The notes: generated by a model from the letters alone, not told the origin. A stretch of DNA of 64,000 nt from an uncultured Bacillota bacterium (GCA_963804645.1 CAWDRG010000005.1:1-64000); one strand, 5' to 3'; shown: positions 1-64,000, counted from the stretch's first letter. Numbers and translations: made by a program.

Positions 1-60
1 TCAGAAGCTACCGGGGCAACGCCCCTTCAAACTTTTCCGTGCCCGAACGCAGGTCTGCGC

Positions 61-546
61 CTAGTTACACACGCCCCGGGTGGTCCCGATCACCTGGCCG
101 GTCGCCACGACCACCGTAACAATAAAGCCAAGCGGATTCGAGGGGGTGTTGCTGTCGAAGCAGATCATGTTGAAGGTCGCGTTTGGATTGGCGCAGAATT
201 CGTTGGCCGTCCCCTGCGGCTCAAACTTCCCCTTATAGCAGGCGGCGGTGACATGCATCGTCGGCGGGAGATCGACCTGCGACAGCACCGTGCCGACCGA
301 GTTGAGGAACTTGATGCTGTACGGCGGGGAGTCATCAGCGACGACGTACTGGGTCCACTGCCCCGTCGACACCGCGGCGAGCTCGGCCGCGCGTGTCTGC
401 TCGACGATCTGCTCGCCGAACGAGCGCACCTGCGCATTGGCTTGATAGCCCATCAATGACGGCATGATCAAAAGGATCAGCAGGGACAGCAGCGTCAAGG
501 CCACCACAAATTCGATAAACGTGTACCCGGCTTCTCTCGTCCTCAT
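61..546 (-). CDS. Type IV pilin-like protein (FimT/GspH-like minor pilin)
   Basis: Start reassigned to MRTREAG|YTFIEFVVALTLL: class III signal peptide with Glu at +5 and a hydrophobic helix; GGGGGA RBS upstream; 4 Cys; paralog at 40987-41475. Confidence 0.85.
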   Translation of the reverse strand: MRTREAGYTFIEFVVALTLLSLLILLIMPSLMGYQANAQVRSFGEQIVEQTRAAELAAVSTGQWTQYVVADDSPPYSIKFLNSVGTVLSQVDLPPTMHVTAACYKGKFEPQGTANEFCANPNATFNMICFDSNTPSNPLGFIVTVVVATGQVIGTTRGVCN

Positions 547-767
547 CACGGATCCCCCCATGCGCCCAACCTGCGTTGAGCAGACATCCGTCCGAGCCGA
601 CCAACCGGCGCCGCACCGACCCGCGTCCGACACCGTGATTTGTCCGTAGTATACACCCTCAGGCGCCCGCTGTGTGCAACAGTCAACACCCAAACTTCCG
701 TTCGGCATCGCGGCACGGGGCGCGTCCGCCGCGGACGCATGATCGCGGAACCGCAATCGGGCCGCCG

Positions 768-2465
768 CTACGCGGGACGCGCGGAACCGCCGCCATCGGT
801 CCGATCAAATCGAAGCGCCGCGAGATAGGCCGCCTCCGCCTGCGCGGCGCGGCGAGATTCGTCCCACCCGACCGCGCGAAACCGCACCGCACGCTCTCGC
901 CGCGCCTGGGTCAGGAGCCGCAGATCCGGCCGCAGCACCGCGGCGATCTTCGGATATCCGCCCGCCGTGGGACCGTCCGGCATGATGACGATGGGCTGCC
1001 CGCCGCCGGGGACCTGGATGCCCCCCGGCAAGATGCCGTCCGACAGCAGCTCCCCCGGCGCGCGCCGCGCGAGGAGCGGCCCGTCGAGCCGGTACCCTAC
1101 CCGGTCGACCTCGACGCTCAGGGCATACTCGCTATCGAGGAACGCCTCGACCGCGTCCTGCGTGAAGTACTCGTCCTGGGGACCGAGCACGACCCGCACC
1201 TCCACGTCGCCGCCGACAGGCGGAGCGTCGGGCCCGGCGAGGCGGAGGGCCGCGGACGGCGCGCGGTGAAGCGCGCCGAGCCGGTCGCCTTGCGCGAGCC
1301 TGCGGCCGCCGTACCCGCCGATGCCGCCCCTCAGGTACGTCGACCGGCTGCCGAGCACCTCGGGGACATCGATGCCGCCGGGCAGCGCGAGATAGCCCCA
1401 CTGTCCGGCCCGCGCGGCATCGAAGGAGACGACGTCGCCCGCCTCGAGGACGCACGCGCTCCAAAGCGGCACGGGACGGCCGTTTCGCCGGGCGGCCCCG
1501 AAGTCCGCGCCGCCGAACGCGACCACGGTGCGGCGCGCGGCGACGAGCAGCGGCCCGGGAAACGCGAACTCGAGCGCGGCGGCACCCGCCGGGTTTCCGA
1601 GCAGCTGGTTCGTGACGGACAGCGCGAGCGGGTCCATCGCCCCACCCTGCGGCATCCCGTACCGCCGGTAGCCAGGCCGCCCAAGGTCCTGCACCGTCGT
1701 CAGCAGGCCGCCGCGTTCGACGACCAGGTCGGCGCGCGACGGCGGGACCGCGGCGGGCGCCGACTCATCAACCGGCGCCAGGCGCTCGTACTCCTCGACC
1801 GAGATCTCGGCGAAGCGCACGTGGTCGCCGGCCTCCAGCAGGAACGGTTCGGGACGCGCCGGGTCGTAGATCCGAAGCGGCGTGCGGCCGAGCAGCCGCC
1901 ATCCTCCCGGCGTCGAGGTCGGGTACACGCCCGTCTGCATCCCCGCCAGCGCGACCGAGCGCACCGGCACACGCGTCCGGGGCGACCGCAGTCGGGGAAC
2001 CCGCAGCGCGGGCGGCAGCGTCCCCATGTACGGAAACCCCGGCGAGAACCCGGTCATGTACACCCGGTACTCGGTCCCGGCGTGGACCGCGACCACCTGC
2101 GACTCGGACAAACCGGTCTCCTCGGCCACGCCCGCAAGATCGGGCCCGTGGACGCCGCCGTAGACGGTCGGGATCTCGATCCGCCGGCCCGCGGGGAGCG
2201 ACACGCGGCCGGCCTGCCTGAGGAGTGCCGTCACCGAGGCCCGGAGCTCGGACGCGCCGACGCACGCGGGGTCGTACACGACGAGCAGCGAGCGGTACGT
2301 CGGCACCGTTTCGCGGATGCCCGGCAGGCGCTCCGCTTCGAGCGTCGCCCGCAGCGCGAGGACGGCGCCGTTCGCGGCGTCGGAGATCTCGTCGCCCCCG
2401 AACTCCACGACGAGTCCCGAGTCGCCGAGCGGCAGGAACCGCGGTCCCGCTGCGGCCCCGGTCAC
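768..2465 (-). CDS. pxpBC: 5-oxoprolinase subunit B/C fusion (allophanate hydrolase subunit 1+2 family)
   Basis: N-half has GFSPGFPYMG and TPGGWRLLGRT (PxpB); C-half has TTVQDLGRPG, GSRSTY and PTAGGYPKIA (PxpC). Confidence 0.9.
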   Translation of the reverse strand: MTGAAAGPRFLPLGDSGLVVEFGGDEISDAANGAVLALRATLEAERLPGIRETVPTYRSLLVVYDPACVGASELRASVTALLRQAGRVSLPAGRRIEIPTVYGGVHGPDLAGVAEETGLSESQVVAVHAGTEYRVYMTGFSPGFPYMGTLPPALRVPRLRSPRTRVPVRSVALAGMQTGVYPTSTPGGWRLLGRTPLRIYDPARPEPFLLEAGDHVRFAEISVEEYERLAPVDESAPAAVPPSRADLVVERGGLLTTVQDLGRPGYRRYGMPQGGAMDPLALSVTNQLLGNPAGAAALEFAFPGPLLVAARRTVVAFGGADFGAARRNGRPVPLWSACVLEAGDVVSFDAARAGQWGYLALPGGIDVPEVLGSRSTYLRGGIGGYGGRRLAQGDRLGALHRAPSAALRLAGPDAPPVGGDVEVRVVLGPQDEYFTQDAVEAFLDSEYALSVEVDRVGYRLDGPLLARRAPGELLSDGILPGGIQVPGGGQPIVIMPDGPTAGGYPKIAAVLRPDLRLLTQARRERAVRFRAVGWDESRRAAQAEAAYLAALRFDRTDGGGSARPA

Positions 2466-3286
2466 GGAGCCGCGGGCTCAGACGCGGGCGCGTACGACCC
2501 GAGCACGCGCAGCATCGAGGTGTGTGCGCGCATCTCTTCGATCGCGGCCTGCACATCGGGATCGTCCGCGTGGCCGTCGAAGTCCATATAGAAGACGTAC
2601 TCCCAGGACCCGATGCGCAGCGGGCGCGATTCGATCTTGGCCATGTTGATCTGGCGCGCTGCGAGCGCGCCGAGCACCCGGTAGAGGGCCGCGGGCCGGT
2701 TCTGCACGACGAACACCACCGACGTCTTGCTCCGCGGGGTCCGCGGCGCCGGGGTCAGGCCGATCCCCAAGAAGCGCGTGTAGTTGTGCGGGTTCGTCTC
2801 GATCTCGGACGCCAGGACTGTCAGCCCGTAGATCTCGGCCGCGCGGCGGGACGCGACGGCGGCGGCGCCGAGGCGCTGCTCCGCGCGGATCATCTTGGCG
2901 CTGCCGGCGGTGTCGTAGAAGGCGACCGGCTCCACGCCAAGCCCCTTGAGGTAGCGCTCGCACTGCGCCAGCGCCTGCGGGTGCGAGTACGCCTGCCGGA
3001 TCTCCCCGAGCGTCTGTCCGGGGAGGGCCATCAGGCAGTGGCTGACGCGCAGATCCAGCTCGCCGCCGATGACGAGCTCGTGCGCGAGCAGAAGGTCGTA
3101 CGTCTCGTTGATCGTTCCGGCCTGGGAGTTCTCCACCGGCACCACGCCGCGGTCCGCGCGCCCGGCGGTGACCGCCTCGAAGACGTCGGGAAGGCGCGGC
3201 GCCGGGACCGTCTCGACCTCCCCGCACAGGCGAATCACCGCTTCCTCGCTGTAGGCGCCCGGCTCTCCCTGAAACGCGACCCGCAT
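2462..3286 (-). CDS. pheA: Prephenate dehydratase
   Basis: MRVAFQGEPGAYSE, VPVENS, SHPQALAQC, NYTRF, KIESRP and a C-terminal ACT domain ending LGSY. Confidence 0.95.
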   Translation of the reverse strand: MRVAFQGEPGAYSEEAVIRLCGEVETVPAPRLPDVFEAVTAGRADRGVVPVENSQAGTINETYDLLLAHELVIGGELDLRVSHCLMALPGQTLGEIRQAYSHPQALAQCERYLKGLGVEPVAFYDTAGSAKMIRAEQRLGAAAVASRRAAEIYGLTVLASEIETNPHNYTRFLGIGLTPAPRTPRSKTSVVFVVQNRPAALYRVLGALAARQINMAKIESRPLRIGSWEYVFYMDFDGHADDPDVQAAIEEMRAHTSMLRVLGSYAPASEPAAP

Positions 3287-3302
3287 GCCGCCCTCCCGAC
3301 GC

Positions 3303-4481
3303 TCAGTCGTCGAGCAGTGTCTGCACGGCGCGCGCGCGGCCGTGTTCAAGAAACACCCGGGGCAGGCGCCGGGCCGTGCGGGCCAGCACCTCGTACGCGA
3401 TCGTCTGCGCCGCCTCCGCCACGTCGTCCACGGGGAGCCCGGCACCCCACAGCTCCGCCGCATCGCCCACGTCGACCGGCGTGTCGCCGGCGTCCACCGT
3501 GATCTGATCCATGCTGATCCGACCCGCGATCGGCAGACGGGCGTCCCCGATCAGGACGGTCCCGCGGTCGCCGGCGAGCCGGGGATACCCGTCGGCGTAC
3601 CCGATGGGCAGCGTCGCGATCGTCGTCTCACGCGGCGCGCGGTACGTGCCTCCGTAACCGACCGCGGTCCCCGCGGGGACCCGCTTGCGGTGCACGACCC
3701 GCGCGCGCACCCGCATCGCCGGTCGCAGCGGGGCGCGGCCCCGCAGGTGCGGCGCGGGCGCGACCCCGTACAGCGCGATGCCGCAGCGCACCAGATTGAA
3801 ATGCGACGCGGGAAGAGCGAGCGTGGCCGCGCTGTTCGCGGCGTGTCTCCACACGGGACGGATCGCGCTTCGGTCAAGCGCATCCAGCACGCCGCGAAAC
3901 AGCTCGAGCTGCGCCTCGGCGGAGCCGAGATCGACGGCGTCCGCGGCAGCGAAATGCGTGGCGCAGCCCTCGAGCACCGCGTGCGGCAGTGCGGCCAGCC
4001 GCCGCGCCAGCGCCACCGCGTCGTGCGGCGCCGCGCCGATCCGGCCCATCCCCGTATCCACCTTCAGGTGCAGGCGGGCCGTGCGGCCGGTCGCGCCCGC
4101 GCTCCGGGCCGCGGCGTCCGCGACGCGGTCGTCCGACACGGTGAGCGCGAGATCGTGCGCCACCGCGCGGCCGGCCTCGTCGGGCAGGAGCGAGCCGAGC
4201 ACCAGCACCGGGGCCGCGATGCCGGCGCGGCGGAGCTCCACGCCCTCGTCCACGGTCGCCACGCCGAGCCCCCAGGCGCCCGCGTCCAGCGCCGCGCGCG
4301 CCACCGGCACGGCGCCGTGCCCGTAGGCGTTCCCCTTGACGACGGCGAGCACCGCGGCGGGCGCCGCCGCGCGCCGGAGCGCCGCCAGGTTGTCGCGGAT
4401 CGCGTCGAGATCGATCTCCGCCCACGCCGGCCGCGACGGCCCCTCGGGCGGCGCGGCCTCAGGGGATGGCCGTGACGCCAT
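3303..4481 (-). CDS. alr: Alanine racemase
   Basis: AVVKGNAYGHG PLP-lysine motif, HLKVDTGMGRIG, GYADG, GRISMDQ, TIAYE. Confidence 0.96.
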   Translation of the reverse strand: MASRPSPEAAPPEGPSRPAWAEIDLDAIRDNLAALRRAAAPAAVLAVVKGNAYGHGAVPVARAALDAGAWGLGVATVDEGVELRRAGIAAPVLVLGSLLPDEAGRAVAHDLALTVSDDRVADAAARSAGATGRTARLHLKVDTGMGRIGAAPHDAVALARRLAALPHAVLEGCATHFAAADAVDLGSAEAQLELFRGVLDALDRSAIRPVWRHAANSAATLALPASHFNLVRCGIALYGVAPAPHLRGRAPLRPAMRVRARVVHRKRVPAGTAVGYGGTYRAPRETTIATLPIGYADGYPRLAGDRGTVLIGDARLPIAGRISMDQITVDAGDTPVDVGDAAELWGAGLPVDDVAEAAQTIAYEVLARTARRLPRVFLEHGRARAVQTLLDD

Positions 4482-6030
4482 CGTCCACCTCGCCCGCGCG
4501 GACCTGCGCGAGCGCCCAGGGGATCGCGTCGGCCACCTCGTGCGCCAGCAGGCCCAGCTCTGAGCGGGCGGCGAGATCGCCGGCCCGGCCGTGGAGATAC
4601 ACGGCGCAGCCCGCGGCCTCGAACGCGGGCATCCCCGCGCCCAGAAACGCCGCCGTGGCCCCGGTCAGCACGTCCCCCATCCCGCCGGTCGCCATCGCGC
4701 CGTTGCCGGTGGGGACCACGAGCGCACGCCCGTCCGGCGACGTGACGACGGTGCGCGCGCCCTTCAGCACCACCACCACGCCGAGCCGCGCCGAGGCCGA
4801 CCGCGCGGTCTCCACGCGATCGCGCTGCACGTCGGCGATCTCGCAGCCCAAGAGGCGCGCCATCTCGCCGGGATGCGGCGTGATCACGACCGGCGCGCGC
4901 ACCGCGCCGAGGCGCTCGGGTTCGCCGGCGAGGGCGTTCAGCGCGTCGGCGTCCGCGACCAGCGGCCGGTCGAGGCGCGGCAGCAGCCCGCGCACGAGCG
5001 CGGCCACCTCCGCGTGCATCGTCAGCCCCGGGCCGATCGCGAGCACCGACGACGCGGCGGCCCACTCGACGATCTCCTCGAGCGCGCGCGCCGCGACCGT
5101 CCCTTCCGGGGTCTCGGGCAGCGCGCGCGTCATCGCCTCGGGAAGCGACCCGGCCGGCACGGCGGCGAGCGAGCCCGGCAGCCCGATCGTAACCAGCCCC
5201 GCCCCGGCGCGGATCGCGCCGCGGGCGGCCAAGATCGCCGCGCCGACGAACCCGCGCGCGCCGGCGACCAGCGCGACCCGGCCGAACTGCCCCTTCTGGC
5301 CGTCCGCCGGCCTGACAGGCAGCGTCCGGTTCACCCACGGGCCGGTCGCGAGCGCCACGGGGATCGGCGCCGCGTCGACGAGGGCGTGGGGCAGACCGAT
5401 ATCCGCGACGTACACGCGGCCCGCGTGCGCCGCCGCCGGATACTGCATCAGCCCGCGCTTCGGAAGGCCCATCGTGACCGTCGCCACGGCGTGCACACAG
5501 GGCGCCGCGGCCCCACCCGTTGCGGCGTCGATACCGGACGGGACGTCCACGGCGAGGATCGGGGTCCCGGAGCGGTTGGCGGCCTCGATCACGCGCGCGG
5601 GCTCGCCCGCGGCCGGTCCCCGAAATCCGGTGCCGAAGATCGCGTCGATGAGCAGGTCGGCGTCGCGGAGCAGCCCGTCGAGCACCGCGTCGTCGAGGTG
5701 GGCCGAGTCCTCGATGCGCGCGCGGCGGCCGCGCAGCGCCGCCAGATGCGCGGCCGGATCGCCGCGCAGCGACGCATCCGGCACGACCATCAGCGCGACC
5801 ACCGCGGCGTCCCCGTCGAGGTCGCGCGCGGCCACGAGCCCGTCGCCGCCGTTGTTCCCCTTGCCGACCAGCACGACCACGCGGCGGCCGCCGCGCGGCC
5901 GGAGGAGACGCCGGGCCACGTCCGCCGTGCCCGCGCCCGCACGGATCATCAGGGACGCGATGGACATGCCGTGGACGTCCTGCGCCTGCCGCTCAAGGGC
6001 CGCCATCTCGGACGGCGTGGGAAGCTTCAC
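4459..6030 (-). CDS. nnr: Bifunctional NAD(P)H-hydrate epimerase/dehydratase
   Basis: GKGNNGGDG, DAIFGTG, DVPSG, ITPHPGEM, MATGGMGDVL. Confidence 0.95.
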   Translation of the reverse strand: MKLPTPSEMAALERQAQDVHGMSIASLMIRAGAGTADVARRLLRPRGGRRVVVLVGKGNNGGDGLVAARDLDGDAAVVALMVVPDASLRGDPAAHLAALRGRRARIEDSAHLDDAVLDGLLRDADLLIDAIFGTGFRGPAAGEPARVIEAANRSGTPILAVDVPSGIDAATGGAAAPCVHAVATVTMGLPKRGLMQYPAAAHAGRVYVADIGLPHALVDAAPIPVALATGPWVNRTLPVRPADGQKGQFGRVALVAGARGFVGAAILAARGAIRAGAGLVTIGLPGSLAAVPAGSLPEAMTRALPETPEGTVAARALEEIVEWAAASSVLAIGPGLTMHAEVAALVRGLLPRLDRPLVADADALNALAGEPERLGAVRAPVVITPHPGEMARLLGCEIADVQRDRVETARSASARLGVVVVLKGARTVVTSPDGRALVVPTGNGAMATGGMGDVLTGATAAFLGAGMPAFEAAGCAVYLHGRAGDLAARSELGLLAHEVADAIPWALAQVRAGEVDDGVTAIP

Positions 6031-6085
6031 GGGCGGCGCGCCCCGTCCCCGGGCTGTCCGATCGCGCGGCGATGCTCGAACGCGG

Positions 6086-6166
6086 TCACACTCCGAGCGC
6101 GACCGCGGCGGCCGGGCGGCCCTGTGTGTGCGAGGTCGACGCCGACCCCATGCATCCTCGGATCAT
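6086..6166 (-). pseudogene. acpS: Collapsed remnant of holo-ACP synthase (acpS-like)
   Basis: 81-nt mini-ORF MIRGCMGSASTSHTQGRPAAAVALGV; an overlapping frame reads GVGVDL. These resemble the AcpS N-terminus (MIxGxGxD) and C-terminus (SxSH..AxAVA), at the usual acpS position upstream of nnr-alr. Confidence 0.6.
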
Positions 6167-6185
6167 CGGCCGGCTGCCCGCGGCG

Positions 6186-6350
6186 CTACGACCGCCGCGG
6201 CTCCGCTTCCTCGATCAGCATCACGGGGATTCCATCGCGAATCGGATAGCGGCGCCCGCACGCGGTGCAGACGATCCGGTCCCCCTCCTCGACGACCGGC
6301 GCCTTGCACGCCGGGCACGCGAGGATCTGCAGCAGTTCACGGTCAATCAT
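6186..6350 (-). CDS. Trm112/YcaR family zinc-ribbon protein
   Basis: MIDRELLQILACPACK...CTACGRRYPIRDGIPVMLIEEA; GGAGG RBS. Confidence 0.92.
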   Translation of the reverse strand: MIDRELLQILACPACKAPVVEEGDRIVCTACGRRYPIRDGIPVMLIEEAEPRRS

Positions 6351-6396
6351 CGGCCCGAACCTCCCGGCGACGATACCGCCGCGGTGTCCCCGTCGG

Positions 6397-7329
6397 TCAC
6401 GCGCGCACCGAACCGTGCGCTCGAAACCATTCGACGGTGCGGCGAAGGCCTTCCTCCAACGGGACGCCCGCGCGCCAGTCCAGCAGGCGGGAGGCCCGGC
6501 TCGGATCCAGCACGATCCGGTGCACCTCGCCGGGAATCGCCGGGGCATGGTGCGGGAGCACGGACGCGCCGGTCAGCTGCCGCAGCAGCACCGCGAGCTC
6601 GGCGACCGAGGTCCCGACCCCCGTGGCGATCTGCACCGGCTCGTCGAGGCGCCGCCCGAGCACCCGGAGGTTCGCCTGGGCGACGTCGCCCACGTACACG
6701 AAGTCGCGCACCTGCGAGCCGTCGCCGAATACGGTCGGGCGCCGTCCCGCGAGGAACGCGGCGGTAAAGATCGCCACCACGCCCGCCTCGGTCTCCGGGT
6801 CCTGGCGCGGCCCGTACACGTTGGCGTACCGGAACACCGCCGTGTTGAGGCCGCGCACGCGCCGGTAGTACTCGAAGTACTGCTCGTCCAGATACTTGTG
6901 CAGCCCGTACGGCGACATCGGGCGGACCGGGTGGTCCTCGGTCACCGGCAGCCGCTCCGGCTCGCCGTAGAGCGCCCCCGCCGTCCCGGAGAAGATCACC
7001 TGCGACACGTGATGGCGCGCCGCCAGCTCGAGGACCCGGAGGGTGCCGAGCACGTTGATGTCCGCATCGAAGATCGGGTCCGCGATCGAGCGCCGCAGGT
7101 TCGCCTGCGCCGCGTGATGGGACACGACATCGGGCCGCTCGTCCTGGAACACCTGCGCGAGCTGCGGGCTCCGAATGTCGACCTGGTAGCACACGACGCC
7201 CGCGGGCGCGTTGTTCCGGCGCCCGCCGAGCAGCACGTCGACCACCGCGACGTGATGGCCCGCGTCGCGGTACGCCTCGGCGACGTGCGAGCCGATGAAT
7301 CCCGACCCCCCGGTGACGAGAATTCTCAT
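6397..7329 (-). CDS. NAD-dependent epimerase/dehydratase (UDP-glucose 4-epimerase-like)
   Basis: MRILVTGGSGFIGSH, YGLHK (YxxxK), RYANVYGPRQ, RDFVYVGDV; overlaps the glmS stop. Confidence 0.9.
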   Translation of the reverse strand: MRILVTGGSGFIGSHVAEAYRDAGHHVAVVDVLLGGRRNNAPAGVVCYQVDIRSPQLAQVFQDERPDVVSHHAAQANLRRSIADPIFDADINVLGTLRVLELAARHHVSQVIFSGTAGALYGEPERLPVTEDHPVRPMSPYGLHKYLDEQYFEYYRRVRGLNTAVFRYANVYGPRQDPETEAGVVAIFTAAFLAGRRPTVFGDGSQVRDFVYVGDVAQANLRVLGRRLDEPVQIATGVGTSVAELAVLLRQLTGASVLPHHAPAIPGEVHRIVLDPSRASRLLDWRAGVPLEEGLRRTVEWFRAHGSVRA

Positions 7330-9155
7330 TCGACCGTCACGCTCTTGGCGAGATTGCGCGGCTGGTCGACATCGTTGCCGCGAAGGCGCGCGACGTGGTA
7401 CGCGAACAGCTGCAGGGGGATCACCGACAGCACGGGGGCCAGCGCCGGATCCGTCGCCGGCACGCGCAGTAGCGTGTTGACGTGCGGCCCGAGGGCCGCC
7501 GCGGTCGCGTCGGTCGCGACCCCGATGACGTCCGCGCCGCGGGCGCGCACCTGCTGAATGTTGCTGACCGTCTTCTCGAGCAGGTCCGGCTGCGTCGCAA
7601 GCGCGACCACCACGACGCCCGGCGTCACGAGCGCGAGCGTGCCGTGCTTCAGCTCGCCGCCGGCGAGCGCCTCGGAGTGGATGTAGCTGATCTCCTTGAA
7701 CTTCAGCGAGCCCTCCATCGCGACGGAGTAGTCCAACCCCCGGCCGATGAAGAAGACGTCCTCCGTTTGGTACAGGCGCTCCGCGAGTGCGGCGATCTCC
7801 GGCTCCCCGAGCAGCACCGTCTGGGCGTGCGTCGGCAGCGCCCGGAGCCCCTGGATTAGGGACGCGACCCGGGCCGGGGACAGGGTCCCCCGTGCCTGGC
7901 CGAGGTGGACGGCGAGCATCGTGAGCGCCGCCAGCTGCGTGAGGTAGGCCTTGGTCGAGCACACCGCGATCTCCGGCCCGGCGCGGGTGTAGAGCACGTC
8001 GTCGGCCTCCCGCGCCAGCGTGCTGCCCACGACGTTCGCCACCGCCAGCATGCGCGCGCCCCGCGCGCGCGCCTCCCGAGCGGCGGCGATCGTATCCGCG
8101 GTCTCGCCCGATTGGCTGATCGCGACCGCGAGCTGACGGTCGCCCGCGAGCGGATTCCGGTACCGGAACTCGCTGCCGAGATCGGCTTCGGCCGGCACGC
8201 CCGCGAGCTGCTCGATGAGCGTGCGCCCCACGAGGCCCGCGTGGTACGCGGTACCGCACGCGACGAGCCAGACCTTCTCGAGCGCCCGCGCGGCCTCGGG
8301 GCCGAGCGTCACGCCGTCGAGCGCGACCGTCCGGTCGTTCGGCAGCCGGCCCATCATCGTCTCCTGAAGGGCGCGGGGTTGCTCGTGGATCTCCTTCAGC
8401 ATGAAGTGGGCGTACCCGCCCTTCTCGGCGGCTTCGGCATCCCAGTCCACGCGCATCGGCGTGCGCGCGACGCGCCCCCCGCCGAGGCGGCTGATCGACG
8501 TCGCCTCGCGCGTCAGCACCGCCATCTCTCCGTCCTCGATCACCAGCACGTCGCGGGTGTGCGGGAGGAGCGCCGGGATATCCGACGCGAGCAGCGTCTC
8601 GCCCCGGCCGATGCCGACGATCAGCGGGCTGATGCGCCGCACGGCCACGATTCGGCCGGGGTCGTCCGCGCACAGCACCACGAGCGCGTACGCGCCCCGG
8701 GTCTGCGCCACGGCCTGTTCCACCGCGACGGGCAGGTCGCCCCGATAGGCGTCCTCGATCAGGTGCGCCAGCACCTCGGTGTCCGTGTCGGACTGAAACC
8801 GGTGGCCGCGCGCCACCAGGTCGTCCTTCAGCGCGAGGAAGTTCTCGATGATCCCGTTGTGAATCACCACGACGCGGCCGCGACAGTCGAGGTGCGGGTG
8901 CGCGTTCTCGTCGGACGGGTGCCCGTGGGTCGCCCACCGGGTGTGGCCGATCCCCACGTGGCCCTCGACCGGCTGCCGCTCAACGAGCTCCGCGAGGCGG
9001 GCGAGCTTGCCCGCCGCCTTGCGCACCTGAATGCCGCTGCCGTTCATCACGGCGACGCCCGCGGAGTCGTACCCGCGGTACTCCAGCCGGCGCAGCCCGT
9101 CGAGCAGGATCGGCACGGCCGGCCGCTCACCGATGTAGCCCATGATTCCACACAT
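7326..9155 (-). CDS. glmS: Glutamine--fructose-6-phosphate transaminase (isomerizing)
   Basis: MCGIMGY, LEYRGYDSAG, GHTRWATHG, SQSGETADT, C-terminal DQPRNLAKSVTVE; 609 aa. Confidence 0.98.
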   Translation of the reverse strand: MCGIMGYIGERPAVPILLDGLRRLEYRGYDSAGVAVMNGSGIQVRKAAGKLARLAELVERQPVEGHVGIGHTRWATHGHPSDENAHPHLDCRGRVVVIHNGIIENFLALKDDLVARGHRFQSDTDTEVLAHLIEDAYRGDLPVAVEQAVAQTRGAYALVVLCADDPGRIVAVRRISPLIVGIGRGETLLASDIPALLPHTRDVLVIEDGEMAVLTREATSISRLGGGRVARTPMRVDWDAEAAEKGGYAHFMLKEIHEQPRALQETMMGRLPNDRTVALDGVTLGPEAARALEKVWLVACGTAYHAGLVGRTLIEQLAGVPAEADLGSEFRYRNPLAGDRQLAVAISQSGETADTIAAAREARARGARMLAVANVVGSTLAREADDVLYTRAGPEIAVCSTKAYLTQLAALTMLAVHLGQARGTLSPARVASLIQGLRALPTHAQTVLLGEPEIAALAERLYQTEDVFFIGRGLDYSVAMEGSLKFKEISYIHSEALAGGELKHGTLALVTPGVVVVALATQPDLLEKTVSNIQQVRARGADVIGVATDATAAALGPHVNTLLRVPATDPALAPVLSVIPLQLFAYHVARLRGNDVDQPRNLAKSVTVE

Positions 9156-9314
9156 GACGTGCCTCCGGAACGCCCCCGCAGCCCGCGCAGGCGCATGCCA
9201 AGCCGGGAGCCGGGGCGACGATGAGTCCACTAGGTGGCACGCGCGGCGCCGGGCGTATGCCCGCGCGCGGCCGGGTGGATGGGGATCCACCGGACCGCCC
9301 GCCGCGGTGCGCTG

Positions 9315-9476
9315 CTGTCCCGGACGCCTTTTGTCCCCGGGGTCGCCCCCGGGTTTTGGCAGCATCCTTGAGGCCTGGACCGGCCTAGGGTCACCCGCCG
9401 AATGGGAGCCTGCGGCTCCGCTCGAGATCCCCTACCTCGTCAACTCGCCCAATGGCCCGGCGAGTTCCGGCGCTTG
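9315..9476 (-). ncRNA. glmS ribozyme (GlcN6P-activated riboswitch)
   Basis: Minus strand reads A^GCGCC-GGAACUCGCC...GGCGAGUU-GACGAGG-UAGGG...UCGGCGG...CCCUA, then P3 GGCC/GGCC and a P4 with a GCGA tetraloop; upstream of glmS; predicted cleavage between 9474 and 9473. Confidence 0.93.
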
Positions 9477-9621
9477 TCCCACCTGCGCGTCCCCCCACCC
9501 CCTCGACACCCCGGCACCTCCCAAGGCGTCACCTCAGTATACCGCAACGCGTCCGCGCAACGCCCCCCGCCGCCCGGGCCCGGCAGGATCTCGGGGGTAC
9601 CTCGCGAACGATTCGCCCCGT

Positions 9622-10605
9622 ATGATCATCACGCGCAGCCCGCTGCGCATCTCGCTCGGCGGCGGCGGGACTGACCTGCCGTCGTACTATCGAGAACACG
9701 AAGGCTTCGTCATCGGCGGCGCGATCGACAAATACGTCTACCTGACCCTCCACCAGACGTTTGTCCCCGAGCTGATCATCAAGTACTCCAAGACCGAGCG
9801 CGTCCGCGCGCTCGAGGAGATCCAGCACCCGATCATCCGCGAGGCGCTGCGCCTGACGGAGGTCCCGATCGCGAGCCTGGAGCTCACGAGCATGGCCGAC
9901 ATCCCGGCGGGGACCGGCCTCGGGTCGTCCGGGGCCTTCACGACCGGCCTTCTGAAAGTGCTGCACACCTTCAAGAAGAACCTCGTGCACCCCGAAGAGC
10001 TGGCCGAGCAGGCGTGCCACATCGAGATCGACCTGCTCGGCGAACCGGTCGGCAAGCAGGACCAGTACGCCTCGGCGTACGGCGGCCTCACGTGCTTCCG
10101 GTTCCTCGCGGACGGCCGCGTCGACGCGCAGCCGCTGAAGCTCGACACCGACACGCTCTACAACCTCGAGGACAACCTGCTGCTGTTCTTCACCGGCTAC
10201 TCCCGGGCGGCGTCGGAGATCCTCCGCGACCAGGACACCCGCAGCCGGGGCCGCGACGCCACGATGCTCGAGGAGCTGCACCTGGTCAAGCGCCTCGGCC
10301 TGGAGAGCCGGGACGCGCTCGAGCAGGGCGATCTCGGGCGGTTCGCCGAGCTGATGAACGTCCACTGGGAGCACAAGCGGCGCCGCTCGCGCGGGATGTC
10401 GAACCCGTCGATCGACGAGTGGTACGCGCTCGGCGTGAGCCACGGGGCGCTCGGCGGCAAGCTGATCGGCGCCGGCGGCGGCGGCTTCCTGATGTTTTAC
10501 GCCGAGGACAAGGGCCGGCTCCGCCGCGCGATGCGGCAGGCAGGGCTGCCGGAAGTCCGGTTTCGCTTCGACTTCGAGGGCACGAAGATCATCGCGCAGT
10601 CGTGA
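9622..10605 (+). CDS. hddA: GHMP-family sugar-phosphate 1-kinase (HddA/LmbP-like)
   Basis: MIITRSPLRISLGGGGTD, PAGTGLGSSG, VGKQDQY, GGKLIGAGGGG. Confidence 0.88.
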   Translation: MIITRSPLRISLGGGGTDLPSYYREHEGFVIGGAIDKYVYLTLHQTFVPELIIKYSKTERVRALEEIQHPIIREALRLTEVPIASLELTSMADIPAGTGLGSSGAFTTGLLKVLHTFKKNLVHPEELAEQACHIEIDLLGEPVGKQDQYASAYGGLTCFRFLADGRVDAQPLKLDTDTLYNLEDNLLLFFTGYSRAASEILRDQDTRSRGRDATMLEELHLVKRLGLESRDALEQGDLGRFAELMNVHWEHKRRRSRGMSNPSIDEWYALGVSHGALGGKLIGAGGGGFLMFYAEDKGRLRRAMRQAGLPEVRFRFDFEGTKIIAQS

Positions 10606-10634
10606 CCGCGCGGGGCGGCGGCCGCCGCGCCGGG

Positions 10635-11234
10635 TCACGGCCCGGGCGTGATCCGCACGATGCCGCCCGCGCTCTCGACGTGCCGCCCGCAGGCCGCCCG
10701 CCCGATCTCGTCCAGGCTCGGGTAGCCGTGCGCGCCGGTAAACGCCTCGGCGTCGTCGATCAGGATGACGTGCCCGGGCACGCCGTGAGAGAGGATGAGC
10801 TGGAGCTCCCGCATCACGGGGGTGACCGCTTCGCCGTGCGCCGTGATCCCGCCGGAGGCGTGCGCATCCAGCCAGAACAAGCACGGCTCCGAGACCCGGG
10901 CCAGGATCGTCGGCAGCACGTCGGCGCTGTCGCCGCGGTACAGACGGACCTCCGGCGCGCGGCGGAACCGCCAGCGGGCCCAGTCGTAGAGGTCCTCGTC
11001 GAGCTCGATCGAGTACAGCTCCCGGAACGACGGACGCGCCGCCGCGAGCATGTCGCCGAGGTAGGTGCCGGTCTCGACCAGCACCTCGAGGCGGCCGCGC
11101 CGCGCGTACTCGAGGACGACGCGCTGCTTCGCCGCGTTCGCCGGCGACGGTCGAAGTTTCCGGAGCACGCTGCGCGCCAAGATCTGGGCGCGCCTGGCGG
11201 CCCTCACCGGCGCGCGCCCGCTGTGACGCCGCAC
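10635..11234 (-). CDS. Putative SAM-dependent methyltransferase-like protein (glycan modification); start uncertain
   Basis: VLVETGTYLGD, YSIELD, GDSADVL, LFWLDAH, ILIDDA. Confidence 0.7.
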   Translation of the reverse strand: MRRHSGRAPVRAARRAQILARSVLRKLRPSPANAAKQRVVLEYARRGRLEVLVETGTYLGDMLAAARPSFRELYSIELDEDLYDWARWRFRRAPEVRLYRGDSADVLPTILARVSEPCLFWLDAHASGGITAHGEAVTPVMRELQLILSHGVPGHVILIDDAEAFTGAHGYPSLDEIGRAACGRHVESAGGIVRITPGP

Positions 11235-11358
11235 CGCTCGAACCGACGCCTCGCGCTGATCACACTCACGACCGCGGGCGTTCGATGAACCGCCGCGATT
11301 TCCTGCCGCGCGCGCGCCGCTGGCCAGGCCGGGGGGCCTATGCGAGCGTGACGCTCTG

Positions 11359-12384
11359 ATGCGGATCCTCCTCGTCGACACGACGCAGTACCGGCCGACG
11401 ACGCCGCTGTTTCGGGACGCCGTCGTGGAACTGGGGCACACGCTGCGGTTCATCGACGAGGGCCCGTTCCTCGAGCCGCTGGAGCATTCGCTCGTCCACA
11501 AGATCGCCTACCGGCTGCGGCGCCGGCGGCCGCTGAGCTTCGGGCGCTTCAACCGCACGTTGCTCGACGAGGCGCGCGCGTTTCGCCCCGACGTGGCGCT
11601 GATCGTGAAGGGCACGTACGTCGCTCCCGACACGCTCGCCGCGATCAAGCGGGAGACCCGCGCCTACCTGATCAACTACATGACCGACGACCCGTTCAAC
11701 CCGGCGCACGCGTCGGCGGACCTCCTCGGCGCGATCCCCCAGTACGACCTGTACTGCTCGACGAAGCGCGCCATCCTCGGCGACCTGGACCGGGCCGGCT
11801 GCCTGCGCCCCGTGCACACGTGGTTTGCGTACAAGCCCGAGCTGCACTTTCCGGAAGCGCCCCTCTCCACGGACGAACGCGACCGGTTCGCCGCGGACGT
11901 GGCGTTCATCGGCGGCGCGGACGCCGACCGGCTCCCCTACGTGGAGGCGATCGCCGCGCTGCCCAACGTGACGCTCGCGCTCTACGGCGGCTACTGGCAG
12001 CGCCACGAGCGGTTTCGCGCGCGCGCCCGCGGCTTCGCGGTCGGCCGCGAGTACCGGCTCGCGCTCGGCGGCGCCCGCATCGCGCTGTGCCTGGTGCGCC
12101 GGGCGAACCGGGACGGACACGTGATGCGGACGTTTGAGATCCCGGCGTGCGGGGCGTTCATGCTCGCCGAGGACACCGACGAGCACCGCGAGCTGTTCAA
12201 AGGCGGCGCGGAGGCGGCGTTCTTCAACACCCCGGAAGAGCTCGCCGAGCAGGTGCGCTACTATCTCACCCGCGACGCCGCCCGCCGGCGGATCGCGGAC
12301 GCGGGACACCGGCGCGTGATCACCGGCGGGCATACGTACCGCAACCGGCTGGCCCAGATCCTCGCGCTGGTGCCCGCCCGCTAG
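11359..12384 (+). CDS. Glycosyltransferase, CgeB/Glyco_trans_1_2-like
   Basis: YMTDDP, DVAFIG, MRTFEIPACGAFML, HTYRNRL. Confidence 0.88.
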   Translation: MRILLVDTTQYRPTTPLFRDAVVELGHTLRFIDEGPFLEPLEHSLVHKIAYRLRRRRPLSFGRFNRTLLDEARAFRPDVALIVKGTYVAPDTLAAIKRETRAYLINYMTDDPFNPAHASADLLGAIPQYDLYCSTKRAILGDLDRAGCLRPVHTWFAYKPELHFPEAPLSTDERDRFAADVAFIGGADADRLPYVEAIAALPNVTLALYGGYWQRHERFRARARGFAVGREYRLALGGARIALCLVRRANRDGHVMRTFEIPACGAFMLAEDTDEHRELFKGGAEAAFFNTPEELAEQVRYYLTRDAARRRIADAGHRRVITGGHTYRNRLAQILALVPAR

Positions 12385-12388
12385 CAGA

Positions 12389-12417
12389 TTGACCTGGTTG
12401 ACAAAAGGTTTTATACT
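12389..12417 (+). promoter_or_regulatory. Sigma70-type promoter of the Xre/RES operon
   Basis: TTGACC (12389-12394), 17-nt spacer, TATACT (12412-12417); GGAG RBS at 12425; ATG at 12437. Confidence 0.8.
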
Positions 12418-12436
12418 GACAACTGGAGCAACTACG

Positions 12437-13045
12437 ATGGTCACCCGCGCAGCCCATCCGCACCGTAGCGCCGCGCTCGAGCGCGATGAGATCACGACCC
12501 TCATCGGCGAAGGCACGAAGGCGCTCGCCCTCGCCGTCGCGAACCTGGCGCGCCCGGTGCGCCACCGGCTCGTTCGGGACGGCGACGGCGCCCGCGTGCT
12601 CATCGAGGCCGCGCTGCACTCGACCGCGCTCCCCGCCGCGGCCAAACAGTCGCCGCTGCTCCCGGCGCTGCTGCGCGGGGCCGAGCAGCGGCAGACCCTG
12701 CTGCGGGCGGACGGCGGCAGCCTCTCGGGCGAGCAGACCGCGACCGCCCTCGGCGTCTCCCGTCAGGCCGTCGACAAGCAGCGCCAGCGGGGGCGCCTCC
12801 TGGCGGTCCGCGAGGGGGCCGCGTGGCGGTACCCGGCGTGGCAGCTCGCCGACGGCCGCGTGCTCCCGGGCCTGCCCGAGGTCCTCCGCGTCCTCCGCGG
12901 CCAGTCGCCGTGGACGGTCATGGCCTTTGTCCTGAGCCGGAACGCGCGCCTGGGATCGCGCCGTCCGCTGGATCTTCTCCGGCGCGGGAGCGCGGAGCCG
13001 GTTGTGAGGGCCGCGGAAGCCTACGGCGAGCATGGCGCGGCGTGA
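12437..13045 (+). CDS. Antitoxin, HTH plus Xre/MbcA/ParS-like C-terminus
   Basis: HTH ALGVSRQAVDK, YPAWQ, and C-terminal NARLGSRRPLDLL; overlaps the RES gene. Confidence 0.8.
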   Translation: MVTRAAHPHRSAALERDEITTLIGEGTKALALAVANLARPVRHRLVRDGDGARVLIEAALHSTALPAAAKQSPLLPALLRGAEQRQTLLRADGGSLSGEQTATALGVSRQAVDKQRQRGRLLAVREGAAWRYPAWQLADGRVLPGLPEVLRVLRGQSPWTVMAFVLSRNARLGSRRPLDLLRRGSAEPVVRAAEAYGEHGAA

Positions 13046-13631
13046 TCCGGCGCCGGCGAGCGGACCCCCCGGCAACCTCCACGCCCGCCCGCTCAAGCTG
13101 ACCACCACGGACCGCGCGTGGGTGCGCCTGCACCGGTGCCGCCTCGCCGCGGAGCACTTCGGCCGGGGGCGGCGCCACCGGTTCGACGCGCCGAACGCCG
13201 AATTCGGCGTCCTGTACGCGGGGCAGGACGAGGCGTGCGCGTTCGTCGAGGTCTTCGGCGATCCACTCGACGTACGGCTCCTCAGCCTCCACGTCCTCGA
13301 ACAGTACTGCCTGGCCGAGGTCCGCGTCACGCGGCCGCTGCGGCTTGTCGATCTCACCGGCCCCGGACTGCGGCAGCTCGGCGCCGACGCGCGCCTCACG
13401 GGCGGGGCCGACTACGCGTACTCGCGGCGGTGGGCGCTCGGGCTGTGGGGCCACCCCGACCGGCCGGACGGAATCCTCTACCGCTCGCGGCACGATCCGT
13501 CTCTCCTGGCCGTAGCGGTGCTTGACCGCGCCGGCCCCGCGCTGCGGACGACGCGCCGCCGCGCCCTCACGGAGGACCGCGCGGCGCTCGGAGCGCTGCT
13601 GGATCGCTATGGGTTCGGGCTGATCGACTGA
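13032..13631 (+). CDS. RES domain toxin (putative NAD+ phosphorylase)
   Basis: RFDAP..FGVLYAG, AFVEVF, DGILYRSRHD (R-E-S residues). Confidence 0.88.
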   Translation: MARRDPAPASGPPGNLHARPLKLTTTDRAWVRLHRCRLAAEHFGRGRRHRFDAPNAEFGVLYAGQDEACAFVEVFGDPLDVRLLSLHVLEQYCLAEVRVTRPLRLVDLTGPGLRQLGADARLTGGADYAYSRRWALGLWGHPDRPDGILYRSRHDPSLLAVAVLDRAGPALRTTRRRALTEDRAALGALLDRYGFGLID

Positions 13632-13728
13632 GCGCATCAGCGCCCTCGCGCACCGACCATGCGGCAGGACGCGGCCCGGTGCAGCCACTGGGACGGCGCG
13701 CCTCCACGGCGGCGGTCGCGCCGCTCGT

Positions 13729-14766
13729 CTATCGCAGCGAGGCGTTGAACTCTTCGAGGGCCGCGGTGCCCGGGCAGAGCGCGTCGTCCCGAAGACCGTT
13801 CAACGGCTCGTCGACGGTCTCGAGATGCGCGTGCAGGTCCTGCGCGTCGGGCGCCACATACAAGAGGCCGGTCACGGTGGCGCCCTCGGCGCCGTGGCGG
13901 GCGAGGTAATCCATCACGGCGAGGCGGTCGTGCACGTCGTACCCCGGCACGAGCGGCTCCACCCGAGCCACGAGCGCGCCATTCCCACCGTCGGGCTCCG
14001 CGCCGTCCGCGGTCCGCGGGGGGCGGTCGAATTCGATCCGGGTGACCGCGTGATCGTGCCCGCGCACGTAATCGAAGCTCTTCGTGGACCCCTCGTGGTT
14101 GTTGAACGCCACGCAGGGCGAGATGCAGTCGATGAACGCCGCCCCGGGATGCAGCAGCGCGGCCTTGATGACGGGCACCAACTGCTCGCGGTCGCCGGAG
14201 AATCCGCGCGCCACGAACGTCGCCCCAAGCAGCAGCGCGAGCCCGATCAGGTCAACCGGCTCGTCGGTGTTAACGGCGCCGCGCCGGCTGGGCGAGCCGC
14301 GGTCGGCGGTGGCCGAGAACTGCCCGCGCGTGAGCCCATACACGCCGTTGTTCGCGACGAGGTACATCATGTGGACGCCGCGGCGCAGGCTGTGCGCGAA
14401 CTGGCCGAGCCCGATTGACGCCGAATCGCCGTCGCCGGAGATGCCGAGGTAGAGGAGCGAGCGGTTCGCGAGGTTCGCGCCCGTCAGCACCGACGGCATG
14501 CGGCCGTGCACGCTGTTAAACCCGTGGGACGCGCCGAGGAAATACGTGGGCATCTTCGACGAGCACCCGATTCCGGAGAGCTTCGCCAGCCGGTGCGGCG
14601 CCAGGTCGAGCTCGAAGCAGGCTTCGACGATCGCCGCGCTGATCGCGTCGTGCCCGCACCCGGCGCAGAGGGTCGACACGGCCCCCTCGTAGTCGCGCCG
14701 CGTGTAGCCGAGCGCGTTGACCGGCGCATCGGGATGGTGCAGGCGGGGCTTCGCGAGATACGTCAT
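13729..14766 (-). CDS. korB: 2-oxoacid:ferredoxin oxidoreductase beta subunit
   Basis: LCAGCGHD, SGIGCSS, HGR, GDGD...NNGVYGLT TPP motif, SPCVAFN. Confidence 0.92.
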   Translation of the reverse strand: MTYLAKPRLHHPDAPVNALGYTRRDYEGAVSTLCAGCGHDAISAAIVEACFELDLAPHRLAKLSGIGCSSKMPTYFLGASHGFNSVHGRMPSVLTGANLANRSLLYLGISGDGDSASIGLGQFAHSLRRGVHMMYLVANNGVYGLTRGQFSATADRGSPSRRGAVNTDEPVDLIGLALLLGATFVARGFSGDREQLVPVIKAALLHPGAAFIDCISPCVAFNNHEGSTKSFDYVRGHDHAVTRIEFDRPPRTADGAEPDGGNGALVARVEPLVPGYDVHDRLAVMDYLARHGAEGATVTGLLYVAPDAQDLHAHLETVDEPLNGLRDDALCPGTAALEEFNASLR

Positions 14767-16595
14767 CGCACAACCTCCTGCCGTCGGTCGCCCGGCGTCG
14801 CGGCGGCCAGCCGGTGCTCGATCGCGTCCGCGATGAACCGGGCGGTGATCGGCGTGCCGTCATAGTGTAGCACGGGCACGAGGCGCTCGGCCTCCACCCC
14901 GGACTCGATCGCCAGCAGCGACCGGACCTGCGCATCGCGATTCTGCTCGACGACAAACACGCGCGCGTGGGCGCCCACGAACTCTCCCACCCGATCGCTG
15001 AACGGGAACGCCCGGAGCCGCAGCGCGTCGAGATCGACGCCGCGGCGCTCGAGCAGATCGAGCGCCTCGTACATCGCCGGCGCGGTGGAGCCGAAGTACA
15101 CGACCCCGAGGTCGGTCGGGCGCCGCGCCGGCCGGACGACCGGCGCCGGGACGAGCCCCTTCGCGGTCTCGAACTTTCGCACGAGGCGCTCCATGTTCTC
15201 GACGTACGCCGCGCCGTCCTCCGTATACCGGGCCATCGCGTCCTTCGAGGTCCCGCGGGTGAAGAACGCTCCGCGCGCGGCGTGCGTCCCCGGGTAGGTG
15301 CGGTACGGGATGCCGTCGCCGTCGACGTCGAGGTACCGGCCGAATCGCGCGCCCTTGTCCAGCGCCTCCGCGGTCATCACCTTGCCCCGGTCAAACCGCC
15401 GGCACCCGTCCCACGTGAGCGGCGCGGAGAGCCACTCGTTCATCCCGATGTCGAGATCCATCATCACGAACACCGGCGTCTGCAGCCGGTCCGCGAGGTC
15501 GAACGCCAGCGCCCCGAACTCGAACGCTTCGTGGGGATCCTCGGGAAACAGCAGGACGTGCTTCGTGTCGCCGTGCGAGGCGTACGCGCACGCCAGCACG
15601 TCGCACTGTTGGGTCCGGGTCGGCATGCCGGTCGACGGCCCCGCGCGCTGCACGTCGAAGATGACGGCCGGGATCTCGGCAAAGTACGCGAGGCCGAGGA
15701 ACTCCTGCATCAGCGAGATGCCGGGGCCCGACGTCGCGGTGAACGCGCGCGCCCCGCTCCACCCGGCCCCGATCACGATCCCGAGCGATGCGAGCTCATC
15801 CTCCGCCTGCACGATGGCGTACCGGTGCTTCTTCGTCGCCGGGTCGACGCGGTAGCGCCGGCACAGGCGCCCGAACGCGTCCGGGATCCCGGACGACGGC
15901 GTGATCGGGTACCACGCCGCGACGGTCGCGCCGCCGTACACGCAGCCGAGCGCCGCCGCGGTGTTGCCCTCAAGCAGGACGCGGTCGCCGACGGCGTCCG
16001 CCCGGGCGACCCGCAGCGGCAGCGGGCACGGCAGGTGCGCGAGCGCGTACTCGCGGCCGAGCTGGAGCGCGCGCACGTTGGGCGCCACGAGCGACGCCTT
16101 GCCGCGGAACTGCTCGGACAGCAGGCCCTCGAGCGCCGCGACGTCGAGGTCCAGCAGCGCCGACAGCGCGCCGACGTAGGCGATGTTGCGGAACAGCTGG
16201 CGCTGGCGCGGGTCGTCGAACGCCTCGTTGCACAGGGCGGTCAGGGGAACGCCGAGGATCGTCAGATCGTCGCGCTGGGTCGAGCGCGGCAGCGGCTTGG
16301 TCGAGTCGAACAGCAGGTAGCCGCCGGCCGCCAGCCCGGCGACGTCGTGGTCCCAGGTCTCCGGATTCATCGCGACGAGCAGATCGACGCCGCCGCGGCA
16401 GCCGAGGTAGCCGGCCTCGGAGACGCGGACCTCGAACCACGTCGGCATCCCCTGGATGTTCGACGGAAAGATGTTGCGCGCGCTCACCGGCACGCCCATG
16501 CGGAGCACGCTCCGCGCGAACAGGCGGTTCGCGCTCGCCGAGCCGGACCCGTTCACCGTCGCGAACTGGACGACAAAATCGTTCACGCCGCTCAT
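14763..16595 (-). CDS. korA: 2-oxoacid:acceptor oxidoreductase alpha subunit (fused gamma-alpha)
   Basis: Start MSGVNDFVVQFATVNGSGS; WYPITPS, QAEDE, TATSGPG, QRAGPSTGMPT. Confidence 0.92.
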   Translation of the reverse strand: MSGVNDFVVQFATVNGSGSASANRLFARSVLRMGVPVSARNIFPSNIQGMPTWFEVRVSEAGYLGCRGGVDLLVAMNPETWDHDVAGLAAGGYLLFDSTKPLPRSTQRDDLTILGVPLTALCNEAFDDPRQRQLFRNIAYVGALSALLDLDVAALEGLLSEQFRGKASLVAPNVRALQLGREYALAHLPCPLPLRVARADAVGDRVLLEGNTAAALGCVYGGATVAAWYPITPSSGIPDAFGRLCRRYRVDPATKKHRYAIVQAEDELASLGIVIGAGWSGARAFTATSGPGISLMQEFLGLAYFAEIPAVIFDVQRAGPSTGMPTRTQQCDVLACAYASHGDTKHVLLFPEDPHEAFEFGALAFDLADRLQTPVFVMMDLDIGMNEWLSAPLTWDGCRRFDRGKVMTAEALDKGARFGRYLDVDGDGIPYRTYPGTHAARGAFFTRGTSKDAMARYTEDGAAYVENMERLVRKFETAKGLVPAPVVRPARRPTDLGVVYFGSTAPAMYEALDLLERRGVDLDALRLRAFPFSDRVGEFVGAHARVFVVEQNRDAQVRSLLAIESGVEAERLVPVLHYDGTPITARFIADAIEHRLAAATPGDRRQEVVR

Positions 16596-18376
16596 CGGCG
16601 GGCCTCCACGGAGACGGCGTACCGCAGCTCCAGCAGAAACTTCTGCATGTCCCACGCCCCGGTGGGACAGCGCTCGGCGCAGAGACCGCAGTGGAGGCAC
16701 ACGTCCTCGTCCTTCACCATGACGCGCCCGGTCCGCAGCCCTTCCGAGACGTACAGCGCCTGGTCCGTGTTGTGCGCGGGCGCGCGGAGCCGCGTGCGCA
16801 GGTCGGCTTCCGGGCCGTTCGCGGTAAAGGTGATGCAGTCCATCGGGCAGATGTCGACGCACGCGTCGCACTCGATGCACCGGGGCCCGGCGAACACCGT
16901 CTGCACGTCGCAGTTCAGGCACCGTTCGGCTTCTAGAAGCGCCAGGCGCTCGTCGAAACCGAGCTCGACCTCGACGGCCACGCTGGTCAGCGCCTTCCCG
17001 CCGTACCGCCAGGGCACCGGCTGCCGGCCGTCCAGCGACACGGCGTTCTCATACTGCCACTCGTGAATGCCCATCTTCTGGCCGACGAGGGTGGCCGTCT
17101 GCGCGGGCCGGTCGTGCGCGTCGCGGCCCTCGCAGCGCAGGTGGATCGAGATCGCGGCTTCATGGGCGTGGGCGACCGCCCAGATGATGTTCTTCGGGCC
17201 GAACGCGGCGTCGCCGCCGAAGTAGACGCCCGGGCGCGTGGATTCGAGGGTCACCGGGTCGAGCGTGGGCAGGCCGCCCTCGAAGTCGATGCCGGCGTCG
17301 CGCTCGATCCACGGGAACGCGTTCTCCTGCCCGACCGCGATCAGCACGTCGTCGCAGGGGATGTGGACGGTCGGCTCGCCGGTCGGCACGAGGCGCCGGC
17401 GCCCCGCGGCATCGTACTCGGCCTGCACGGGCTCGAAGACCACGCCGCTCAGCCGGCCCTCGTCGTGCGTGAACCGCGTCGGCACGAGGAAGTTCAGGAT
17501 CGGGATGTCCTCGCGCCTCGCGTCTTCCTTCTCCCACGGGGAGGCTTTCATCTCGTCGTAGCCGCTGCGGACGACGACCTGCACCTCCTCGCCGCCGAGG
17601 CGCCGCGCCGTGCGGCAGCAGTCCATGGCGGTGTTGCCGCCACCCAAGACGACGACGCGGCGGCCGATCCCGTGGATGTGGCCGAATGAGACGCTCGCCA
17701 GCCAATCGAGCCCGATGTGGATGTGCACGGCGGCCTCGCGCCGGCCGGGGATGTCAAGATCGCGCCCGCGCGGCGCCCCGGTCCCGACGAACACCGCGTC
17801 GTATCCCTCGTCGAGCAGCGCCCGCATGCTGTCGATGCGCTGCCCGAGACGGGTCTCTACGCCCAGGTCGAGGATGTATCCGACCTCTTCGTCGATCGTC
17901 TCCTCGGGCAGCCGGAACCGGGGGATCTGGCTCCGGATCATGCCGCCGGCCTTCGCGTCGCCGTCGAACACGACGCAGTGGTAGCCGAGCGGCGCCAGGT
18001 CGCGGGCGACCGTCAGGGACGCCGGCCCCGCCCCCACCAGCGCCACTCGCCTGCCGTTCGGCGCCGACGCCGGCCGCGGGAGGCGCGACCGGATCTCGCC
18101 TTTGTGGTCCGCGGCGACGCGCTTGAGCCGGCAGATCGCGACCGGTTCGCCGTCGACCCGCACGCGCCGGCACGCCGGTTCGCACGGGCGGTCGCATGTG
18201 CGTCCGAGGATTCCTGGGAACACGTTAGACTCCCAGTTCAGCAGGTACGCGTCCGTGTAGCGCCCGGCGGCGATCAGGCGGATATATTCCGGCACCGCGG
18301 TGTGCGCGGGGCAGGCCCACTGGCAGTCGACCACCCGGTGAAAATAGTCGGGGCGGCGCGTGTCCGTCGGTTCCAC
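16592..18376 (-). CDS. GltD/NfnB-like FAD-dependent NAD(P)H oxidoreductase with C-terminal 2x[4Fe-4S] domain
   Basis: CQWACP/CDRPCEPAC clusters, GAGPA, GGGNTAMD, CIECDACVDICP and CLHCGLCAERCP. Confidence 0.9.
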   Translation of the reverse strand: MEPTDTRRPDYFHRVVDCQWACPAHTAVPEYIRLIAAGRYTDAYLLNWESNVFPGILGRTCDRPCEPACRRVRVDGEPVAICRLKRVAADHKGEIRSRLPRPASAPNGRRVALVGAGPASLTVARDLAPLGYHCVVFDGDAKAGGMIRSQIPRFRLPEETIDEEVGYILDLGVETRLGQRIDSMRALLDEGYDAVFVGTGAPRGRDLDIPGRREAAVHIHIGLDWLASVSFGHIHGIGRRVVVLGGGNTAMDCCRTARRLGGEEVQVVVRSGYDEMKASPWEKEDARREDIPILNFLVPTRFTHDEGRLSGVVFEPVQAEYDAAGRRRLVPTGEPTVHIPCDDVLIAVGQENAFPWIERDAGIDFEGGLPTLDPVTLESTRPGVYFGGDAAFGPKNIIWAVAHAHEAAISIHLRCEGRDAHDRPAQTATLVGQKMGIHEWQYENAVSLDGRQPVPWRYGGKALTSVAVEVELGFDERLALLEAERCLNCDVQTVFAGPRCIECDACVDICPMDCITFTANGPEADLRTRLRAPAHNTDQALYVSEGLRTGRVMVKDEDVCLHCGLCAERCPTGAWDMQKFLLELRYAVSVEARR

Positions 18377-18581
18377 GACGATCTCCCCTTCCGACCCGAG
18401 TCCGCGTCCCCCACGTCAGGGAGCCGCGCCCGTTGTGTTCGAGGTAGCGCGCTCCGGCGCGCCGAGGTCTTTACCGTCTAGGATAGGAAACTGCCCGGGG
18501 AACGCCATCGGGTGAGCGACCGATTCGCGTGCGCTCGATCTGGGACGACTCGGGGCCCGCACCGCGCCGCGGGCGCCGAGG

Positions 18582-19850
18582 TCAAAAGCCGCCGAGCCCG
18601 AGGACGCCGAAGCACACGCCCACGCCGGCGGTCAGCGTCGAGAGGGCGATCACGAGCCACCGGTAGCCGCCCCGCAGCGCGAGGTCGGACGGCAGCGCCC
18701 GGCACGCCAGCGCGACCAGGAACCCGAGCACCACCGGCAGCAGGAACGCGTTGATCACCTCGATGCCCACGCTCAGGGTCACGAGATCGGGCATCACCGC
18801 CACTAGCAGCGCACCGCCCACCACGCCGGCGGCGTAGAGCCCGTAGAACCACGGCGCCTCCCACGGCCGGTGCTCGAGGGACCGCTTATAGCCGGTCACC
18901 TCCCCGACGCCCCACGCGGCCGCCAGCGACGCCACGATCGCCGCCACCATGCCGGCGCCGAGAATCCCGAGACCCAGGAGGAGCCGCCCGGCCCCCGCGC
19001 CGAGCACCGGCGTCAGCGCGCGGGAAAGATCGCCGACCGTGGCGAGGGAGACCGTGGCGTGCCGGAGCCCGAGCCCTGCCGCGGTGGCCACCAGCACGGC
19101 CGCCATAACGAGCTGCGTCATCACGGCGCCGAGGGCCGTATCCCAGCGCGCGGTCCGATAGTGCTCGCGCCGCAGTCCCTTGTCGACGATCGCCGACTGC
19201 TGGTAAAAGATCATCCACGGCATGAGCACGGCGCCGAGGTTCGCCGCCATGAGATAGAGGTAGGAGCGATCGCCCAGCGGCTGTCGCAGCGCGCCCGCGA
19301 GGACGGCGTGGCCGTCGGGCTTGGCGGCAACCGCGACCAGGAAGAAGACCAGCTCAAACAGCCCGAGCGCGATGGCGACCCGCTCCACCCGGCGGTAGGA
19401 CCCGGTGCCGACCACCGCCAGCAGGGCGGCGGCCGCCAGCGCGAGGCTGGCGACCCGGGGCACGCCGAACAGCTCCCCGACCCCCGCCACCCCGGCAAAC
19501 TCGGTGACGATCGCGCCGAGACACGCCACCGCGAGCCCCGCGGCCGACAGCCAGGCCCACCGGACCCCGAAGGTGTCGCGAATCAGCTCGCCGTGCCCCT
19601 TCCCCGTCCCGACGGCGAGCCGGATGGTCAGCTCCTGCACCATGTAGAGGATCGGGATCAAGAGCACCTGCAGCAGCAGCAGCTGATAGCCCCAGCGCGC
19701 GCCGCTTTGGGCCGCGGTGAGGATGCTGCCGACGTCGGTATCTGCCAGCATCACGACCACGCCCGGCCCCAGCACCGCGAGCAGCATCGCGCGCGGAAGG
19801 ATAGGCACCGGGTTCAGCCGCTCGGTCTGTGCACCCACCGTCGCGTCCAT
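18582..19850 (-). CDS. NRAMP-related divalent metal transporter
   Basis: LGPG..MLADTDVGS, QELTIRL, GAVLMPWMIFYQQS; about 11 hydrophobic segments. Confidence 0.88.
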   Translation of the reverse strand: MDATVGAQTERLNPVPILPRAMLLAVLGPGVVVMLADTDVGSILTAAQSGARWGYQLLLLQVLLIPILYMVQELTIRLAVGTGKGHGELIRDTFGVRWAWLSAAGLAVACLGAIVTEFAGVAGVGELFGVPRVASLALAAAALLAVVGTGSYRRVERVAIALGLFELVFFLVAVAAKPDGHAVLAGALRQPLGDRSYLYLMAANLGAVLMPWMIFYQQSAIVDKGLRREHYRTARWDTALGAVMTQLVMAAVLVATAAGLGLRHATVSLATVGDLSRALTPVLGAGAGRLLLGLGILGAGMVAAIVASLAAAWGVGEVTGYKRSLEHRPWEAPWFYGLYAAGVVGGALLVAVMPDLVTLSVGIEVINAFLLPVVLGFLVALACRALPSDLALRGGYRWLVIALSTLTAGVGVCFGVLGLGGF

Positions 19851-20122
19851 CCGCCCTTCCGTTCGCCATTCCGGTGATGCGGGACCCCGGCGGCACGGGC
19901 CGCGGGATCGCCGTTGTTCATGGCGCGCGTCAACAATCGTACCGGCCGAGCCTCCGCCTGTCATCGGACGGCCGCCCGATTCTCGGGCGCGCCCCTCCCA
20001 GGAAGAATAAGGCGGACAACGGATAGCCCGATGACTCAGGGGAAAACTATACTGGGGCTGGACGTGGAACTACGGACTCCCACGTCGCCCGACAGCCGCA
20101 GCGCAGATGGGAGGCGGGAGCC

Positions 20123-20395
20123 GTGAGCGCATCGACCATCGCACCGTCTATTGTCGTCAATGTGACGGTCAACGGGGAACGGTATGTCGTCTTGGTCCCC
20201 CCCTACTGGTCGCTGCTCGATCTGCTGCAGCGGCGCCTTGGCATGTCCGGGATCGAGTGCCGGTGCGACGCGGGCAGCGCCGACGGCTGCACCGTGCTGC
20301 TCGACGGGCAACCCATGCCGAGCTGTTCCGTGCGTGCCGCCGACGTCTGCGGCCGGACCGTCGTCACGCGTGGGGGATTCGCGAAGGCCAGCTAG
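20123..20395 (+). CDS. Short CoxS/XdhC-like 2Fe-2S domain protein (degenerate, single domain)
   Basis: VTVNG, SLLDLLQRRLG, CRCDAGSADGCTVLLDG...SC; second Fe-S domain absent. Confidence 0.65.
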   Translation: MSASTIAPSIVVNVTVNGERYVVLVPPYWSLLDLLQRRLGMSGIECRCDAGSADGCTVLLDGQPMPSCSVRAADVCGRTVVTRGGFAKAS

Positions 20396-20424
20396 CGGGC
20401 ACCACGCCGTGCCCGGAGGGCGCC

Positions 20425-20841
20425 ATGTCGCCGCTGACCGCGTTCCTGGGGAAGCTGCTCGGGCTGTACTGCATCATCCTCGCGCTCGCGATGTTTGTCA
20501 ACAAGCAAGCGATGCTGCTGATGGTCACCGGGCTCCTTCATAACCCATCGTCGCTGTTCATCACCGGTGTGATGGCGCTGTTTGCCGGATTGGCGATGGT
20601 GCTCGGCCACAACGTCTGGTCGGGCGGAGCGCTGCCGGTCATCGTCACCCTCATCGGCTGGTCAACCCTGATCAAAGCCCTCCCCTTCCTGTTTGCCTCG
20701 CCCGACGCGAATGCCGGGATGTTCCTCGGCGCGATTCACTACGAGCAGCTCTTCTACTGGTACGCGGCCTTTACGCTTCTGCTCGGCGCCTACCTGACCT
20801 ACGCGGGGTTCCGATCGACGGCGCACAGCGGTCATCGCTGA
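20425..20841 (+). CDS. Small 4-TM membrane protein
   Basis: GGAGG RBS, four hydrophobic helices, GHNVW motif. Confidence 0.75.
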   Translation: MSPLTAFLGKLLGLYCIILALAMFVNKQAMLLMVTGLLHNPSSLFITGVMALFAGLAMVLGHNVWSGGALPVIVTLIGWSTLIKALPFLFASPDANAGMFLGAIHYEQLFYWYAAFTLLLGAYLTYAGFRSTAHSGHR

Positions 20842-20982
20842 GCGAACGTGGCCGCATTCCACCGACGGCTGAGCCGCGGGGGCCTCTGAGCGTGCGTGCT
20901 CCCGGCCGGGTCTAGGCACGGGCGTGCGCGGGCATGACGATCCACGAGCCACCATTCTCACGACCGCGGGGGAACGACGATC

Positions 20983-21168
20983 ATGCGCGCGTTCGGTCTG
21001 CTTGCACTCCTGGTTGTCCTGGCGTTCGTCCTCGCCTTCAGCGCGACGACGTACTTGCGAGGGCCGTCGGGCGGCACGTACAATGCGGCGCGCAACGCCG
21101 CCGAACGAGCCGCCGGCGCCGCCTCGACCCGTGCGGGCGACATGCTGAAGGTGCCGGCGGCCCCGTAG
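20983..21168 (+). CDS. Small membrane-anchored protein with pilin-like N-terminus
   Basis: GGGGGA RBS; MRA-FGLLALLVVLAFV hydrophobic helix followed by an Ala-rich helix. Confidence 0.55.
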   Translation: MRAFGLLALLVVLAFVLAFSATTYLRGPSGGTYNAARNAAERAAGAASTRAGDMLKVPAAP

Positions 21169-21245
21169 CAGGCCCTCGCGTCAACGGCCGAGGACTGGAG
21201 CGGGACCCTCGGTCTCCTCTCACCGGAACACGATGGCGAGGCCGC

Positions 21246-21647
21246 CTATTCGCAGTTGACGATCCACGGGACGGCGAATTTGTCGACAAGCATCCCGAAT
21301 CGGGCGGCAAAGAAGGTCTGCTGGATCGGCATCTGCACCGTGCCGCCCTCTGCCAGCGCGCGAAAGACGCGTTCCGCATCCGCCGGGGCTGTCACCTGCA
21401 GCGACACTGCGAATCCCTGGGGTCGTGCAAAGCGGTCCGGCGGAACGTCGGATCCCATCAACACCGCGTCGTCGACGACGAGGCGGGCGTGCAGGATCTT
21501 GCCGCGCCATTCCGGCGGCGCGTGCGGCTCCGCCGGCGACCCCCCGTAGGTCATCAGCGCCACGATCTTCCCGCCCAAGCACTGCGCATAGAATGTGAAC
21601 GCTGCCTCACACTGGCCGTTGAAGTTCAGATACGGGTTCAGCTGCAT
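21246..21647 (-). CDS. VOC family protein (PhnB/glyoxalase-like)
   Basis: LNPYLNFNGQCEAAFTFY, ILHARL, MGSD, FGMLVDKFAVPW. Confidence 0.92.
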   Translation of the reverse strand: MQLNPYLNFNGQCEAAFTFYAQCLGGKIVALMTYGGSPAEPHAPPEWRGKILHARLVVDDAVLMGSDVPPDRFARPQGFAVSLQVTAPADAERVFRALAEGGTVQMPIQQTFFAARFGMLVDKFAVPWIVNCE

Positions 21648-21750
21648 CACGACACCCCTTTCGTCCCCTCGTCGCCGTGCATGCCGTTCGCGTGCCCGCC
21701 CTCGCCACTGTCACACATGTCCGTTTTCGCCCCCGTGTTCGTCTCCCGCC

Positions 21751-22326
21751 TCACAAGGCGAACGGCACGAGCATCTTCGTCCGCTTCCGATAGGCCGGAT
21801 ACTGTTGTGGGAAGTGCTCGGTCATGAGTGCCTCTTCGCGCCGGGCGCTGTACACGAAATAGATCCCGAACATCACGAGCGGGATTGACCAGAACGCACT
21901 TTCACCGATCGCCGAGCCGAGCATCGCCATGAGCATCCCGGTATAGATCGGATGGCGCACGTACGCGTACGGACCGCTTGTCACCAGCTCCGGCTGTTCC
22001 TTCCGAGACATGGGCATGCCCCAGTTCCGTCCGAGGTTAACGCGTGCCCAGATGGCGAGCCCGATGCCGAGCGCGCACAGCGCGACGCCGATCAGACCCA
22101 GCAGCATGCCGGTGCTGTGCGCATAGGCTCCGGCGGTCCTCAGTGCATGCCGGAAGACCGTGAAATGCAGCGCCAGAAAGACGAGCACGATGACGCCTAC
22201 GCGCGCTCCACTGTCCCGCCACCAGACACGCGCGTCGAGATTGCGCTTCGCGCCCACGGCCATGACGGCCCAATACACCATGAAGATGAGCCACAACGCG
22301 ACGATGAGCCGGTTATAGATGGTCAT
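21751..22326 (-). CDS. Isoprenylcysteine carboxylmethyltransferase family membrane protein
   Basis: LGRNW, LVTSGPYAYVRHPIY, REEALM, YRKRT..LVP. Confidence 0.9.
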   Translation of the reverse strand: MTIYNRLIVALWLIFMVYWAVMAVGAKRNLDARVWWRDSGARVGVIVLVFLALHFTVFRHALRTAGAYAHSTGMLLGLIGVALCALGIGLAIWARVNLGRNWGMPMSRKEQPELVTSGPYAYVRHPIYTGMLMAMLGSAIGESAFWSIPLVMFGIYFVYSARREEALMTEHFPQQYPAYRKRTKMLVPFAL

Positions 22327-22440
22327 GGCGGGTGACGTGAGCGCTCATTCGCACCGAGTGCCCCATCTGAGTGACGGGACGGCCAACACCGCCTGGACCG
22401 TGACGCGCGGCCGCTGACGCCCGCCGCGGTCGAGGCGATG

Positions 22441-22472
22441 CGAGGGAGCCGGCCTTCGGGCCGGCTCCCTCG
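22441..22472. terminator. Perfect 14-bp GC hairpin with TTCG loop (no U-tract)
   Basis: CGAGGGAGCCGGCC-TTCG-GGCCGGCTCCCTCG, downstream of the 22580-24217 gene. Confidence 0.65.
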
Positions 22473-22579
22473 TCGTACACGAACTCACTGCCGATCAGAG
22501 CTGCACGGCCACGGCTCGACCGCCGCACGCGCTTCCTCGCGGGCCCCGGTCAGGCTCGTGCGCCGGCCCCGCCCCGTCG

Positions 22580-24217
22580 CTATCGCGGCACCAGACCGAC
22601 GTTCCAGATGACTTGGTAATGCGAATTATTGCCGCATCCACTCGCGGAGTTGACGCCCGGGTTATCGTCGGTCCGAATGTAGATCCCCTCCCCCGCCGTG
22701 ATCCCCCGGATGGTCTCGGCGTCCAAGATGTACAATCCCGCCGCCACCGGACCATCGCAATCGGGAAAGGCAAACCCCCACACGTCGTCGGCAAGCCAGC
22801 CGGCGATCGCCCCAAGGATGACACCGACTCCCGGGATGGTGCACCCGATTTGCGCGCCGATGAGTGCGCCGGATTCTTGCGGGCTGAGCTGGCTGAGCGG
22901 CAGACCGGTCAGTGACTGGATGGCGGCTTCGTCCGCCTTCTCGACCGCATTCAAGAGCATGTTCGCGGTCTTCTCGAGAAACGACGTCGCGGAAGGCGCG
23001 CCGGCGCCCCAGTTGATGAGCGCATAATGGAAATACACAATATCGCCGGGGTGAATCGTGAGGAGGGCGGAACCGAGCCCGGCAACACCCACCTCCCCGC
23101 TCGTATGGTTGCCCGACTCCTTCGTGCTGATCGAGATTGGCTGGCCTTTGACTTTCGCCGCGAGGCCCGCGTAGACCGTGTCCGACCCGTCCTTGATGCC
23201 CGCATGACCCGTTCTCATATTGTCGATGATGTAGTCGGGGATCGAAAATTCTATGACCTGCGGCGGAAGCAGCAGCGGCGAGTACGAGACGGTGCTGTTC
23301 TCAAGCGCGCGCCAGGCCAGCATCAGCCCCGAACTGTCCTTGCCCGTCGGGATCAGCGCCGGCCGGTTTGGGCTGCCGGCAAGGTACTGCTCCGCTCGCG
23401 GACTCCACCGATTCTTGGACTCGTCGGAGAGATAGCTGAAATACACCGAGGTCCCGCCGACAAACACGGGGAAAATCGCGTTTTGGCCCACCTCAATGGC
23501 GGTCAGGGCGGCCCACAGCACCTTATTGCCGTCCACCGCAATCGCAGGCCCGACGACCGCGCCGACCGGGCCCCGCTGCTGCGTCGTCCACTTCCTGCCG
23601 TCGTTGCACTTCGCCCACCAGACCGTGGTGTCCGTGCCCTCGCCTTTCCAGGCCATATAGACCGTGTTCACGCCGTCCGTGGCGAGGGCCGGGCTGGCGC
23701 TCGTGCCCGCGCCGTCGATCGCCGCCTGCGGCGCCCAGGTCGTGGCACCGTCTCCGCTCGTGGACCAGAAGATCCGCGTGCCGTTGTTCTCGTCCATCCA
23801 GGCCAAGTACAGCGTGTCACGCAACGCGACGAGCGCCGGCCCTTCGCTGGTGCCGCCCGCACCGGAGACGGACTGCGGCATCGACCACGCGCCATTCCCA
23901 TCAAACTTTGACCAGTACATCGATCCGTCGGTCCCCTGGCCCTTCCAGACGAGGTACGGCACGCCCTTGAGGGTTGCGATCGCGGGGCTCGACGAGGTCA
24001 GGGCGCCCGGAACCGGCTGTATCGGTGTCCAGTTGTATTGGCCGGAGTTGCCATCCGGGAGCAGCGCCGACGTGGTCGACCAAAATATGCGGGTGTCGGT
24101 CGCCTCCCCCTTCCAGACCATCAGCGTCTTCAGTTGCGGCGCACTTCCGTAAATCGTCCACCCCGGCCCGGCACTCGTGACTCCGTTGGGAACCTGCTGG
24201 CTCACTGGCTCGCTCAT
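22580..24217 (-). CDS. Hypothetical protein: beta-propeller-like repeats plus C-terminal domain with glycine-rich hydrophobic hairpin
   Basis: Repeats TSxxPA(I/L)A...Y(L/M)xWKGxGTDxx(I/M)xWS; C-terminal GALIGAQIG..PGVGVILGAIAGWL; GAGGGG RBS. Confidence 0.8.
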   Translation of the reverse strand: MSEPVSQQVPNGVTSAGPGWTIYGSAPQLKTLMVWKGEATDTRIFWSTTSALLPDGNSGQYNWTPIQPVPGALTSSSPAIATLKGVPYLVWKGQGTDGSMYWSKFDGNGAWSMPQSVSGAGGTSEGPALVALRDTLYLAWMDENNGTRIFWSTSGDGATTWAPQAAIDGAGTSASPALATDGVNTVYMAWKGEGTDTTVWWAKCNDGRKWTTQQRGPVGAVVGPAIAVDGNKVLWAALTAIEVGQNAIFPVFVGGTSVYFSYLSDESKNRWSPRAEQYLAGSPNRPALIPTGKDSSGLMLAWRALENSTVSYSPLLLPPQVIEFSIPDYIIDNMRTGHAGIKDGSDTVYAGLAAKVKGQPISISTKESGNHTSGEVGVAGLGSALLTIHPGDIVYFHYALINWGAGAPSATSFLEKTANMLLNAVEKADEAAIQSLTGLPLSQLSPQESGALIGAQIGCTIPGVGVILGAIAGWLADDVWGFAFPDCDGPVAAGLYILDAETIRGITAGEGIYIRTDDNPGVNSASGCGNNSHYQVIWNVGLVPR

Positions 24218-24336
24218 CTCATCCCCCTCTGGTGCGGGTCGATTCCAAGACTGTGGTTCGCGCTGCGTCAGTCAGGCTGGACACACGCTTCGTCGACGTG
24301 ATGGTCGTGCCACGTCGACCCTGTGGGGGAGAGACG

Positions 24337-24365
24337 ACGGAACCGGCCCGGCGGGCCGGTTCCGT
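24337..24365. terminator. 13-bp hairpin downstream of the ABC substrate-binding gene
   Basis: ACGGAACCGGCCC-GGC-GGGCCGGTTCCGT. Confidence 0.6.
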
Positions 24366-24400
24366 GATCTCACGTTACTGAATCGGTCGGGCCGAACGGT

Positions 24401-26032
24401 TCAGGGCATGAACCGCCACTGGTCGATGTTCCATCCATCGCCCGCGTTGCTGGGGTTGCCCGTCAGGCCGGCGAGATTGCTGCTCGTCGCGGTGGCCGAC
24501 ACCATGTAGTAGATCGGGATCGTCGGCACGTCCTGCGCCAGGATTTCCTGCGCCTTCCAGAAGAGCGGCTTGGCCTTCGCCGGATCGATCTCTTGTTCCG
24601 CCGCGTTGATGACGTCGGTCGCTTCCTTGTTGATGTAAAAATCCTCGTTCAGGCCGTTCGGCGGAATCGCGTCGGCCGAGTAGAACATCGACAGCGCCGG
24701 CGGCGCGCCGATCTTCCAGCGGTGGAAGAGACTGTCGCACTTGCCCGTCACGCGGATCTCCCCGTACACGGTCGTGGAGTAGTTGTGGATCTGCATGTCC
24801 ATCCCGACCGCGCGCAGTTCGGCCTGGATGACCTGCTGGACGCGATCCTGCGTCGCGTCGCCGGTCGCGTTGCAGTTCTCGAACGTCATCGCCTGCCCGT
24901 CCTTCTGGAGCACGCCGTTCGGGCCGGGCGTCCACCCCGCCTCGGCGAGGAGCTGCTTCGCTTTGGCCACGTTGTAGGTGTACTGGCCGTACGCGGTGGG
25001 GTCGTACGCCCAGGTCAGCGGGGTCATCGGCGGTCCCGCGACCGTGCCCAACCCGCCGAGCACGCTCGACACGATGCTCTTCTTATCGATCGCGTAGGCG
25101 ACGGCCTGGCGCACGCGGACGTCCTGCCACATCGGCCGCTTCAGGTTGAAGTCGAAGTGCATCCACGCGTTGAGCGAGTAGACGACGACCTTCACGCCCT
25201 GCGTAGATTGGAGGGTCTTGATCTGATCGAACGGCACGAGCCAGCCGACCTGTGCCTCACCCGTCTTCACCATGTTCATCCGGGTGTTCGCGTCTTCGAC
25301 GAACCGCCACACGATGCGCTTGATGTGCGGCAGCCCCTGCGCGGCGCCGCGGTAGTACGGGTTCGCAACCTCAACGAGCGACTGCCCGGCGTCCCACGAC
25401 TCGACCTTGAACGGGCCGGTCAGCACGGGGCTCCGGTTGTACGGCGTGTACGAGTTGAGGTCCTTGCCCTGGAGGATGTGCGCGGGCATCAGGTACCGGA
25501 ACGTGTTCACGATATAGCCGGAGTAGGGTGTCTTGAACGTCGCGACGACGGTCAGGGGATCCGGCGTGTCCACCGATTCGATCAGGTCCCACCCGGGGCG
25601 CGTGTCGACTTTGAAGTTCTGGTCGATCATCGCTTTGTACGTGAACGCCGCGTCCGCCGACGTCACCGGCTCGCCGTCGCTCCACTTGAGCCCCGGCTTG
25701 AGCTTCCACGTCACGATCATCTTCCCGCCGACGAGCTTCACGCCGCCGTTGGAGACGAGCGGGACCTCCTGCGCCAAGAGCGGAATGTACCGCATCTGGT
25801 TGTCGTTCGTGACAAACCCTTCGGCCAGCCCCATGTCCCCCACCGCGGGAATGTGCGTCGCGTAGGGATTGAGCGTATCGGGTTCCAGCGGATACGCCAC
25901 CGTGAGCGTGTCCGGAATCGCCGCGGCCGTCGCGCGGCTCGCGGGCCCCGAAAACGCGGCCAGCCCGGCGACCAACGCCAGGCACACGATCGTGAAGATC
26001 ATCCCGGTCAACGTGCGCGTGCGTCGCTCCAT
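24401..26032 (-). CDS. Peptide/nickel ABC transporter substrate-binding protein (family 5), orphan
   Basis: Signal peptide, LKPGLKWSDGEPVTSAD, TGPFK, DVRVRQAVAYAID; AGGAGG RBS. Confidence 0.92.
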   Translation of the reverse strand: MERRTRTLTGMIFTIVCLALVAGLAAFSGPASRATAAAIPDTLTVAYPLEPDTLNPYATHIPAVGDMGLAEGFVTNDNQMRYIPLLAQEVPLVSNGGVKLVGGKMIVTWKLKPGLKWSDGEPVTSADAAFTYKAMIDQNFKVDTRPGWDLIESVDTPDPLTVVATFKTPYSGYIVNTFRYLMPAHILQGKDLNSYTPYNRSPVLTGPFKVESWDAGQSLVEVANPYYRGAAQGLPHIKRIVWRFVEDANTRMNMVKTGEAQVGWLVPFDQIKTLQSTQGVKVVVYSLNAWMHFDFNLKRPMWQDVRVRQAVAYAIDKKSIVSSVLGGLGTVAGPPMTPLTWAYDPTAYGQYTYNVAKAKQLLAEAGWTPGPNGVLQKDGQAMTFENCNATGDATQDRVQQVIQAELRAVGMDMQIHNYSTTVYGEIRVTGKCDSLFHRWKIGAPPALSMFYSADAIPPNGLNEDFYINKEATDVINAAEQEIDPAKAKPLFWKAQEILAQDVPTIPIYYMVSATATSSNLAGLTGNPSNAGDGWNIDQWRFMP

Positions 26033-26384
26033 CTCGTCCCTCCTGTACGGTCTCCTACCGAACGTGCGCGCGCGGCGTTCGACACGGCGGTTATCCCCAG
26101 CGTGAGGAGATTGAGGTCCACAGCGACGGCAGGAACGGTGACCGCATCGCCGCCGACGCGCAGCAGGTCGGCGTCGCGGCCGGACCTGCGGTGCCCGCGC
26201 CGTCAGCAACCCGGCGCGCGGCGTCTCATCCGAGCGCGAGTGCATCGACGCGATGGCAACCCTCACCGTCTCTACCGCAGGTTCCACTCGCGGCTGCTGA
26301 ACCCCTTCCATCGGGACGCGTGCCGGCGTGCGCAGACCCTGAGGAAGGAATGCGGGCGCGACGCCGGAAAACACGATCCCGATC

Positions 26385-27029
26385 ATGCGCGCCGCCACAA
26401 CCATCATCCCGGTCGCCCTCTATCTGGGCTTGGCGGTCGCCGGCTGGGGTGGGGTCGCGCCGTTCTTCGCCCACCCCGCGCTCACCGCGCTCGCCATCGC
26501 CACGGCGGTGCTGACGGGGGTGGCGCTCCTCACGGAAGGGAATCTCAGCTCCGGTGAGCGCGAGGATCGCTCCAACCGGTGGGTGGTCTTCGCGCTCGGT
26601 CTCCTGGGGCTGCTGAGCGCGTACCTGCCGGCGTGGGCCGACCGCACGGGATTCTGGACGCTCGACGGCGATACGGTTCGCTGGGTCGGCCTGGTCCTCT
26701 TCGTCGCCGGCAACGCGCTGCGTCTCTGGCCGGTCTTCGTGCTGGGGCGCCGGTTCAGCGGCTATGTCGCCATCCAGCCCGGGCACACCCTCGTCACCAC
26801 CGGCCTCTACGGGGTCATCCGCCACCCGAGCTATCTCGGTCTGCTCATCGGCACCCTCGGCTGGGCGCTGGCGTTTCGCTCCACGGTCGGCGTGATCCTG
26901 GCCGCGCTTATGCTGGTGCCGGTCGTCGGGCGCATCCGGGCGGAGGAGCGTCTCCTGCGCGAGCACTTCGGCGCCCAGTACGACGCCTATCGCGCCCGCA
27001 CATCTCGGCTGATCCCCGGCCTCTATTAG
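26385..27029 (+). CDS. Isoprenylcysteine carboxylmethyltransferase family membrane protein
   Basis: LGRRFSG, HTLVTTGLYGVIRHPSYLG, RIRAEERLL, RLIPGLY. Confidence 0.9.
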   Translation: MRAATTIIPVALYLGLAVAGWGGVAPFFAHPALTALAIATAVLTGVALLTEGNLSSGEREDRSNRWVVFALGLLGLLSAYLPAWADRTGFWTLDGDTVRWVGLVLFVAGNALRLWPVFVLGRRFSGYVAIQPGHTLVTTGLYGVIRHPSYLGLLIGTLGWALAFRSTVGVILAALMLVPVVGRIRAEERLLREHFGAQYDAYRARTSRLIPGLY

Positions 27030-27161
27030 GCGGCCGACTAGCCTGGATTCCCACGGCGGTGCGCCGGACTAACCGAATCCACCGGAACGTACGGCGTCGA
27101 TGCTGGAATCGCCACGCGCAACCGTGCACCTGCACGCGGAGCATGACACGGCTTTCTGATC

Positions 27162-27737
27162 TCACGGTCGCCCGAGACGGAGCGTCCGATTGATGGCATT
27201 AAGGTCGAAGCCCTCGGGATCGAACGCGCCGCCGATCCAGGTGAGCATGCTGTCATGCTCCTCGTGCTCGGGGTCGTTGATGGCGGCAAGGAAGTCCTCG
27301 TAGCCTGGTGGGCCGCCGACGTCATCGGGTGGAGCGGCGCGTGCGCCGCCGGTGCAGAGCGGATAGAACCAGTCGGGGTCGGGTCGCCCCAATGGCTTGA
27401 CGGTAATCCGGTGGTGCCAGCTATCACCGAAGTCGTATAGGTAGAGGAACTCCCGCGTCGATTCGCCGAGAACGGCTTTGAGGGTGCGCCGCCGCTCATC
27501 GAGCATGTTCAACTCCTCAAAGTCCTCAACGTCGGCCATCCCGAAGGTGCGCTTGCCGATCGTGAAGCTGTGCAGGTGCGAGTTGGTCCAGCCCATGGCC
27601 AGTTGCAGCAGATCGTGGAGCTTGGGAAGGGTGATCGTGACGGGTACGAGAAGCCGTCGCCAGATCAGCGGCTCGATCCCTTCGAGCTCGACGTGCAACT
27701 CATAGATCTTCGCGATTGTGCGCTTGCGCGCTGCCAT
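27162..27737 (-). CDS. pRiA4b ORF-3 family protein (IS1096 TnpR-like passenger)
   Basis: IWRRLLVP, LHDLLQLAMGWTNSHLHSF, YLYDFGDSWHH, PPDDVGGPPGY, FDPEGFD. Confidence 0.92.
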   Translation of the reverse strand: MAARKRTIAKIYELHVELEGIEPLIWRRLLVPVTITLPKLHDLLQLAMGWTNSHLHSFTIGKRTFGMADVEDFEELNMLDERRRTLKAVLGESTREFLYLYDFGDSWHHRITVKPLGRPDPDWFYPLCTGGARAAPPDDVGGPPGYEDFLAAINDPEHEEHDSMLTWIGGAFDPEGFDLNAINRTLRLGRP

Positions 27738-27824
27738 ACGTGACCTCCCCTCGGCGAGGGTAACCGAAGTGTTTCGCCGGCCTGCCGCCGGTCGAACGTG
27801 TTAAGTGAACTGTACACACCACGG

Positions 27825-29579
27825 CTACCCGAAGACCAGCCGCAGCCGCTTCTTTCCGAGCCAGGGCACGGGCAGATCGATCTTGGCAAAACCGGCGGCC
27901 AGGAGCAAGGGGTTGTGGGCACGCTTCTGAAAGCGCACCGTGATGTCGCGCTCGCCGAGCATCACGGTGGCCACGGCGTTGATGAAGTCGCGGAAGATGT
28001 GCTGCGACTTGGCCGTCGCGTATCCGTTGCCGAGCCGCTCGCCGAGCAGGCGATACAGGCTGCTGGCCATGAGGGTGAGCTGCAGATCGCAACTGACCTT
28101 CATGGCCACCGCTGAGGACAGCGCGTCCATATGGAAGAAGTTGATCCCGTCGGCGATGCCGTTCTCGATGAGCATGCGCTGCGCATAGCGGCCGACCACG
28201 TAGGCGGCGGCGCGGCGCAACTGGTTGGTCAGCACGATGGTCGGCTCCTCGTGGCCGAGGTCCGTGACGGTGATCTGTCGGATGGCGCCCTCGTAATCAC
28301 GCAGGCGGATCGTCTGATCGAGGATGCGCGGGGTGCGGTACGTGCGGGCCACGCCCTCGAGTTCGATGCGCCGCCACGCCGAGAGGGGCTGTTGGTGGAT
28401 GTCCTGGAGCATTTTGGCATCACGCCGGCGCAGCGTGATGAACTGGATGCCCATGCCATTGAGGCGGCTGAGGTGCTGATAGGTGGTCAGTCGGGAGTCG
28501 AACACCAACTCCTCCGGCAGATGCCCCGTGCGGTGCTTCCAGTACTCGACGAAGCGCAGGATCTCATCGTGCTGATCCTCCTTGCGCACCGCGGCGTTGC
28601 CGTAGCAGAACACGCGTTTCTCGGCATCCTGGGCGAGGAAGGCGAGCACGCCCTTTTGGCGGCGGGAGCGCTTGGAGACGTAATGCTTCTGCAGCAACGC
28701 ATCCTCGCCGTGAAACGGGATAGTGTGGAAGTCCACATCGAAGGACACCCCATGCTCGAAGCCCAGCGTCCGCATGGCCTCAAACCACCGGATCATCAGC
28801 TTCGGGTAGGCCCGCGGGTCGATCCGGCAACTGTACTCGGTGAGGAAGCTGCGCTTCGGGATGACGTTCAGGCCGGCAAAGAGCGCCAGCCCCTCATCGA
28901 ACACGGAGCTCATGACGTGGCTGTGGCGGGCGCTGCCGAAGAGCTTCAGCGCCAGCAACGAGCGCATGGCCTGTGCGGCTGGGACCTGCTGGGTGCCCGG
29001 AAACCCGCCGCTCTCGAGCATCCGCTCGAGCGGGATCTGCGCCAGAAACGGCACGAACAGGAACAGGCCCCCGAACTGGGTGCGAAAGTGCCGCGGGGCC
29101 AGATTCAGTCGACGCACGTCGGCCACCATGGCAGCATCGGGGCGAGGGCTCTCGGGACGCTCCTCGTCGGCGCGGCGCGGGAGCTTCGCAAAGCCGGCGT
29201 CCTTCAGCACGCGCGCCACGGCCGCCGGACTCAAGCGCCGGTCTTCCGCCTGCAGCACCCGGCTGATGTCGTAGATCGACAGGTTCTGCTTGCGCAGCTC
29301 GATGATCTTCTCGCCGATGGCGCTGCGCTTGGCGGACGCCTGCGGACCTTTGGTGACCGGTAGGAAGAACGCCCGGTGCGGATCGTGCCGAAAGCCGTGG
29401 CAGAGCACGCGAAAGCTGCCCGGGGTGTACCCGAAGCGGCGGGCGGCCTCGGCCGAGCCGAGCCGCTCGACGAAGTAGGCGCGGAGGGCTTCGTATTGCC
29501 GGTGGGTGGGGGTGGCCGGCTCGAGGAACGCCCGCCGAAGGTCGCGGTCTGTTAGCTCTTTATGAGAGCCAATAGACAT
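27825..29579 (-). CDS. DDE transposase with N-terminal HTH domains (IS4 superfamily-like; family uncertain)
   Basis: Putative triad VDFH / VFDSR / YAQRMLIEN (YxxRxxxE); lies between TIRs. Confidence 0.85.
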   Translation of the reverse strand: MSIGSHKELTDRDLRRAFLEPATPTHRQYEALRAYFVERLGSAEAARRFGYTPGSFRVLCHGFRHDPHRAFFLPVTKGPQASAKRSAIGEKIIELRKQNLSIYDISRVLQAEDRRLSPAAVARVLKDAGFAKLPRRADEERPESPRPDAAMVADVRRLNLAPRHFRTQFGGLFLFVPFLAQIPLERMLESGGFPGTQQVPAAQAMRSLLALKLFGSARHSHVMSSVFDEGLALFAGLNVIPKRSFLTEYSCRIDPRAYPKLMIRWFEAMRTLGFEHGVSFDVDFHTIPFHGEDALLQKHYVSKRSRRQKGVLAFLAQDAEKRVFCYGNAAVRKEDQHDEILRFVEYWKHRTGHLPEELVFDSRLTTYQHLSRLNGMGIQFITLRRRDAKMLQDIHQQPLSAWRRIELEGVARTYRTPRILDQTIRLRDYEGAIRQITVTDLGHEEPTIVLTNQLRRAAAYVVGRYAQRMLIENGIADGINFFHMDALSSAVAMKVSCDLQLTLMASSLYRLLGERLGNGYATAKSQHIFRDFINAVATVMLGERDITVRFQKRAHNPLLLAAGFAKIDLPVPWLGKKRLRLVFG

Positions 29580-29586
29580 ACTGCTC

Positions 29587-29615
29587 ACTATGTCATATCT
29601 TGTCCGCTAATGCAA
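29587..29615 (-). promoter_or_regulatory. Transposase promoter, probably giving a leaderless mRNA
   Basis: TTGCAT, 17-nt spacer, CATAGT; ATG at 29579 lies 7 nt beyond the -10; no SD. Confidence 0.55.
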
Positions 29616-30067
29616 GTGGAATCAACGGGCTGTCGCGGCCGATGCCACAAAAATAGCCCCGAGACGCCACTATCCGAATAGCGTCGGCCGGATTCACGGG
29701 CGATTCAGCCGTCACGAGGCGATGGTATATTAGTGTGTGGTAACGTTTATATCTACAGAATCGCTAATCTCGGCAGGCGTCCAGTGCCGCAGTTCTCGAG
29801 CGGATCACACCCTCGCCGTTAGGCCACGGCCCGCGATGGCAATCCAGGCTAGTACTACAAAGTCACGTCTACGCCTAAAAACGAGGGAGTCGACGCGCGC
29901 CGTGCGCGGTACGTGTCCCGGTGTTGCACGCCGCCGCCGTGCATCACGATAAGAGCGGTTGGCGATAGGAAACCCGTTCGTGCGCGTGGAACCCAACACG
30001 AGCGTTTCCGAGGCGAACTCTGCCTAGTGAGCTGCCGCGTTCGCATAAACGTCGGATCGCACGGGCG

Positions 30068-30553
30068 GTGTCTCACGTGCCAACCACGCGTCGAAATATC
30101 GGTGCGACGATCATCTTCCTCGCGATAGTGGCACTCATCGTCTTTTCCCAGCAACTCCAGGCGAGTGCAGTCGCGCTCTTTGTCGCGCTGGTCGTGTTGA
30201 CGATCGCGTTGACAGTGGTCAACCCCAACGACGCCGCGCTGCCGGGGTACTTGTTTGTCCTCATGTACTGCTCTATTCTCGTGCGCGTACAGGAGTTGGC
30301 CCCACTCGTCGCCCTCTTCTTTGCGCTGTCGCTGATCTGCGTCCTGATCGGCGCGCGCCGGGGACCCGCAAGCGCAGGCGTCCGCTCGGCCGCCGGCGCC
30401 CTGCTGTACGTCGCCGCGGCGCTCGTGACGATCGGCGCACAGCGGATCAGCGGAGCCGCGTTTCGCAACGTCGCGGTAGACGTTGCGATCCTGGCCAGCG
30501 CGTTCTTTGTCTTCGATCTTTGGGGGCGAGCGCGAAGACGCGGCGAGGGCTGA
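30068..30553 (+). CDS. Hypothetical multi-pass membrane protein
   Basis: About 6 hydrophobic segments; lower-GC codon usage. Confidence 0.6.
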   Translation: MSHVPTTRRNIGATIIFLAIVALIVFSQQLQASAVALFVALVVLTIALTVVNPNDAALPGYLFVLMYCSILVRVQELAPLVALFFALSLICVLIGARRGPASAGVRSAAGALLYVAAALVTIGAQRISGAAFRNVAVDVAILASAFFVFDLWGRARRRGEG

Positions 30554-30639
30554 GCGTTCCCCCGAATCGAGGAGACTGGAAAGCAGACCTGAAGTAATGC
30601 CGCCTCGGCGGTAGACCGGATTCGAGGAGGAGGCCTGCC

Positions 30640-31914
30640 ATGCGTAATGTCCGTCGGGCTCGTTACGGACTGAGCGCAGCGTTCTCGATCGCATTCGCGC
30701 TGAGCTTGACTGTCTATGCAGGCCCTGCCGCACGCGCGTTCACATGCCAAGACGCCATCTACACCAGCGGGATCGCATACACTGGCGCGTCGGTGGTGAT
30801 CGTCGCCTCGCCCCAGCGGCAGAACGGCGGCAACCTCTTCTACTTCTGGCAGAAAGGCGGCACCGGATCCTGGCAGAAGGAACAGGTCGCGTCAGGCAAC
30901 GATTGTCCGAACAACCAGAGCGGGTGGACACTCGGTGTGCCGACCGGGTACCGGTCAAGCGCGATCGCGTGGACGGGCAGCTCGGTCGTCATCGCCGCCT
31001 TGGATCAGCGAGATGGCGGCATCTACTACTGGTGGCAGCCGAGCGGTGGTACCACCTGGAACCAGCAGACAGTGGCCGCGGGTCCCCCCGGCTGCTGTTC
31101 CTTCGGCTCCGTAGTAAACGGCGTGACAACCCCCTACCTCGTCGGCTACTCCGTGCCGAGTATCGCCTGGACCGGCAGATCCGTCGTCATCGCCGCGATC
31201 GACAAGAACGGGCTGCACTATTGGTTTCAGGAGAAAGGCCAAACGACTTGGTACCATGAGCTGGTCTCGTCGCAAGATGGGAGCACCCACCCGACCCAGC
31301 CATCGATCGCGTGGACGGGGACGTCGGTCGTGATCGCCGACGCATGCAACGCGGGTCTCTGCTACTACTGGCAGCAGGCCGGGACGGCGCCCTGGCACCG
31401 CCAGGTCGTGGACACGGGCAGCGGGGATGGCTATCCTTCCATCGCCTGGAGCGGCAGCGCGGTGGTCATCGCCGCGGTCCAGGATCCCGGCAACATCGTC
31501 TACTGGTCGCAAGCCGCGGGGACGGCAACCTGGCACAAACAGCAGGTGAACACGAACGGCGCCCGGGAGTTCAGCGCCCCATCGATCGCCTGGGCCCGCG
31601 GCAACCCGGTCATCGTCGCCACGGACGATACCGTTAACTCGGCGTCCGCACCAACGTATCTAGACTATTGGTGGCAGTCGGGCGGCAGCAGCGGTGCGTG
31701 GAATCTGCAGCACCCTGACGGCGGGAACGGCAATTACAGTGGGTGGACCGATCCGCGGTCGATCGCGCTGGCCGGCGGCTCGATCGTCATCACCACGACC
31801 GACGCGTGCGGCGACCTCGACTATTGGTGGCAACAGATAGGCAGTCCGACGTGGCACGAACAACGGGTCAACACCAACGGCGGGTGGCCGGCCGGCACTC
31901 TTGGTTGCGGGTGA
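30640..31914 (+). CDS. Secreted 7-repeat beta-propeller protein (lectin-like)
   Basis: Signal peptide ending ARA; seven repeats SIAWxGxxVVIxA...Y(W/Y/F)xQxxGxxxWxxQxV; GAGGAGGAGG RBS. Confidence 0.85.
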   Translation: MRNVRRARYGLSAAFSIAFALSLTVYAGPAARAFTCQDAIYTSGIAYTGASVVIVASPQRQNGGNLFYFWQKGGTGSWQKEQVASGNDCPNNQSGWTLGVPTGYRSSAIAWTGSSVVIAALDQRDGGIYYWWQPSGGTTWNQQTVAAGPPGCCSFGSVVNGVTTPYLVGYSVPSIAWTGRSVVIAAIDKNGLHYWFQEKGQTTWYHELVSSQDGSTHPTQPSIAWTGTSVVIADACNAGLCYYWQQAGTAPWHRQVVDTGSGDGYPSIAWSGSAVVIAAVQDPGNIVYWSQAAGTATWHKQQVNTNGAREFSAPSIAWARGNPVIVATDDTVNSASAPTYLDYWWQSGGSSGAWNLQHPDGGNGNYSGWTDPRSIALAGGSIVITTTDACGDLDYWWQQIGSPTWHEQRVNTNGGWPAGTLGCG

Positions 31915-32053
31915 ACATAAGTGGAGCGGTTCGCGACTATCTTTCCGGCCGACGTCGGCGGCGCGCAGAGCGAAGCCTCATGATCGGCCTCTACTTGTCG
32001 AATTTGTCCGCCTCGTCTTTCGTGATCTCGATGAAGACCTGGGTGGAGAACAT

Positions 32054-32152
32054 CCTCTGGTACGCCTCCCCGAGCCTCTCCACCGTCAGTAGGTGCGCCA
32101 ACGACGTGAATTGCAGCGTGTGATCCTGCTTCGTCAGTTCGGATATGCGCTC
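32054..32152 (-). pseudogene. Fragment of group II intron reverse transcriptase N-terminus
   Basis: Translates ERISELTKQDHTLQFTSLAHLLTVERLGEAYQR; no start and no RT core. Confidence 0.65.
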
Positions 32153-32209
32153 TGAAAACGAAAGATGCGCCTAGGCTGAGTCATTCTTGGTCGGACGACG
32201 CACGAGGTG

Positions 32210-32330
32210 GGCCGCGATTTGGTAGTTGGCCACCTTGCCCAAGGTGCCCGAGTACTGCCGCACCACCCCGACAGAATGCTTGCCTTGCTTGGGAACCCTG
32301 GTGTCATCGACGATCAACAGCCCGGGGCCC
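32210..32330 (-). pseudogene. IS701-family transposase fragment
   Basis: [33 protein letters not shown] is the IS701 signature region. Confidence 0.88.
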
Positions 32331-32663
32331 ATTTCCGCGCACATCACACCCAGTATGCGACAGACCCAGATTAGCGCGAGAAAGATCCGATCGATGGTGG
32401 CCCCGCAGCGCTTGAGACGCTCGACCAACGCCGCCTTCCGCGCGTCGGTGACGAGATAGCTCGCGCCGCCGACCGGCCAGACTCCAGGCGTCGTAAAGAC
32501 CCTACCCCCGGCACGCGCGTGAATACCTGGGCCTCCAACGAATGAGCCGCCTGACCCGGGAGTTCACCCCGGCTGACCCGGTGTCGTGTCTCCTCGTTGC
32601 CGGTGCCGTCGTCGCGCCAGCGGACCGGGGCGCATCGACAACCGACCGGAGGTCGGACGCCGG

Positions 32664-33410
32664 CTACCGGCTCCGGGGCACGCGCGCCGGCCGGTCGAGC
32701 GTATAGCCGGCGTTGACCGCGTCCGTGCGAAACATTCGGACCGTCTCGAGCGAGAACTCGCCGAGGTCCTTCCCCAGCCCGTCGAGCTTCGCGAGGATAT
32801 CGGACGTCACGGTGATGACGTGGCACCCGATCGCGTCGGCCTGGAGAACGTTCAGCACCTCGCGCGGGCTCGCCCAGATCAGTTCCACGTTCGGGCTGGG
32901 CGCGAGGAGCGCAAGCGCCGCGGTCATCAGCGGCACCGGGTCGCGCCCGGTGTCCGCGATGCGCCCGGCGAACACGGACGCGTACGCGGGCGCGCCGCCG
33001 CGGACGGCCGCGGCCACGTCGCGGACCTGCTCGAGCGTAAACATGGCGGTGACGTTGACCTTGACCCCTGACGCGGAGAGCTCCCGGACGAGCGGAATCG
33101 ACGAGTCGCCGCGCGTGTTCGTGATCGGGATCTTCACGTACACGTGCTGGCCCCACGACGCGATCTCGCGGGCCTGGCGCTGCATCTCGGCGAACTCGTC
33201 CGCGAACACCTCGAACGAGATCGGGCGGTCGGGGATGTGCTCGAGGACATCCAGCGCAAACGCCCGGTAGTCGGCCACGCCGGCCTTCCGCATCAGCGTC
33301 GGATTCGTCGTGAATCCCCGCACGAGTGGATGCCGGTAGAGCGCGACCATCGCGGTCCGATCGGCCCCGTCGGCGAACACCTTGACCCGCAGCTGCGCTC
33401 CCGCCGTCAC
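32664..33410 (-). CDS. Short transaldolase (glycan-cluster/LmbR-like type)
   Basis: KVFADGAD, FTTNPTLM, ISFEV, catalytic YVKIP, SVFAGRIADTG, WASPRE. Confidence 0.9.
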   Translation of the reverse strand: MTAGAQLRVKVFADGADRTAMVALYRHPLVRGFTTNPTLMRKAGVADYRAFALDVLEHIPDRPISFEVFADEFAEMQRQAREIASWGQHVYVKIPITNTRGDSSIPLVRELSASGVKVNVTAMFTLEQVRDVAAAVRGGAPAYASVFAGRIADTGRDPVPLMTAALALLAPSPNVELIWASPREVLNVLQADAIGCHVITVTSDILAKLDGLGKDLGEFSLETVRMFRTDAVNAGYTLDRPARVPRSR

Positions 33411-33985
33411 GGTCTCCCCTTCCCCCGCGCCGCCCTCGACAGGATCCACTCGGCGGCCTCGGCGATCGAGGCGGCCGTGTAGTCCGGCAGCGAGCCGTAC
33501 GCGGGTTCCCCCCAGCCGTCGCCGAGCAGCACCGTCGCGCATCCGGCCCGGCGGCCCGCCTCGACGTCCTTCCAGCGGTCGCCGACCATCACGCTCTCGA
33601 GCAGGTTGATTCTATACCGCTCGGCCGCCTCGAGCAAGAGTCCCGGGCGGGGCTTGCGGCAGTCGCACCCGTCCGCGTCGTCGTGGTAGCACACGAGGAT
33701 CGCGTCGAGCGGCAGGCGCGCAAGCAGAGCCGCGTGCATCGCCTCGACGACCTCGCGGCGCTGCCGGCCGCGGGCGACCTCGGGCTGATTGGTGGCGCCG
33801 ATCAGCAGCAGCCCCGCGTCGCGCAGCCGTGCGAGCGCCTCGGGCACGCCGTCCGGCACCACGAGCTCGTCGAGCGTCGCAGGCGAGTGCGGGCGTCCGT
33901 CGCGCACGATCGCGCGATTGAGGACCCCATCGCGGTCGAGAAATACCGCCGGGCGGCCGTCCGGGCTCAGCGCACGGACTCCCAC
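33407..33985 (-). CDS. gmhB: HAD-IIIA sugar-bisphosphate phosphatase (GmhB/LmbK-like)
   Basis: FLDRDG, TNQP, CYH..CDCRKP, MVGDRWKD. Confidence 0.88.
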   Translation of the reverse strand: MGVRALSPDGRPAVFLDRDGVLNRAIVRDGRPHSPATLDELVVPDGVPEALARLRDAGLLLIGATNQPEVARGRQRREVVEAMHAALLARLPLDAILVCYHDDADGCDCRKPRPGLLLEAAERYRINLLESVMVGDRWKDVEAGRRAGCATVLLGDGWGEPAYGSLPDYTAASIAEAAEWILSRAARGKGRP

Positions 33986-34563
33986 TTCGTCGGCGCGCGC
34001 CGGAGCGCGGGATGCGACACCATCAGATGCCAGACGACCGCCTGGAACGCCTCGGCGTGCGGGGTGACGCGGTCCGGCGAGACCGTCGGCACGATCACGC
34101 ACGCGTCCGCGACCTCCGCGGTATAGCCGCCCGCGCGGCCGACGATCCCGATCACGCGCGCCCCGACCTGCTTCGCGTACCGGACGGCGTGGACGAGGTT
34201 CGGGCTGACGTTGCGGGCCAGGTCTCCGCCGCCCACAGAGAGCACCAGCACGAGATCGCGCCCATCGAGCCGGCTCGTGCGCAGCCACCCCTCGAACGCG
34301 GTGGCCCAGCCCTCGTCGTTGGTTCGGGCGGTGAGCTCGGATACGTTGTCGGTCGGCGCGTAGGCCTCGATTTCGGTGATCTTTCGAAAGTCGTTGACGG
34401 CGTGGGACGCGTTGGCCGCGCTCCCCCCGACGCCCAGGATGAAGAGCCGGCCGCCCCGCTCGCGGGTCTCGACCAGCAGAGCCACGGCCCGCTCCACCGC
34501 GTCCGCGTCGAGCGCCTGGGCGATCGCGGCCGCCTCATCAAGGTACTGCCTCGCGAAGCTCAT
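33967..34563 (-). CDS. SIS-domain phosphosugar isomerase (GmhA-like, atypical)
   Basis: GVGGSAANASHAVND, TARTND, LSVGGG, SPNL, HAEAFQAVVWH. Confidence 0.85.
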   Translation of the reverse strand: MSFARQYLDEAAAIAQALDADAVERAVALLVETRERGGRLFILGVGGSAANASHAVNDFRKITEIEAYAPTDNVSELTARTNDEGWATAFEGWLRTSRLDGRDLVLVLSVGGGDLARNVSPNLVHAVRYAKQVGARVIGIVGRAGGYTAEVADACVIVPTVSPDRVTPHAEAFQAVVWHLMVSHPALRRAPTKWESVR

Positions 34564-34639
34564 CGCCGCGCCTCCTCCGGCCGCGTCTCGGCGCGCCGCG
34601 TGTGAGGCGTCAGGAGTTCCCGAATCGACCCGTGCGCGG

Positions 34640-34885
34640 TCAGGAGCGGTCCCCCGCAGTCCCGAGGGCCCGCTCGAGCGCGCCGACCTTGGCTTCGAGC
34701 GCCCGCTGCTTCGCCGTCACGTCGGCGAACAGGCCGAGCGTCACGAGTGCCAGCCCGAGCACGCAGCCCGCGATATCGACGTAGCTCACGGATCCCCCGT
34801 ACTTCCCAGGCAGATACAGGTTCACCACGGCCACCCCGAACAGCACCGCCGGCACCGTGATCGCCAGGCGTGACAGTCCGGCCAT
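34640..34885 (-). CDS. Small 2-TM membrane protein with coiled-coil tail
   Basis: GAGGAGG RBS; two hydrophobic helices then QRALEAKVGALERAL. Confidence 0.65.
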   Translation of the reverse strand: MAGLSRLAITVPAVLFGVAVVNLYLPGKYGGSVSYVDIAGCVLGLALVTLGLFADVTAKQRALEAKVGALERALGTAGDRS

Positions 34886-34928
34886 CGCCGCACCTCCTCG
34901 ATCGCCGCGGCGCGTGCGCCGCGACGCC

Positions 34929-35978
34929 CTACCGCTCTGTCCACGTCCACAACGATTCCGCGCCGCGCCGCCGCCACAGCCGCACGAGCACCCCGCTGCC
35001 CCACGCCATGTGGATGCACGGAAACGCCGCCGCGACGCGCGGCCACAGCCCCAGGCGTCCGGCGGCCGCGGACGCCGCGATCGCAGCAGCGAGGTCGCAC
35101 ACCACGTAGGCGCCGAGGAGCGCGCCGAACGCGGCGAGGCTCCAGCGGCTGACAAACGACAGCGCCCCCAGCACGACCAGCGCCGCGACCAGGGCCGGGG
35201 GCACCGCCTGGCGCCAGGACGTGAGGTTCCCGTGCTTTAAGAGATTACCCGCTCTGGCGCCGCCGTAGCGGAAGTACAGCTTCCACAGCGCCCCGAGGGT
35301 CTCCCGAGGATAGTAGCCGACCACGATCGCGGTGTCGAGATAGACGCGTCCACCGGCCTCGCGAATCCGCTGGTTGATGTCCGAGTCCTCGCTGAGCAGC
35401 GGCGCGTCCTCGTCGAACAGGCCCACCCGGTCGAACACCTCGCGGCGAAAGCAGCCGAGATAGACCGAGTCCACAAACCCGCTCCGCCGCCCGAGCCGGA
35501 ACTGCGCGTTGCCCACGCCGAACGGGTGCGACATCGCGAGCCCGATCGCCTCCTGCATCGGCGCCGCCGCGATCGGCTTCTGGATGCCGCCGACGTTGTC
35601 GGCGCCGGTCCGCTCAAGCGCGTCGACGCAGCGCGCCAGATAGTCGCGCGGCACCAGGGCCCGCGCGTCGATGCGGGCGATCACACTCCCGCGCGCGGCG
35701 CGGATGCCGGTGTTGACCGCGGACGGGCGCTGGCGCTTGGGATCGTCGACGAGGCGCAGGGCGGGACCGTCGGCCCCTCCGCCGGCGCGCTCCGCGATCA
35801 GCCGCTCCACGTGCTCGCGCGTCCCGTCGTCGCTCAATCCATCCACGACGATGACCTCGACCCGACCGGGAGGATACGTCTGCTCCAATAGGCGGCGCAG
35901 GCACGCATCGACGTGCGGCGCTTCGTTCCAGACCGGCACGACGACCGACACGAAGGGGCAGTCCGCGGCCGCGCTCAC
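34929..35978 (-). CDS. Glycosyltransferase family 2 (ExoA-like)
   Basis: VSVVVPVWNE, VDGLSDDGT, RIDAR, SEDSDINQR; C-terminal TM helices. Confidence 0.9.
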   Translation of the reverse strand: MSAAADCPFVSVVVPVWNEAPHVDACLRRLLEQTYPPGRVEVIVVDGLSDDGTREHVERLIAERAGGGADGPALRLVDDPKRQRPSAVNTGIRAARGSVIARIDARALVPRDYLARCVDALERTGADNVGGIQKPIAAAPMQEAIGLAMSHPFGVGNAQFRLGRRSGFVDSVYLGCFRREVFDRVGLFDEDAPLLSEDSDINQRIREAGGRVYLDTAIVVGYYPRETLGALWKLYFRYGGARAGNLLKHGNLTSWRQAVPPALVAALVVLGALSFVSRWSLAAFGALLGAYVVCDLAAAIAASAAAGRLGLWPRVAAAFPCIHMAWGSGVLVRLWRRRGAESLWTWTER

Positions 35979-36976
35979 GCCCGGACCGCCCCCCGGGACG
36001 CGGCCCGGGTGTCGCGGCGCCGGGTCCCGCGCTCGAACGACCGGCGCTGCCGCCAGCGCCAGATCCGGATCGTCGAGGATTTCACCGCCGGCGCCGGCAC
36101 GGCCGAGACGACCGCCCGCAGGACCAGGCTCGCGGGGCCGGGGAGCGCGCGCGCGATCGCGTCGTTGAACCCGGGCTTGTCGCCGTTCGCGAGGTAGGCC
36201 GCGGCGAGATTGAGGCGGCAGCGCCGCAGGATGCGCGGCGCCCCGAGCGCCGCGCGCTCAGACTCACTCATCTCCCCAAACAGGCGCTCAAACATGCTGA
36301 GCGCGTTCCGCTTGAGGATCCACTGAATCTCCATCGTCGTGTTGCTGTCCTCCCGCACCTCCACGACCGCCAAATCCTCGGGCACGTACCCGAACCGGAC
36401 GCCGGCCCGCAGGAGGCGGAGGCACAGGTCCCACTCCTCCGGGAAGTACCGATCCTCGCGGAAGAAAAAGCCGCGCCGCAGCACGTCCCCGCGCACCATG
36501 AGCGTGTTCGGATTGATGAGCGACGCGTGCAGCAGCGCGTGGAACACGTCCCGGTCGCCGAGCGAGATGGGCCGGCGGAACACGCGGGACGGGTCGTGCG
36601 CGTAGAAGTGCAGCGCGTCGCAGAACACGGCGCCGTACTCGGGCCGGGCCTCGAGCCACGCGACCTCCCGCGCGACCTTGGCGGAGAGATAGAAGTCGTC
36701 GGCATCGAGAAACGTGATGTAGTCGCCCCGGCTCTCGCGGATGCCGCGGTTGCGGGCCGGGCCCTGGCCCTGGTTCGGCTGGGACAGCACCCGGACGCGG
36801 CCGTCCGGGATCCCGCGGGCGATCTCGGCGGTCCGGTCGGTCGAGCCGTCGTCGACGACGAGGATCTCGAGGCGGTCGTACGTCTGCTCGAGCGCGCTGC
36901 GCAGCGCGCGCAGGAGAAACCGCTCCGCGTTGTACGCGGGCACGATGATCGAGACGAGCGGCGCCGCGTCCCTCAC
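35975..36976 (-). CDS. Glycosyltransferase family 2
   Basis: VSIIVPAYN, VDDGSTD, ARNRG, FLDADD. Confidence 0.9.
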   Translation of the reverse strand: MRDAAPLVSIIVPAYNAERFLLRALRSALEQTYDRLEILVVDDGSTDRTAEIARGIPDGRVRVLSQPNQGQGPARNRGIRESRGDYITFLDADDFYLSAKVAREVAWLEARPEYGAVFCDALHFYAHDPSRVFRRPISLGDRDVFHALLHASLINPNTLMVRGDVLRRGFFFREDRYFPEEWDLCLRLLRAGVRFGYVPEDLAVVEVREDSNTTMEIQWILKRNALSMFERLFGEMSESERAALGAPRILRRCRLNLAAAYLANGDKPGFNDAIARALPGPASLVLRAVVSAVPAPAVKSSTIRIWRWRQRRSFERGTRRRDTRAASRGAVRA

Positions 36977-37758
36977 CGCCGCCCCTCCGCGCCGGCGGCG
37001 CCCCCGCGCGGCGCGGGCAGCCCATGCCACGTCCGCTCGAGCCGCGCGAGGTCCTCGGGACGGTCGATCCACCACAACCCCTCGTCCGCGGACATCGGAT
37101 AGCCGTACAGGGCCTCGCCGCGTGCGAGCAGCGCCGGAAACACGTCGCGGCCGAAGTCGCAGAACCGGCCCCCGGGGATCGCCGCCAGCACGCGCGGGTC
37201 CAGGACGAAGATCCCGGCGCTGATCCAGTGGCTGAACACCTCGGCGGGCGCCGGCTTCTCGAGAAAGCGCGTGATCCGCCCTTCAGGGGTGAGCCCGACG
37301 ATGCCGCTCTGCGTCGGGTCGTCGCGGTGGAAGAGCGCGATCGTCGCGGCCGCCCCCGGTCCCGCGCGGTGCCGCGCCCAGAGCCGGTCGAGCCGGCAGG
37401 CGCTGAGGTTGTCGCCGTACCACACGATGAACGGCGCCTCGAATCCGCGCGCGCCGAGCCTGACGGCGCCCGCGGTGCCGAGCAACTCCTCCTCGCGCGA
37501 GTAGGCGATCCGGACCCCGAAGCGCGTGCCGTCGCCGAAGTGGCGCTCGACGACCTCGGCGAGGTGGTGCACGTTGATCACCAGATCGGTGACGCCGTAC
37601 CCCCGCAGCCACAGCACCGTGTGCTCGAGCAGCGGCCGGCCGGCGAGGGGAATCATGCACTTTGGCACGCGGTCGGTGAGCGGCCGCAGCCGCGTGCCGA
37701 GACCGGCCGCCAGGATCATGGCGCGCGTCGGCACGGCGTCGGGCCGCTCAGACGTCAT
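36973..37758 (-). CDS. Sugar-1-phosphate nucleotidyltransferase (HddC/LmbO-like, short form)
   Basis: MILAAGLGTRLRPLT..PKCM, EELLGTAG, YGDN, FLEKP. Confidence 0.9.
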   Translation of the reverse strand: MTSERPDAVPTRAMILAAGLGTRLRPLTDRVPKCMIPLAGRPLLEHTVLWLRGYGVTDLVINVHHLAEVVERHFGDGTRFGVRIAYSREEELLGTAGAVRLGARGFEAPFIVWYGDNLSACRLDRLWARHRAGPGAAATIALFHRDDPTQSGIVGLTPEGRITRFLEKPAPAEVFSHWISAGIFVLDPRVLAAIPGGRFCDFGRDVFPALLARGEALYGYPMSADEGLWWIDRPEDLARLERTWHGLPAPRGGAAGAEGRR

Positions 37759-38806
37759 CGCGGTCGAGGCGCACGGCGGCGCCGGTCTGTGCCGACCGGT
37801 ACACGGCGTGCGCCATCCGGAGCGCCTCGAGGCCGTCGCGCCCGCTGCCGAGCGGCACCCGGCCCTCCAGAATCGCCCCCGTGAACTCCCGCCACTCCGC
37901 GTCCCACGACCCGTCCGGCGCCGGAAACTCGACGTGCTGCTCCTCGGGCGGACCCGACTCGGGGCGGCGGCGTCCCCACGTGAGGCGCTCCGGGCCGTAG
38001 CTGGCGCCGAGCCCGTCGGCGATGACGTAGCCGTCGCCGCCGAACACTTCGTAGGAGAACAGGTTCTTCCACTGCGTCCAGCTCGCGTGCACCGACGCGA
38101 CGCGGCCCTGCGCCGTGCGAAACAGCCCGAACGCGTTGTCCTCGACGGGACGGACGCCCGGGTCGAGGCCTGGGGGTGTCCAGACATAGGTCTCGGCAAA
38201 CCCGAATGCCTCCGCGAACTCGCCGAGAAACCACCGGCTCAGATCGATGACGTGGATCCCCTGGTCAAGCAGCTCCCCGCCCCCTGCGCGCTCGCGGTCG
38301 GCCCGCCATTCCGCGGCGTACCCCGGGCGGCCGCCGTGCCCGTACCGGGCGCGGACGAAGCATGGCTCGCCGATGTCGCCCGCCGCCACGAGCGCGTACG
38401 CCCGCTGCACCGCTGCATGGTGCCGGTGATTGAACCCGACCTTGACGACGAGCCGTCCCGCGCTTCCGGCTGCGGACAGGATCGCGCGGGCTTCCGCGGG
38501 GGTGCGCGCCATCGGCTTCTCGACCAGCACGTGCTTCCCGCACTGCAGCGCCTCGATCGCGATCGGGGCGAGCCAGTTGTGCGGGGTGGCGACGATCACG
38601 ACGTCGACGCCGTCCCGGCGGACCGCGGCCTGCCAGTCCGGCGCCGCATCGCACCCATAGGCCGCCGCGGCCGCCGCGGCGCGCGCGGCATCGAGATCCG
38701 CGACCGCGACCACGGTCCCGATGCCGGTCGACCGGACCACGTCGGCCCGGCGGCGGCCGATGAGGCCGCACCCCACCACGGCGACGCGGGGAGACGCAGA
38801 CGCCAT
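37748..38806 (-). CDS. Gfo/Idh/MocA family oxidoreductase
   Basis: VVGCGLIG, HVLVEKP, GFNHR, GGGELLDQGIHVID. Confidence 0.92.
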   Translation of the reverse strand: MASASPRVAVVGCGLIGRRRADVVRSTGIGTVVAVADLDAARAAAAAAAYGCDAAPDWQAAVRRDGVDVVIVATPHNWLAPIAIEALQCGKHVLVEKPMARTPAEARAILSAAGSAGRLVVKVGFNHRHHAAVQRAYALVAAGDIGEPCFVRARYGHGGRPGYAAEWRADRERAGGGELLDQGIHVIDLSRWFLGEFAEAFGFAETYVWTPPGLDPGVRPVEDNAFGLFRTAQGRVASVHASWTQWKNLFSYEVFGGDGYVIADGLGASYGPERLTWGRRRPESGPPEEQHVEFPAPDGSWDAEWREFTGAILEGRVPLGSGRDGLEALRMAHAVYRSAQTGAAVRLDRDDV

Positions 38807-38835
38807 TCCGGGTCCGCGGCGGCGGGGAAGCCCCG

Positions 38836-39753
38836 CTAGCCGCCTTCCTCCGCGAGCTCGCGGACGAGCGGCGCGAGCGTGTGCCGGTCGAGCCTGCGCA
38901 GCGTCAGCCACGGGGACGCCGCGAGGGCGGCGATCCGCGCGGCGTCCCACGACCGCCAGTCGTCGTAGGGGGCCGCGATCAGCTTGCCGGTGAGGCCGTC
39001 CGCCTCGTCGGATGCGAGGTACGCGACGAGCTCCGCGGCGAGCGTCGGGGGCACGCCGCCCTGGCCGCTCTCACGCAGCTCGCGGATGCGGGCCGCGAGC
39101 GGGCCGGCGCGTTCGCCCGCCTCGAGCACGTCGTCCTGCAGGCGCGTATCGACCGCGCCCGGCGCGATCGCGTTGACCTGCACGTCAAACTCGCGCGCCT
39201 CTTCCGCGAGCGTCTCGGTCAGGCGCACGACCGCGGCCTTCGATACGCCGTACGCCGAGAAGCGCGCGAGCGGGGCGGTCGCCCCGCCGCCGGAGAAGTT
39301 GATGATCTTGCCGCGGCGGCGCGCGATCATCTGCGGCAGCACGGCGCGGCAGCAGAGAAACGTGCCGACCAGATTGACGTGCAGCGCGCGCACCCACTGG
39401 GCCGGGTCGACTTCCCAGGTCACGCCGATCGGCCCGTAGACGCCGGCGGCGTTGACGAGCACCTCCACCGGTCCGTACGCGTCGAGCGCGGCGCGCGCCA
39501 CGCGGTCGACGTCCTCGGGCCGGGACACATCGGCGGACACGGTCCGGGCGGCCCCGCCCCGCTGCCGGACGGCCGCGGCGACGCGCTCGAGTTCGGAGGG
39601 GGTCCGCGAGACCAGCACAAGCGGCCGCCCGGCCGCGGCGAGCGCGTAGGCCGCCGCCTCGCCGAGACCCCGGCCGCCGCCCGTGACGATCGCCGCCCCG
39701 GGCTCAGCCACGGTCCCGCCCGCGCTCGGCTGCGGGTGCGATCCTCCGCTCAC
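38836..39753 (-). CDS. SDR family oxidoreductase
   Basis: TGGGRGLG, VNAAG, FSGGG, YGVSK, VNAIAPG. Confidence 0.92.
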   Translation of the reverse strand: MSGGSHPQPSAGGTVAEPGAAIVTGGGRGLGEAAAYALAAAGRPLVLVSRTPSELERVAAAVRQRGGAARTVSADVSRPEDVDRVARAALDAYGPVEVLVNAAGVYGPIGVTWEVDPAQWVRALHVNLVGTFLCCRAVLPQMIARRRGKIINFSGGGATAPLARFSAYGVSKAAVVRLTETLAEEAREFDVQVNAIAPGAVDTRLQDDVLEAGERAGPLAARIRELRESGQGGVPPTLAAELVAYLASDEADGLTGKLIAAPYDDWRSWDAARIAALAASPWLTLRRLDRHTLAPLVRELAEEGG

Positions 39754-40949
39754 CGCTCGGCACGCTGCACGACCCCCTGGTCGCGCATGACGCGCTCGGC
39801 CTCCTCGAGATAGTCCCGGCTCCCCGCCTGCGAGCGGATCCAGGCCACGTACTCGCGCACGCTCTCCTCCACCGGGATGGTGGGCGCCCAGCCGAGTGCG
39901 CGCAGGCGCGAGATGTCCGAGATCGTATGGCGCGTATCACCCAGCCGGAACTCCCCCGCGACGAGCGGCACCGCCGTACTGTCGAACGCGTCGAGCATCA
40001 TCTGCGCCAGCTCCAGGACCGTCACGGCGCGTCCGCCGCCGACGTTGAAGACGCCGAAGTCCGCGCGCGGGTCCCGCAGCACGAGCACGTTCGCGCGGGC
40101 GACGTCGCGAACGTTCACGTAGTCGCGCAGCTGCTGCCCGTCCTCGTACACCACCGGGGGCAGGCCGTGCATCAGGCGCAGCGCGAACCGCCGCGTGGCG
40201 CCGGAATACGCGTTGTAGAACGAGTTGCGCGGCCCCTGCACGTACGTGTAGCGCATGCAGGCGGTGGGCACGCCGTAGCGCCGGCCCAACCGGTCGGCGA
40301 GCAGCTCGATCGCGTACTTCGAGATCCCGTACGCGGTGCCGGGGCTGATCGTCTCCTCGTCGATCAGGAGCGGCTGCATCTCCCCGCCGCACACCGGACA
40401 CCGCACCTCCCACTCGCCCCGCCGGAGCTGTTCCAGCGGCCGCGCGCCCGGCACGCGCACCGCCCAGTGGGGGAGGTCGGCGAGCGCGTCGGGGCCGCGC
40501 TCCAGCTGCTCGCGCATCGTCGGGGCCTTGCGGCCGCCGGCGCACCGGGGACAGAAGTACCGGCCTTCCCCGCTCACCGCCTGGGAGGATGCGAACACGA
40601 TCTTGCGCACGGGAAAGCGCCGCGGGTCCGCGACGATCAGCTCAAACAGGAGCGCGGCGCTCTCGGCGTTCGTGTGGATGAACCGCGAAAATTCGGGCAG
40701 ATAATCCTGGTACGCCGCGAGATGCATCACGCAGTCGACGCCGGCGAGGGCCTCGCGGAGCGTCGCGGGGTCGGAGACATCGCCCCGCACGAACTCGGCG
40801 GCGGCCGGGACCCACGCCGGCATCCCGTCAGGATGGACCCGCGGCTGCAGCGCGTCGAGGATGCGGACGCGGTACCCCTCGGCCAGGAGCTGATCGACCG
40901 TGTGGGAGCCGATGAACCCGGCCCCGCCGGTCACAAGACACCGCGTCAC
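39750..40949 (-). CDS. NAD-dependent epimerase/dehydratase with CxxC...CxxC insertion
   Basis: LVTGGAGFIGSH, CPRC and CPVC, YGISK, RDYVNVRDV. Confidence 0.9.
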   Translation of the reverse strand: MTRCLVTGGAGFIGSHTVDQLLAEGYRVRILDALQPRVHPDGMPAWVPAAAEFVRGDVSDPATLREALAGVDCVMHLAAYQDYLPEFSRFIHTNAESAALLFELIVADPRRFPVRKIVFASSQAVSGEGRYFCPRCAGGRKAPTMREQLERGPDALADLPHWAVRVPGARPLEQLRRGEWEVRCPVCGGEMQPLLIDEETISPGTAYGISKYAIELLADRLGRRYGVPTACMRYTYVQGPRNSFYNAYSGATRRFALRLMHGLPPVVYEDGQQLRDYVNVRDVARANVLVLRDPRADFGVFNVGGGRAVTVLELAQMMLDAFDSTAVPLVAGEFRLGDTRHTISDISRLRALGWAPTIPVEESVREYVAWIRSQAGSRDYLEEAERVMRDQGVVQRAER

Positions 40950-40986
40950 GCGCCGGCCCTCCCGCCAACGCGGGCGCCGGGATGGC

Positions 40987-41475
40987 TCAAATGTCCGGAC
41001 ACAACCCCGAGAGCTGCTTGACCGACACCTGCTCGGTCAAGTCCGCGATCGTAATTTCGATCGCGAGCGGATTGCTCGCCTGGCCGTTGTCCACGCACGC
41101 CAGCACCGGGTTGCCGTTGCAGGGCCCGGCCTCGGACACGGTGCCGTTCGGCATGAACGTATTCCGGTAGCATCCGGTTAGATCGATGGGCGGATTGACC
41201 GTGCCGGTGGCGATCGTCTGATTGAACCCCTGCCGCACGACCCAGCTCTGGGGATGCCCGCCGTTGCCGTAGATCCACCAGGTGATCTGCTGTTGCTGCG
41301 TGGTGGCGTCCGACTCGGCGTGCCGCGCCTCGGTGACCAGCAGCGCCGCCAGTGAACGGACCTGCGAATTCGTCTGATAGCCCTGCAGCGACGGCATCAT
41401 CAGCGTGGCCAGCAGCCCCATCAGCGCCACCGCGATGGTCAGTTCCAGAACCGTAAACCCACGCACCGACCGCAT
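40987..41475 (-). CDS. Type IV pilin-like protein (FimT-like) inside glycan locus
   Basis: MRSVRG|FTVLELTIAV class III signal peptide; GGAGGTGGGG RBS; 4 Cys. Confidence 0.88.
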   Translation of the reverse strand: MRSVRGFTVLELTIAVALMGLLATLMMPSLQGYQTNSQVRSLAALLVTEARHAESDATTQQQQITWWIYGNGGHPQSWVVRQGFNQTIATGTVNPPIDLTGCYRNTFMPNGTVSEAGPCNGNPVLACVDNGQASNPLAIEITIADLTEQVSVKQLSGLCPDI

Positions 41476-41526
41476 CGGTTCCCCACCTCCGCGATCTCGC
41501 TCGACACACCCCCCCCCTGTAACATC

Positions 41527-41535
41527 ATTGTATCA
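41527..41535 (-). promoter_or_regulatory. Extended -10 promoter upstream of the pilin gene
   Basis: TG-A-TACAAT on the minus strand, about 50 nt before the ATG. Confidence 0.55.
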
Positions 41536-41608
41536 CGCGAACATACGTCCGTGCCATCCCAACACGGCTGTGGTGGGACGCCGGCGGGTCCGCGATGCGG
41601 CACACGCA

Positions 41609-42427
41609 TTATCGCGCGCCTCCGTTCGCGGCACGCGACCTCGCCCAGAGAATCGACGGCCGAGCGGACACCTCGACCGCAAATCCGCGCGCCTCGAGCA
41701 GCCGCGCGAGGTCCGCGACGTCGCCGTTCGGGTGGTACTCCAAGATCAGCGCGCGGACCCCCCGCAGCGCCTCGGCGCCGGCCGCGCCGAGGATCGCGTA
41801 CTCCCCGCCTTCGCAGTCGAGCTTCACACAGTCCCACACGCCGTCCGACCGCGCCCCAAGCAGGGCGTCCAGGGTCACGCACTCCACCTCGACCCTCCGC
41901 ATCCGCCCGTCCTCGAGCCACAGCGGGTGAATCGCCGGAAACGCCGTGGCGCCGCCCGTGTCGCCGTCGACGACGTACAGCGTCATCGTCCCCGCCTCCG
42001 GGGCCACCGCGACGGGACGCACCGCGACGCGGTCCTCGACCCCGTTGAGACGCAGGTTCTCGCGCAGGAGCGCCGCGTTCTCGGGGATGGGCTCGCAGCA
42101 GAGCACGGACGCGCCGCGCGCCGCCGCGGCGAGCGCGAACACGCCGGATTGCGCCCCGATGTCGAGCACCGCGTCGCCCGGCCGCAGCGCCCGGAGCGCC
42201 CGATCGTACACGCCGTGCGCGAACACCTCGTCCACGATCGCGAGGTCGCTCGTCCCGAGCCGCGCGCGCACGCGGAGCCCGTTGCGCAGGCGCACCTCGC
42301 GGACCTCGCCCGCCGGCACGCGCCCGAGATAGTCGAGGAAGCGCGTCATCGGGTTGACGTACGTCCGGCAGGCGCCGGCCGCGTGCCGCGCGCGATCCCA
42401 CCACCGCTGCGCGGGGCTCACGCTCAT
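41609..42427 (-). CDS. FkbM family methyltransferase
   Basis: VLDIGAQSG, CEP, VKLDCEGGEY, ILEYH. Confidence 0.9.
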   Translation of the reverse strand: MSVSPAQRWWDRARHAAGACRTYVNPMTRFLDYLGRVPAGEVREVRLRNGLRVRARLGTSDLAIVDEVFAHGVYDRALRALRPGDAVLDIGAQSGVFALAAAARGASVLCCEPIPENAALLRENLRLNGVEDRVAVRPVAVAPEAGTMTLYVVDGDTGGATAFPAIHPLWLEDGRMRRVEVECVTLDALLGARSDGVWDCVKLDCEGGEYAILGAAGAEALRGVRALILEYHPNGDVADLARLLEARGFAVEVSARPSILWARSRAANGGAR

Positions 42428-42452
42428 CGGCCGGCTCCGCCGCGCACGGCGC

Positions 42453-43502
42453 TCACGGGGCGCGCCGCCACACGCGCGTGTAGACGTCCTCGTAGTAGCT
42501 GTCCTGGTCCTCCGACACCACGCGCGCGATCCAGTCCTCGTGGGCCACGTACCAGTCCAGCGTCCACTCGATCCCCTGCTCGAACGCGACGAGGGGGCGC
42601 CACCCGAGTTCGTCCCGGATGCGGTCCGTCACGACGGCGTACCGCCGGTCGTGGCCGGGCCGGTCGGGCACGTGGCGGATCGAGTCGAGCAGGGCCTGCG
42701 GCGCGTCCACCGTCCGCGCGGCGAGCGCGCGGCACACGGCCTGCGCGACCTCGAGGTTGGTGCGCTCCTGCCCGGTCGCGGCGTTGTACACTTGCCCCGG
42801 CTCCCCCCGCTCGAGGACCGCCAGGATCGCGCGGACGTTGTCCTCGACGTAGAGCCAGTCGCGGCGCTGCAGCCCGTCGCCGTACACCGGCAGCGCCTCG
42901 CCGCGCAGGGCGTTGCGGCACAGCACGGGGATCAGCTTCTCGGGAAACTGGAACGGCCCGTAGTTGTTCGAGGAGCGCACGATCACCACCGGCGCGCCGT
43001 GGGTGCGCACGAACGCGAGGCACAGCAGATCGGCCGCCGCTTTGCTCGCGGCGTACGGGCTGCTGGGCTGCAGCGGCGCCGCCTCGTCGCTCGCCGGATG
43101 GCCGTCGGCGTCCCCGTACACCTCGTCGGTCGAGATCTGCACGAACCGTGCGGTCCCGTGCCGCCGGACCGCCTCCAGCAGGACGTGCACGCCCGCGACG
43201 TTCGTGCGGAGGAACGGCCCCGCGTCGAGGATGCTGCGGTCGACGTGGGACTCCGCGGCAAAGTTCACGACGGCCCAGGGACGCTCGTCGCGGACGAGGC
43301 CGTCGATGAGGCCGGCGTCGGCGATGTCGCCCCGGACGAAGCGGTAGCCGGGGCCGTCCGAGACGCCGGGCAGATTTTCGAGATGGCCGGCGTACGTCAG
43401 GAGATCGACGTTGACGACCCGCCACCGGTCCTGCGCGAGCAGCAGGCGGACGAAGTGGCTCCCGATGAAGCCGCAGCCGCCGGTGACCAGCACCGTCCTC
43501 AC
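42453..43502 (-). CDS. rfbB: dTDP-glucose 4,6-dehydratase
   Basis: LTYAG, FAAESHVDRSI, STDEVYG, PYAASK, SNNYGP, DRPGHDRRYA. Confidence 0.96.
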   Translation of the reverse strand: MRTVLVTGGCGFIGSHFVRLLLAQDRWRVVNVDLLTYAGHLENLPGVSDGPGYRFVRGDIADAGLIDGLVRDERPWAVVNFAAESHVDRSILDAGPFLRTNVAGVHVLLEAVRRHGTARFVQISTDEVYGDADGHPASDEAAPLQPSSPYAASKAAADLLCLAFVRTHGAPVVIVRSSNNYGPFQFPEKLIPVLCRNALRGEALPVYGDGLQRRDWLYVEDNVRAILAVLERGEPGQVYNAATGQERTNLEVAQAVCRALAARTVDAPQALLDSIRHVPDRPGHDRRYAVVTDRIRDELGWRPLVAFEQGIEWTLDWYVAHEDWIARVVSEDQDSYYEDVYTRVWRRAP

Positions 43503-44068
43503 GGCACGCGCCCCACGTACTCGAACTCGGCGGCGAGCTCGTGCAGCCCGGGCAGCGCGCGGTCCCGCGCCGAGAGCAGCGGATCGCGGACCGGCCACGG
43601 AATCCCGAGCGCGGGATCGCTCCAGCGCACGCCGCGCTCCGCCGCCGGCGCGTACTCGGCCGTCAGCTTGTACAGCACGTCGGCGACGTCGCTCAGCACG
43701 CAGAAGCCGTGCGCGAACCCGACGGGGACGTACACCATCCGGTGGTTTTGATCGGAGAGCACGGCCCCCGCCCACCGCCCGTACGAGGGCGAGCCGCGCC
43801 GCAGGTCGACCGCGACGTCGAAGATTTCGCCGCGCGGACAACCGACGAGCTTCCCCTGGGCGTGCGGCGGGAGCTGGTAGTGCAGCCCACGCAGCACGCC
43901 CCGCGTCGACCGGGACAGGTTGTCCTGCACGAACGCCGCGGTGATCCCCGCGGCCTCGAACGCGGAGCGCTTGTACACTTCTTTGAGCGCGCCGCGCGGA
44001 TCGCCGACGGGATCCGTCTCGACCAGGATCAGGTCGGGCACTTCGAGCGGGGTGAACCGAAACGGCAT
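43499..44068 (-). CDS. rfbC: dTDP-4-dehydrorhamnose 3,5-epimerase
   Basis: FVQDN, VLRGLHYQ, QGKLV, DVAVDLR, GFAHGF. Confidence 0.96.
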   Translation of the reverse strand: MPFRFTPLEVPDLILVETDPVGDPRGALKEVYKRSAFEAAGITAAFVQDNLSRSTRGVLRGLHYQLPPHAQGKLVGCPRGEIFDVAVDLRRGSPSYGRWAGAVLSDQNHRMVYVPVGFAHGFCVLSDVADVLYKLTAEYAPAAERGVRWSDPALGIPWPVRDPLLSARDRALPGLHELAAEFEYVGRVP

Positions 44069-44080
44069 CGGACGGCCCGC

Positions 44081-45145
44081 CTATAGGATGATTTCGGCGT
44101 CGTCGCCGATCATCAGGCGCACGGCGTGCTCGCGGTCGTCCCCGCGCCGGACGACGGCGTGGCGGCCGATGATGCTGTCCTCCACGCGGCCGGCCCCCTC
44201 CAGGCGGACGCCCTCGAGCAGGACGGAATGGCTGACCGTGGAGTGCCGGATCACGCACCCGCTCCCGATGCTGGTGTACGGGCCGATGAACGCGTGGTCG
44301 AGCTCGGCGCCCGGCCCAATGACCGCCGGACCGCGCACCTCGCTGTGCCGCACGCGCGCGCCCTCCTCGAGCGTGACGCGCCCGGACAGGCGGCTGTCGT
44401 CGCTGACGTCGCCGTGCACGCGCTCGACGCACCACTCGTCGAGCACGGTCCGGTTCGCCGCCAGGAGATCGTCCTTCTTCCCGGTGTCGAGCCACCAGCC
44501 CTCGAGCCGGCTGCTGCGCACGCGCCGGCCGGACTCCACCAGCGCCTGGATCGCGTCGGTGATCTCGAGCTCCCCGCGCGCGGACGGCGAGAGGCCGGCG
44601 ACCGCCTCGTGAATCGCCGGTCCGAACAGATAGACCCCGACCAGCGCCAGGTTGCTCGCGGGGTGCTCGGGCTTCTCGACGAGTCGGACGATGCCCCCCT
44701 CGGCGTCGAGCTCGGCCACGCCGAACATGCGCGGGTCCGGGACCGCCTTCAGCAGAATCATCGCGTCGACATCCGACGCCCGAAACTCCTCGACGAATCT
44801 CGAGAGCCCGCCGCCGATGAGGTTGTCGCCGAGGTACATGACAAACGGCTCGTCGCCCAGATACGGGCGCGCCACCCGGATCGCGTCCGCGAGCCCCCGC
44901 GGCTCCTCCTGCCGGATGTACGTGAACGTGAGCGGGAGGCCGTCCTGCGCCAGGGCGGCCTGGATCTGGGCCCCGGTCTCCGGGGAGATCACGACCCCGA
45001 CGTCGCGAATGCCCGCGTCAAGAATGTGGCGCATCCCGTAGTGGATGATCGGCCGGTTCGCGACGGGGATGAGCTGTTTCGCCATCGTGTAGGTGAGCGG
45101 ACGCAGCCGCGTGCCCCGGCCGCCCGCGAGGACGAGCGCCTTCAC
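44081..45145 (-). CDS. rfbA: Glucose-1-phosphate thymidylyltransferase (long form)
   Basis: LAGGRGTRLRPLT, KQL, YLGDN, SARGELEITD, WLDTG; C-terminal hexapeptide region. Confidence 0.93.
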   Translation of the reverse strand: MKALVLAGGRGTRLRPLTYTMAKQLIPVANRPIIHYGMRHILDAGIRDVGVVISPETGAQIQAALAQDGLPLTFTYIRQEEPRGLADAIRVARPYLGDEPFVMYLGDNLIGGGLSRFVEEFRASDVDAMILLKAVPDPRMFGVAELDAEGGIVRLVEKPEHPASNLALVGVYLFGPAIHEAVAGLSPSARGELEITDAIQALVESGRRVRSSRLEGWWLDTGKKDDLLAANRTVLDEWCVERVHGDVSDDSRLSGRVTLEEGARVRHSEVRGPAVIGPGAELDHAFIGPYTSIGSGCVIRHSTVSHSVLLEGVRLEGAGRVEDSIIGRHAVVRRGDDREHAVRLMIGDDAEIIL

Positions 45146-45163
45146 CCGCAGGCCCTCCCGGCC

Positions 45164-46090
45164 TCACTCCGGGAGGAACCGGTTCCGGCGTGATCCTGTC
45201 GCCGCATCCCACGCTCCAATCGCGATACACGTCAGCTTCGCGGCGCGATGGTCCTCGAACAGGACCATCTTCACCACCGTCTTGCCCAGATTCATCGACG
45301 CGGCGGCCACCCACGCCGGCTCGCGCCGCCCATAGGCGCCGAAGATGCGCAGCAAATTGCGCGTCACGTAATAATAGCGCCACGGCGCGTGATTGGGAAC
45401 AATCACGACCCGGCCGCCGAGCCGGCGCTCCTCCATCTTGCCGGCCGCGTGGGTCATCAGCGGCCGGCAGGACACCACGATTCGCCACCCGCGGCTGCGC
45501 AGCCGGAGGCAGTACTCCAGGTCGACGCCTTCAATAAAAAAGTCCTCCCGGAACGGCCCGGCCGCCGCGTAGGCCGCGACCCGCACGAGGCTCCCGGAGG
45601 TGATCGGGGTCTTGGCCTCGAGGTACGGCGGTGCGGGGGATGGACAGCGCACCGCGATCTGGCCGCTGTGCCGGCTGCGCGCGTTTGCGCTCAGGAGGCC
45701 GACCCGCTCGCGGAACGGACAGACGGCGTACACGGCGCCGAGCCCCTCGACGAGGTCGGCATCGATCTCCGAGTCCTGGTCCAGGGTGAGCACCCACGCG
45801 CAGCCGAGGACCTCGGCCCGGCGCACGCCCTGGTTCAGCGCCGCGCCGATGCCGAGGTTGCTGGCATTCTCGAGCACCTCGATCCGCGGGGCCGCGAGGC
45901 CCCGCAGCACACGGCGCACCGGGTCGGGGCTGTGGTTGTCCACGACGATCACGCGGCCCACCTGCCCCGCCGTCCGCGCGAGCCGGGCGGCGAAGCCCTC
46001 GTCGGGCCCGTACGTCACGATGACCGCGGCAACGGTCTCCGGCGGGATCCCGGAGACGCCCGGGCCGTCGCCCGAGGCGGCCGGTGTCAC
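45164..46090 (-). CDS. Glycosyltransferase family 2 (RfbF rhamnosyltransferase-like)
   Basis: VDNHS, NLGIGAALNQG, LDQDS, ITSGS, RYYYVTRN. Confidence 0.88.
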   Translation of the reverse strand: MTPAASGDGPGVSGIPPETVAAVIVTYGPDEGFAARLARTAGQVGRVIVVDNHSPDPVRRVLRGLAAPRIEVLENASNLGIGAALNQGVRRAEVLGCAWVLTLDQDSEIDADLVEGLGAVYAVCPFRERVGLLSANARSRHSGQIAVRCPSPAPPYLEAKTPITSGSLVRVAAYAAAGPFREDFFIEGVDLEYCLRLRSRGWRIVVSCRPLMTHAAGKMEERRLGGRVVIVPNHAPWRYYYVTRNLLRIFGAYGRREPAWVAAASMNLGKTVVKMVLFEDHRAAKLTCIAIGAWDAATGSRRNRFLPE

Positions 46091-47214
46091 GCGCCCGCGG
46101 CCCCGCGCGGCCGGTCGAGGCCGAGGACGCCGGTGACCGTGTCCACGAACTGGTCAGCCAGAAACGGCCGGAACCGGTCGCTCGCGAGATAACGAGCTCC
46201 CGCCTCGAGGTAGTCCGCGTGCTCGCGCGCGCCCATCCCGGCGAGGTAGCGGGCCAGCTCCGCGTCGGAGCGAAACTGGCGCCGGTCCACGAACGACGCC
46301 GGATCGACGTAGTCGTCGATGTCCGGCGCGCCGAGATAGACCGGCACGCACTGCGCCCGCATGCAGTCGAAGATCTTGATCGACACGTACCCGGGCTGGT
46401 CGATCATGTTCTCGTAGCATACCCCGAACCGGTAGTGCGGGTACACGTCCCACTTGTGGCGGACGGTCCCGCGGTACGACGGGTACATCTCGCGCCGCAT
46501 CTTGGGGTCGCGGAGGCGCCGCCACAGGTAGTCCCGCAGGCTGGGGTTCCAGCCCTCCCCGTACAGGTCGAACGCCTCGGGGTGCTCGGTCTCGAAGAAC
46601 CGCACGAGCCGCCGCCGCTCGGTATAGAGCTCCCGCGGGTGGCCGGAGAACTTGTAGCCCGAGATGTCGACGAGCAGCTTCCGCGCCGCGAACGGGACCG
46701 GCTCGACGGCGGGAAACGTCGTCGGGTTCGGCAGGTAGATCCGGTGGTACCGCTTCCCGTCGACGAGCGTCGGATCCCACGTGAAGATGATCGGAAAGGA
46801 GGCGTGCAGCGCCCGGTCGTAGTTGCGCGGAAACACGCACGGCGGCTCGAACATGAACAGCACGAGCTTGTCGGTCATCCCCGCGCGCACGACGTCGCGG
46901 AACAGGTCCCGGGACGACTCCCCCCGCGCCCGCGCCTTCACCGCGTCCGTCAGGCGCGCGACCGGGCCCTGCGGGCCCGCGCGCCACGAGTCCCAGAACA
47001 CGATCCACGCGCAGTCCTCGAGCGGCTGCCCGTGCACCCCCTCGAACCGGTACCCGTAGGACGCGCACCGCTCCTGCAGCTGGATGTAGGGCTCGGTGAT
47101 GTGGTCGCGCGCGCGCGGGTCGAGCAGCGTGCCCTCGGCCGAGCCGCGCACGTGGTTCAGGATGTAGCGCGGCGCGGTCGCCGGCCGCGCCGCGCTACTC
47201 GCGCGCGTGCTCAC
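46087..47214 (-). CDS. Glycosyltransferase family 10 (fucosyltransferase-like)
   Basis: EPP, YRFGVCYEN...GYVSIKIFD..VPVYLG; adjacent to GDP-fucose genes. Confidence 0.85.
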   Translation of the reverse strand: MSTRASSAARPATAPRYILNHVRGSAEGTLLDPRARDHITEPYIQLQERCASYGYRFEGVHGQPLEDCAWIVFWDSWRAGPQGPVARLTDAVKARARGESSRDLFRDVVRAGMTDKLVLFMFEPPCVFPRNYDRALHASFPIIFTWDPTLVDGKRYHRIYLPNPTTFPAVEPVPFAARKLLVDISGYKFSGHPRELYTERRRLVRFFETEHPEAFDLYGEGWNPSLRDYLWRRLRDPKMRREMYPSYRGTVRHKWDVYPHYRFGVCYENMIDQPGYVSIKIFDCMRAQCVPVYLGAPDIDDYVDPASFVDRRQFRSDAELARYLAGMGAREHADYLEAGARYLASDRFRPFLADQFVDTVTGVLGLDRPRGAAGA

Positions 47215-48121
47215 GATACCAGCGCACGGTCCCGGCGAGCCCCTCGGCGAGCGCCGTCCGCGGCCGCCAGCCGAAGACCGCGTCGCACCGCTCGACGTCC
47301 ATCACCTTGTACGGCGCCCCGTCGGGCTGGGACGGGTCGAACGCAAGGCGCCCCCGATACCCGACCGCGTCGCGGATCATCTCCGCCAGCTCGCGGATCG
47401 ACACGCCGCTCCCGATGCCGATGTTGATCGGGTCGGGCGTGTGCGGAACCGCGGCCGCGCGCAGCATCGCCTCGACGCCGTCGTCGACGTACAGCCACTC
47501 CCGGACCGGGCGTCCGGAGCCCCAGACGACGACCTCCGGCTGGCCGAGGCGCTCGGCGCGGGCGATCCGCATCACGAGCGCGCCGAGCGCGTGGGAGCGC
47601 ACTTCGTCGAAATGGTCGCCCGGCCCGTACATGTTGGGCACCAGCAGGGTGATCGTCTCGAGCCCGTACTGGCGGTGGTACGCCCAGCTCTGCACGTAGC
47701 TGGCCTTGCGCACGAAGCCGTAGGCGAGGACGGACTCGTCGAGGGGCCCGTCCCACCACGCCTCCTCGCGGAACGCCCGGTCGAGGTCCCGCGGGTACGA
47801 GCAGTTGGAGATCGGGTTCACGATCCGGCGCACCCCGAACTCCCGCGCCAGCTCAAAGAGATGCGCGTTCATCAAGGCGTTGTGGTGGTAGATCTCGCCG
47901 GGGTGTGCCAGGCCGAACCGAATCCCGCCCACGAACGCGGCGGCGTGCAGCACGACGTCGATCCCCGGATGCGCCTCGAACACCGCGCGGAACTGCGCGG
48001 GATCCCGCAGGTCGGTGCCGAGCGACCGCGACACCGGCACGAACGCCACGCCGTCGGCGGTGAGGCGGCGGGCGATGCGCCCGCCGAGGAATCCCGTGGC
48101 GCCCAGCAGGAGCAGCGGCAT
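47195..48121 (-). CDS. GDP-L-fucose synthase-like epimerase/reductase
   Basis: AAFVGGI, SNCSYP, NMYGPGDHF, SHAL, VWGSGRPVREWLYVDD, PDG. Confidence 0.85.
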   Translation of the reverse strand: MPLLLLGATGFLGGRIARRLTADGVAFVPVSRSLGTDLRDPAQFRAVFEAHPGIDVVLHAAAFVGGIRFGLAHPGEIYHHNALMNAHLFELAREFGVRRIVNPISNCSYPRDLDRAFREEAWWDGPLDESVLAYGFVRKASYVQSWAYHRQYGLETITLLVPNMYGPGDHFDEVRSHALGALVMRIARAERLGQPEVVVWGSGRPVREWLYVDDGVEAMLRAAAVPHTPDPINIGIGSGVSIRELAEMIRDAVGYRGRLAFDPSQPDGAPYKVMDVERCDAVFGWRPRTALAEGLAGTVRWYREHARE

Positions 48122-48128
48122 GCGGCGC

Positions 48129-48662
48129 CTACCGGGCGCGCAGCCGCGTGTACTGGTCTTTTGTCATGGCCATCAAAATGTAGTCCCAGTAGCGGCCCTG
48201 GCGGTACAGGTACTCCGGGAAGCGTCCGGTCTCGACAAACCCCAGGCGGTCGTACAGGACGCGCGCGCGCTCGTTGAACGCGGCGACCCGGAGGTACACG
48301 AGATGCATGTTGTAGTGGAGAAAAAGGTACTCGAGCGCCATCCGGTAGCTCGCGGTGCCGAACCCGCGCCCGCGCAGGTCCGGGAGGATGTCGAGCCCGA
48401 TCTCGCAGTGCGCGTTCACCGAGTCGATGTGCTGCACGCGCAGCATGCCGATCACCTGGCCGGACGCGACCTCGACGAGGCTGAACCGCTTCTCGGTCGT
48501 CCGATTCGCGAGGCTCTTCCACCACTCGACCTGTTCGTCCGCGGAGGCCATGTCGACCGTGCCGAGCTGCAGCAGCGTGCTCATGTCGTTCCGGAGCTCG
48601 CGGAGACGCTCCAGATCCGCCTCCTCGATCGGGCGGAAGCCGACGTGCGCGTAGGTGTACAC
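48129..48662 (-). CDS. GNAT N-acetyltransferase (amino-sugar acetylation)
   Basis: RGRGFG, YLRVAAFNERA..LY..LGF; directly after an aminotransferase. Confidence 0.85.
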   Translation of the reverse strand: MYTYAHVGFRPIEEADLERLRELRNDMSTLLQLGTVDMASADEQVEWWKSLANRTTEKRFSLVEVASGQVIGMLRVQHIDSVNAHCEIGLDILPDLRGRGFGTASYRMALEYLFLHYNMHLVYLRVAAFNERARVLYDRLGFVETGRFPEYLYRQGRYWDYILMAMTKDQYTRLRAR

Positions 48663-48665
48663 GGG

Positions 48666-49826
48666 TCAGGCGCCGCGCGGCACCGCCGCGCGCGCCAGCA
48701 CGGTGCGCACGGCGGCCACGACGGCCCGCGCGTCCTCGTCCGACATCCCGGGAAACATCGGCAGCCGGACCAGGGCGTTGAAAAACGCGGTCGCGTTCGG
48801 GAACGCACCCTCCTCGAATTCGCAGATCTCCCGGTAGTACGGGTTGAGGTGCAGCGGGTGATAGTGGATGTTGGCCGCGATCCCCTCCGCGCGAAGGCCC
48901 TCGATCATCCGGTCCTTGAGCCCGGGCGGGACCAGGAGGTAGAACAGATGCCAGTTCGTCCGGGCGCCGTCGGTCGTGGCCGGCAGCCGGACGCCGTCGA
49001 GCCCCGCGAGCGCGTCCAGGTAGTACTCGGCGATCTCCGCGCGCCGCGCGTTCATGCGGTCGAGCTTGCGCAGCTGCGAGCGGCCCAAGGCCCCGAGCAG
49101 ATTCGACTGCACGTAGCTGTTCCCGCGGGCGACGTACTCGTAGTAGCCGGTCATCCCCGGGTTCGACAGGAACCGGTGCTTGTCGGTGCCCTTCTCGCGC
49201 GCGACGACGATGCGCTCGGCCAGCGCGTCGTCGTCGGTCGTGATCGCCCCGCCCTCACCGACGGCGAGGTTCTTCGTGCCGTGAAAACTGAGGCAGCTCA
49301 CGTCGCACAGCGTGCCGACCTTGCGCCCGCGGTACTCCGCGCCGATCGACTGCGCCGCGTCGTGCACGACGTACAGCCCGTGCCGGCGCGCGACCTCGAG
49401 CAGCGCGTCCATCTCCACCGGGTTCCCGGCGTAGTCCACCGGCACGATCGCGGACGTCTTCGGGGTGATGTGCGCCTCGATCCGCGCGACGTCGATGTTG
49501 CCGTTGTCGGCCCGCACGTCCACGAGCACCGGCCGAAGGCCGTTCAGGACGGCGCCGAGCGCCGACGACGTGAACGTGAAGTCGGGCACCAGCACCTCCG
49601 AGCCCGCCGGCAGCCCCTTGACTAAGAATGCCAGGTCGAGCGCGGCGGTGCACGAGGTCGTGAAGAACGCGTGCTTGACGCCGAGGTACGCGGCGAGCTC
49701 GCGCTCGAACGCCCGGCAGTCGGGCCCGTCACCGCTGACGTAGGTCGAGCGCAGCGCGCCGTCGACCGATCGAAAATCGTCCTCGTCGAACAGCGGCTCG
49801 GTCAGCGGCAGCATCCCGGTGCGCAC
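48666..49826 (-). CDS. DegT/DnrJ/EryC1/StrS aminotransferase (WecE-like)
   Basis: TSCTAAL, HDAAQ, SFHGTKN, GEGG, REKGT, HYHPLH. Confidence 0.92.
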   Translation of the reverse strand: MRTGMLPLTEPLFDEDDFRSVDGALRSTYVSGDGPDCRAFERELAAYLGVKHAFFTTSCTAALDLAFLVKGLPAGSEVLVPDFTFTSSALGAVLNGLRPVLVDVRADNGNIDVARIEAHITPKTSAIVPVDYAGNPVEMDALLEVARRHGLYVVHDAAQSIGAEYRGRKVGTLCDVSCLSFHGTKNLAVGEGGAITTDDDALAERIVVAREKGTDKHRFLSNPGMTGYYEYVARGNSYVQSNLLGALGRSQLRKLDRMNARRAEIAEYYLDALAGLDGVRLPATTDGARTNWHLFYLLVPPGLKDRMIEGLRAEGIAANIHYHPLHLNPYYREICEFEEGAFPNATAFFNALVRLPMFPGMSDEDARAVVAAVRTVLARAAVPRGA

Positions 49827-49860
49827 CTGTCGCCCTCCAGTCGACGCGCCGCCGCGGGGC

Positions 49861-50919
49861 TCAGGGAGAGACGGCACGGTCGTCCCAAAATCGTTGGGTC
49901 GGGAACTTCTGTTCAAGGATCTTCTTCCCTTCTCCGATCGGCGCCAGCCCGACGGCTTCCAGATCCGCGTCGACCATGATCCGCACCAGCTCGCGGAAGC
50001 GGATCCGGGGCTCCCAGCCCAACTGCGCCCGCGCCGCGGACGCGTCGGCGACGAGATTCGCGACGTCGAGCGGCCGCTCGTAGCGCGGATCGATCTCGAC
50101 GTGCTCCCGCCAGTCGCGCCCGACGTACGCGAACGCTTCCTCGATAAACTCGCGCACCGAGTGGGCCTCGCCGGTTCCGATCACGTAGTCCGCGGGCCGA
50201 TCCTGCTGCAGCATGAGCCACATCGCGTTCACGTACTCCGGGGCGAAGCCCCAGTCCCGGCGCGCGGCGAGGTTGCCGAGATACACGCGGCGGTCCAGTC
50301 CGGCCATGATGCGCGCGACGGCCCGGGTGATCTTGCGCGTCACGAACGTCTCCGATCTCCGCTGACTCTCGTGGTTGTACAGGATGCCGTTCACAGCGTA
50401 CAGCCCGTACCCTTCGCGGTACGTCGCGACCATCCAGTGCGCGTACACCTTGGCGACCGCGTAGGGGCTGCGCGGCATGAACGGGGTCCGCTCGCTCTGG
50501 GGCGCCGGGGCCGCGCCGAACATCTCGCTGCTCGACGCCTGGTAGAGCCGGGTCCGCACCCCGCTGCGCCGGATCGCCTCGAGGAGGCGGGTCGTGCCGA
50601 GCCCGGTGATGTCGCCCGTGTACTCCGGCATGTCGAAGCTGACCTTGACGTGACTCTGCGCGCCGAGGTGGTACACCTCGTCCGGGCGGACGTCGTACAT
50701 CAGGCTCGTAAGCTGCTCCCCGTTGGCCAGATCGCCGTAATGCCCGGACAGTCGCCGCTCGGGATCGTGCGGATCGCGGTACAGGTGCTCGATCCGCCGT
50801 GTGTTGAACGTCGACGCGCGCCGCACGAGCCCGTGCACCTCGTAGCCCTTGGAGAGCAGCAGCTCCGCGAGATACGAGCCGTCCTGCCCGGTCAGCCCGG
50901 TGATGACGGCGCGCTTCAT
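49861..50919 (-). CDS. gmd: GDP-mannose 4,6-dehydratase
   Basis: [45 protein letters not shown]. Confidence 0.96.
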
Positions 50920-51896
50920 CGCGGTCCCCCCGCGTCCGCCGCGGACGCCTCCCCGGGACGCCGGGCGACCACCAGCAGGCTGGCGCCGAGCGGCGTGCCG
51001 ACGAGATGCCCGAGCGCGGTCAGCGCTTCCATGCCCGCGCGCTTGACGTGCCGGAGCGCGCCGTCGAACACCCCGACCGGCCCGCTGCGGACGGAGAGGA
51101 CCTCATAGCCCGTCGACGCCAGCACCATCCGGATCGTCTCCGCGGAGTAGTGCACCACGTGCTCGCCCACGCCGACCACGTCCCCGCGGGCGCCGCCGAG
51201 GGGCCGGAGCACCTTCGCCTTCCACAGCGCGTGCGGGCCGTTCGGCACGCCGAGGAGGAGATAGCCGCCGGGCTCCAGCACCTCGCGCACGGCGGTCAGC
51301 ATCTCCTTCGGGCGGGGGATGTGCTCCAGGACTTCCCACAGCGTGACGACCTGGAAGGTCAGCGGATGAAACGCGTCGACCGCGTCGCCGTGCCGAACGC
51401 TGAGGTGCAGCCCCTGCGCCCACGCGGCCTGCTCCGCCGACGCCTCGATGCCGTACCCGTCGTAGCCGTACGCGGCCGCGGCGCTCAGAAAGCCGCCCAT
51501 GCCGCACCCGACGTCGAGAATCCGCCAGCGTGCGCCGCCCGTGTTGAGGCGGTCGATGGCGCGGACGTGCGCCAGGTAGACGTTCATCTTGGAGGCCGCG
51601 GCAGCGCGGGCTTCCACGAACCAGTCCTGCCGCCGGATCGCGCCGTAGTACCGTCCGGACACCGGCGGGTCAGTGTACAGCAGGCGGCACCGGACGCACT
51701 GCACGACGCGCGCGCCGCCCTGCGTGAAGCGTGTCACCGGCCCCGGCGCGTCGCACACGGGGCAGCGGGCCCCCGCAGACGCAACCGCTCCGGCGGCGAC
51801 CGACGGCGTGCCGCCGGCCTCGGGCGGAGGCGCGGCGGCTACTTGAGCGCCTCCTGGGGGATCCGTCCGGCCTTCGCGAGCTGCCCGTGGATCCAC
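50916..51896 (-). CDS. Class I SAM-dependent methyltransferase with N-terminal Zn-ribbon; start uncertain
   Basis: [28 protein letters not shown]. Confidence 0.85.
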
Positions 51897-52831
51897 CAGT
51901 AGGTGTCGGCCAACCCGTCCTCGAGCGAGACGGCGGGCTCCCAGTTCAGCACGCGGCGCAGCTTCGTGTTGTCGCTGTTCCGGCCGCGGACGCCCTGCGG
52001 CTTGGTGAGGTCGTGGCGCTTCGTGATCCGCTTCCCGGCGATCGCGGCGATCAGGTCGACCAGTTCATTGATCGACACCAGCCGGTCGGAGCCGAGGTTC
52101 GTCGGGGTGTGTTCGCCGGACTGCATCAGCCGGTAGATCCCCTCGACGCAGTCGTCGATGTAGCAGTAGGACCTGGTCTGCAGGCCGTCGCCCCACACCT
52201 CGATCTCGTCCCCGTCGCGGGCGAGGGCGATCTTGCGGCAGAGCGCGGCCGGCGACTTCTCGCGGCCGCCGTCGTAGGTGCCGAGGGGGCCGTAGATGTT
52301 GTGGAAGCGGACGACGTGCGTGCTCAGGCCGTAGTCCTCGAGGTAGTGCCGGCACTGGCGCTCCGTGAACAGCTTCTCCCACCCGTAGCCGTCCTCCGCG
52401 TCCGCGGGATAGGCGTCCTCCTCGCGCAGCGGCGTGACGTCGGCGTCGTGCTGCCGGTAGCCCGGATACACGCACGCCGAGGACGTGAACAGAAACTGCC
52501 GGACGCCGTGCGCCCGGGCCGCTTCGAGCATGTGGAGGTTGATCAGGCCGCTGTCATGCATGATCTCGGCCTTGTAGTCGGTGATGAAGCCGATGCCACC
52601 CATGTTCGCGGCGAGATGATAGCAGATATCGATGTCCTGCGTCGCCGCGAGGGTGTTGGGCCACCGGCGCAGGTCGAGCAGTTCGAACTCGTCCGCCTGC
52701 GTCGGCTCGTACTCCGGATACTTCAGGTCGACGCCCCGGACCCAGTACCCCCGCCGCTTGAGCGACGTGACCAGGTGATGGCCGATGAACCCGCCCGCCC
52801 CCGTGACCAGCGTCCGCTGTCGTTCCCCCAT
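51839..52831 (-). CDS. NAD-dependent epimerase (GDP-mannose 3,5-epimerase-like)
   Basis: HLAANMGGIGFI, SSACVYP, YGWEK, RFHNIYGP, EKSPAALCRK, GVRGRNSDN. Confidence 0.9.
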   Translation of the reverse strand: MGERQRTLVTGAGGFIGHHLVTSLKRRGYWVRGVDLKYPEYEPTQADEFELLDLRRWPNTLAATQDIDICYHLAANMGGIGFITDYKAEIMHDSGLINLHMLEAARAHGVRQFLFTSSACVYPGYRQHDADVTPLREEDAYPADAEDGYGWEKLFTERQCRHYLEDYGLSTHVVRFHNIYGPLGTYDGGREKSPAALCRKIALARDGDEIEVWGDGLQTRSYCYIDDCVEGIYRLMQSGEHTPTNLGSDRLVSINELVDLIAAIAGKRITKRHDLTKPQGVRGRNSDNTKLRRVLNWEPAVSLEDGLADTYWWIHGQLAKAGRIPQEALK

Positions 52832-52916
52832 CGTCTCCTCCGCCCCGCCCCCCGCCGGCGCCAGCCGGCACGCCCTGCGCGGTCCGTGCGAACCCACGTT
52901 CGCCGGACGCGGCCTT

Positions 52917-52925
52917 ATCATAACA
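52917..52925 (-). promoter_or_regulatory. Extended -10 internal promoter
   Basis: TG-T-TATGAT in the intergenic gap before the epimerase. Confidence 0.45.
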
Positions 52926-52966
52926 GACGCTCAACCGGCCGCACCACCGTACAGAAGTCCCAGACG

Positions 52967-54427
52967 CTAGGGGGCGCTCCCGGCGGCGCGTCCCAAGAGC
53001 CGCGTCGCGGCGATCGCGATGGCGGCGTAGAGGAGCCCGCCGACGAGCACGCCCGCGGCCGCGCCGACCCGTCCGTGGGGGGCCGCGAGCAGCACCGCCA
53101 GCATCGCGCCGCCGGCCACCACCGCGACCAGCGCGGTCCGCACGAGCTCGGGCGGGGCGACCGGGACCGACGCGCCGCGCGCGGTCAGGACGATGCACAG
53201 CGCGCACATGACCGCCTGCGACAGCACGGTCCCGAGCGCGACGCCGTACAGCCCCATCCCGGGCACGAGGAGGAAGTTCAGGGCGACGTGCGTCCCGGTC
53301 GACACGAGGCCCGCGGCGAAGACCTCACGCTGACGGTCCACGACGAGCAGCGCGATGTAAAAGAGATTTTGGAGATAGGTGATGAGCGCGGCGGCGACCA
53401 GGATCCTGAGCGTCAGCACCGCGGGCGCGAACCCCGCCGGGTACAGGACGTCGATGATCGCGGGGGCGTCCACAAACACGATGAGCGAGATCATGAGCGA
53501 CAGGAGCACGGTGCCGCGCGCCCACGCCGTCCAGTAGCGGATGAAGCGATCGGGCGCGGTCTGCTGCGCCTCCGCCAGCGCCGGGAAGATCGCCGCGGTG
53601 GCGAGCGCCATCGGAAACAGGAGCACGCCGTAGATTTTGTCCGCGGCGCTGTACCAGCCGATCTGCGCGAGCCGGCCGAGATAGCCGAGCGTCACGGGGC
53701 CGATGTTCCCGTTCAGGTCGCCGGTGACGCGCAGCAGCGCGAGGAACAGTCCGATCGCCAGGTACTCCCGCCAGGCGGGCAGGTTGATCCGCGGCCGCAG
53801 CGACCCCGCCGCGCCGCCGGCCCGCAGCACGAACACCGCGGCGCCGATCACGGTCAGGGCAATCGCCGCGACGTAGGCGATCGCCACGCTCAGCACCGTC
53901 GGAAACGCGGTCGTGAGCCCGACCACGAGCACGACGAGGCACACGATGTATCCGAGGCGGAAGCCGGCCTCGACCTCCATCCGCTGCCGCGCGCGGAACA
54001 GCGCGGAGAAGAAATTCGCGAGCTCCAGCAGCGCCACGTAGAACGCCAGGAGAAAGATCATCCGGCGCACGAGGGGGTCGTGGGTGATCAGCGCCCCGCA
54101 CAGCCAGACCACCGCGATGCCGCCGACGCCGAGGGCGAGCTTGAGGGTCAGGAGATCCCCGAAGTGGCGCTCCCGCAGGCGGTCGCCCGCGAACTGGCGC
54201 GTGATCGTCGTCGCGAGCCCCATGTCAAACAAGGCGCCGAACAGCGAGACGAACGAGAACGCGTAGCCGAACACGCCGTACGTCGTCGCCCCGAACTTCC
54301 GGATCACGTACACGGTGAGGATGAAGTCGCCGAGCCCGGCGAGGGCGCTCGCGACCCCGAGCCACAGGGTGTTCTTGGCGATCACCTGGCCCCGCGAGGT
54401 TTGGCGGAGCAGCTGGACGAGGTTCAC
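52967..54427 (-). CDS. wzx: Polysaccharide flippase (Wzx/MOP family)
   Basis: IAKNTLW, DMGL, GWYSAA; about 14 TM segments. Confidence 0.9.
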   Translation of the reverse strand: MNLVQLLRQTSRGQVIAKNTLWLGVASALAGLGDFILTVYVIRKFGATTYGVFGYAFSFVSLFGALFDMGLATTITRQFAGDRLRERHFGDLLTLKLALGVGGIAVVWLCGALITHDPLVRRMIFLLAFYVALLELANFFSALFRARQRMEVEAGFRLGYIVCLVVLVVGLTTAFPTVLSVAIAYVAAIALTVIGAAVFVLRAGGAAGSLRPRINLPAWREYLAIGLFLALLRVTGDLNGNIGPVTLGYLGRLAQIGWYSAADKIYGVLLFPMALATAAIFPALAEAQQTAPDRFIRYWTAWARGTVLLSLMISLIVFVDAPAIIDVLYPAGFAPAVLTLRILVAAALITYLQNLFYIALLVVDRQREVFAAGLVSTGTHVALNFLLVPGMGLYGVALGTVLSQAVMCALCIVLTARGASVPVAPPELVRTALVAVVAGGAMLAVLLAAPHGRVGAAAGVLVGGLLYAAIAIAATRLLGRAAGSAP

Positions 54428-55668
54428 GAGGCCGGCGGCGCGGGTGCGGCGAGCTCCGCGATCAGGTCGACGACGCGCTGCGCGAGGGAATCCCAGGAGT
54501 TGGCCTGGGCGAGGGCCGCGCCATGGGCCGCCATCGCGTCCCGCGCGGCCGGGGACAGCGCGAGGAACCGTCCGATCGCGTCGGCCAGCGACGCCGCGTC
54601 TTCCGGCTCCGCCAAGAGGCCGAGCCCGTGCCGCGCCACCAGCTGCCCCATCTCCGACACGTTCGTGGCGATCACCGGGCGCCCGTAGGTGCAGGCTCCC
54701 TTCACCAGCGGGCCGCTGCCGCCGGTGTACGCCTTCGTGTAGGGCAGCACCAGCGCATCGGCGGCGGCGAAATACGCCGGCACGTCCTCGTCTGGCACGT
54801 ACCCGAGCCGCAGATTGACGCGCGCGCCGACCTCACGCCGGGCGACCATCACCTCGATCTCGTCCGCCGTATACTCCATCGGCCAGCCCGCCACGACGAG
54901 GTGGAACGGCTCGTCGCGGAGGCTCCGTACCGCGTCCAGCAGATACTCAATCCCCTTATCGCGCCGCAGCACGCCGAAGAACAAGAGCAGCGTACCCTCG
55001 GCCGGCAGGCCGAGCCGCGCCCGGGCTGCCTCCCGGGTCGGCACCGCCGCGGCGACGTCGCCGCCGTCCGGCACGATCCCGATCGGAAAATCGGGGGACA
55101 GCCGGAGCTGCTCCCGCAGGCGGTCCCGATGCCACTCGCCAAGCACGGCGAGCGCCCGGACGCCGCCCGAGGTCAGCGCCGCCCGGAACACCTCGCGCTG
55201 CACCACCTTGTAGCCTTTCTTGAAGACGGAGCCGGGATACGCGCCGAACGAGAAGTTGGCCGCCCAGGGAAACATGATGACCGGCGGCAACCAGCGCCGG
55301 TTCCACCAGAACAGGAGCGACGCCGTCATGAACTCCACGTCGAACACGGCGACCCCGTCAAACACCGCCGCGCGGCACAGGCGGATGGCGGCCGCGGTGA
55401 CCGCGGCGCTGTTCCGATAGTAGCCCCAGTAGTAGTACAGCGGCGCGCGGCCGATCGCGTCGTCGAACCGCTCGAACGCGAGGCGGCCGTCCCCCACCTC
55501 GACCACCGTGAACCGCGGCGGAACCGCCAGGTACCGGGAGGGATCCAGACGGTTCGTGCACAGCGTGACGTCGTGCCCCCGCTCGCCGATCGCCTGGCAC
55601 AGCTTGCTCGTGTAGAGCCCGTAGTGCCCGCGCTTGTCCCCGGTGGGCTGCACGATCAGGATGCGCAT
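54424..55668 (-). CDS. Glycosyltransferase family 4
   Basis: FFGVLRRDKG, YFAAADALVLPY, SG, PVIAT. Confidence 0.9.
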   Translation of the reverse strand: MRILIVQPTGDKRGHYGLYTSKLCQAIGERGHDVTLCTNRLDPSRYLAVPPRFTVVEVGDGRLAFERFDDAIGRAPLYYYWGYYRNSAAVTAAAIRLCRAAVFDGVAVFDVEFMTASLLFWWNRRWLPPVIMFPWAANFSFGAYPGSVFKKGYKVVQREVFRAALTSGGVRALAVLGEWHRDRLREQLRLSPDFPIGIVPDGGDVAAAVPTREAARARLGLPAEGTLLLFFGVLRRDKGIEYLLDAVRSLRDEPFHLVVAGWPMEYTADEIEVMVARREVGARVNLRLGYVPDEDVPAYFAAADALVLPYTKAYTGGSGPLVKGACTYGRPVIATNVSEMGQLVARHGLGLLAEPEDAASLADAIGRFLALSPAARDAMAAHGAALAQANSWDSLAQRVVDLIAELAAPAPPAS

Positions 55669-55714
55669 CGAGGATTCAGCGCCGCGGGCGGCCCGTCATC
55701 CGCCCGATCCGGCG

Positions 55715-57163
55715 CTACCGCCCGCGAAACGCGAGCGCATGCGCAATGGTCTTCAATAAGATCACGAGATCCAGGGCCAGCGATTGATGCTTGATGTAGT
55801 AGAGGTCGTACTGCAGGCGCACGAGCACGTCCTGCTCGCTCCCTGCGTACCCTTGCTGAACCAAACCCCACCCGGCCATCCCGGGCTTCACCACGTGGCG
55901 CAGCCGGTACAGCGGCAGCTCCGCGGCGAGCTTCTCGACAAACTCCGGCCGTTCGGGCCGCGGGCCGACCGCGCTCATCTCTCCCCGCAGCACGTTCAGC
56001 AGCTGCGGAAACTCGTCCACATGGGTCGCGCGCAGCACCCGTCCCACGCGGGTCACGCGCGGATCGCCCCGGCGCGCCCACACGGCGCCGTCCGGCTCCG
56101 CCTCGGCGACCATCGACCGGAACTTGAACGTCCGGAAGACGCGGCCACCGATCCCCACGCGCGGCTGCACGTAGAAGATCGGCCCCGGCGAGTCCAGCCG
56201 GATCGCGAGGGCGACGATCGGCAGCAGCACGGCCAGGCACAGCACGCCGAGCCCGGCCAGCACCACGTCGAGCGCGCGCTTGGTCAAGCGCTGCACGCTG
56301 CTGAGGGTCAGCTGTTCGACCGGGATCGCCACGTACCAGTCGTCGCGCACCTGCTCCACCGGCACGCGCCCCGTGAGCCGCTCGTACAGTGCCGGCATCG
56401 GGACGAGCTCGACCCCCTGCTCGACGCACTGCAGCAGCGTCGCGAGCAGCATGGAGTCGACCTCGCGCACGGGCGCGAGGATCAGCGCCGATACGTCCTG
56501 CCGCGCGATCACCGCGGGCAGGTCGGCCGGCGTGCCGAGCACCGGCCCCGGCGCGGGTCCGTCCTCGTCCGCCGCGCGGGGCTCGTCGGCGATGAACCCG
56601 ACCACCTGGTAGCTCTCATCGCCGGCCTCCGCGAGCGTCGCCGCGATGAGACGGGCCGGCTGGCCCGTCCCGATGATCAGCGTCGGCTGCCGGAACGCGG
56701 GCCGGGGGAACGCCAACGTGTGGAGCGTGCGCTCGACCGCCAGGCATACGAGAACGAGCGCGGGCAGCGACAGCAGTTCGTTTCGGGAACTCGGCAGCGG
56801 CGGCGTGAGGTGCGGGACCAGCAGATACGCTGCCGCGGCGAGTACCCCCGCCTGGGCCGCCCGCATGACGCTCGGGCCGACCCGCCGCGTGTTCCGCGGC
56901 TCGTACGCGTCGCACGCCGACGCCATCACCAGCCACAGCACCGCCAGGATCAGATACCACTGCGGCTGCTGCAGGAGAGCCCGCGGGTCAAACGCCGGCG
57001 CGACCCGCAACGCGAGCCACACATAGAGCGCAACCAGCAGCGCTCCGAGGTCGAGCGCCGTGAGCAGCAGGCGCCGTTCGGAGAATCGCAGCCGGAGCCG
57101 CGCGGGCGTGCGGGCGCCGGCGCGCCCGGCCAACGACTCGACGGCTTCGCCCCGCGCCGGCAC
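55715..57163 (-). CDS. Priming polyprenyl-phosphate hexose-1-P transferase (WbaP/WcaJ-like)
   Basis: N-terminal TMs, KFRSM, DPRVT, DEFPQL, GEMSAVGPRPE, YDLYY. Confidence 0.93.
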   Translation of the reverse strand: MPARGEAVESLAGRAGARTPARLRLRFSERRLLLTALDLGALLVALYVWLALRVAPAFDPRALLQQPQWYLILAVLWLVMASACDAYEPRNTRRVGPSVMRAAQAGVLAAAAYLLVPHLTPPLPSSRNELLSLPALVLVCLAVERTLHTLAFPRPAFRQPTLIIGTGQPARLIAATLAEAGDESYQVVGFIADEPRAADEDGPAPGPVLGTPADLPAVIARQDVSALILAPVREVDSMLLATLLQCVEQGVELVPMPALYERLTGRVPVEQVRDDWYVAIPVEQLTLSSVQRLTKRALDVVLAGLGVLCLAVLLPIVALAIRLDSPGPIFYVQPRVGIGGRVFRTFKFRSMVAEAEPDGAVWARRGDPRVTRVGRVLRATHVDEFPQLLNVLRGEMSAVGPRPERPEFVEKLAAELPLYRLRHVVKPGMAGWGLVQQGYAGSEQDVLVRLQYDLYYIKHQSLALDLVILLKTIAHALAFRGR

Positions 57164-57170
57164 GGCCGCG

Positions 57171-58490
57171 CTACCCCGCCCGCCCCAGCGCCACATACCG
57201 CACCTTAGGTCCGAACCGCGCGGGATCGAGCACCCGCCAGCAGTCGACGACCGTTGTCGGCGTGCGCGTAAGGTACGTCTCGTCCACCTCGCGGAACTCC
57301 GGCGCGGCCGTCGTAAAGACGCACAGGGCCGCACCGTCCATGCAGGCCCGGGCGGAGGCGGCGTACCGCACCCGGTCGCCGAGGAGCGCGCGCATGCCGG
57401 CGACCGCGAGCGGATCGTACACGGTCACCTCGACGTCGCCCTCCGCCAGCAGCGTGTCGACCAGCAGGATGCCGGGCGACTCGTCGAGCACCGGCGTGCC
57501 CGCCTTGAACGACAGGCCCAGCACCGCCACGCGCCGGTCCGCCTCCGGCAGATGCCGGAGCACGAGCCGGGCGATGTCCCCGATGCGCTCGAGATTCGCA
57601 GCTTCGGTCGCCTTCGCGAGCCGCGCGTCTACGCCGTGGCGCGCGGCGAACACCGCGAACGCGCGGTTGTCTCTCGGGAAGCACGGCCCCCCGAACGGCA
57701 GCCCGCCGCGGAGATAGTACGGCGAGATCCGCCGGTCCGCGCCGAGGGCGTCGGTGATCGCGTCGATGTCGGCGCCCGGAATCGCTTCGCAGATCGACGC
57801 CAGCGTATTCGCGAAGGTGATCTTCGTGGTCACGAACGAGTTGAGCGCGATCTTTGTGATCTCCGCGCTCACGATCGACATCCGGGCCACGCGCGGCGTG
57901 TGCTCGCACACCGTCCGGTACAGCTGCTCGAGCCGGTCCCCGGCCGCCTCGGAGCTCTGCCCGATCAGCACCAGGTCGGGGCGCAGGAAATCCGAGATCA
58001 CGGTCCCCAGCGCGATGAACTCGGGGTTGTAGCAGACCTCGAACCCCTCGTGCAGCGACCGTCCGGACACCGACGCGATCAGCGGGATGAGACGCCCCTC
58101 GACCGTCCCCGGCGACACCGTGGACGTGATCACGAACAGGTGCGAGGACTTGCTCGACGCTCGGAGCGCCCGGGCCAGGGGGGTCAGCGCGTCTTGGAGA
58201 TGCGCGTCGGAGAATTCACCGTCCGGGCCGCTCGGCGTGGGCACGATCAGCAGCGTGACGTCGGACCGCTCGAGCGCCAGCCCGTAGTCCGCGGTCGCCT
58301 GGAGGCGGTCGCCGGCGGCGCGCAGCACCTCGGGCAGCCGCGGCTCGTAAAACGGCGCGACCCCGCGGTTCACCGCCTCCACCGTGCTCGGGTTCACGTC
58401 CACGCCGACGACGGGGATCCCGCGGGACGCGAAGCACGCGGCCGCGCACAGGCCCAAGCGCCCGAGACCGATGACCGAGAGTTGCACCAC
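57171..58490 (-). CDS. UDP-glucose/GDP-mannose dehydrogenase family protein
   Basis: GLGRLG, VPTP, STVSPG, YNPEF, FGGPCFPRD, LGLSFK. Confidence 0.92.
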   Translation of the reverse strand: MVQLSVIGLGRLGLCAAACFASRGIPVVGVDVNPSTVEAVNRGVAPFYEPRLPEVLRAAGDRLQATADYGLALERSDVTLLIVPTPSGPDGEFSDAHLQDALTPLARALRASSKSSHLFVITSTVSPGTVEGRLIPLIASVSGRSLHEGFEVCYNPEFIALGTVISDFLRPDLVLIGQSSEAAGDRLEQLYRTVCEHTPRVARMSIVSAEITKIALNSFVTTKITFANTLASICEAIPGADIDAITDALGADRRISPYYLRGGLPFGGPCFPRDNRAFAVFAARHGVDARLAKATEAANLERIGDIARLVLRHLPEADRRVAVLGLSFKAGTPVLDESPGILLVDTLLAEGDVEVTVYDPLAVAGMRALLGDRVRYAASARACMDGAALCVFTTAAPEFREVDETYLTRTPTTVVDCWRVLDPARFGPKVRYVALGRAG

Positions 58491-58694
58491 GCGGACGAGC
58501 CCCCCACCGGCGTTTCATACCCAATTTCAGCCGCAAACGCGCGTCCCCACGCGGGGCGGCGCGCCTGGGGCGATCATCGCACAGGACGGAGCAAAATGCC
58601 AGCGATCGGGACGAAAGTACCAGACGCAGGTCACCGCGGAAGCGCGGCGTGTCCGCGCTCCCGCCGGCTCGGGGTCGGGAGTCTGGGCGCCGGT

Positions 58695-59681
58695 TTATCC
58701 GCGCGGCGGACCCACCGGGTTCTCGAGAATCCCGAGCTCGTCGATTTCGATCCGCACCACTTCACCTTCCCGGAGGTACCGTCCATCCTCCAAGCCCGTA
58801 CCAGGAGGCCCACCGGTAAACACCACGTCACCCGGCCAGAGCGTCACGTATTGTGACACCTCGCTAACAATGTCTTCGATCGGCCAGATGAGGTCGGCGG
58901 TGCTGGAGTTTTGCCGCAGCGTCTGATCGATCCACAGCTTGACCTTGAACTCGTTGGGACTGTGCGACAATTCATCCGGGGTCACAATCGCCGGCCCGAT
59001 CGGGGCAAGCGTGTCTGTTGCCTTCCCGCGCGGGCTGTCATACCCGCCCTGCAGCGGCGTGATGTCCCGGATGCAGGCGTCGTTGGCGATCGTGTAGCCA
59101 AACACGTAGTCGAGCGCTTCCTTCGGCGTCACTTGACTGCAGTAGCGTCCAATGATGATCCCCAATTCGCTTTCGCAATCCCACTCCTTCGACCCCTTTG
59201 GGTATCGGAGCTGGGCGCCTGGGCCGATAATCGCCGACGGGGCCTTGAAAAATGACAGCTTCGGGTTCTTGTTGAACTCGACCTGATCGGCGGGCACGCC
59301 TTTTCGCGCGTAGTACTTCAGAATGTGCTCCTTATAGGAACTCCCGATGCACAGAATCTTCGAGGGCCGCAGCACAGGCGCGAGCAATCGGACATCCCGC
59401 AGCCTGTACGACAGCGGGCTCCCATGGGTGTGTTGGGAACGCTCATCCTCTTTAACCATCGCGACCATCGATGCGAGCGCCCGTCCCCGCCCGTGCCAAA
59501 TCTCCGCAAACGACACCATATCGGGCGGCACCTGAAACAGCGCTTTCTGCGATGCCCACGCGTCGTGTTGTGCCGTCACGGCCCAGTACGTCCACACGGC
59601 GCGCAGGTCCCACACGCGATCCGCGCCGTCCAGCGCCCCGACGGCCGCTCCGGTCGGGCCTTGATACGTGACAAATTTCAT
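58695..59681 (-). CDS. Fumarylacetoacetate hydrolase family protein
   Basis: PSKILCIG, FFKAPS, DCESEL, GYTIAND, GK, GDVVFTG. Confidence 0.9.
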   Translation of the reverse strand: MKFVTYQGPTGAAVGALDGADRVWDLRAVWTYWAVTAQHDAWASQKALFQVPPDMVSFAEIWHGRGRALASMVAMVKEDERSQHTHGSPLSYRLRDVRLLAPVLRPSKILCIGSSYKEHILKYYARKGVPADQVEFNKNPKLSFFKAPSAIIGPGAQLRYPKGSKEWDCESELGIIIGRYCSQVTPKEALDYVFGYTIANDACIRDITPLQGGYDSPRGKATDTLAPIGPAIVTPDELSHSPNEFKVKLWIDQTLRQNSSTADLIWPIEDIVSEVSQYVTLWPGDVVFTGGPPGTGLEDGRYLREGEVVRIEIDELGILENPVGPPRG

Positions 59682-59749
59682 CGGGTCCCCCTGTGTGTGC
59701 CTTCAGCCGTTCTCGTTGCGCGTGATGCCGACGTCTCTCCTTCCCGCGA

Positions 59750-61380
59750 TCACCTCCGGTACCAGTTGGCCATGTCTCTGAACATGCCTCCGAACCTCGG
59801 CACGGCCCCACCGAGCTGTCCCACGTTCACCGCGCCGATCGAATCCGCGTAGTAAAGCATGACGGTCGGCACGTCCTGATTGATAATCTGCTGGATCTTG
59901 GTCAGCGGCGGCAATTGCTGTCGCAACACGACCAGCTGACGCGCCTGGTCGATCAGCTGATCGAGTTCCGGGTTGGAGTACTGCCCGGCGTTCAACGCGC
60001 CGCCCGTGTGAAACCGTCGGCTGAGGTCCGGGTTGTTGAATCCCCGGTTGTCCTCCAGCCCGAGATCAAAATCGTGGGTCCCATCCAACCGCGATACCGA
60101 GGTGGCATAGTCTGCCAATTCGATCGACACATTCATCCCAACATTCTGCAGCTGCTGCTGAATGACGGTGCCCACGTTCATGCGCAGGGTCTCGCCAGTG
60201 GGCACCAGGAGCCGAAGCCGCACGCTCGGATCATAGTGCGCATCGCGCAGCAACTGCCGCGCGTGATCAGGGTTGAACTTATAGGGCTCGAGATTCTTGT
60301 CGTAATAGGGCGTGAACGATGCAAACGGCGAGTACGCGACCTCGCCTTTCCCCAACAGGAGCTGCGACACGATGGCGTCACGATCGATCGCGTACGCGAG
60401 GGCCTGCCGGACGCGGACGTCGTCAAACGGCTTCCGTTTGACGTTGATGTACATGCTCACGACCGTGGTGTTTGGATAGGACGTCACCGCAATGTTGGTG
60501 ACACGCTGCAGCGCAGGCAGGTCGCCCGGCGTGAGGTTGCCACCGATGTCTCCCGGAATCACCTGGAGCTCCCCTCGTTCGAGTTGGACGATGGCCACTT
60601 CTGGCTGGAGGACTTTGATGTACACGTGCGCCAGCGACGGCTGCCGGGCGTAGTAGTACGGGTTACGTGTCAACTCCGCCTGGGTGTCCGTTTGATAGTT
60701 TGAGATGTAGAACGGGCCCGAGGACACGTTCGGCAAGTGCGCGAAGTCGCTCTTCATCAACTGCGAGAATGGGATGGTCTTCAGCACGTGGCTCGGCATC
60801 GGAAACATCTCGGTGCCGAACAGGTCGATGAAATCGGACGACGGCGCGACCGTCGTGACCGCAAAGGTCCGATCATTCATGATCTTGAATCCGGCCACAC
60901 CGTCGCTCGTGCCGGCTTTGTGCTCTCGAACGCCGACGATCTCGTCCACGCGGTTGTACCAAAACGCATTGGACCCGGGTGCCGAGAGCGCCAGCGTCGC
61001 GTACTCAAAATCCTGGGGGTCAGCGGTGCCCCATCGCTCCACTTGAGCCCCGGTCGCAGCACGAACGTCGTCGTCCGTCCATCGGCCGAGACGGTCCACC
61101 GCTCGGCAAGATCCGGCAGGAGCTGCAGAGTGGGCGTATAGCTCAACAACGACCGATTCGTGCTCTCGCCGATCAAAATCGCCATATCCGTGGGGAGAAA
61201 GTCGGTCAAGAGCACTCCCCCGGGCGTCCCGAAAATTGACATGGCGGCGTCCCCACCGACCACCGGCGCACCACTGCCGTTGTTTGGCCCCAACGCGACG
61301 CCGACCGTGACAAACACCGCCGCCGCCAACGCCGCGCGCAGCCGTCTCCACAGGCTCGAACGTGGTTGCGACACGTTCAT
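59750..61380 (-). pseudogene. Peptide ABC substrate-binding protein (family 5) with a single frameshift
   Basis: N-terminal frame (signal peptide to KWSDGAPLTP) and C-terminal frame (QDFEY onward) join across a 5-base C run at 61015-61019 where 6 are needed. Confidence 0.85.
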
Positions 61381-61402
61381 GTCCCCCCTTTGCTCGACCC
61401 CG

Positions 61403-62398
61403 TTACCGAGGAGGTCCGACCGGGTTCTCCAGCATACCGATCCCTTCGGCTTCGATGCGCACCACTTGACCTTCCCGTAGGTATCGACCGGTCTCCAACC
61501 CCGTACCGGAGGGACTGCCGGTCATCAGCACGTCGCCGGGCCACAGACTCATGTACCGCGAGGCTTCACTGACCATCGCCTCGATCGGCCACAATAAATC
61601 GGCGGTGTTGGAGTCCTGCCGCAGATCCCCGTCGACCCGCAGCGTCACGTGCATGCGGTTCGGGCCCCCCGGAAGTTCATCGGGCGTGACCAGCGCCGGT
61701 CCCATCGGCGCGAACGTGTCTGACCCTTTGGCCGCGGGCGCGTTCAACCCTCCCAAAATATCTGGAAGGTCGCGAAAGCATACATCGGCGGCGATCGTAT
61801 ACCCGAACACGTACTCGAGCGCCTCTGCAACCGGAACGTGCCGGCAATGGGCGCCGATAATGATGCCGATCTCGCCTTCACAGTCCCACGCCGCCGAGTC
61901 GCGAGGGTAGCGCACGGGATCTCCCGGACCGATGATCGCAGACGGCGGCTTCATGAACGAGATCCGAGGACGCTCGGGGATCTCGATTTTGTCATGTGGA
62001 ATGCCGCGCTGCGTCATGATGTTCACGATATGCTCGCGATAGGACGCTCCAAGGCAGACGATTTTTGAGGGCCGCAGCACCGGCGCAAGCAGCCGCACGT
62101 GTCCGAGTTCATACCACAGGCGTCGCCCCGACACGGGGGACGTGGCGAACGATCCCTCATCACGCTCCGCTTGTAGGAGCATTGCGCGGAGCATCGCCAC
62201 GCGGCCATGCCACTCGTCGATCAACGCGATCATGTCGACCGTGGCCGCCCCGATCTGCTCCCGCGCCCAAGGATCCTGACCTCGGCCCAGCCTAACCTGC
62301 AACATCACTTCGCGAAGATCCCAGACACGCGGCGTTCCATCCGCAGCCAGTACGCCGACGCTCACGCCCTGCGGTCCGGCGTAGGACACGAGCCTCAT
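61403..62398 (-). CDS. Fumarylacetoacetate hydrolase family protein (paralog)
   Basis: PSKIVCLG, FMKPPS, DCEGEI, KGSDTF, GDVLMTGSP. Confidence 0.9.
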   Translation of the reverse strand: MRLVSYAGPQGVSVGVLAADGTPRVWDLREVMLQVRLGRGQDPWAREQIGAATVDMIALIDEWHGRVAMLRAMLLQAERDEGSFATSPVSGRRLWYELGHVRLLAPVLRPSKIVCLGASYREHIVNIMTQRGIPHDKIEIPERPRISFMKPPSAIIGPGDPVRYPRDSAAWDCEGEIGIIIGAHCRHVPVAEALEYVFGYTIAADVCFRDLPDILGGLNAPAAKGSDTFAPMGPALVTPDELPGGPNRMHVTLRVDGDLRQDSNTADLLWPIEAMVSEASRYMSLWPGDVLMTGSPSGTGLETGRYLREGQVVRIEAEGIGMLENPVGPPR

Positions 62399-62416
62399 CG
62401 GGCGCACCACCCAGGG

Positions 62417-63379
62417 CTAGGCGTCCACCACATGAAGGGGAACCGCTCCCGCGCGCACCCGCTGGATATTCTCGACGACCACGCGCGCCATGTGCTCTCG
62501 GAGCTCCTTCGTCCCACCCCCATGCGGGGTGGCGACCACGTTCGGACACTCGAAGATTGGATCGCGGGGATCGACTGGCTCATGCCAGAAAACGTCGAGG
62601 CCAACGCCGCCGAGGTGCCCGCTGCGCAACGCGTCGATCAACGCGTCCTTGTCCACGACGTGAGCGCGAGCCGCGTTGACCAGGAGCGCCCCGGGTTTCA
62701 TGCGGGCGAACGCGCGCGCGTTCACCAATCGGTTCGTTTCGGCCACCAACGGCACGTGAATGGATACGAAGTCGCTGTGCGCCAACATCTCGTCCATGCG
62801 GTCCATTCGCTCGAGCCACTCCAGACCGAGCGCTTCTTTCATTCCCGCAGAGACCGACCGCTTGACCGCCCACACGCGCATCCCAAATCCGCGCGCCATT
62901 GGAATCACCGCTTCGCCGATCTCGCCGACACCGATCAAACCGAGCACCTTGCCCCGCAGCCCGTACGTGTCCACTTTGCCCATGCGCCCCTCGCGCAGGG
63001 CGACCTGCAAGTCCGGATAGCGCTTCGCAAGCGCGAGCAGCAGAAACATGATCAGCTCTGCGATCGCCGCACCGCTGCCGCTGACGTGTGCGGGGACAGT
63101 GCACACGACAATCCCCTTGGACGCAGCGTACGCTGTGTCGACCGACTCCAAGTGAGCGCCCGGCCGCTGGATCAATCGGAGGAGGGGGGCCGCATCGATC
63201 ACCTCTCTCGAGACCGGAACGCTGCGCACGAGCAGCACATGCGCGCCGCCGACCTGGCGCGCCAAGGGCACGGTCGGGTCGAATTCCTCGATGGTATACC
63301 CGGCGCCGAGCAGCCGCGCGAACTCTTCGCCCCCGAACAGTCCCGGGCTCCCCTTCTTCACGCACCAGAACTCGCTCAT
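62417..63379 (-). CDS. D-isomer-specific 2-hydroxyacid dehydrogenase; start uncertain
   Basis: GLIGVGEIG, SIHVP, VNAARA, GLDVFWHEP, TPHGGG. Confidence 0.9.
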   Translation of the reverse strand: MSEFWCVKKGSPGLFGGEEFARLLGAGYTIEEFDPTVPLARQVGGAHVLLVRSVPVSREVIDAAPLLRLIQRPGAHLESVDTAYAASKGIVVCTVPAHVSGSGAAIAELIMFLLLALAKRYPDLQVALREGRMGKVDTYGLRGKVLGLIGVGEIGEAVIPMARGFGMRVWAVKRSVSAGMKEALGLEWLERMDRMDEMLAHSDFVSIHVPLVAETNRLVNARAFARMKPGALLVNAARAHVVDKDALIDALRSGHLGGVGLDVFWHEPVDPRDPIFECPNVVATPHGGGTKELREHMARVVVENIQRVRAGAVPLHVVDA

Positions 63380-63556
63380 AGACACCGGGTGGATCGTTCC
63401 CGCGCCACGATGCTCCGCATGCGCATGGTCACTGCGCGATACGTGCGGACCTTCGATAGCAGGGTGGTACGCCGCCTGGCCGAATACAGTGCGACCGACA
63501 TGGTACCGGAGATTCCATTGCCGCCTCGGCACTCCTTCGCCGGTGATCACACTCAG

Positions 63557-64000
63557 CTACGGCACGCACCCGTTCGCGTCATTCGACCAGTACTGCGTCA
63601 CCGCCCACGCCTGAAACGCCTGGGCCGGCGCCGCCGGCCGGGCCGCCCGCCATTCACATAAGTCGGCGATCTCCCCCTCGGAGCCCGTACGGAGATCGAA
63701 CCACCCAAACTTTCCGAACGGGTTGGTCAGCGCTTCGACGAGCTCATGCGTCAGCATCGCCCCCAGACTGGGTCCGGGGGGCAGCGGGCTGCGGGTGACC
63801 GCATAGATCAACGGCACGACCGTGAACGCGAACGGCGTCTTCGGCGCGCAGCACCGCCAGGAGTGGTACGCGAACCCCTTGTTCGGAATCGTCGCCGTCG
63901 TCACGGGAATCAGGAGGTTCACGACCAGATTCGCATCGACCGGGGCGCGAAGCACTTCCGAGTCCGCCATGCACCCGGCGAACCGTTGGGGCATCCCACC
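63557..64000 (-). CDS. Hypothetical protein, C-terminal part (HExxE-TxP motif, Phi-1/EXORDIUM-like); runs off window
   Basis: AYHS, THELVEALTNP, GWF, GEIADLC, QYWSN..GC. Confidence 0.65.
   Translation of the reverse strand, partial: GGMPQRFAGCMADSEVLRAPVDANLVVNLLIPVTTATIPNKGFAYHSWRCCAPKTPFAFTVVPLIYAVTRSPLPPGPSLGAMLTHELVEALTNPFGKFGWFDLRTGSEGEIADLCEWRAARPAAPAQAFQAWAVTQYWSNDANGCVP

Follow-up and report, generated by a model that had tools for sequence, protein, structure and literature searches.

The closest described systems are two nucleotide-sugar pathways and one transaldolase family. The GDP-octose branch of lincomycin and celesticetin biosynthesis (LmbR, LmbN, LmbP, LmbK, LmbO, LmbM, LmbL, LmbZ and LmbS) employs the same enzyme classes as the module described here, the role of LmbL and CcbZ being 6,8-dehydration. 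According to the available text of the sources, LmbR forms an octulose phosphate from ribose-5-P (PMC5854111), and LmbM, LmbL, CcbZ and CcbS turn GDP-octose into GDP-lincosamide (PMC12945683). The GDP-D-glycero-alpha-D-manno-heptose pathway (GmhA, HddA, GmhB, HddC) resembles the module in its isomerase-kinase-phosphatase-nucleotidyltransferase logic, in its folds and in its surface-glycan setting, and the four zinc ligands of GmhA are termed completely conserved in the accessible part of PMC5705639. The family TIGR02134 (transald_staph), whose curated cut-off the transaldolase of this locus passes (339.8 bits vs 281.95), is annotated as a plain transaldolase, but here and in 64 of the 80 nearest loci it is linked to a sugar-phosphate isomerase cassette. 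No description of this cassette was found in the literature searched, which included few subscription papers. The text of the SugarBase preprint holds no passage on octo-/octul- sugars or transaldolase, although its supplements may list unassigned masses, and the available portion of PMC2650404 mentions transaldolase for central metabolism only.

The window, that is, the whole stretch of 64,000 nucleotides analysed, comes from an uncultured Bacillota bacterium. The first-pass annotation had proposed in it a lincosamide-like octose or heptose module with a run of nine genes at 32664-40949; all nine lie there on the minus strand, and their Pfam families match. Six of the nine junctions in the run overlap by 4-11 nt, the remaining gaps being 29, 43 and 76 nt with the starts as chosen here. 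The outlying genes that it had named (GHMP kinase at 9622-10605 on the plus strand, UDP-glucose-dehydrogenase-family gene at 57171, DegT aminotransferase at 48666) also exist. The features are the following.

32664..33410, minus strand: dedicated small transaldolase, TIGR02134, 248 aa, with D14, E67, K93, F147, R150, S181 and R183
33407..33985, minus strand: HAD-IIIA sugar-bisphosphate phosphatase, CcbK/LmbK clade, 45.7% identical to the CcbK type; two in-frame starts are possible, CTG at 33970 and GTG at 33985
33967..34563, minus strand: SIS ketose-aldose isomerase, GmhA fold, with CcbN-type SVGGG loop, insertion at 109-120 and metal site H54/D58/E171/H179
34640..34885, minus strand: 81-aa hydrophobic membrane-type open reading frame of no family, between GT2a and isomerase; absent from the first-pass annotation
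34929..35978, minus strand: glycosyltransferase GT2a, hydrophobic C-terminus, immediately preceding the isomerase in most of the same-family loci inspected
35975..36976, minus strand: glycosyltransferase GT2b, adjoining the nucleotidyltransferase in 7/7 relatives' loci that show this nucleotidyltransferase
36973..37758, minus strand: short sugar-1-phosphate nucleotidyltransferase, scoring best with the mannose-1-phosphate guanylyltransferase family but under its cut-off
37748..38806, minus strand: Gfo/Idh/MocA oxidoreductase, the genome's best CcbZ match (209 bits, next 112)
38836..39753, minus strand: classical SDR reductase, accompanying the CcbZ-type gene in 13 of the 14 full-length loci that have one
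39750..40949, minus strand: NAD-dependent epimerase, not CcbM-type; an inserted stretch of about 60 aa carries two CxxC motifs (133, 184)
9622..10605, plus strand: GHMP sugar-phosphate kinase of the module, with about 20 kb of other DNA between it and the transaldolase
11359..12384, plus strand: PF13524 GT-B glycosyltransferase, which in same-genus genomes lies between the kinase and the transaldolase
52967..57334, minus strand: Wzx-type flippase (PF01943), GT4 and polyprenyl-phosphate sugar-phosphate transferase (TIGR03025, 360.7 bits vs cut-off 295.55)
G000:C5:65292-66620, minus strand, just beyond the window end: cysteine-less CcbL/LmbL-type gene, probable module member

Judged by gene content, coupling, conservation and family relationships, the module would supply a flippase-dependent surface glycan with an NDP-octose (likely 8-deoxy) via early lincomycin-pathway chemistry, a reading to which we give a probability of about 0.6. 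An eight-carbon coat sugar is likely because the isomerase, the phosphatase and two redox enzymes stand nearer to the lincomycin-type than to the heptose pathway. In the proposed route, the transaldolase would take three carbons from fructose-6-P or sedoheptulose-7-P and join them to ribose-5-P to form octulose-8-P, which the insertion-bearing isomerase would convert into octose-8-P; kinase 9622 and the phosphatase would then shift the phosphate to C1, and the nucleotidyltransferase would activate the sugar, probably with GTP. Remodelling of the C6-C8 tail would fall to the epimerase together with the CcbZ-type oxidoreductase and the CcbL-type protein that lacks the cysteine. The ketone so formed would be reduced by the SDR, at the step for which lincosamide synthesis employs the aminotransferase LmbS, leaving a neutral, likely 8-deoxy octose, which GT2b or the PF13524 transferase may add to the repeat unit.

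As lincosamide reference, celesticetin-type (Ccb) proteins from two clusters (L136 and L137), recognised by their CcbF and CcbD matches, stand in for the true Lmb proteins, such proteins being 59-74% identical to their Lmb counterparts (Table 2 in the available text of PMC4351081). Common to the module and the Ccb proteins are the isomerase signature (35% identity), the phosphatase clade (46%), the Z-type protein (43%) and the cysteine-less L-type protein (41%). The isomerase carries the LmbN/CcbN-type loop insertion and Asp/Glu metal site, two of the four GmhA zinc ligands being replaced exactly as in CcbN. The SV[GH]GG motif followed by a loop of 10-15 residues (6 in GmhA) occurs in 78/78 cassette isomerases, a set delimited at 45% identity to the isomerase of the window, and in 6/6 lincosamide-type proteins, and in none of 14 GmhA and 16 other SIS proteins. 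Moreover, with E. coli GmhA as the query, the insertion was present in 0/30 GmhA selected by TIGR00441 and in 1/24 other proteins, that one being a cassette isomerase. Against the octose reading, the Asp/Glu swap was also seen in six SIS proteins without the insertion. In the isomerase tree, the cassette, the Ccb proteins and those of orphan Streptomyces-type clusters form a clade (96/86), but grouping with GmhA is not rejected (p-AU 0.33); the lincosamide likeness that had been claimed for this enzyme holds by insertion and metal site, the tree alone not being decisive. The predicted structure (pLDDT 97) confirms the GmhA fold, a model from which substrate length is not readable.

The phosphatase sides with the lincosamide type, as proposed, and not with GmhB: it forms a clade with CcbK (99/93, the bootstrap not being fully settled), and a tree with Ccb kept out is rejected (p-AU 0.0035). 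Membership of the distant kinase is borne out by two same-genus genomes, in which the kinase adjoins the module, at 1.1 kb (G006) and 2.6 kb (G002) from the transaldolase; in addition, its median identity to kinases adjoining the transaldolase elsewhere is 64%. It shares 33% identity with CcbP, and in the kinase tree the cassette kinases form their own clade, the long-branched CcbP lying apart from these and from the HddA-like kinases.

The redox genes give a further link to the lincosamides, since the best genome matches of both LmbL and LmbZ types lie in this locus. Grouping of the Z-type protein with CcbZ is supported at only 94, and the L-type genes, which have in common the loss of the family cysteine, are grouped at SH-aLRT 98. 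Among 43 full-length loci, all eight L-type genes co-occur with a Z-type gene and an SDR. Counted against the octose reading were the L-type gene being unseen within 10 kb in 6 of 14 Z-bearing loci and its distance of about 24 kb from the operon here; a 92% complete relative (G015) has a 62% L-type orthologue, yet neither isomerase nor Z-type gene was found in it. It is this gene, at 65292-66620, that gives the best genome match to CcbL, so that the gene at 57171, first taken for an LmbL counterpart and retaining the family cysteine motif, was rejected in that role.

Other parts of the initial proposal did not stand. The motifs ISFEV and SVFAGR are present in the transaldolase, and E67, K93 and F147, invariant in 30/30 aligned homologues, correspond in the alignment to the catalytic Glu, Lys and Phe of solved small transaldolases. 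However, Glu and Phe are those of an ordinary transaldolase and not of an LmbR-like active site: the CcbR type (32% identity) belongs to another family and has Gln and Leu in their place in 5/5 rows shown, a difference in the active site which counts against the octose reading; a tree check gave p-AU 0.47 for the placement relative to the CcbR type. The nucleotidyltransferase had been paired with LmbO, but it falls outside the CcbO clade, which holds 14 of 20 sampled cassette nucleotidyltransferases. The epimerase at 39750, named as LmbM, was rejected on comparison with CcbM: a search of the genome gave no CcbM-type epimerase, the best match (125 bits) lying elsewhere. CcbM-like epimerases (at least 195 bits) do occur in 29 of the 80 other loci, which counts for the octose reading, as do the CcbO-clade nucleotidyltransferases of other copies. 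As for the DegT gene at 48666, it is probably not the LmbS counterpart, its CcbS score leading only narrowly over that of another DegT (214 vs 189 bits) and its travelling companions being gmd, a GNAT and an fcl-like gene; CcbS-like genes of at least 290 bits were seen in 2/80 loci.

The setting is that of a surface glycan rather than of an antibiotic, as had been suggested. The locus encodes an initiating phosphoglycosyl transferase and a flippase, and two other genomes (G007 and G012) likewise have the module, the initiating transferase and Wzx in one run on the same strand. An antibiotic cluster was rejected, since of five condensation/thiol-transfer queries against the genome (CcbD, CcbF, CcbV, LmbT-like, carrier domain) four gave no match and CcbF a single weak one (41.6 bits); GT2 transferases and Wzx stand in place of the lincosamide condensation genes, and an SDR in place of the aminotransferase. 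GT2b is a candidate user of the NDP-sugar and the PF13524 transferase a second one, the latter tracking the isomerase imperfectly (9 of 14 relatives with it, and also three without). The 81-aa reading frame is probably outside the module, since two same-genus genomes leave no room for it.

An unusual NDP-heptose is an alternative product, although we regard it as unlikely. The private transaldolase would then only boost sedoheptulose-7-P, the divergent isomerase would be a second heptose isomerase family, and the epimerase, Gfo, SDR and L-type proteins would alter stereochemistry or remove oxygen, the lincosamide pathway being a later eight-carbon offshoot. Consistent with this are the ordinary active site of the transaldolase, the GmhA fold with the kinship that the AU test allows, the closest solved relatives of the kinase (heptose-phosphate kinases and near kin) and the genome itself, in which no GmhA exceeds the TIGR00441 cut-off, so that a canonical heptose route is not duplicated. 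However, the module falls far short of each of the four canonical heptose families: the isomerase, with H54/D58/E171/H179 in place of His/Glu/Gln/His, scores 55 bits against a TIGR00441 cut-off of 209, and the scores for HddA, GmhB and HddC are 156, 79 and 70 bits where 600, 150 and 300 are required, although the first and the last of these models may be narrow. The insertion and metal-site swap are moreover common to the octulose-8-P isomerase type, and the phosphatase goes with CcbK. Sedoheptulose-7-P supply is already present, given a transketolase and two TIGR00876-type transaldolases elsewhere in the genome, one within 1.2 kb of a transketolase match. A housekeeping role for the module's transaldolase was rejected on this ground, and the enzyme is redundant for a heptose, yet it is retained beside the isomerase; in three relatives a TalC-like transaldolase takes its place there. 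A TIGR02134-clade protein on a Streptomyces plasmid, outside any glycan locus, was counted against the octose reading.

Another higher sugar, an octose or nonose built on some other pentose or hexose acceptor, or a product carried on protein or lipid instead of a flippase-dependent polysaccharide, appears quite improbable. Transaldolases take several aldoses (available text of PMC5854111), this subtype has a nucleotidyltransferase and an epimerase of its own, a pilin-like reading frame lies directly upstream, and no PF04932 polymerase/ligase is present in the window, the nearest of four genome matches above cut-off being at C5:151 kb. Nevertheless, there is no sign of a nine-carbon product, two same-genus genomes leave no room for the pilin-like frame, and the same-strand run with initiating transferase and Wzx recurs.

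The five-gene core is widespread and recurs in many phyla. All 8000 transaldolase candidates scored were homologous. The locus survey covered the best 80 of at least 594 confirmed transaldolase matches, from 14 named phyla (Acidobacteriota, 38/80); the isomerase was present in 64, the phosphatase in 52 and the kinase in 50, a co-occurrence indicating that the clustering is not due to chance. In 15 of the 80, SIS-HAD or HAD-transaldolase are fused in one open frame, which counts for the octose reading. A low-GC copy of the cassette, used as a DNA query against E. coli genomes, gave no match. It is tempting to go further, at somewhat less than even odds, and to regard a cassette-made straight-chain C8 aldose, probably an 8-deoxy-octose, as a common unrecognised surface-glycan unit of many phyla, from which the lincomycin/celesticetin sugar core was recruited, as the nesting of CcbK inside the cassette phosphatases suggests.

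Annotation pipelines label the module genes as heptose enzymes plus a housekeeping transaldolase. If an octose is made, a very large uncharacterised family would encode a cell-surface sugar undescribed in the literature searched. This would explain where the sugar core of the lincosamides came from and add new enzymes to GDP-octose chemistry. A direct test is within reach, since a cultured root-nodule strain, Rhizobium jaguaris CCGE525, has the full nine-gene version on a plasmid (M-L-SDR-Z-P-O-N-K-R) and the isomerase insertion offers a simple sequence marker setting this route apart from GmhA.

The window is the beginning of contig C5 in a 5.3-Mb genome (G000) of roughly 69% GC, and the gene run described in the first-pass annotation was confirmed there in the order epimerase to transaldolase, with overlap at six of the nine gene junctions. 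The features concerned are:

40949 down to 32664, minus strand: module operon, comprising epimerase, SDR, Gfo/Idh/MocA protein, short nucleotidyltransferase, two GT2s, 81-codon ORF, SIS isomerase, HAD phosphatase and 248-aa transaldolase
Upstream of the operon, same strand: rml genes, gmd, DegT aminotransferase, GNAT, Wzx, initiating transferase and UDP-glucose-dehydrogenase-family gene
G000:C5:65292-66620, minus strand (locus L118), 1.3 kb beyond the window end: CcbL/LmbL-type gene, a cysteine-less UDP-glucose-dehydrogenase homologue

The module operates like the lincosamide octose branch, yet is not a member of it, and it is not the canonical heptose pathway; no canonical GmhA was found in the genome. 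Lettered as in lincosamides (R transaldolase, N isomerase, P kinase, K phosphatase, O nucleotidyltransferase, M epimerase, L and Z redox, S aminotransferase), the isomerase, phosphatase, Z and L types are common to both, an SDR stands where lincosamides have the aminotransferase, and the transaldolase, nucleotidyltransferase and epimerase are of a different type. Because of the shared types and this replacement, comparison of the sequences leads us to give a probability of about 0.6 to the module making an NDP-octose, likely reduced to an 8-deoxy-octose, which the glycosyltransferase GT2b (35975..36976, minus) or the PF13524 enzyme (11359..12384, plus) would pass to a lipid-linked repeat unit.

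Celesticetin-type (Ccb) and orphan-cluster proteins served as proxies for the lincomycin (Lmb) enzymes. They came from a TIGR00875 search of 401 Streptomyces-like genomes, which gave seven matches: two in celesticetin-type clusters (for one of them, solved CcbF and CcbD gave matches that back the type), four in orphan clusters bearing the same sugar genes, and one with no visible link. According to PMC5854111, LmbR builds an octulose phosphate out of ribose-5-P and a donor ketose. PMC4351081 identifies LmbN as the C8 isomerase, LmbK as the phosphatase and LmbO as the guanylyltransferase, and LmbM, L, CcbZ and CcbS are described as converting GDP-octose into GDP-lincosamide (PMC12945683).

The window isomerase is predicted to have the GmhA fold. 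PMC5705639 calls the zinc ligands of GmhA (His, Glu, Gln, His) completely conserved; at these sites the window protein carries His54, Asp58, Glu171 and His179, and CcbN-type proteins carry the same four residue types. A lengthened loop with the motif SV[GH]GG was present in 78/78 cassette isomerases, selected for their resemblance to the window protein, and in 6/6 lincosamide-type proteins, being absent from 16 other SIS proteins and from the 14 GmhA that a first pass over 31 loci provided. When E. coli GmhA was then used as query, none of 30 GmhA had it. The loop probably binds the phosphate of the substrate. The Asp/Glu metal-site swap by itself also occurs in six proteins without the insertion. 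In the isomerase tree, cassette and lincosamide enzymes were united at 96/86 (55 of 114 sequences); the alternative grouping of cassette with GmhA was not rejected (p 0.33). At G000:C5:170920-174299 (L117) the genome has another GHMP kinase paired with a SIS isomerase, and a carbamoyltransferase follows them; this isomerase has the Asp/Glu site without the insertion, and G008 has a comparable pair.

CcbK-type proteins nest within the cassette phosphatases (99/93; 33 of 86 sequences), and a tree keeping them out was rejected (p 0.0035). With CcbZ as query, the best match in the genome was the window Gfo protein (209 bits; next 112). With CcbL it was gene 65292-66620 (241 bits), so that gene 57171, at 123 bits, loses its proposed role as LmbL counterpart. 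The cysteine of the family's GGSCFPKD motif has a catalytic role; it is retained by gene 57171 and missing in gene 65292-66620, CcbL and 14 cassette homologues. The L-type gene is probably a displaced module member: in the relative G019, an L-type gene is flanked by the same epimerase and the SDR. In the full-length loci (43 of the best 80 of at least 594), all eight L-type genes are accompanied by Z-type and SDR genes, and 13/14 Z-type genes by an SDR. G015 holds an L-type orthologue, and neither isomerase nor Z-type gene was found there. A 2020 primary paper reportedly has L and Z jointly strip the C8 hydroxyl, leaving a 6-ketone, a removal that requires an eight-carbon chain. An unusual heptose is a less likely alternative. 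An antibiotic is unlikely, since a genome search found no lincosamide condensation genes.

The transaldolase passes TIGR02134 and is dedicated to the module. The genome has two more full-length transaldolases, of TIGR00876 type, one of them at most 1.2 kb from a transketolase match; the window enzyme is therefore not the only, housekeeping one, in agreement with the private role proposed for it. Its Glu/Phe motifs, previously read as the mark of a true transaldolase, indicate an ordinary rather than LmbR-like one, since CcbR-type enzymes carry Gln and Leu where it has Glu67 and Phe147. Neither the transaldolase nor the kinase tree gave the window protein a settled position. The nucleotidyltransferase could not be kept as an LmbO/CcbO type, lying outside the CcbO clade, which takes in 14/20 sampled cassette homologues. 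Nor is the epimerase of LmbM type: a search of this genome gave no CcbM-type epimerase, though 29/80 other loci (best 80 of at least 594) hold one. In the window epimerase (39750-40949), an inserted stretch of some 60 residues holds two CxxC motifs, possibly a zinc ribbon; the two solved epimerases aligned with it lack this stretch. DegT gene 48666, suggested as LmbS counterpart, travels with gmd, GNAT and fcl-like genes, and a 4-amino-4,6-dideoxyhexose is its more likely product.

Conservation was assessed on the best 80 of at least 594 confirmed transaldolase loci, which are closest relatives (38 from Acidobacteriota) and not independent of one another. Isomerase, phosphatase, kinase and nucleotidyltransferase occurred in 64, 52, 50 and 50 of these, and in 40, 31, 32 and 30 of the 43 full-length ones; one open frame was common to isomerase and phosphatase in 10 of the 80 and to phosphatase and transaldolase in five. 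The module is conserved, distant kinase included. GHMP kinase 9622 is set apart from the transaldolase in the window by some 20 kb of unrelated genes whose GC is in part lower; in same-genus G006 and G002, kinase and PF13524 transferase lie within 3 kb of it, which bears out the kinase's earlier assignment. At the border of the intervening DNA is a toxin-antitoxin-like pair ending in a RES-domain protein (12389-13631, plus), also present in G004. The insertion-type isomerase was found in 14/22 same-family genomes and in 0/38 more distant ones searched. The complete M, L, SDR, Z, P, O, N, K, R set is also carried by cultured bacteria, on plasmids of Rhizobium jaguaris (L178) and Lawsonia (L106). 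No description of the cassette turned up when open full texts were searched. What is new here is that the cassette was compared directly with celesticetin-type proteins, that the isomerase insertion can act as a marker, that the L-type gene lacks the cysteine, and that the transaldolase is not LmbR-like.

A second cassette type occurs in same-family genomes (L206, L207 and L208 in G011, G001 and G003; L205 in G008; L242 in G012), with a TalC-like transaldolase, a Gfo protein and a differently cysteine-less UGD homologue, only the latter two being seen in L242. This transaldolase is 44% identical to the CcbR type, yet has Glu/Phe. Linkage to an insertion-type isomerase was seen in G001, G003 and G011; in G008 that isomerase was not found, and there L205 also contains, by Pfam, a TPP enzyme of two subunits and an HldE-like kinase/nucleotidyltransferase.

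Elsewhere in the window, a pilin-like ORF of 162 aa (41475-40987, minus), preceded by a good ribosome-binding site, stands as an insertion between an FkbM methyltransferase and the epimerase; it had no Pfam match at 1e-4, and the corresponding spot in G002 and G004 has no room for it. Positions 46087-50919 hold gmd, DegT, GNAT, an fcl-like reductase and a GT10-like transferase; in G019 the first four remain together as a block. Between gene 57171 and the L-type gene, the glycan locus is broken by a lower-GC block (63%; 58695-63550), which codes for two FAA hydrolases, a solute-binding protein and a 2-hydroxyacid dehydrogenase and is partly degraded in G004. A further ORF, at 61-756, carries a methylation motif. 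Among the Streptomyces-like genomes, L139-L142 (G620, G453, G424, G355) are compact R-S-O-P-Z-N-M-L-K type clusters, with Z and N too close together to accommodate a carrier domain and, in L141, a following LmbT-like glycosyltransferase; they possibly make undescribed amino-octose natural products.
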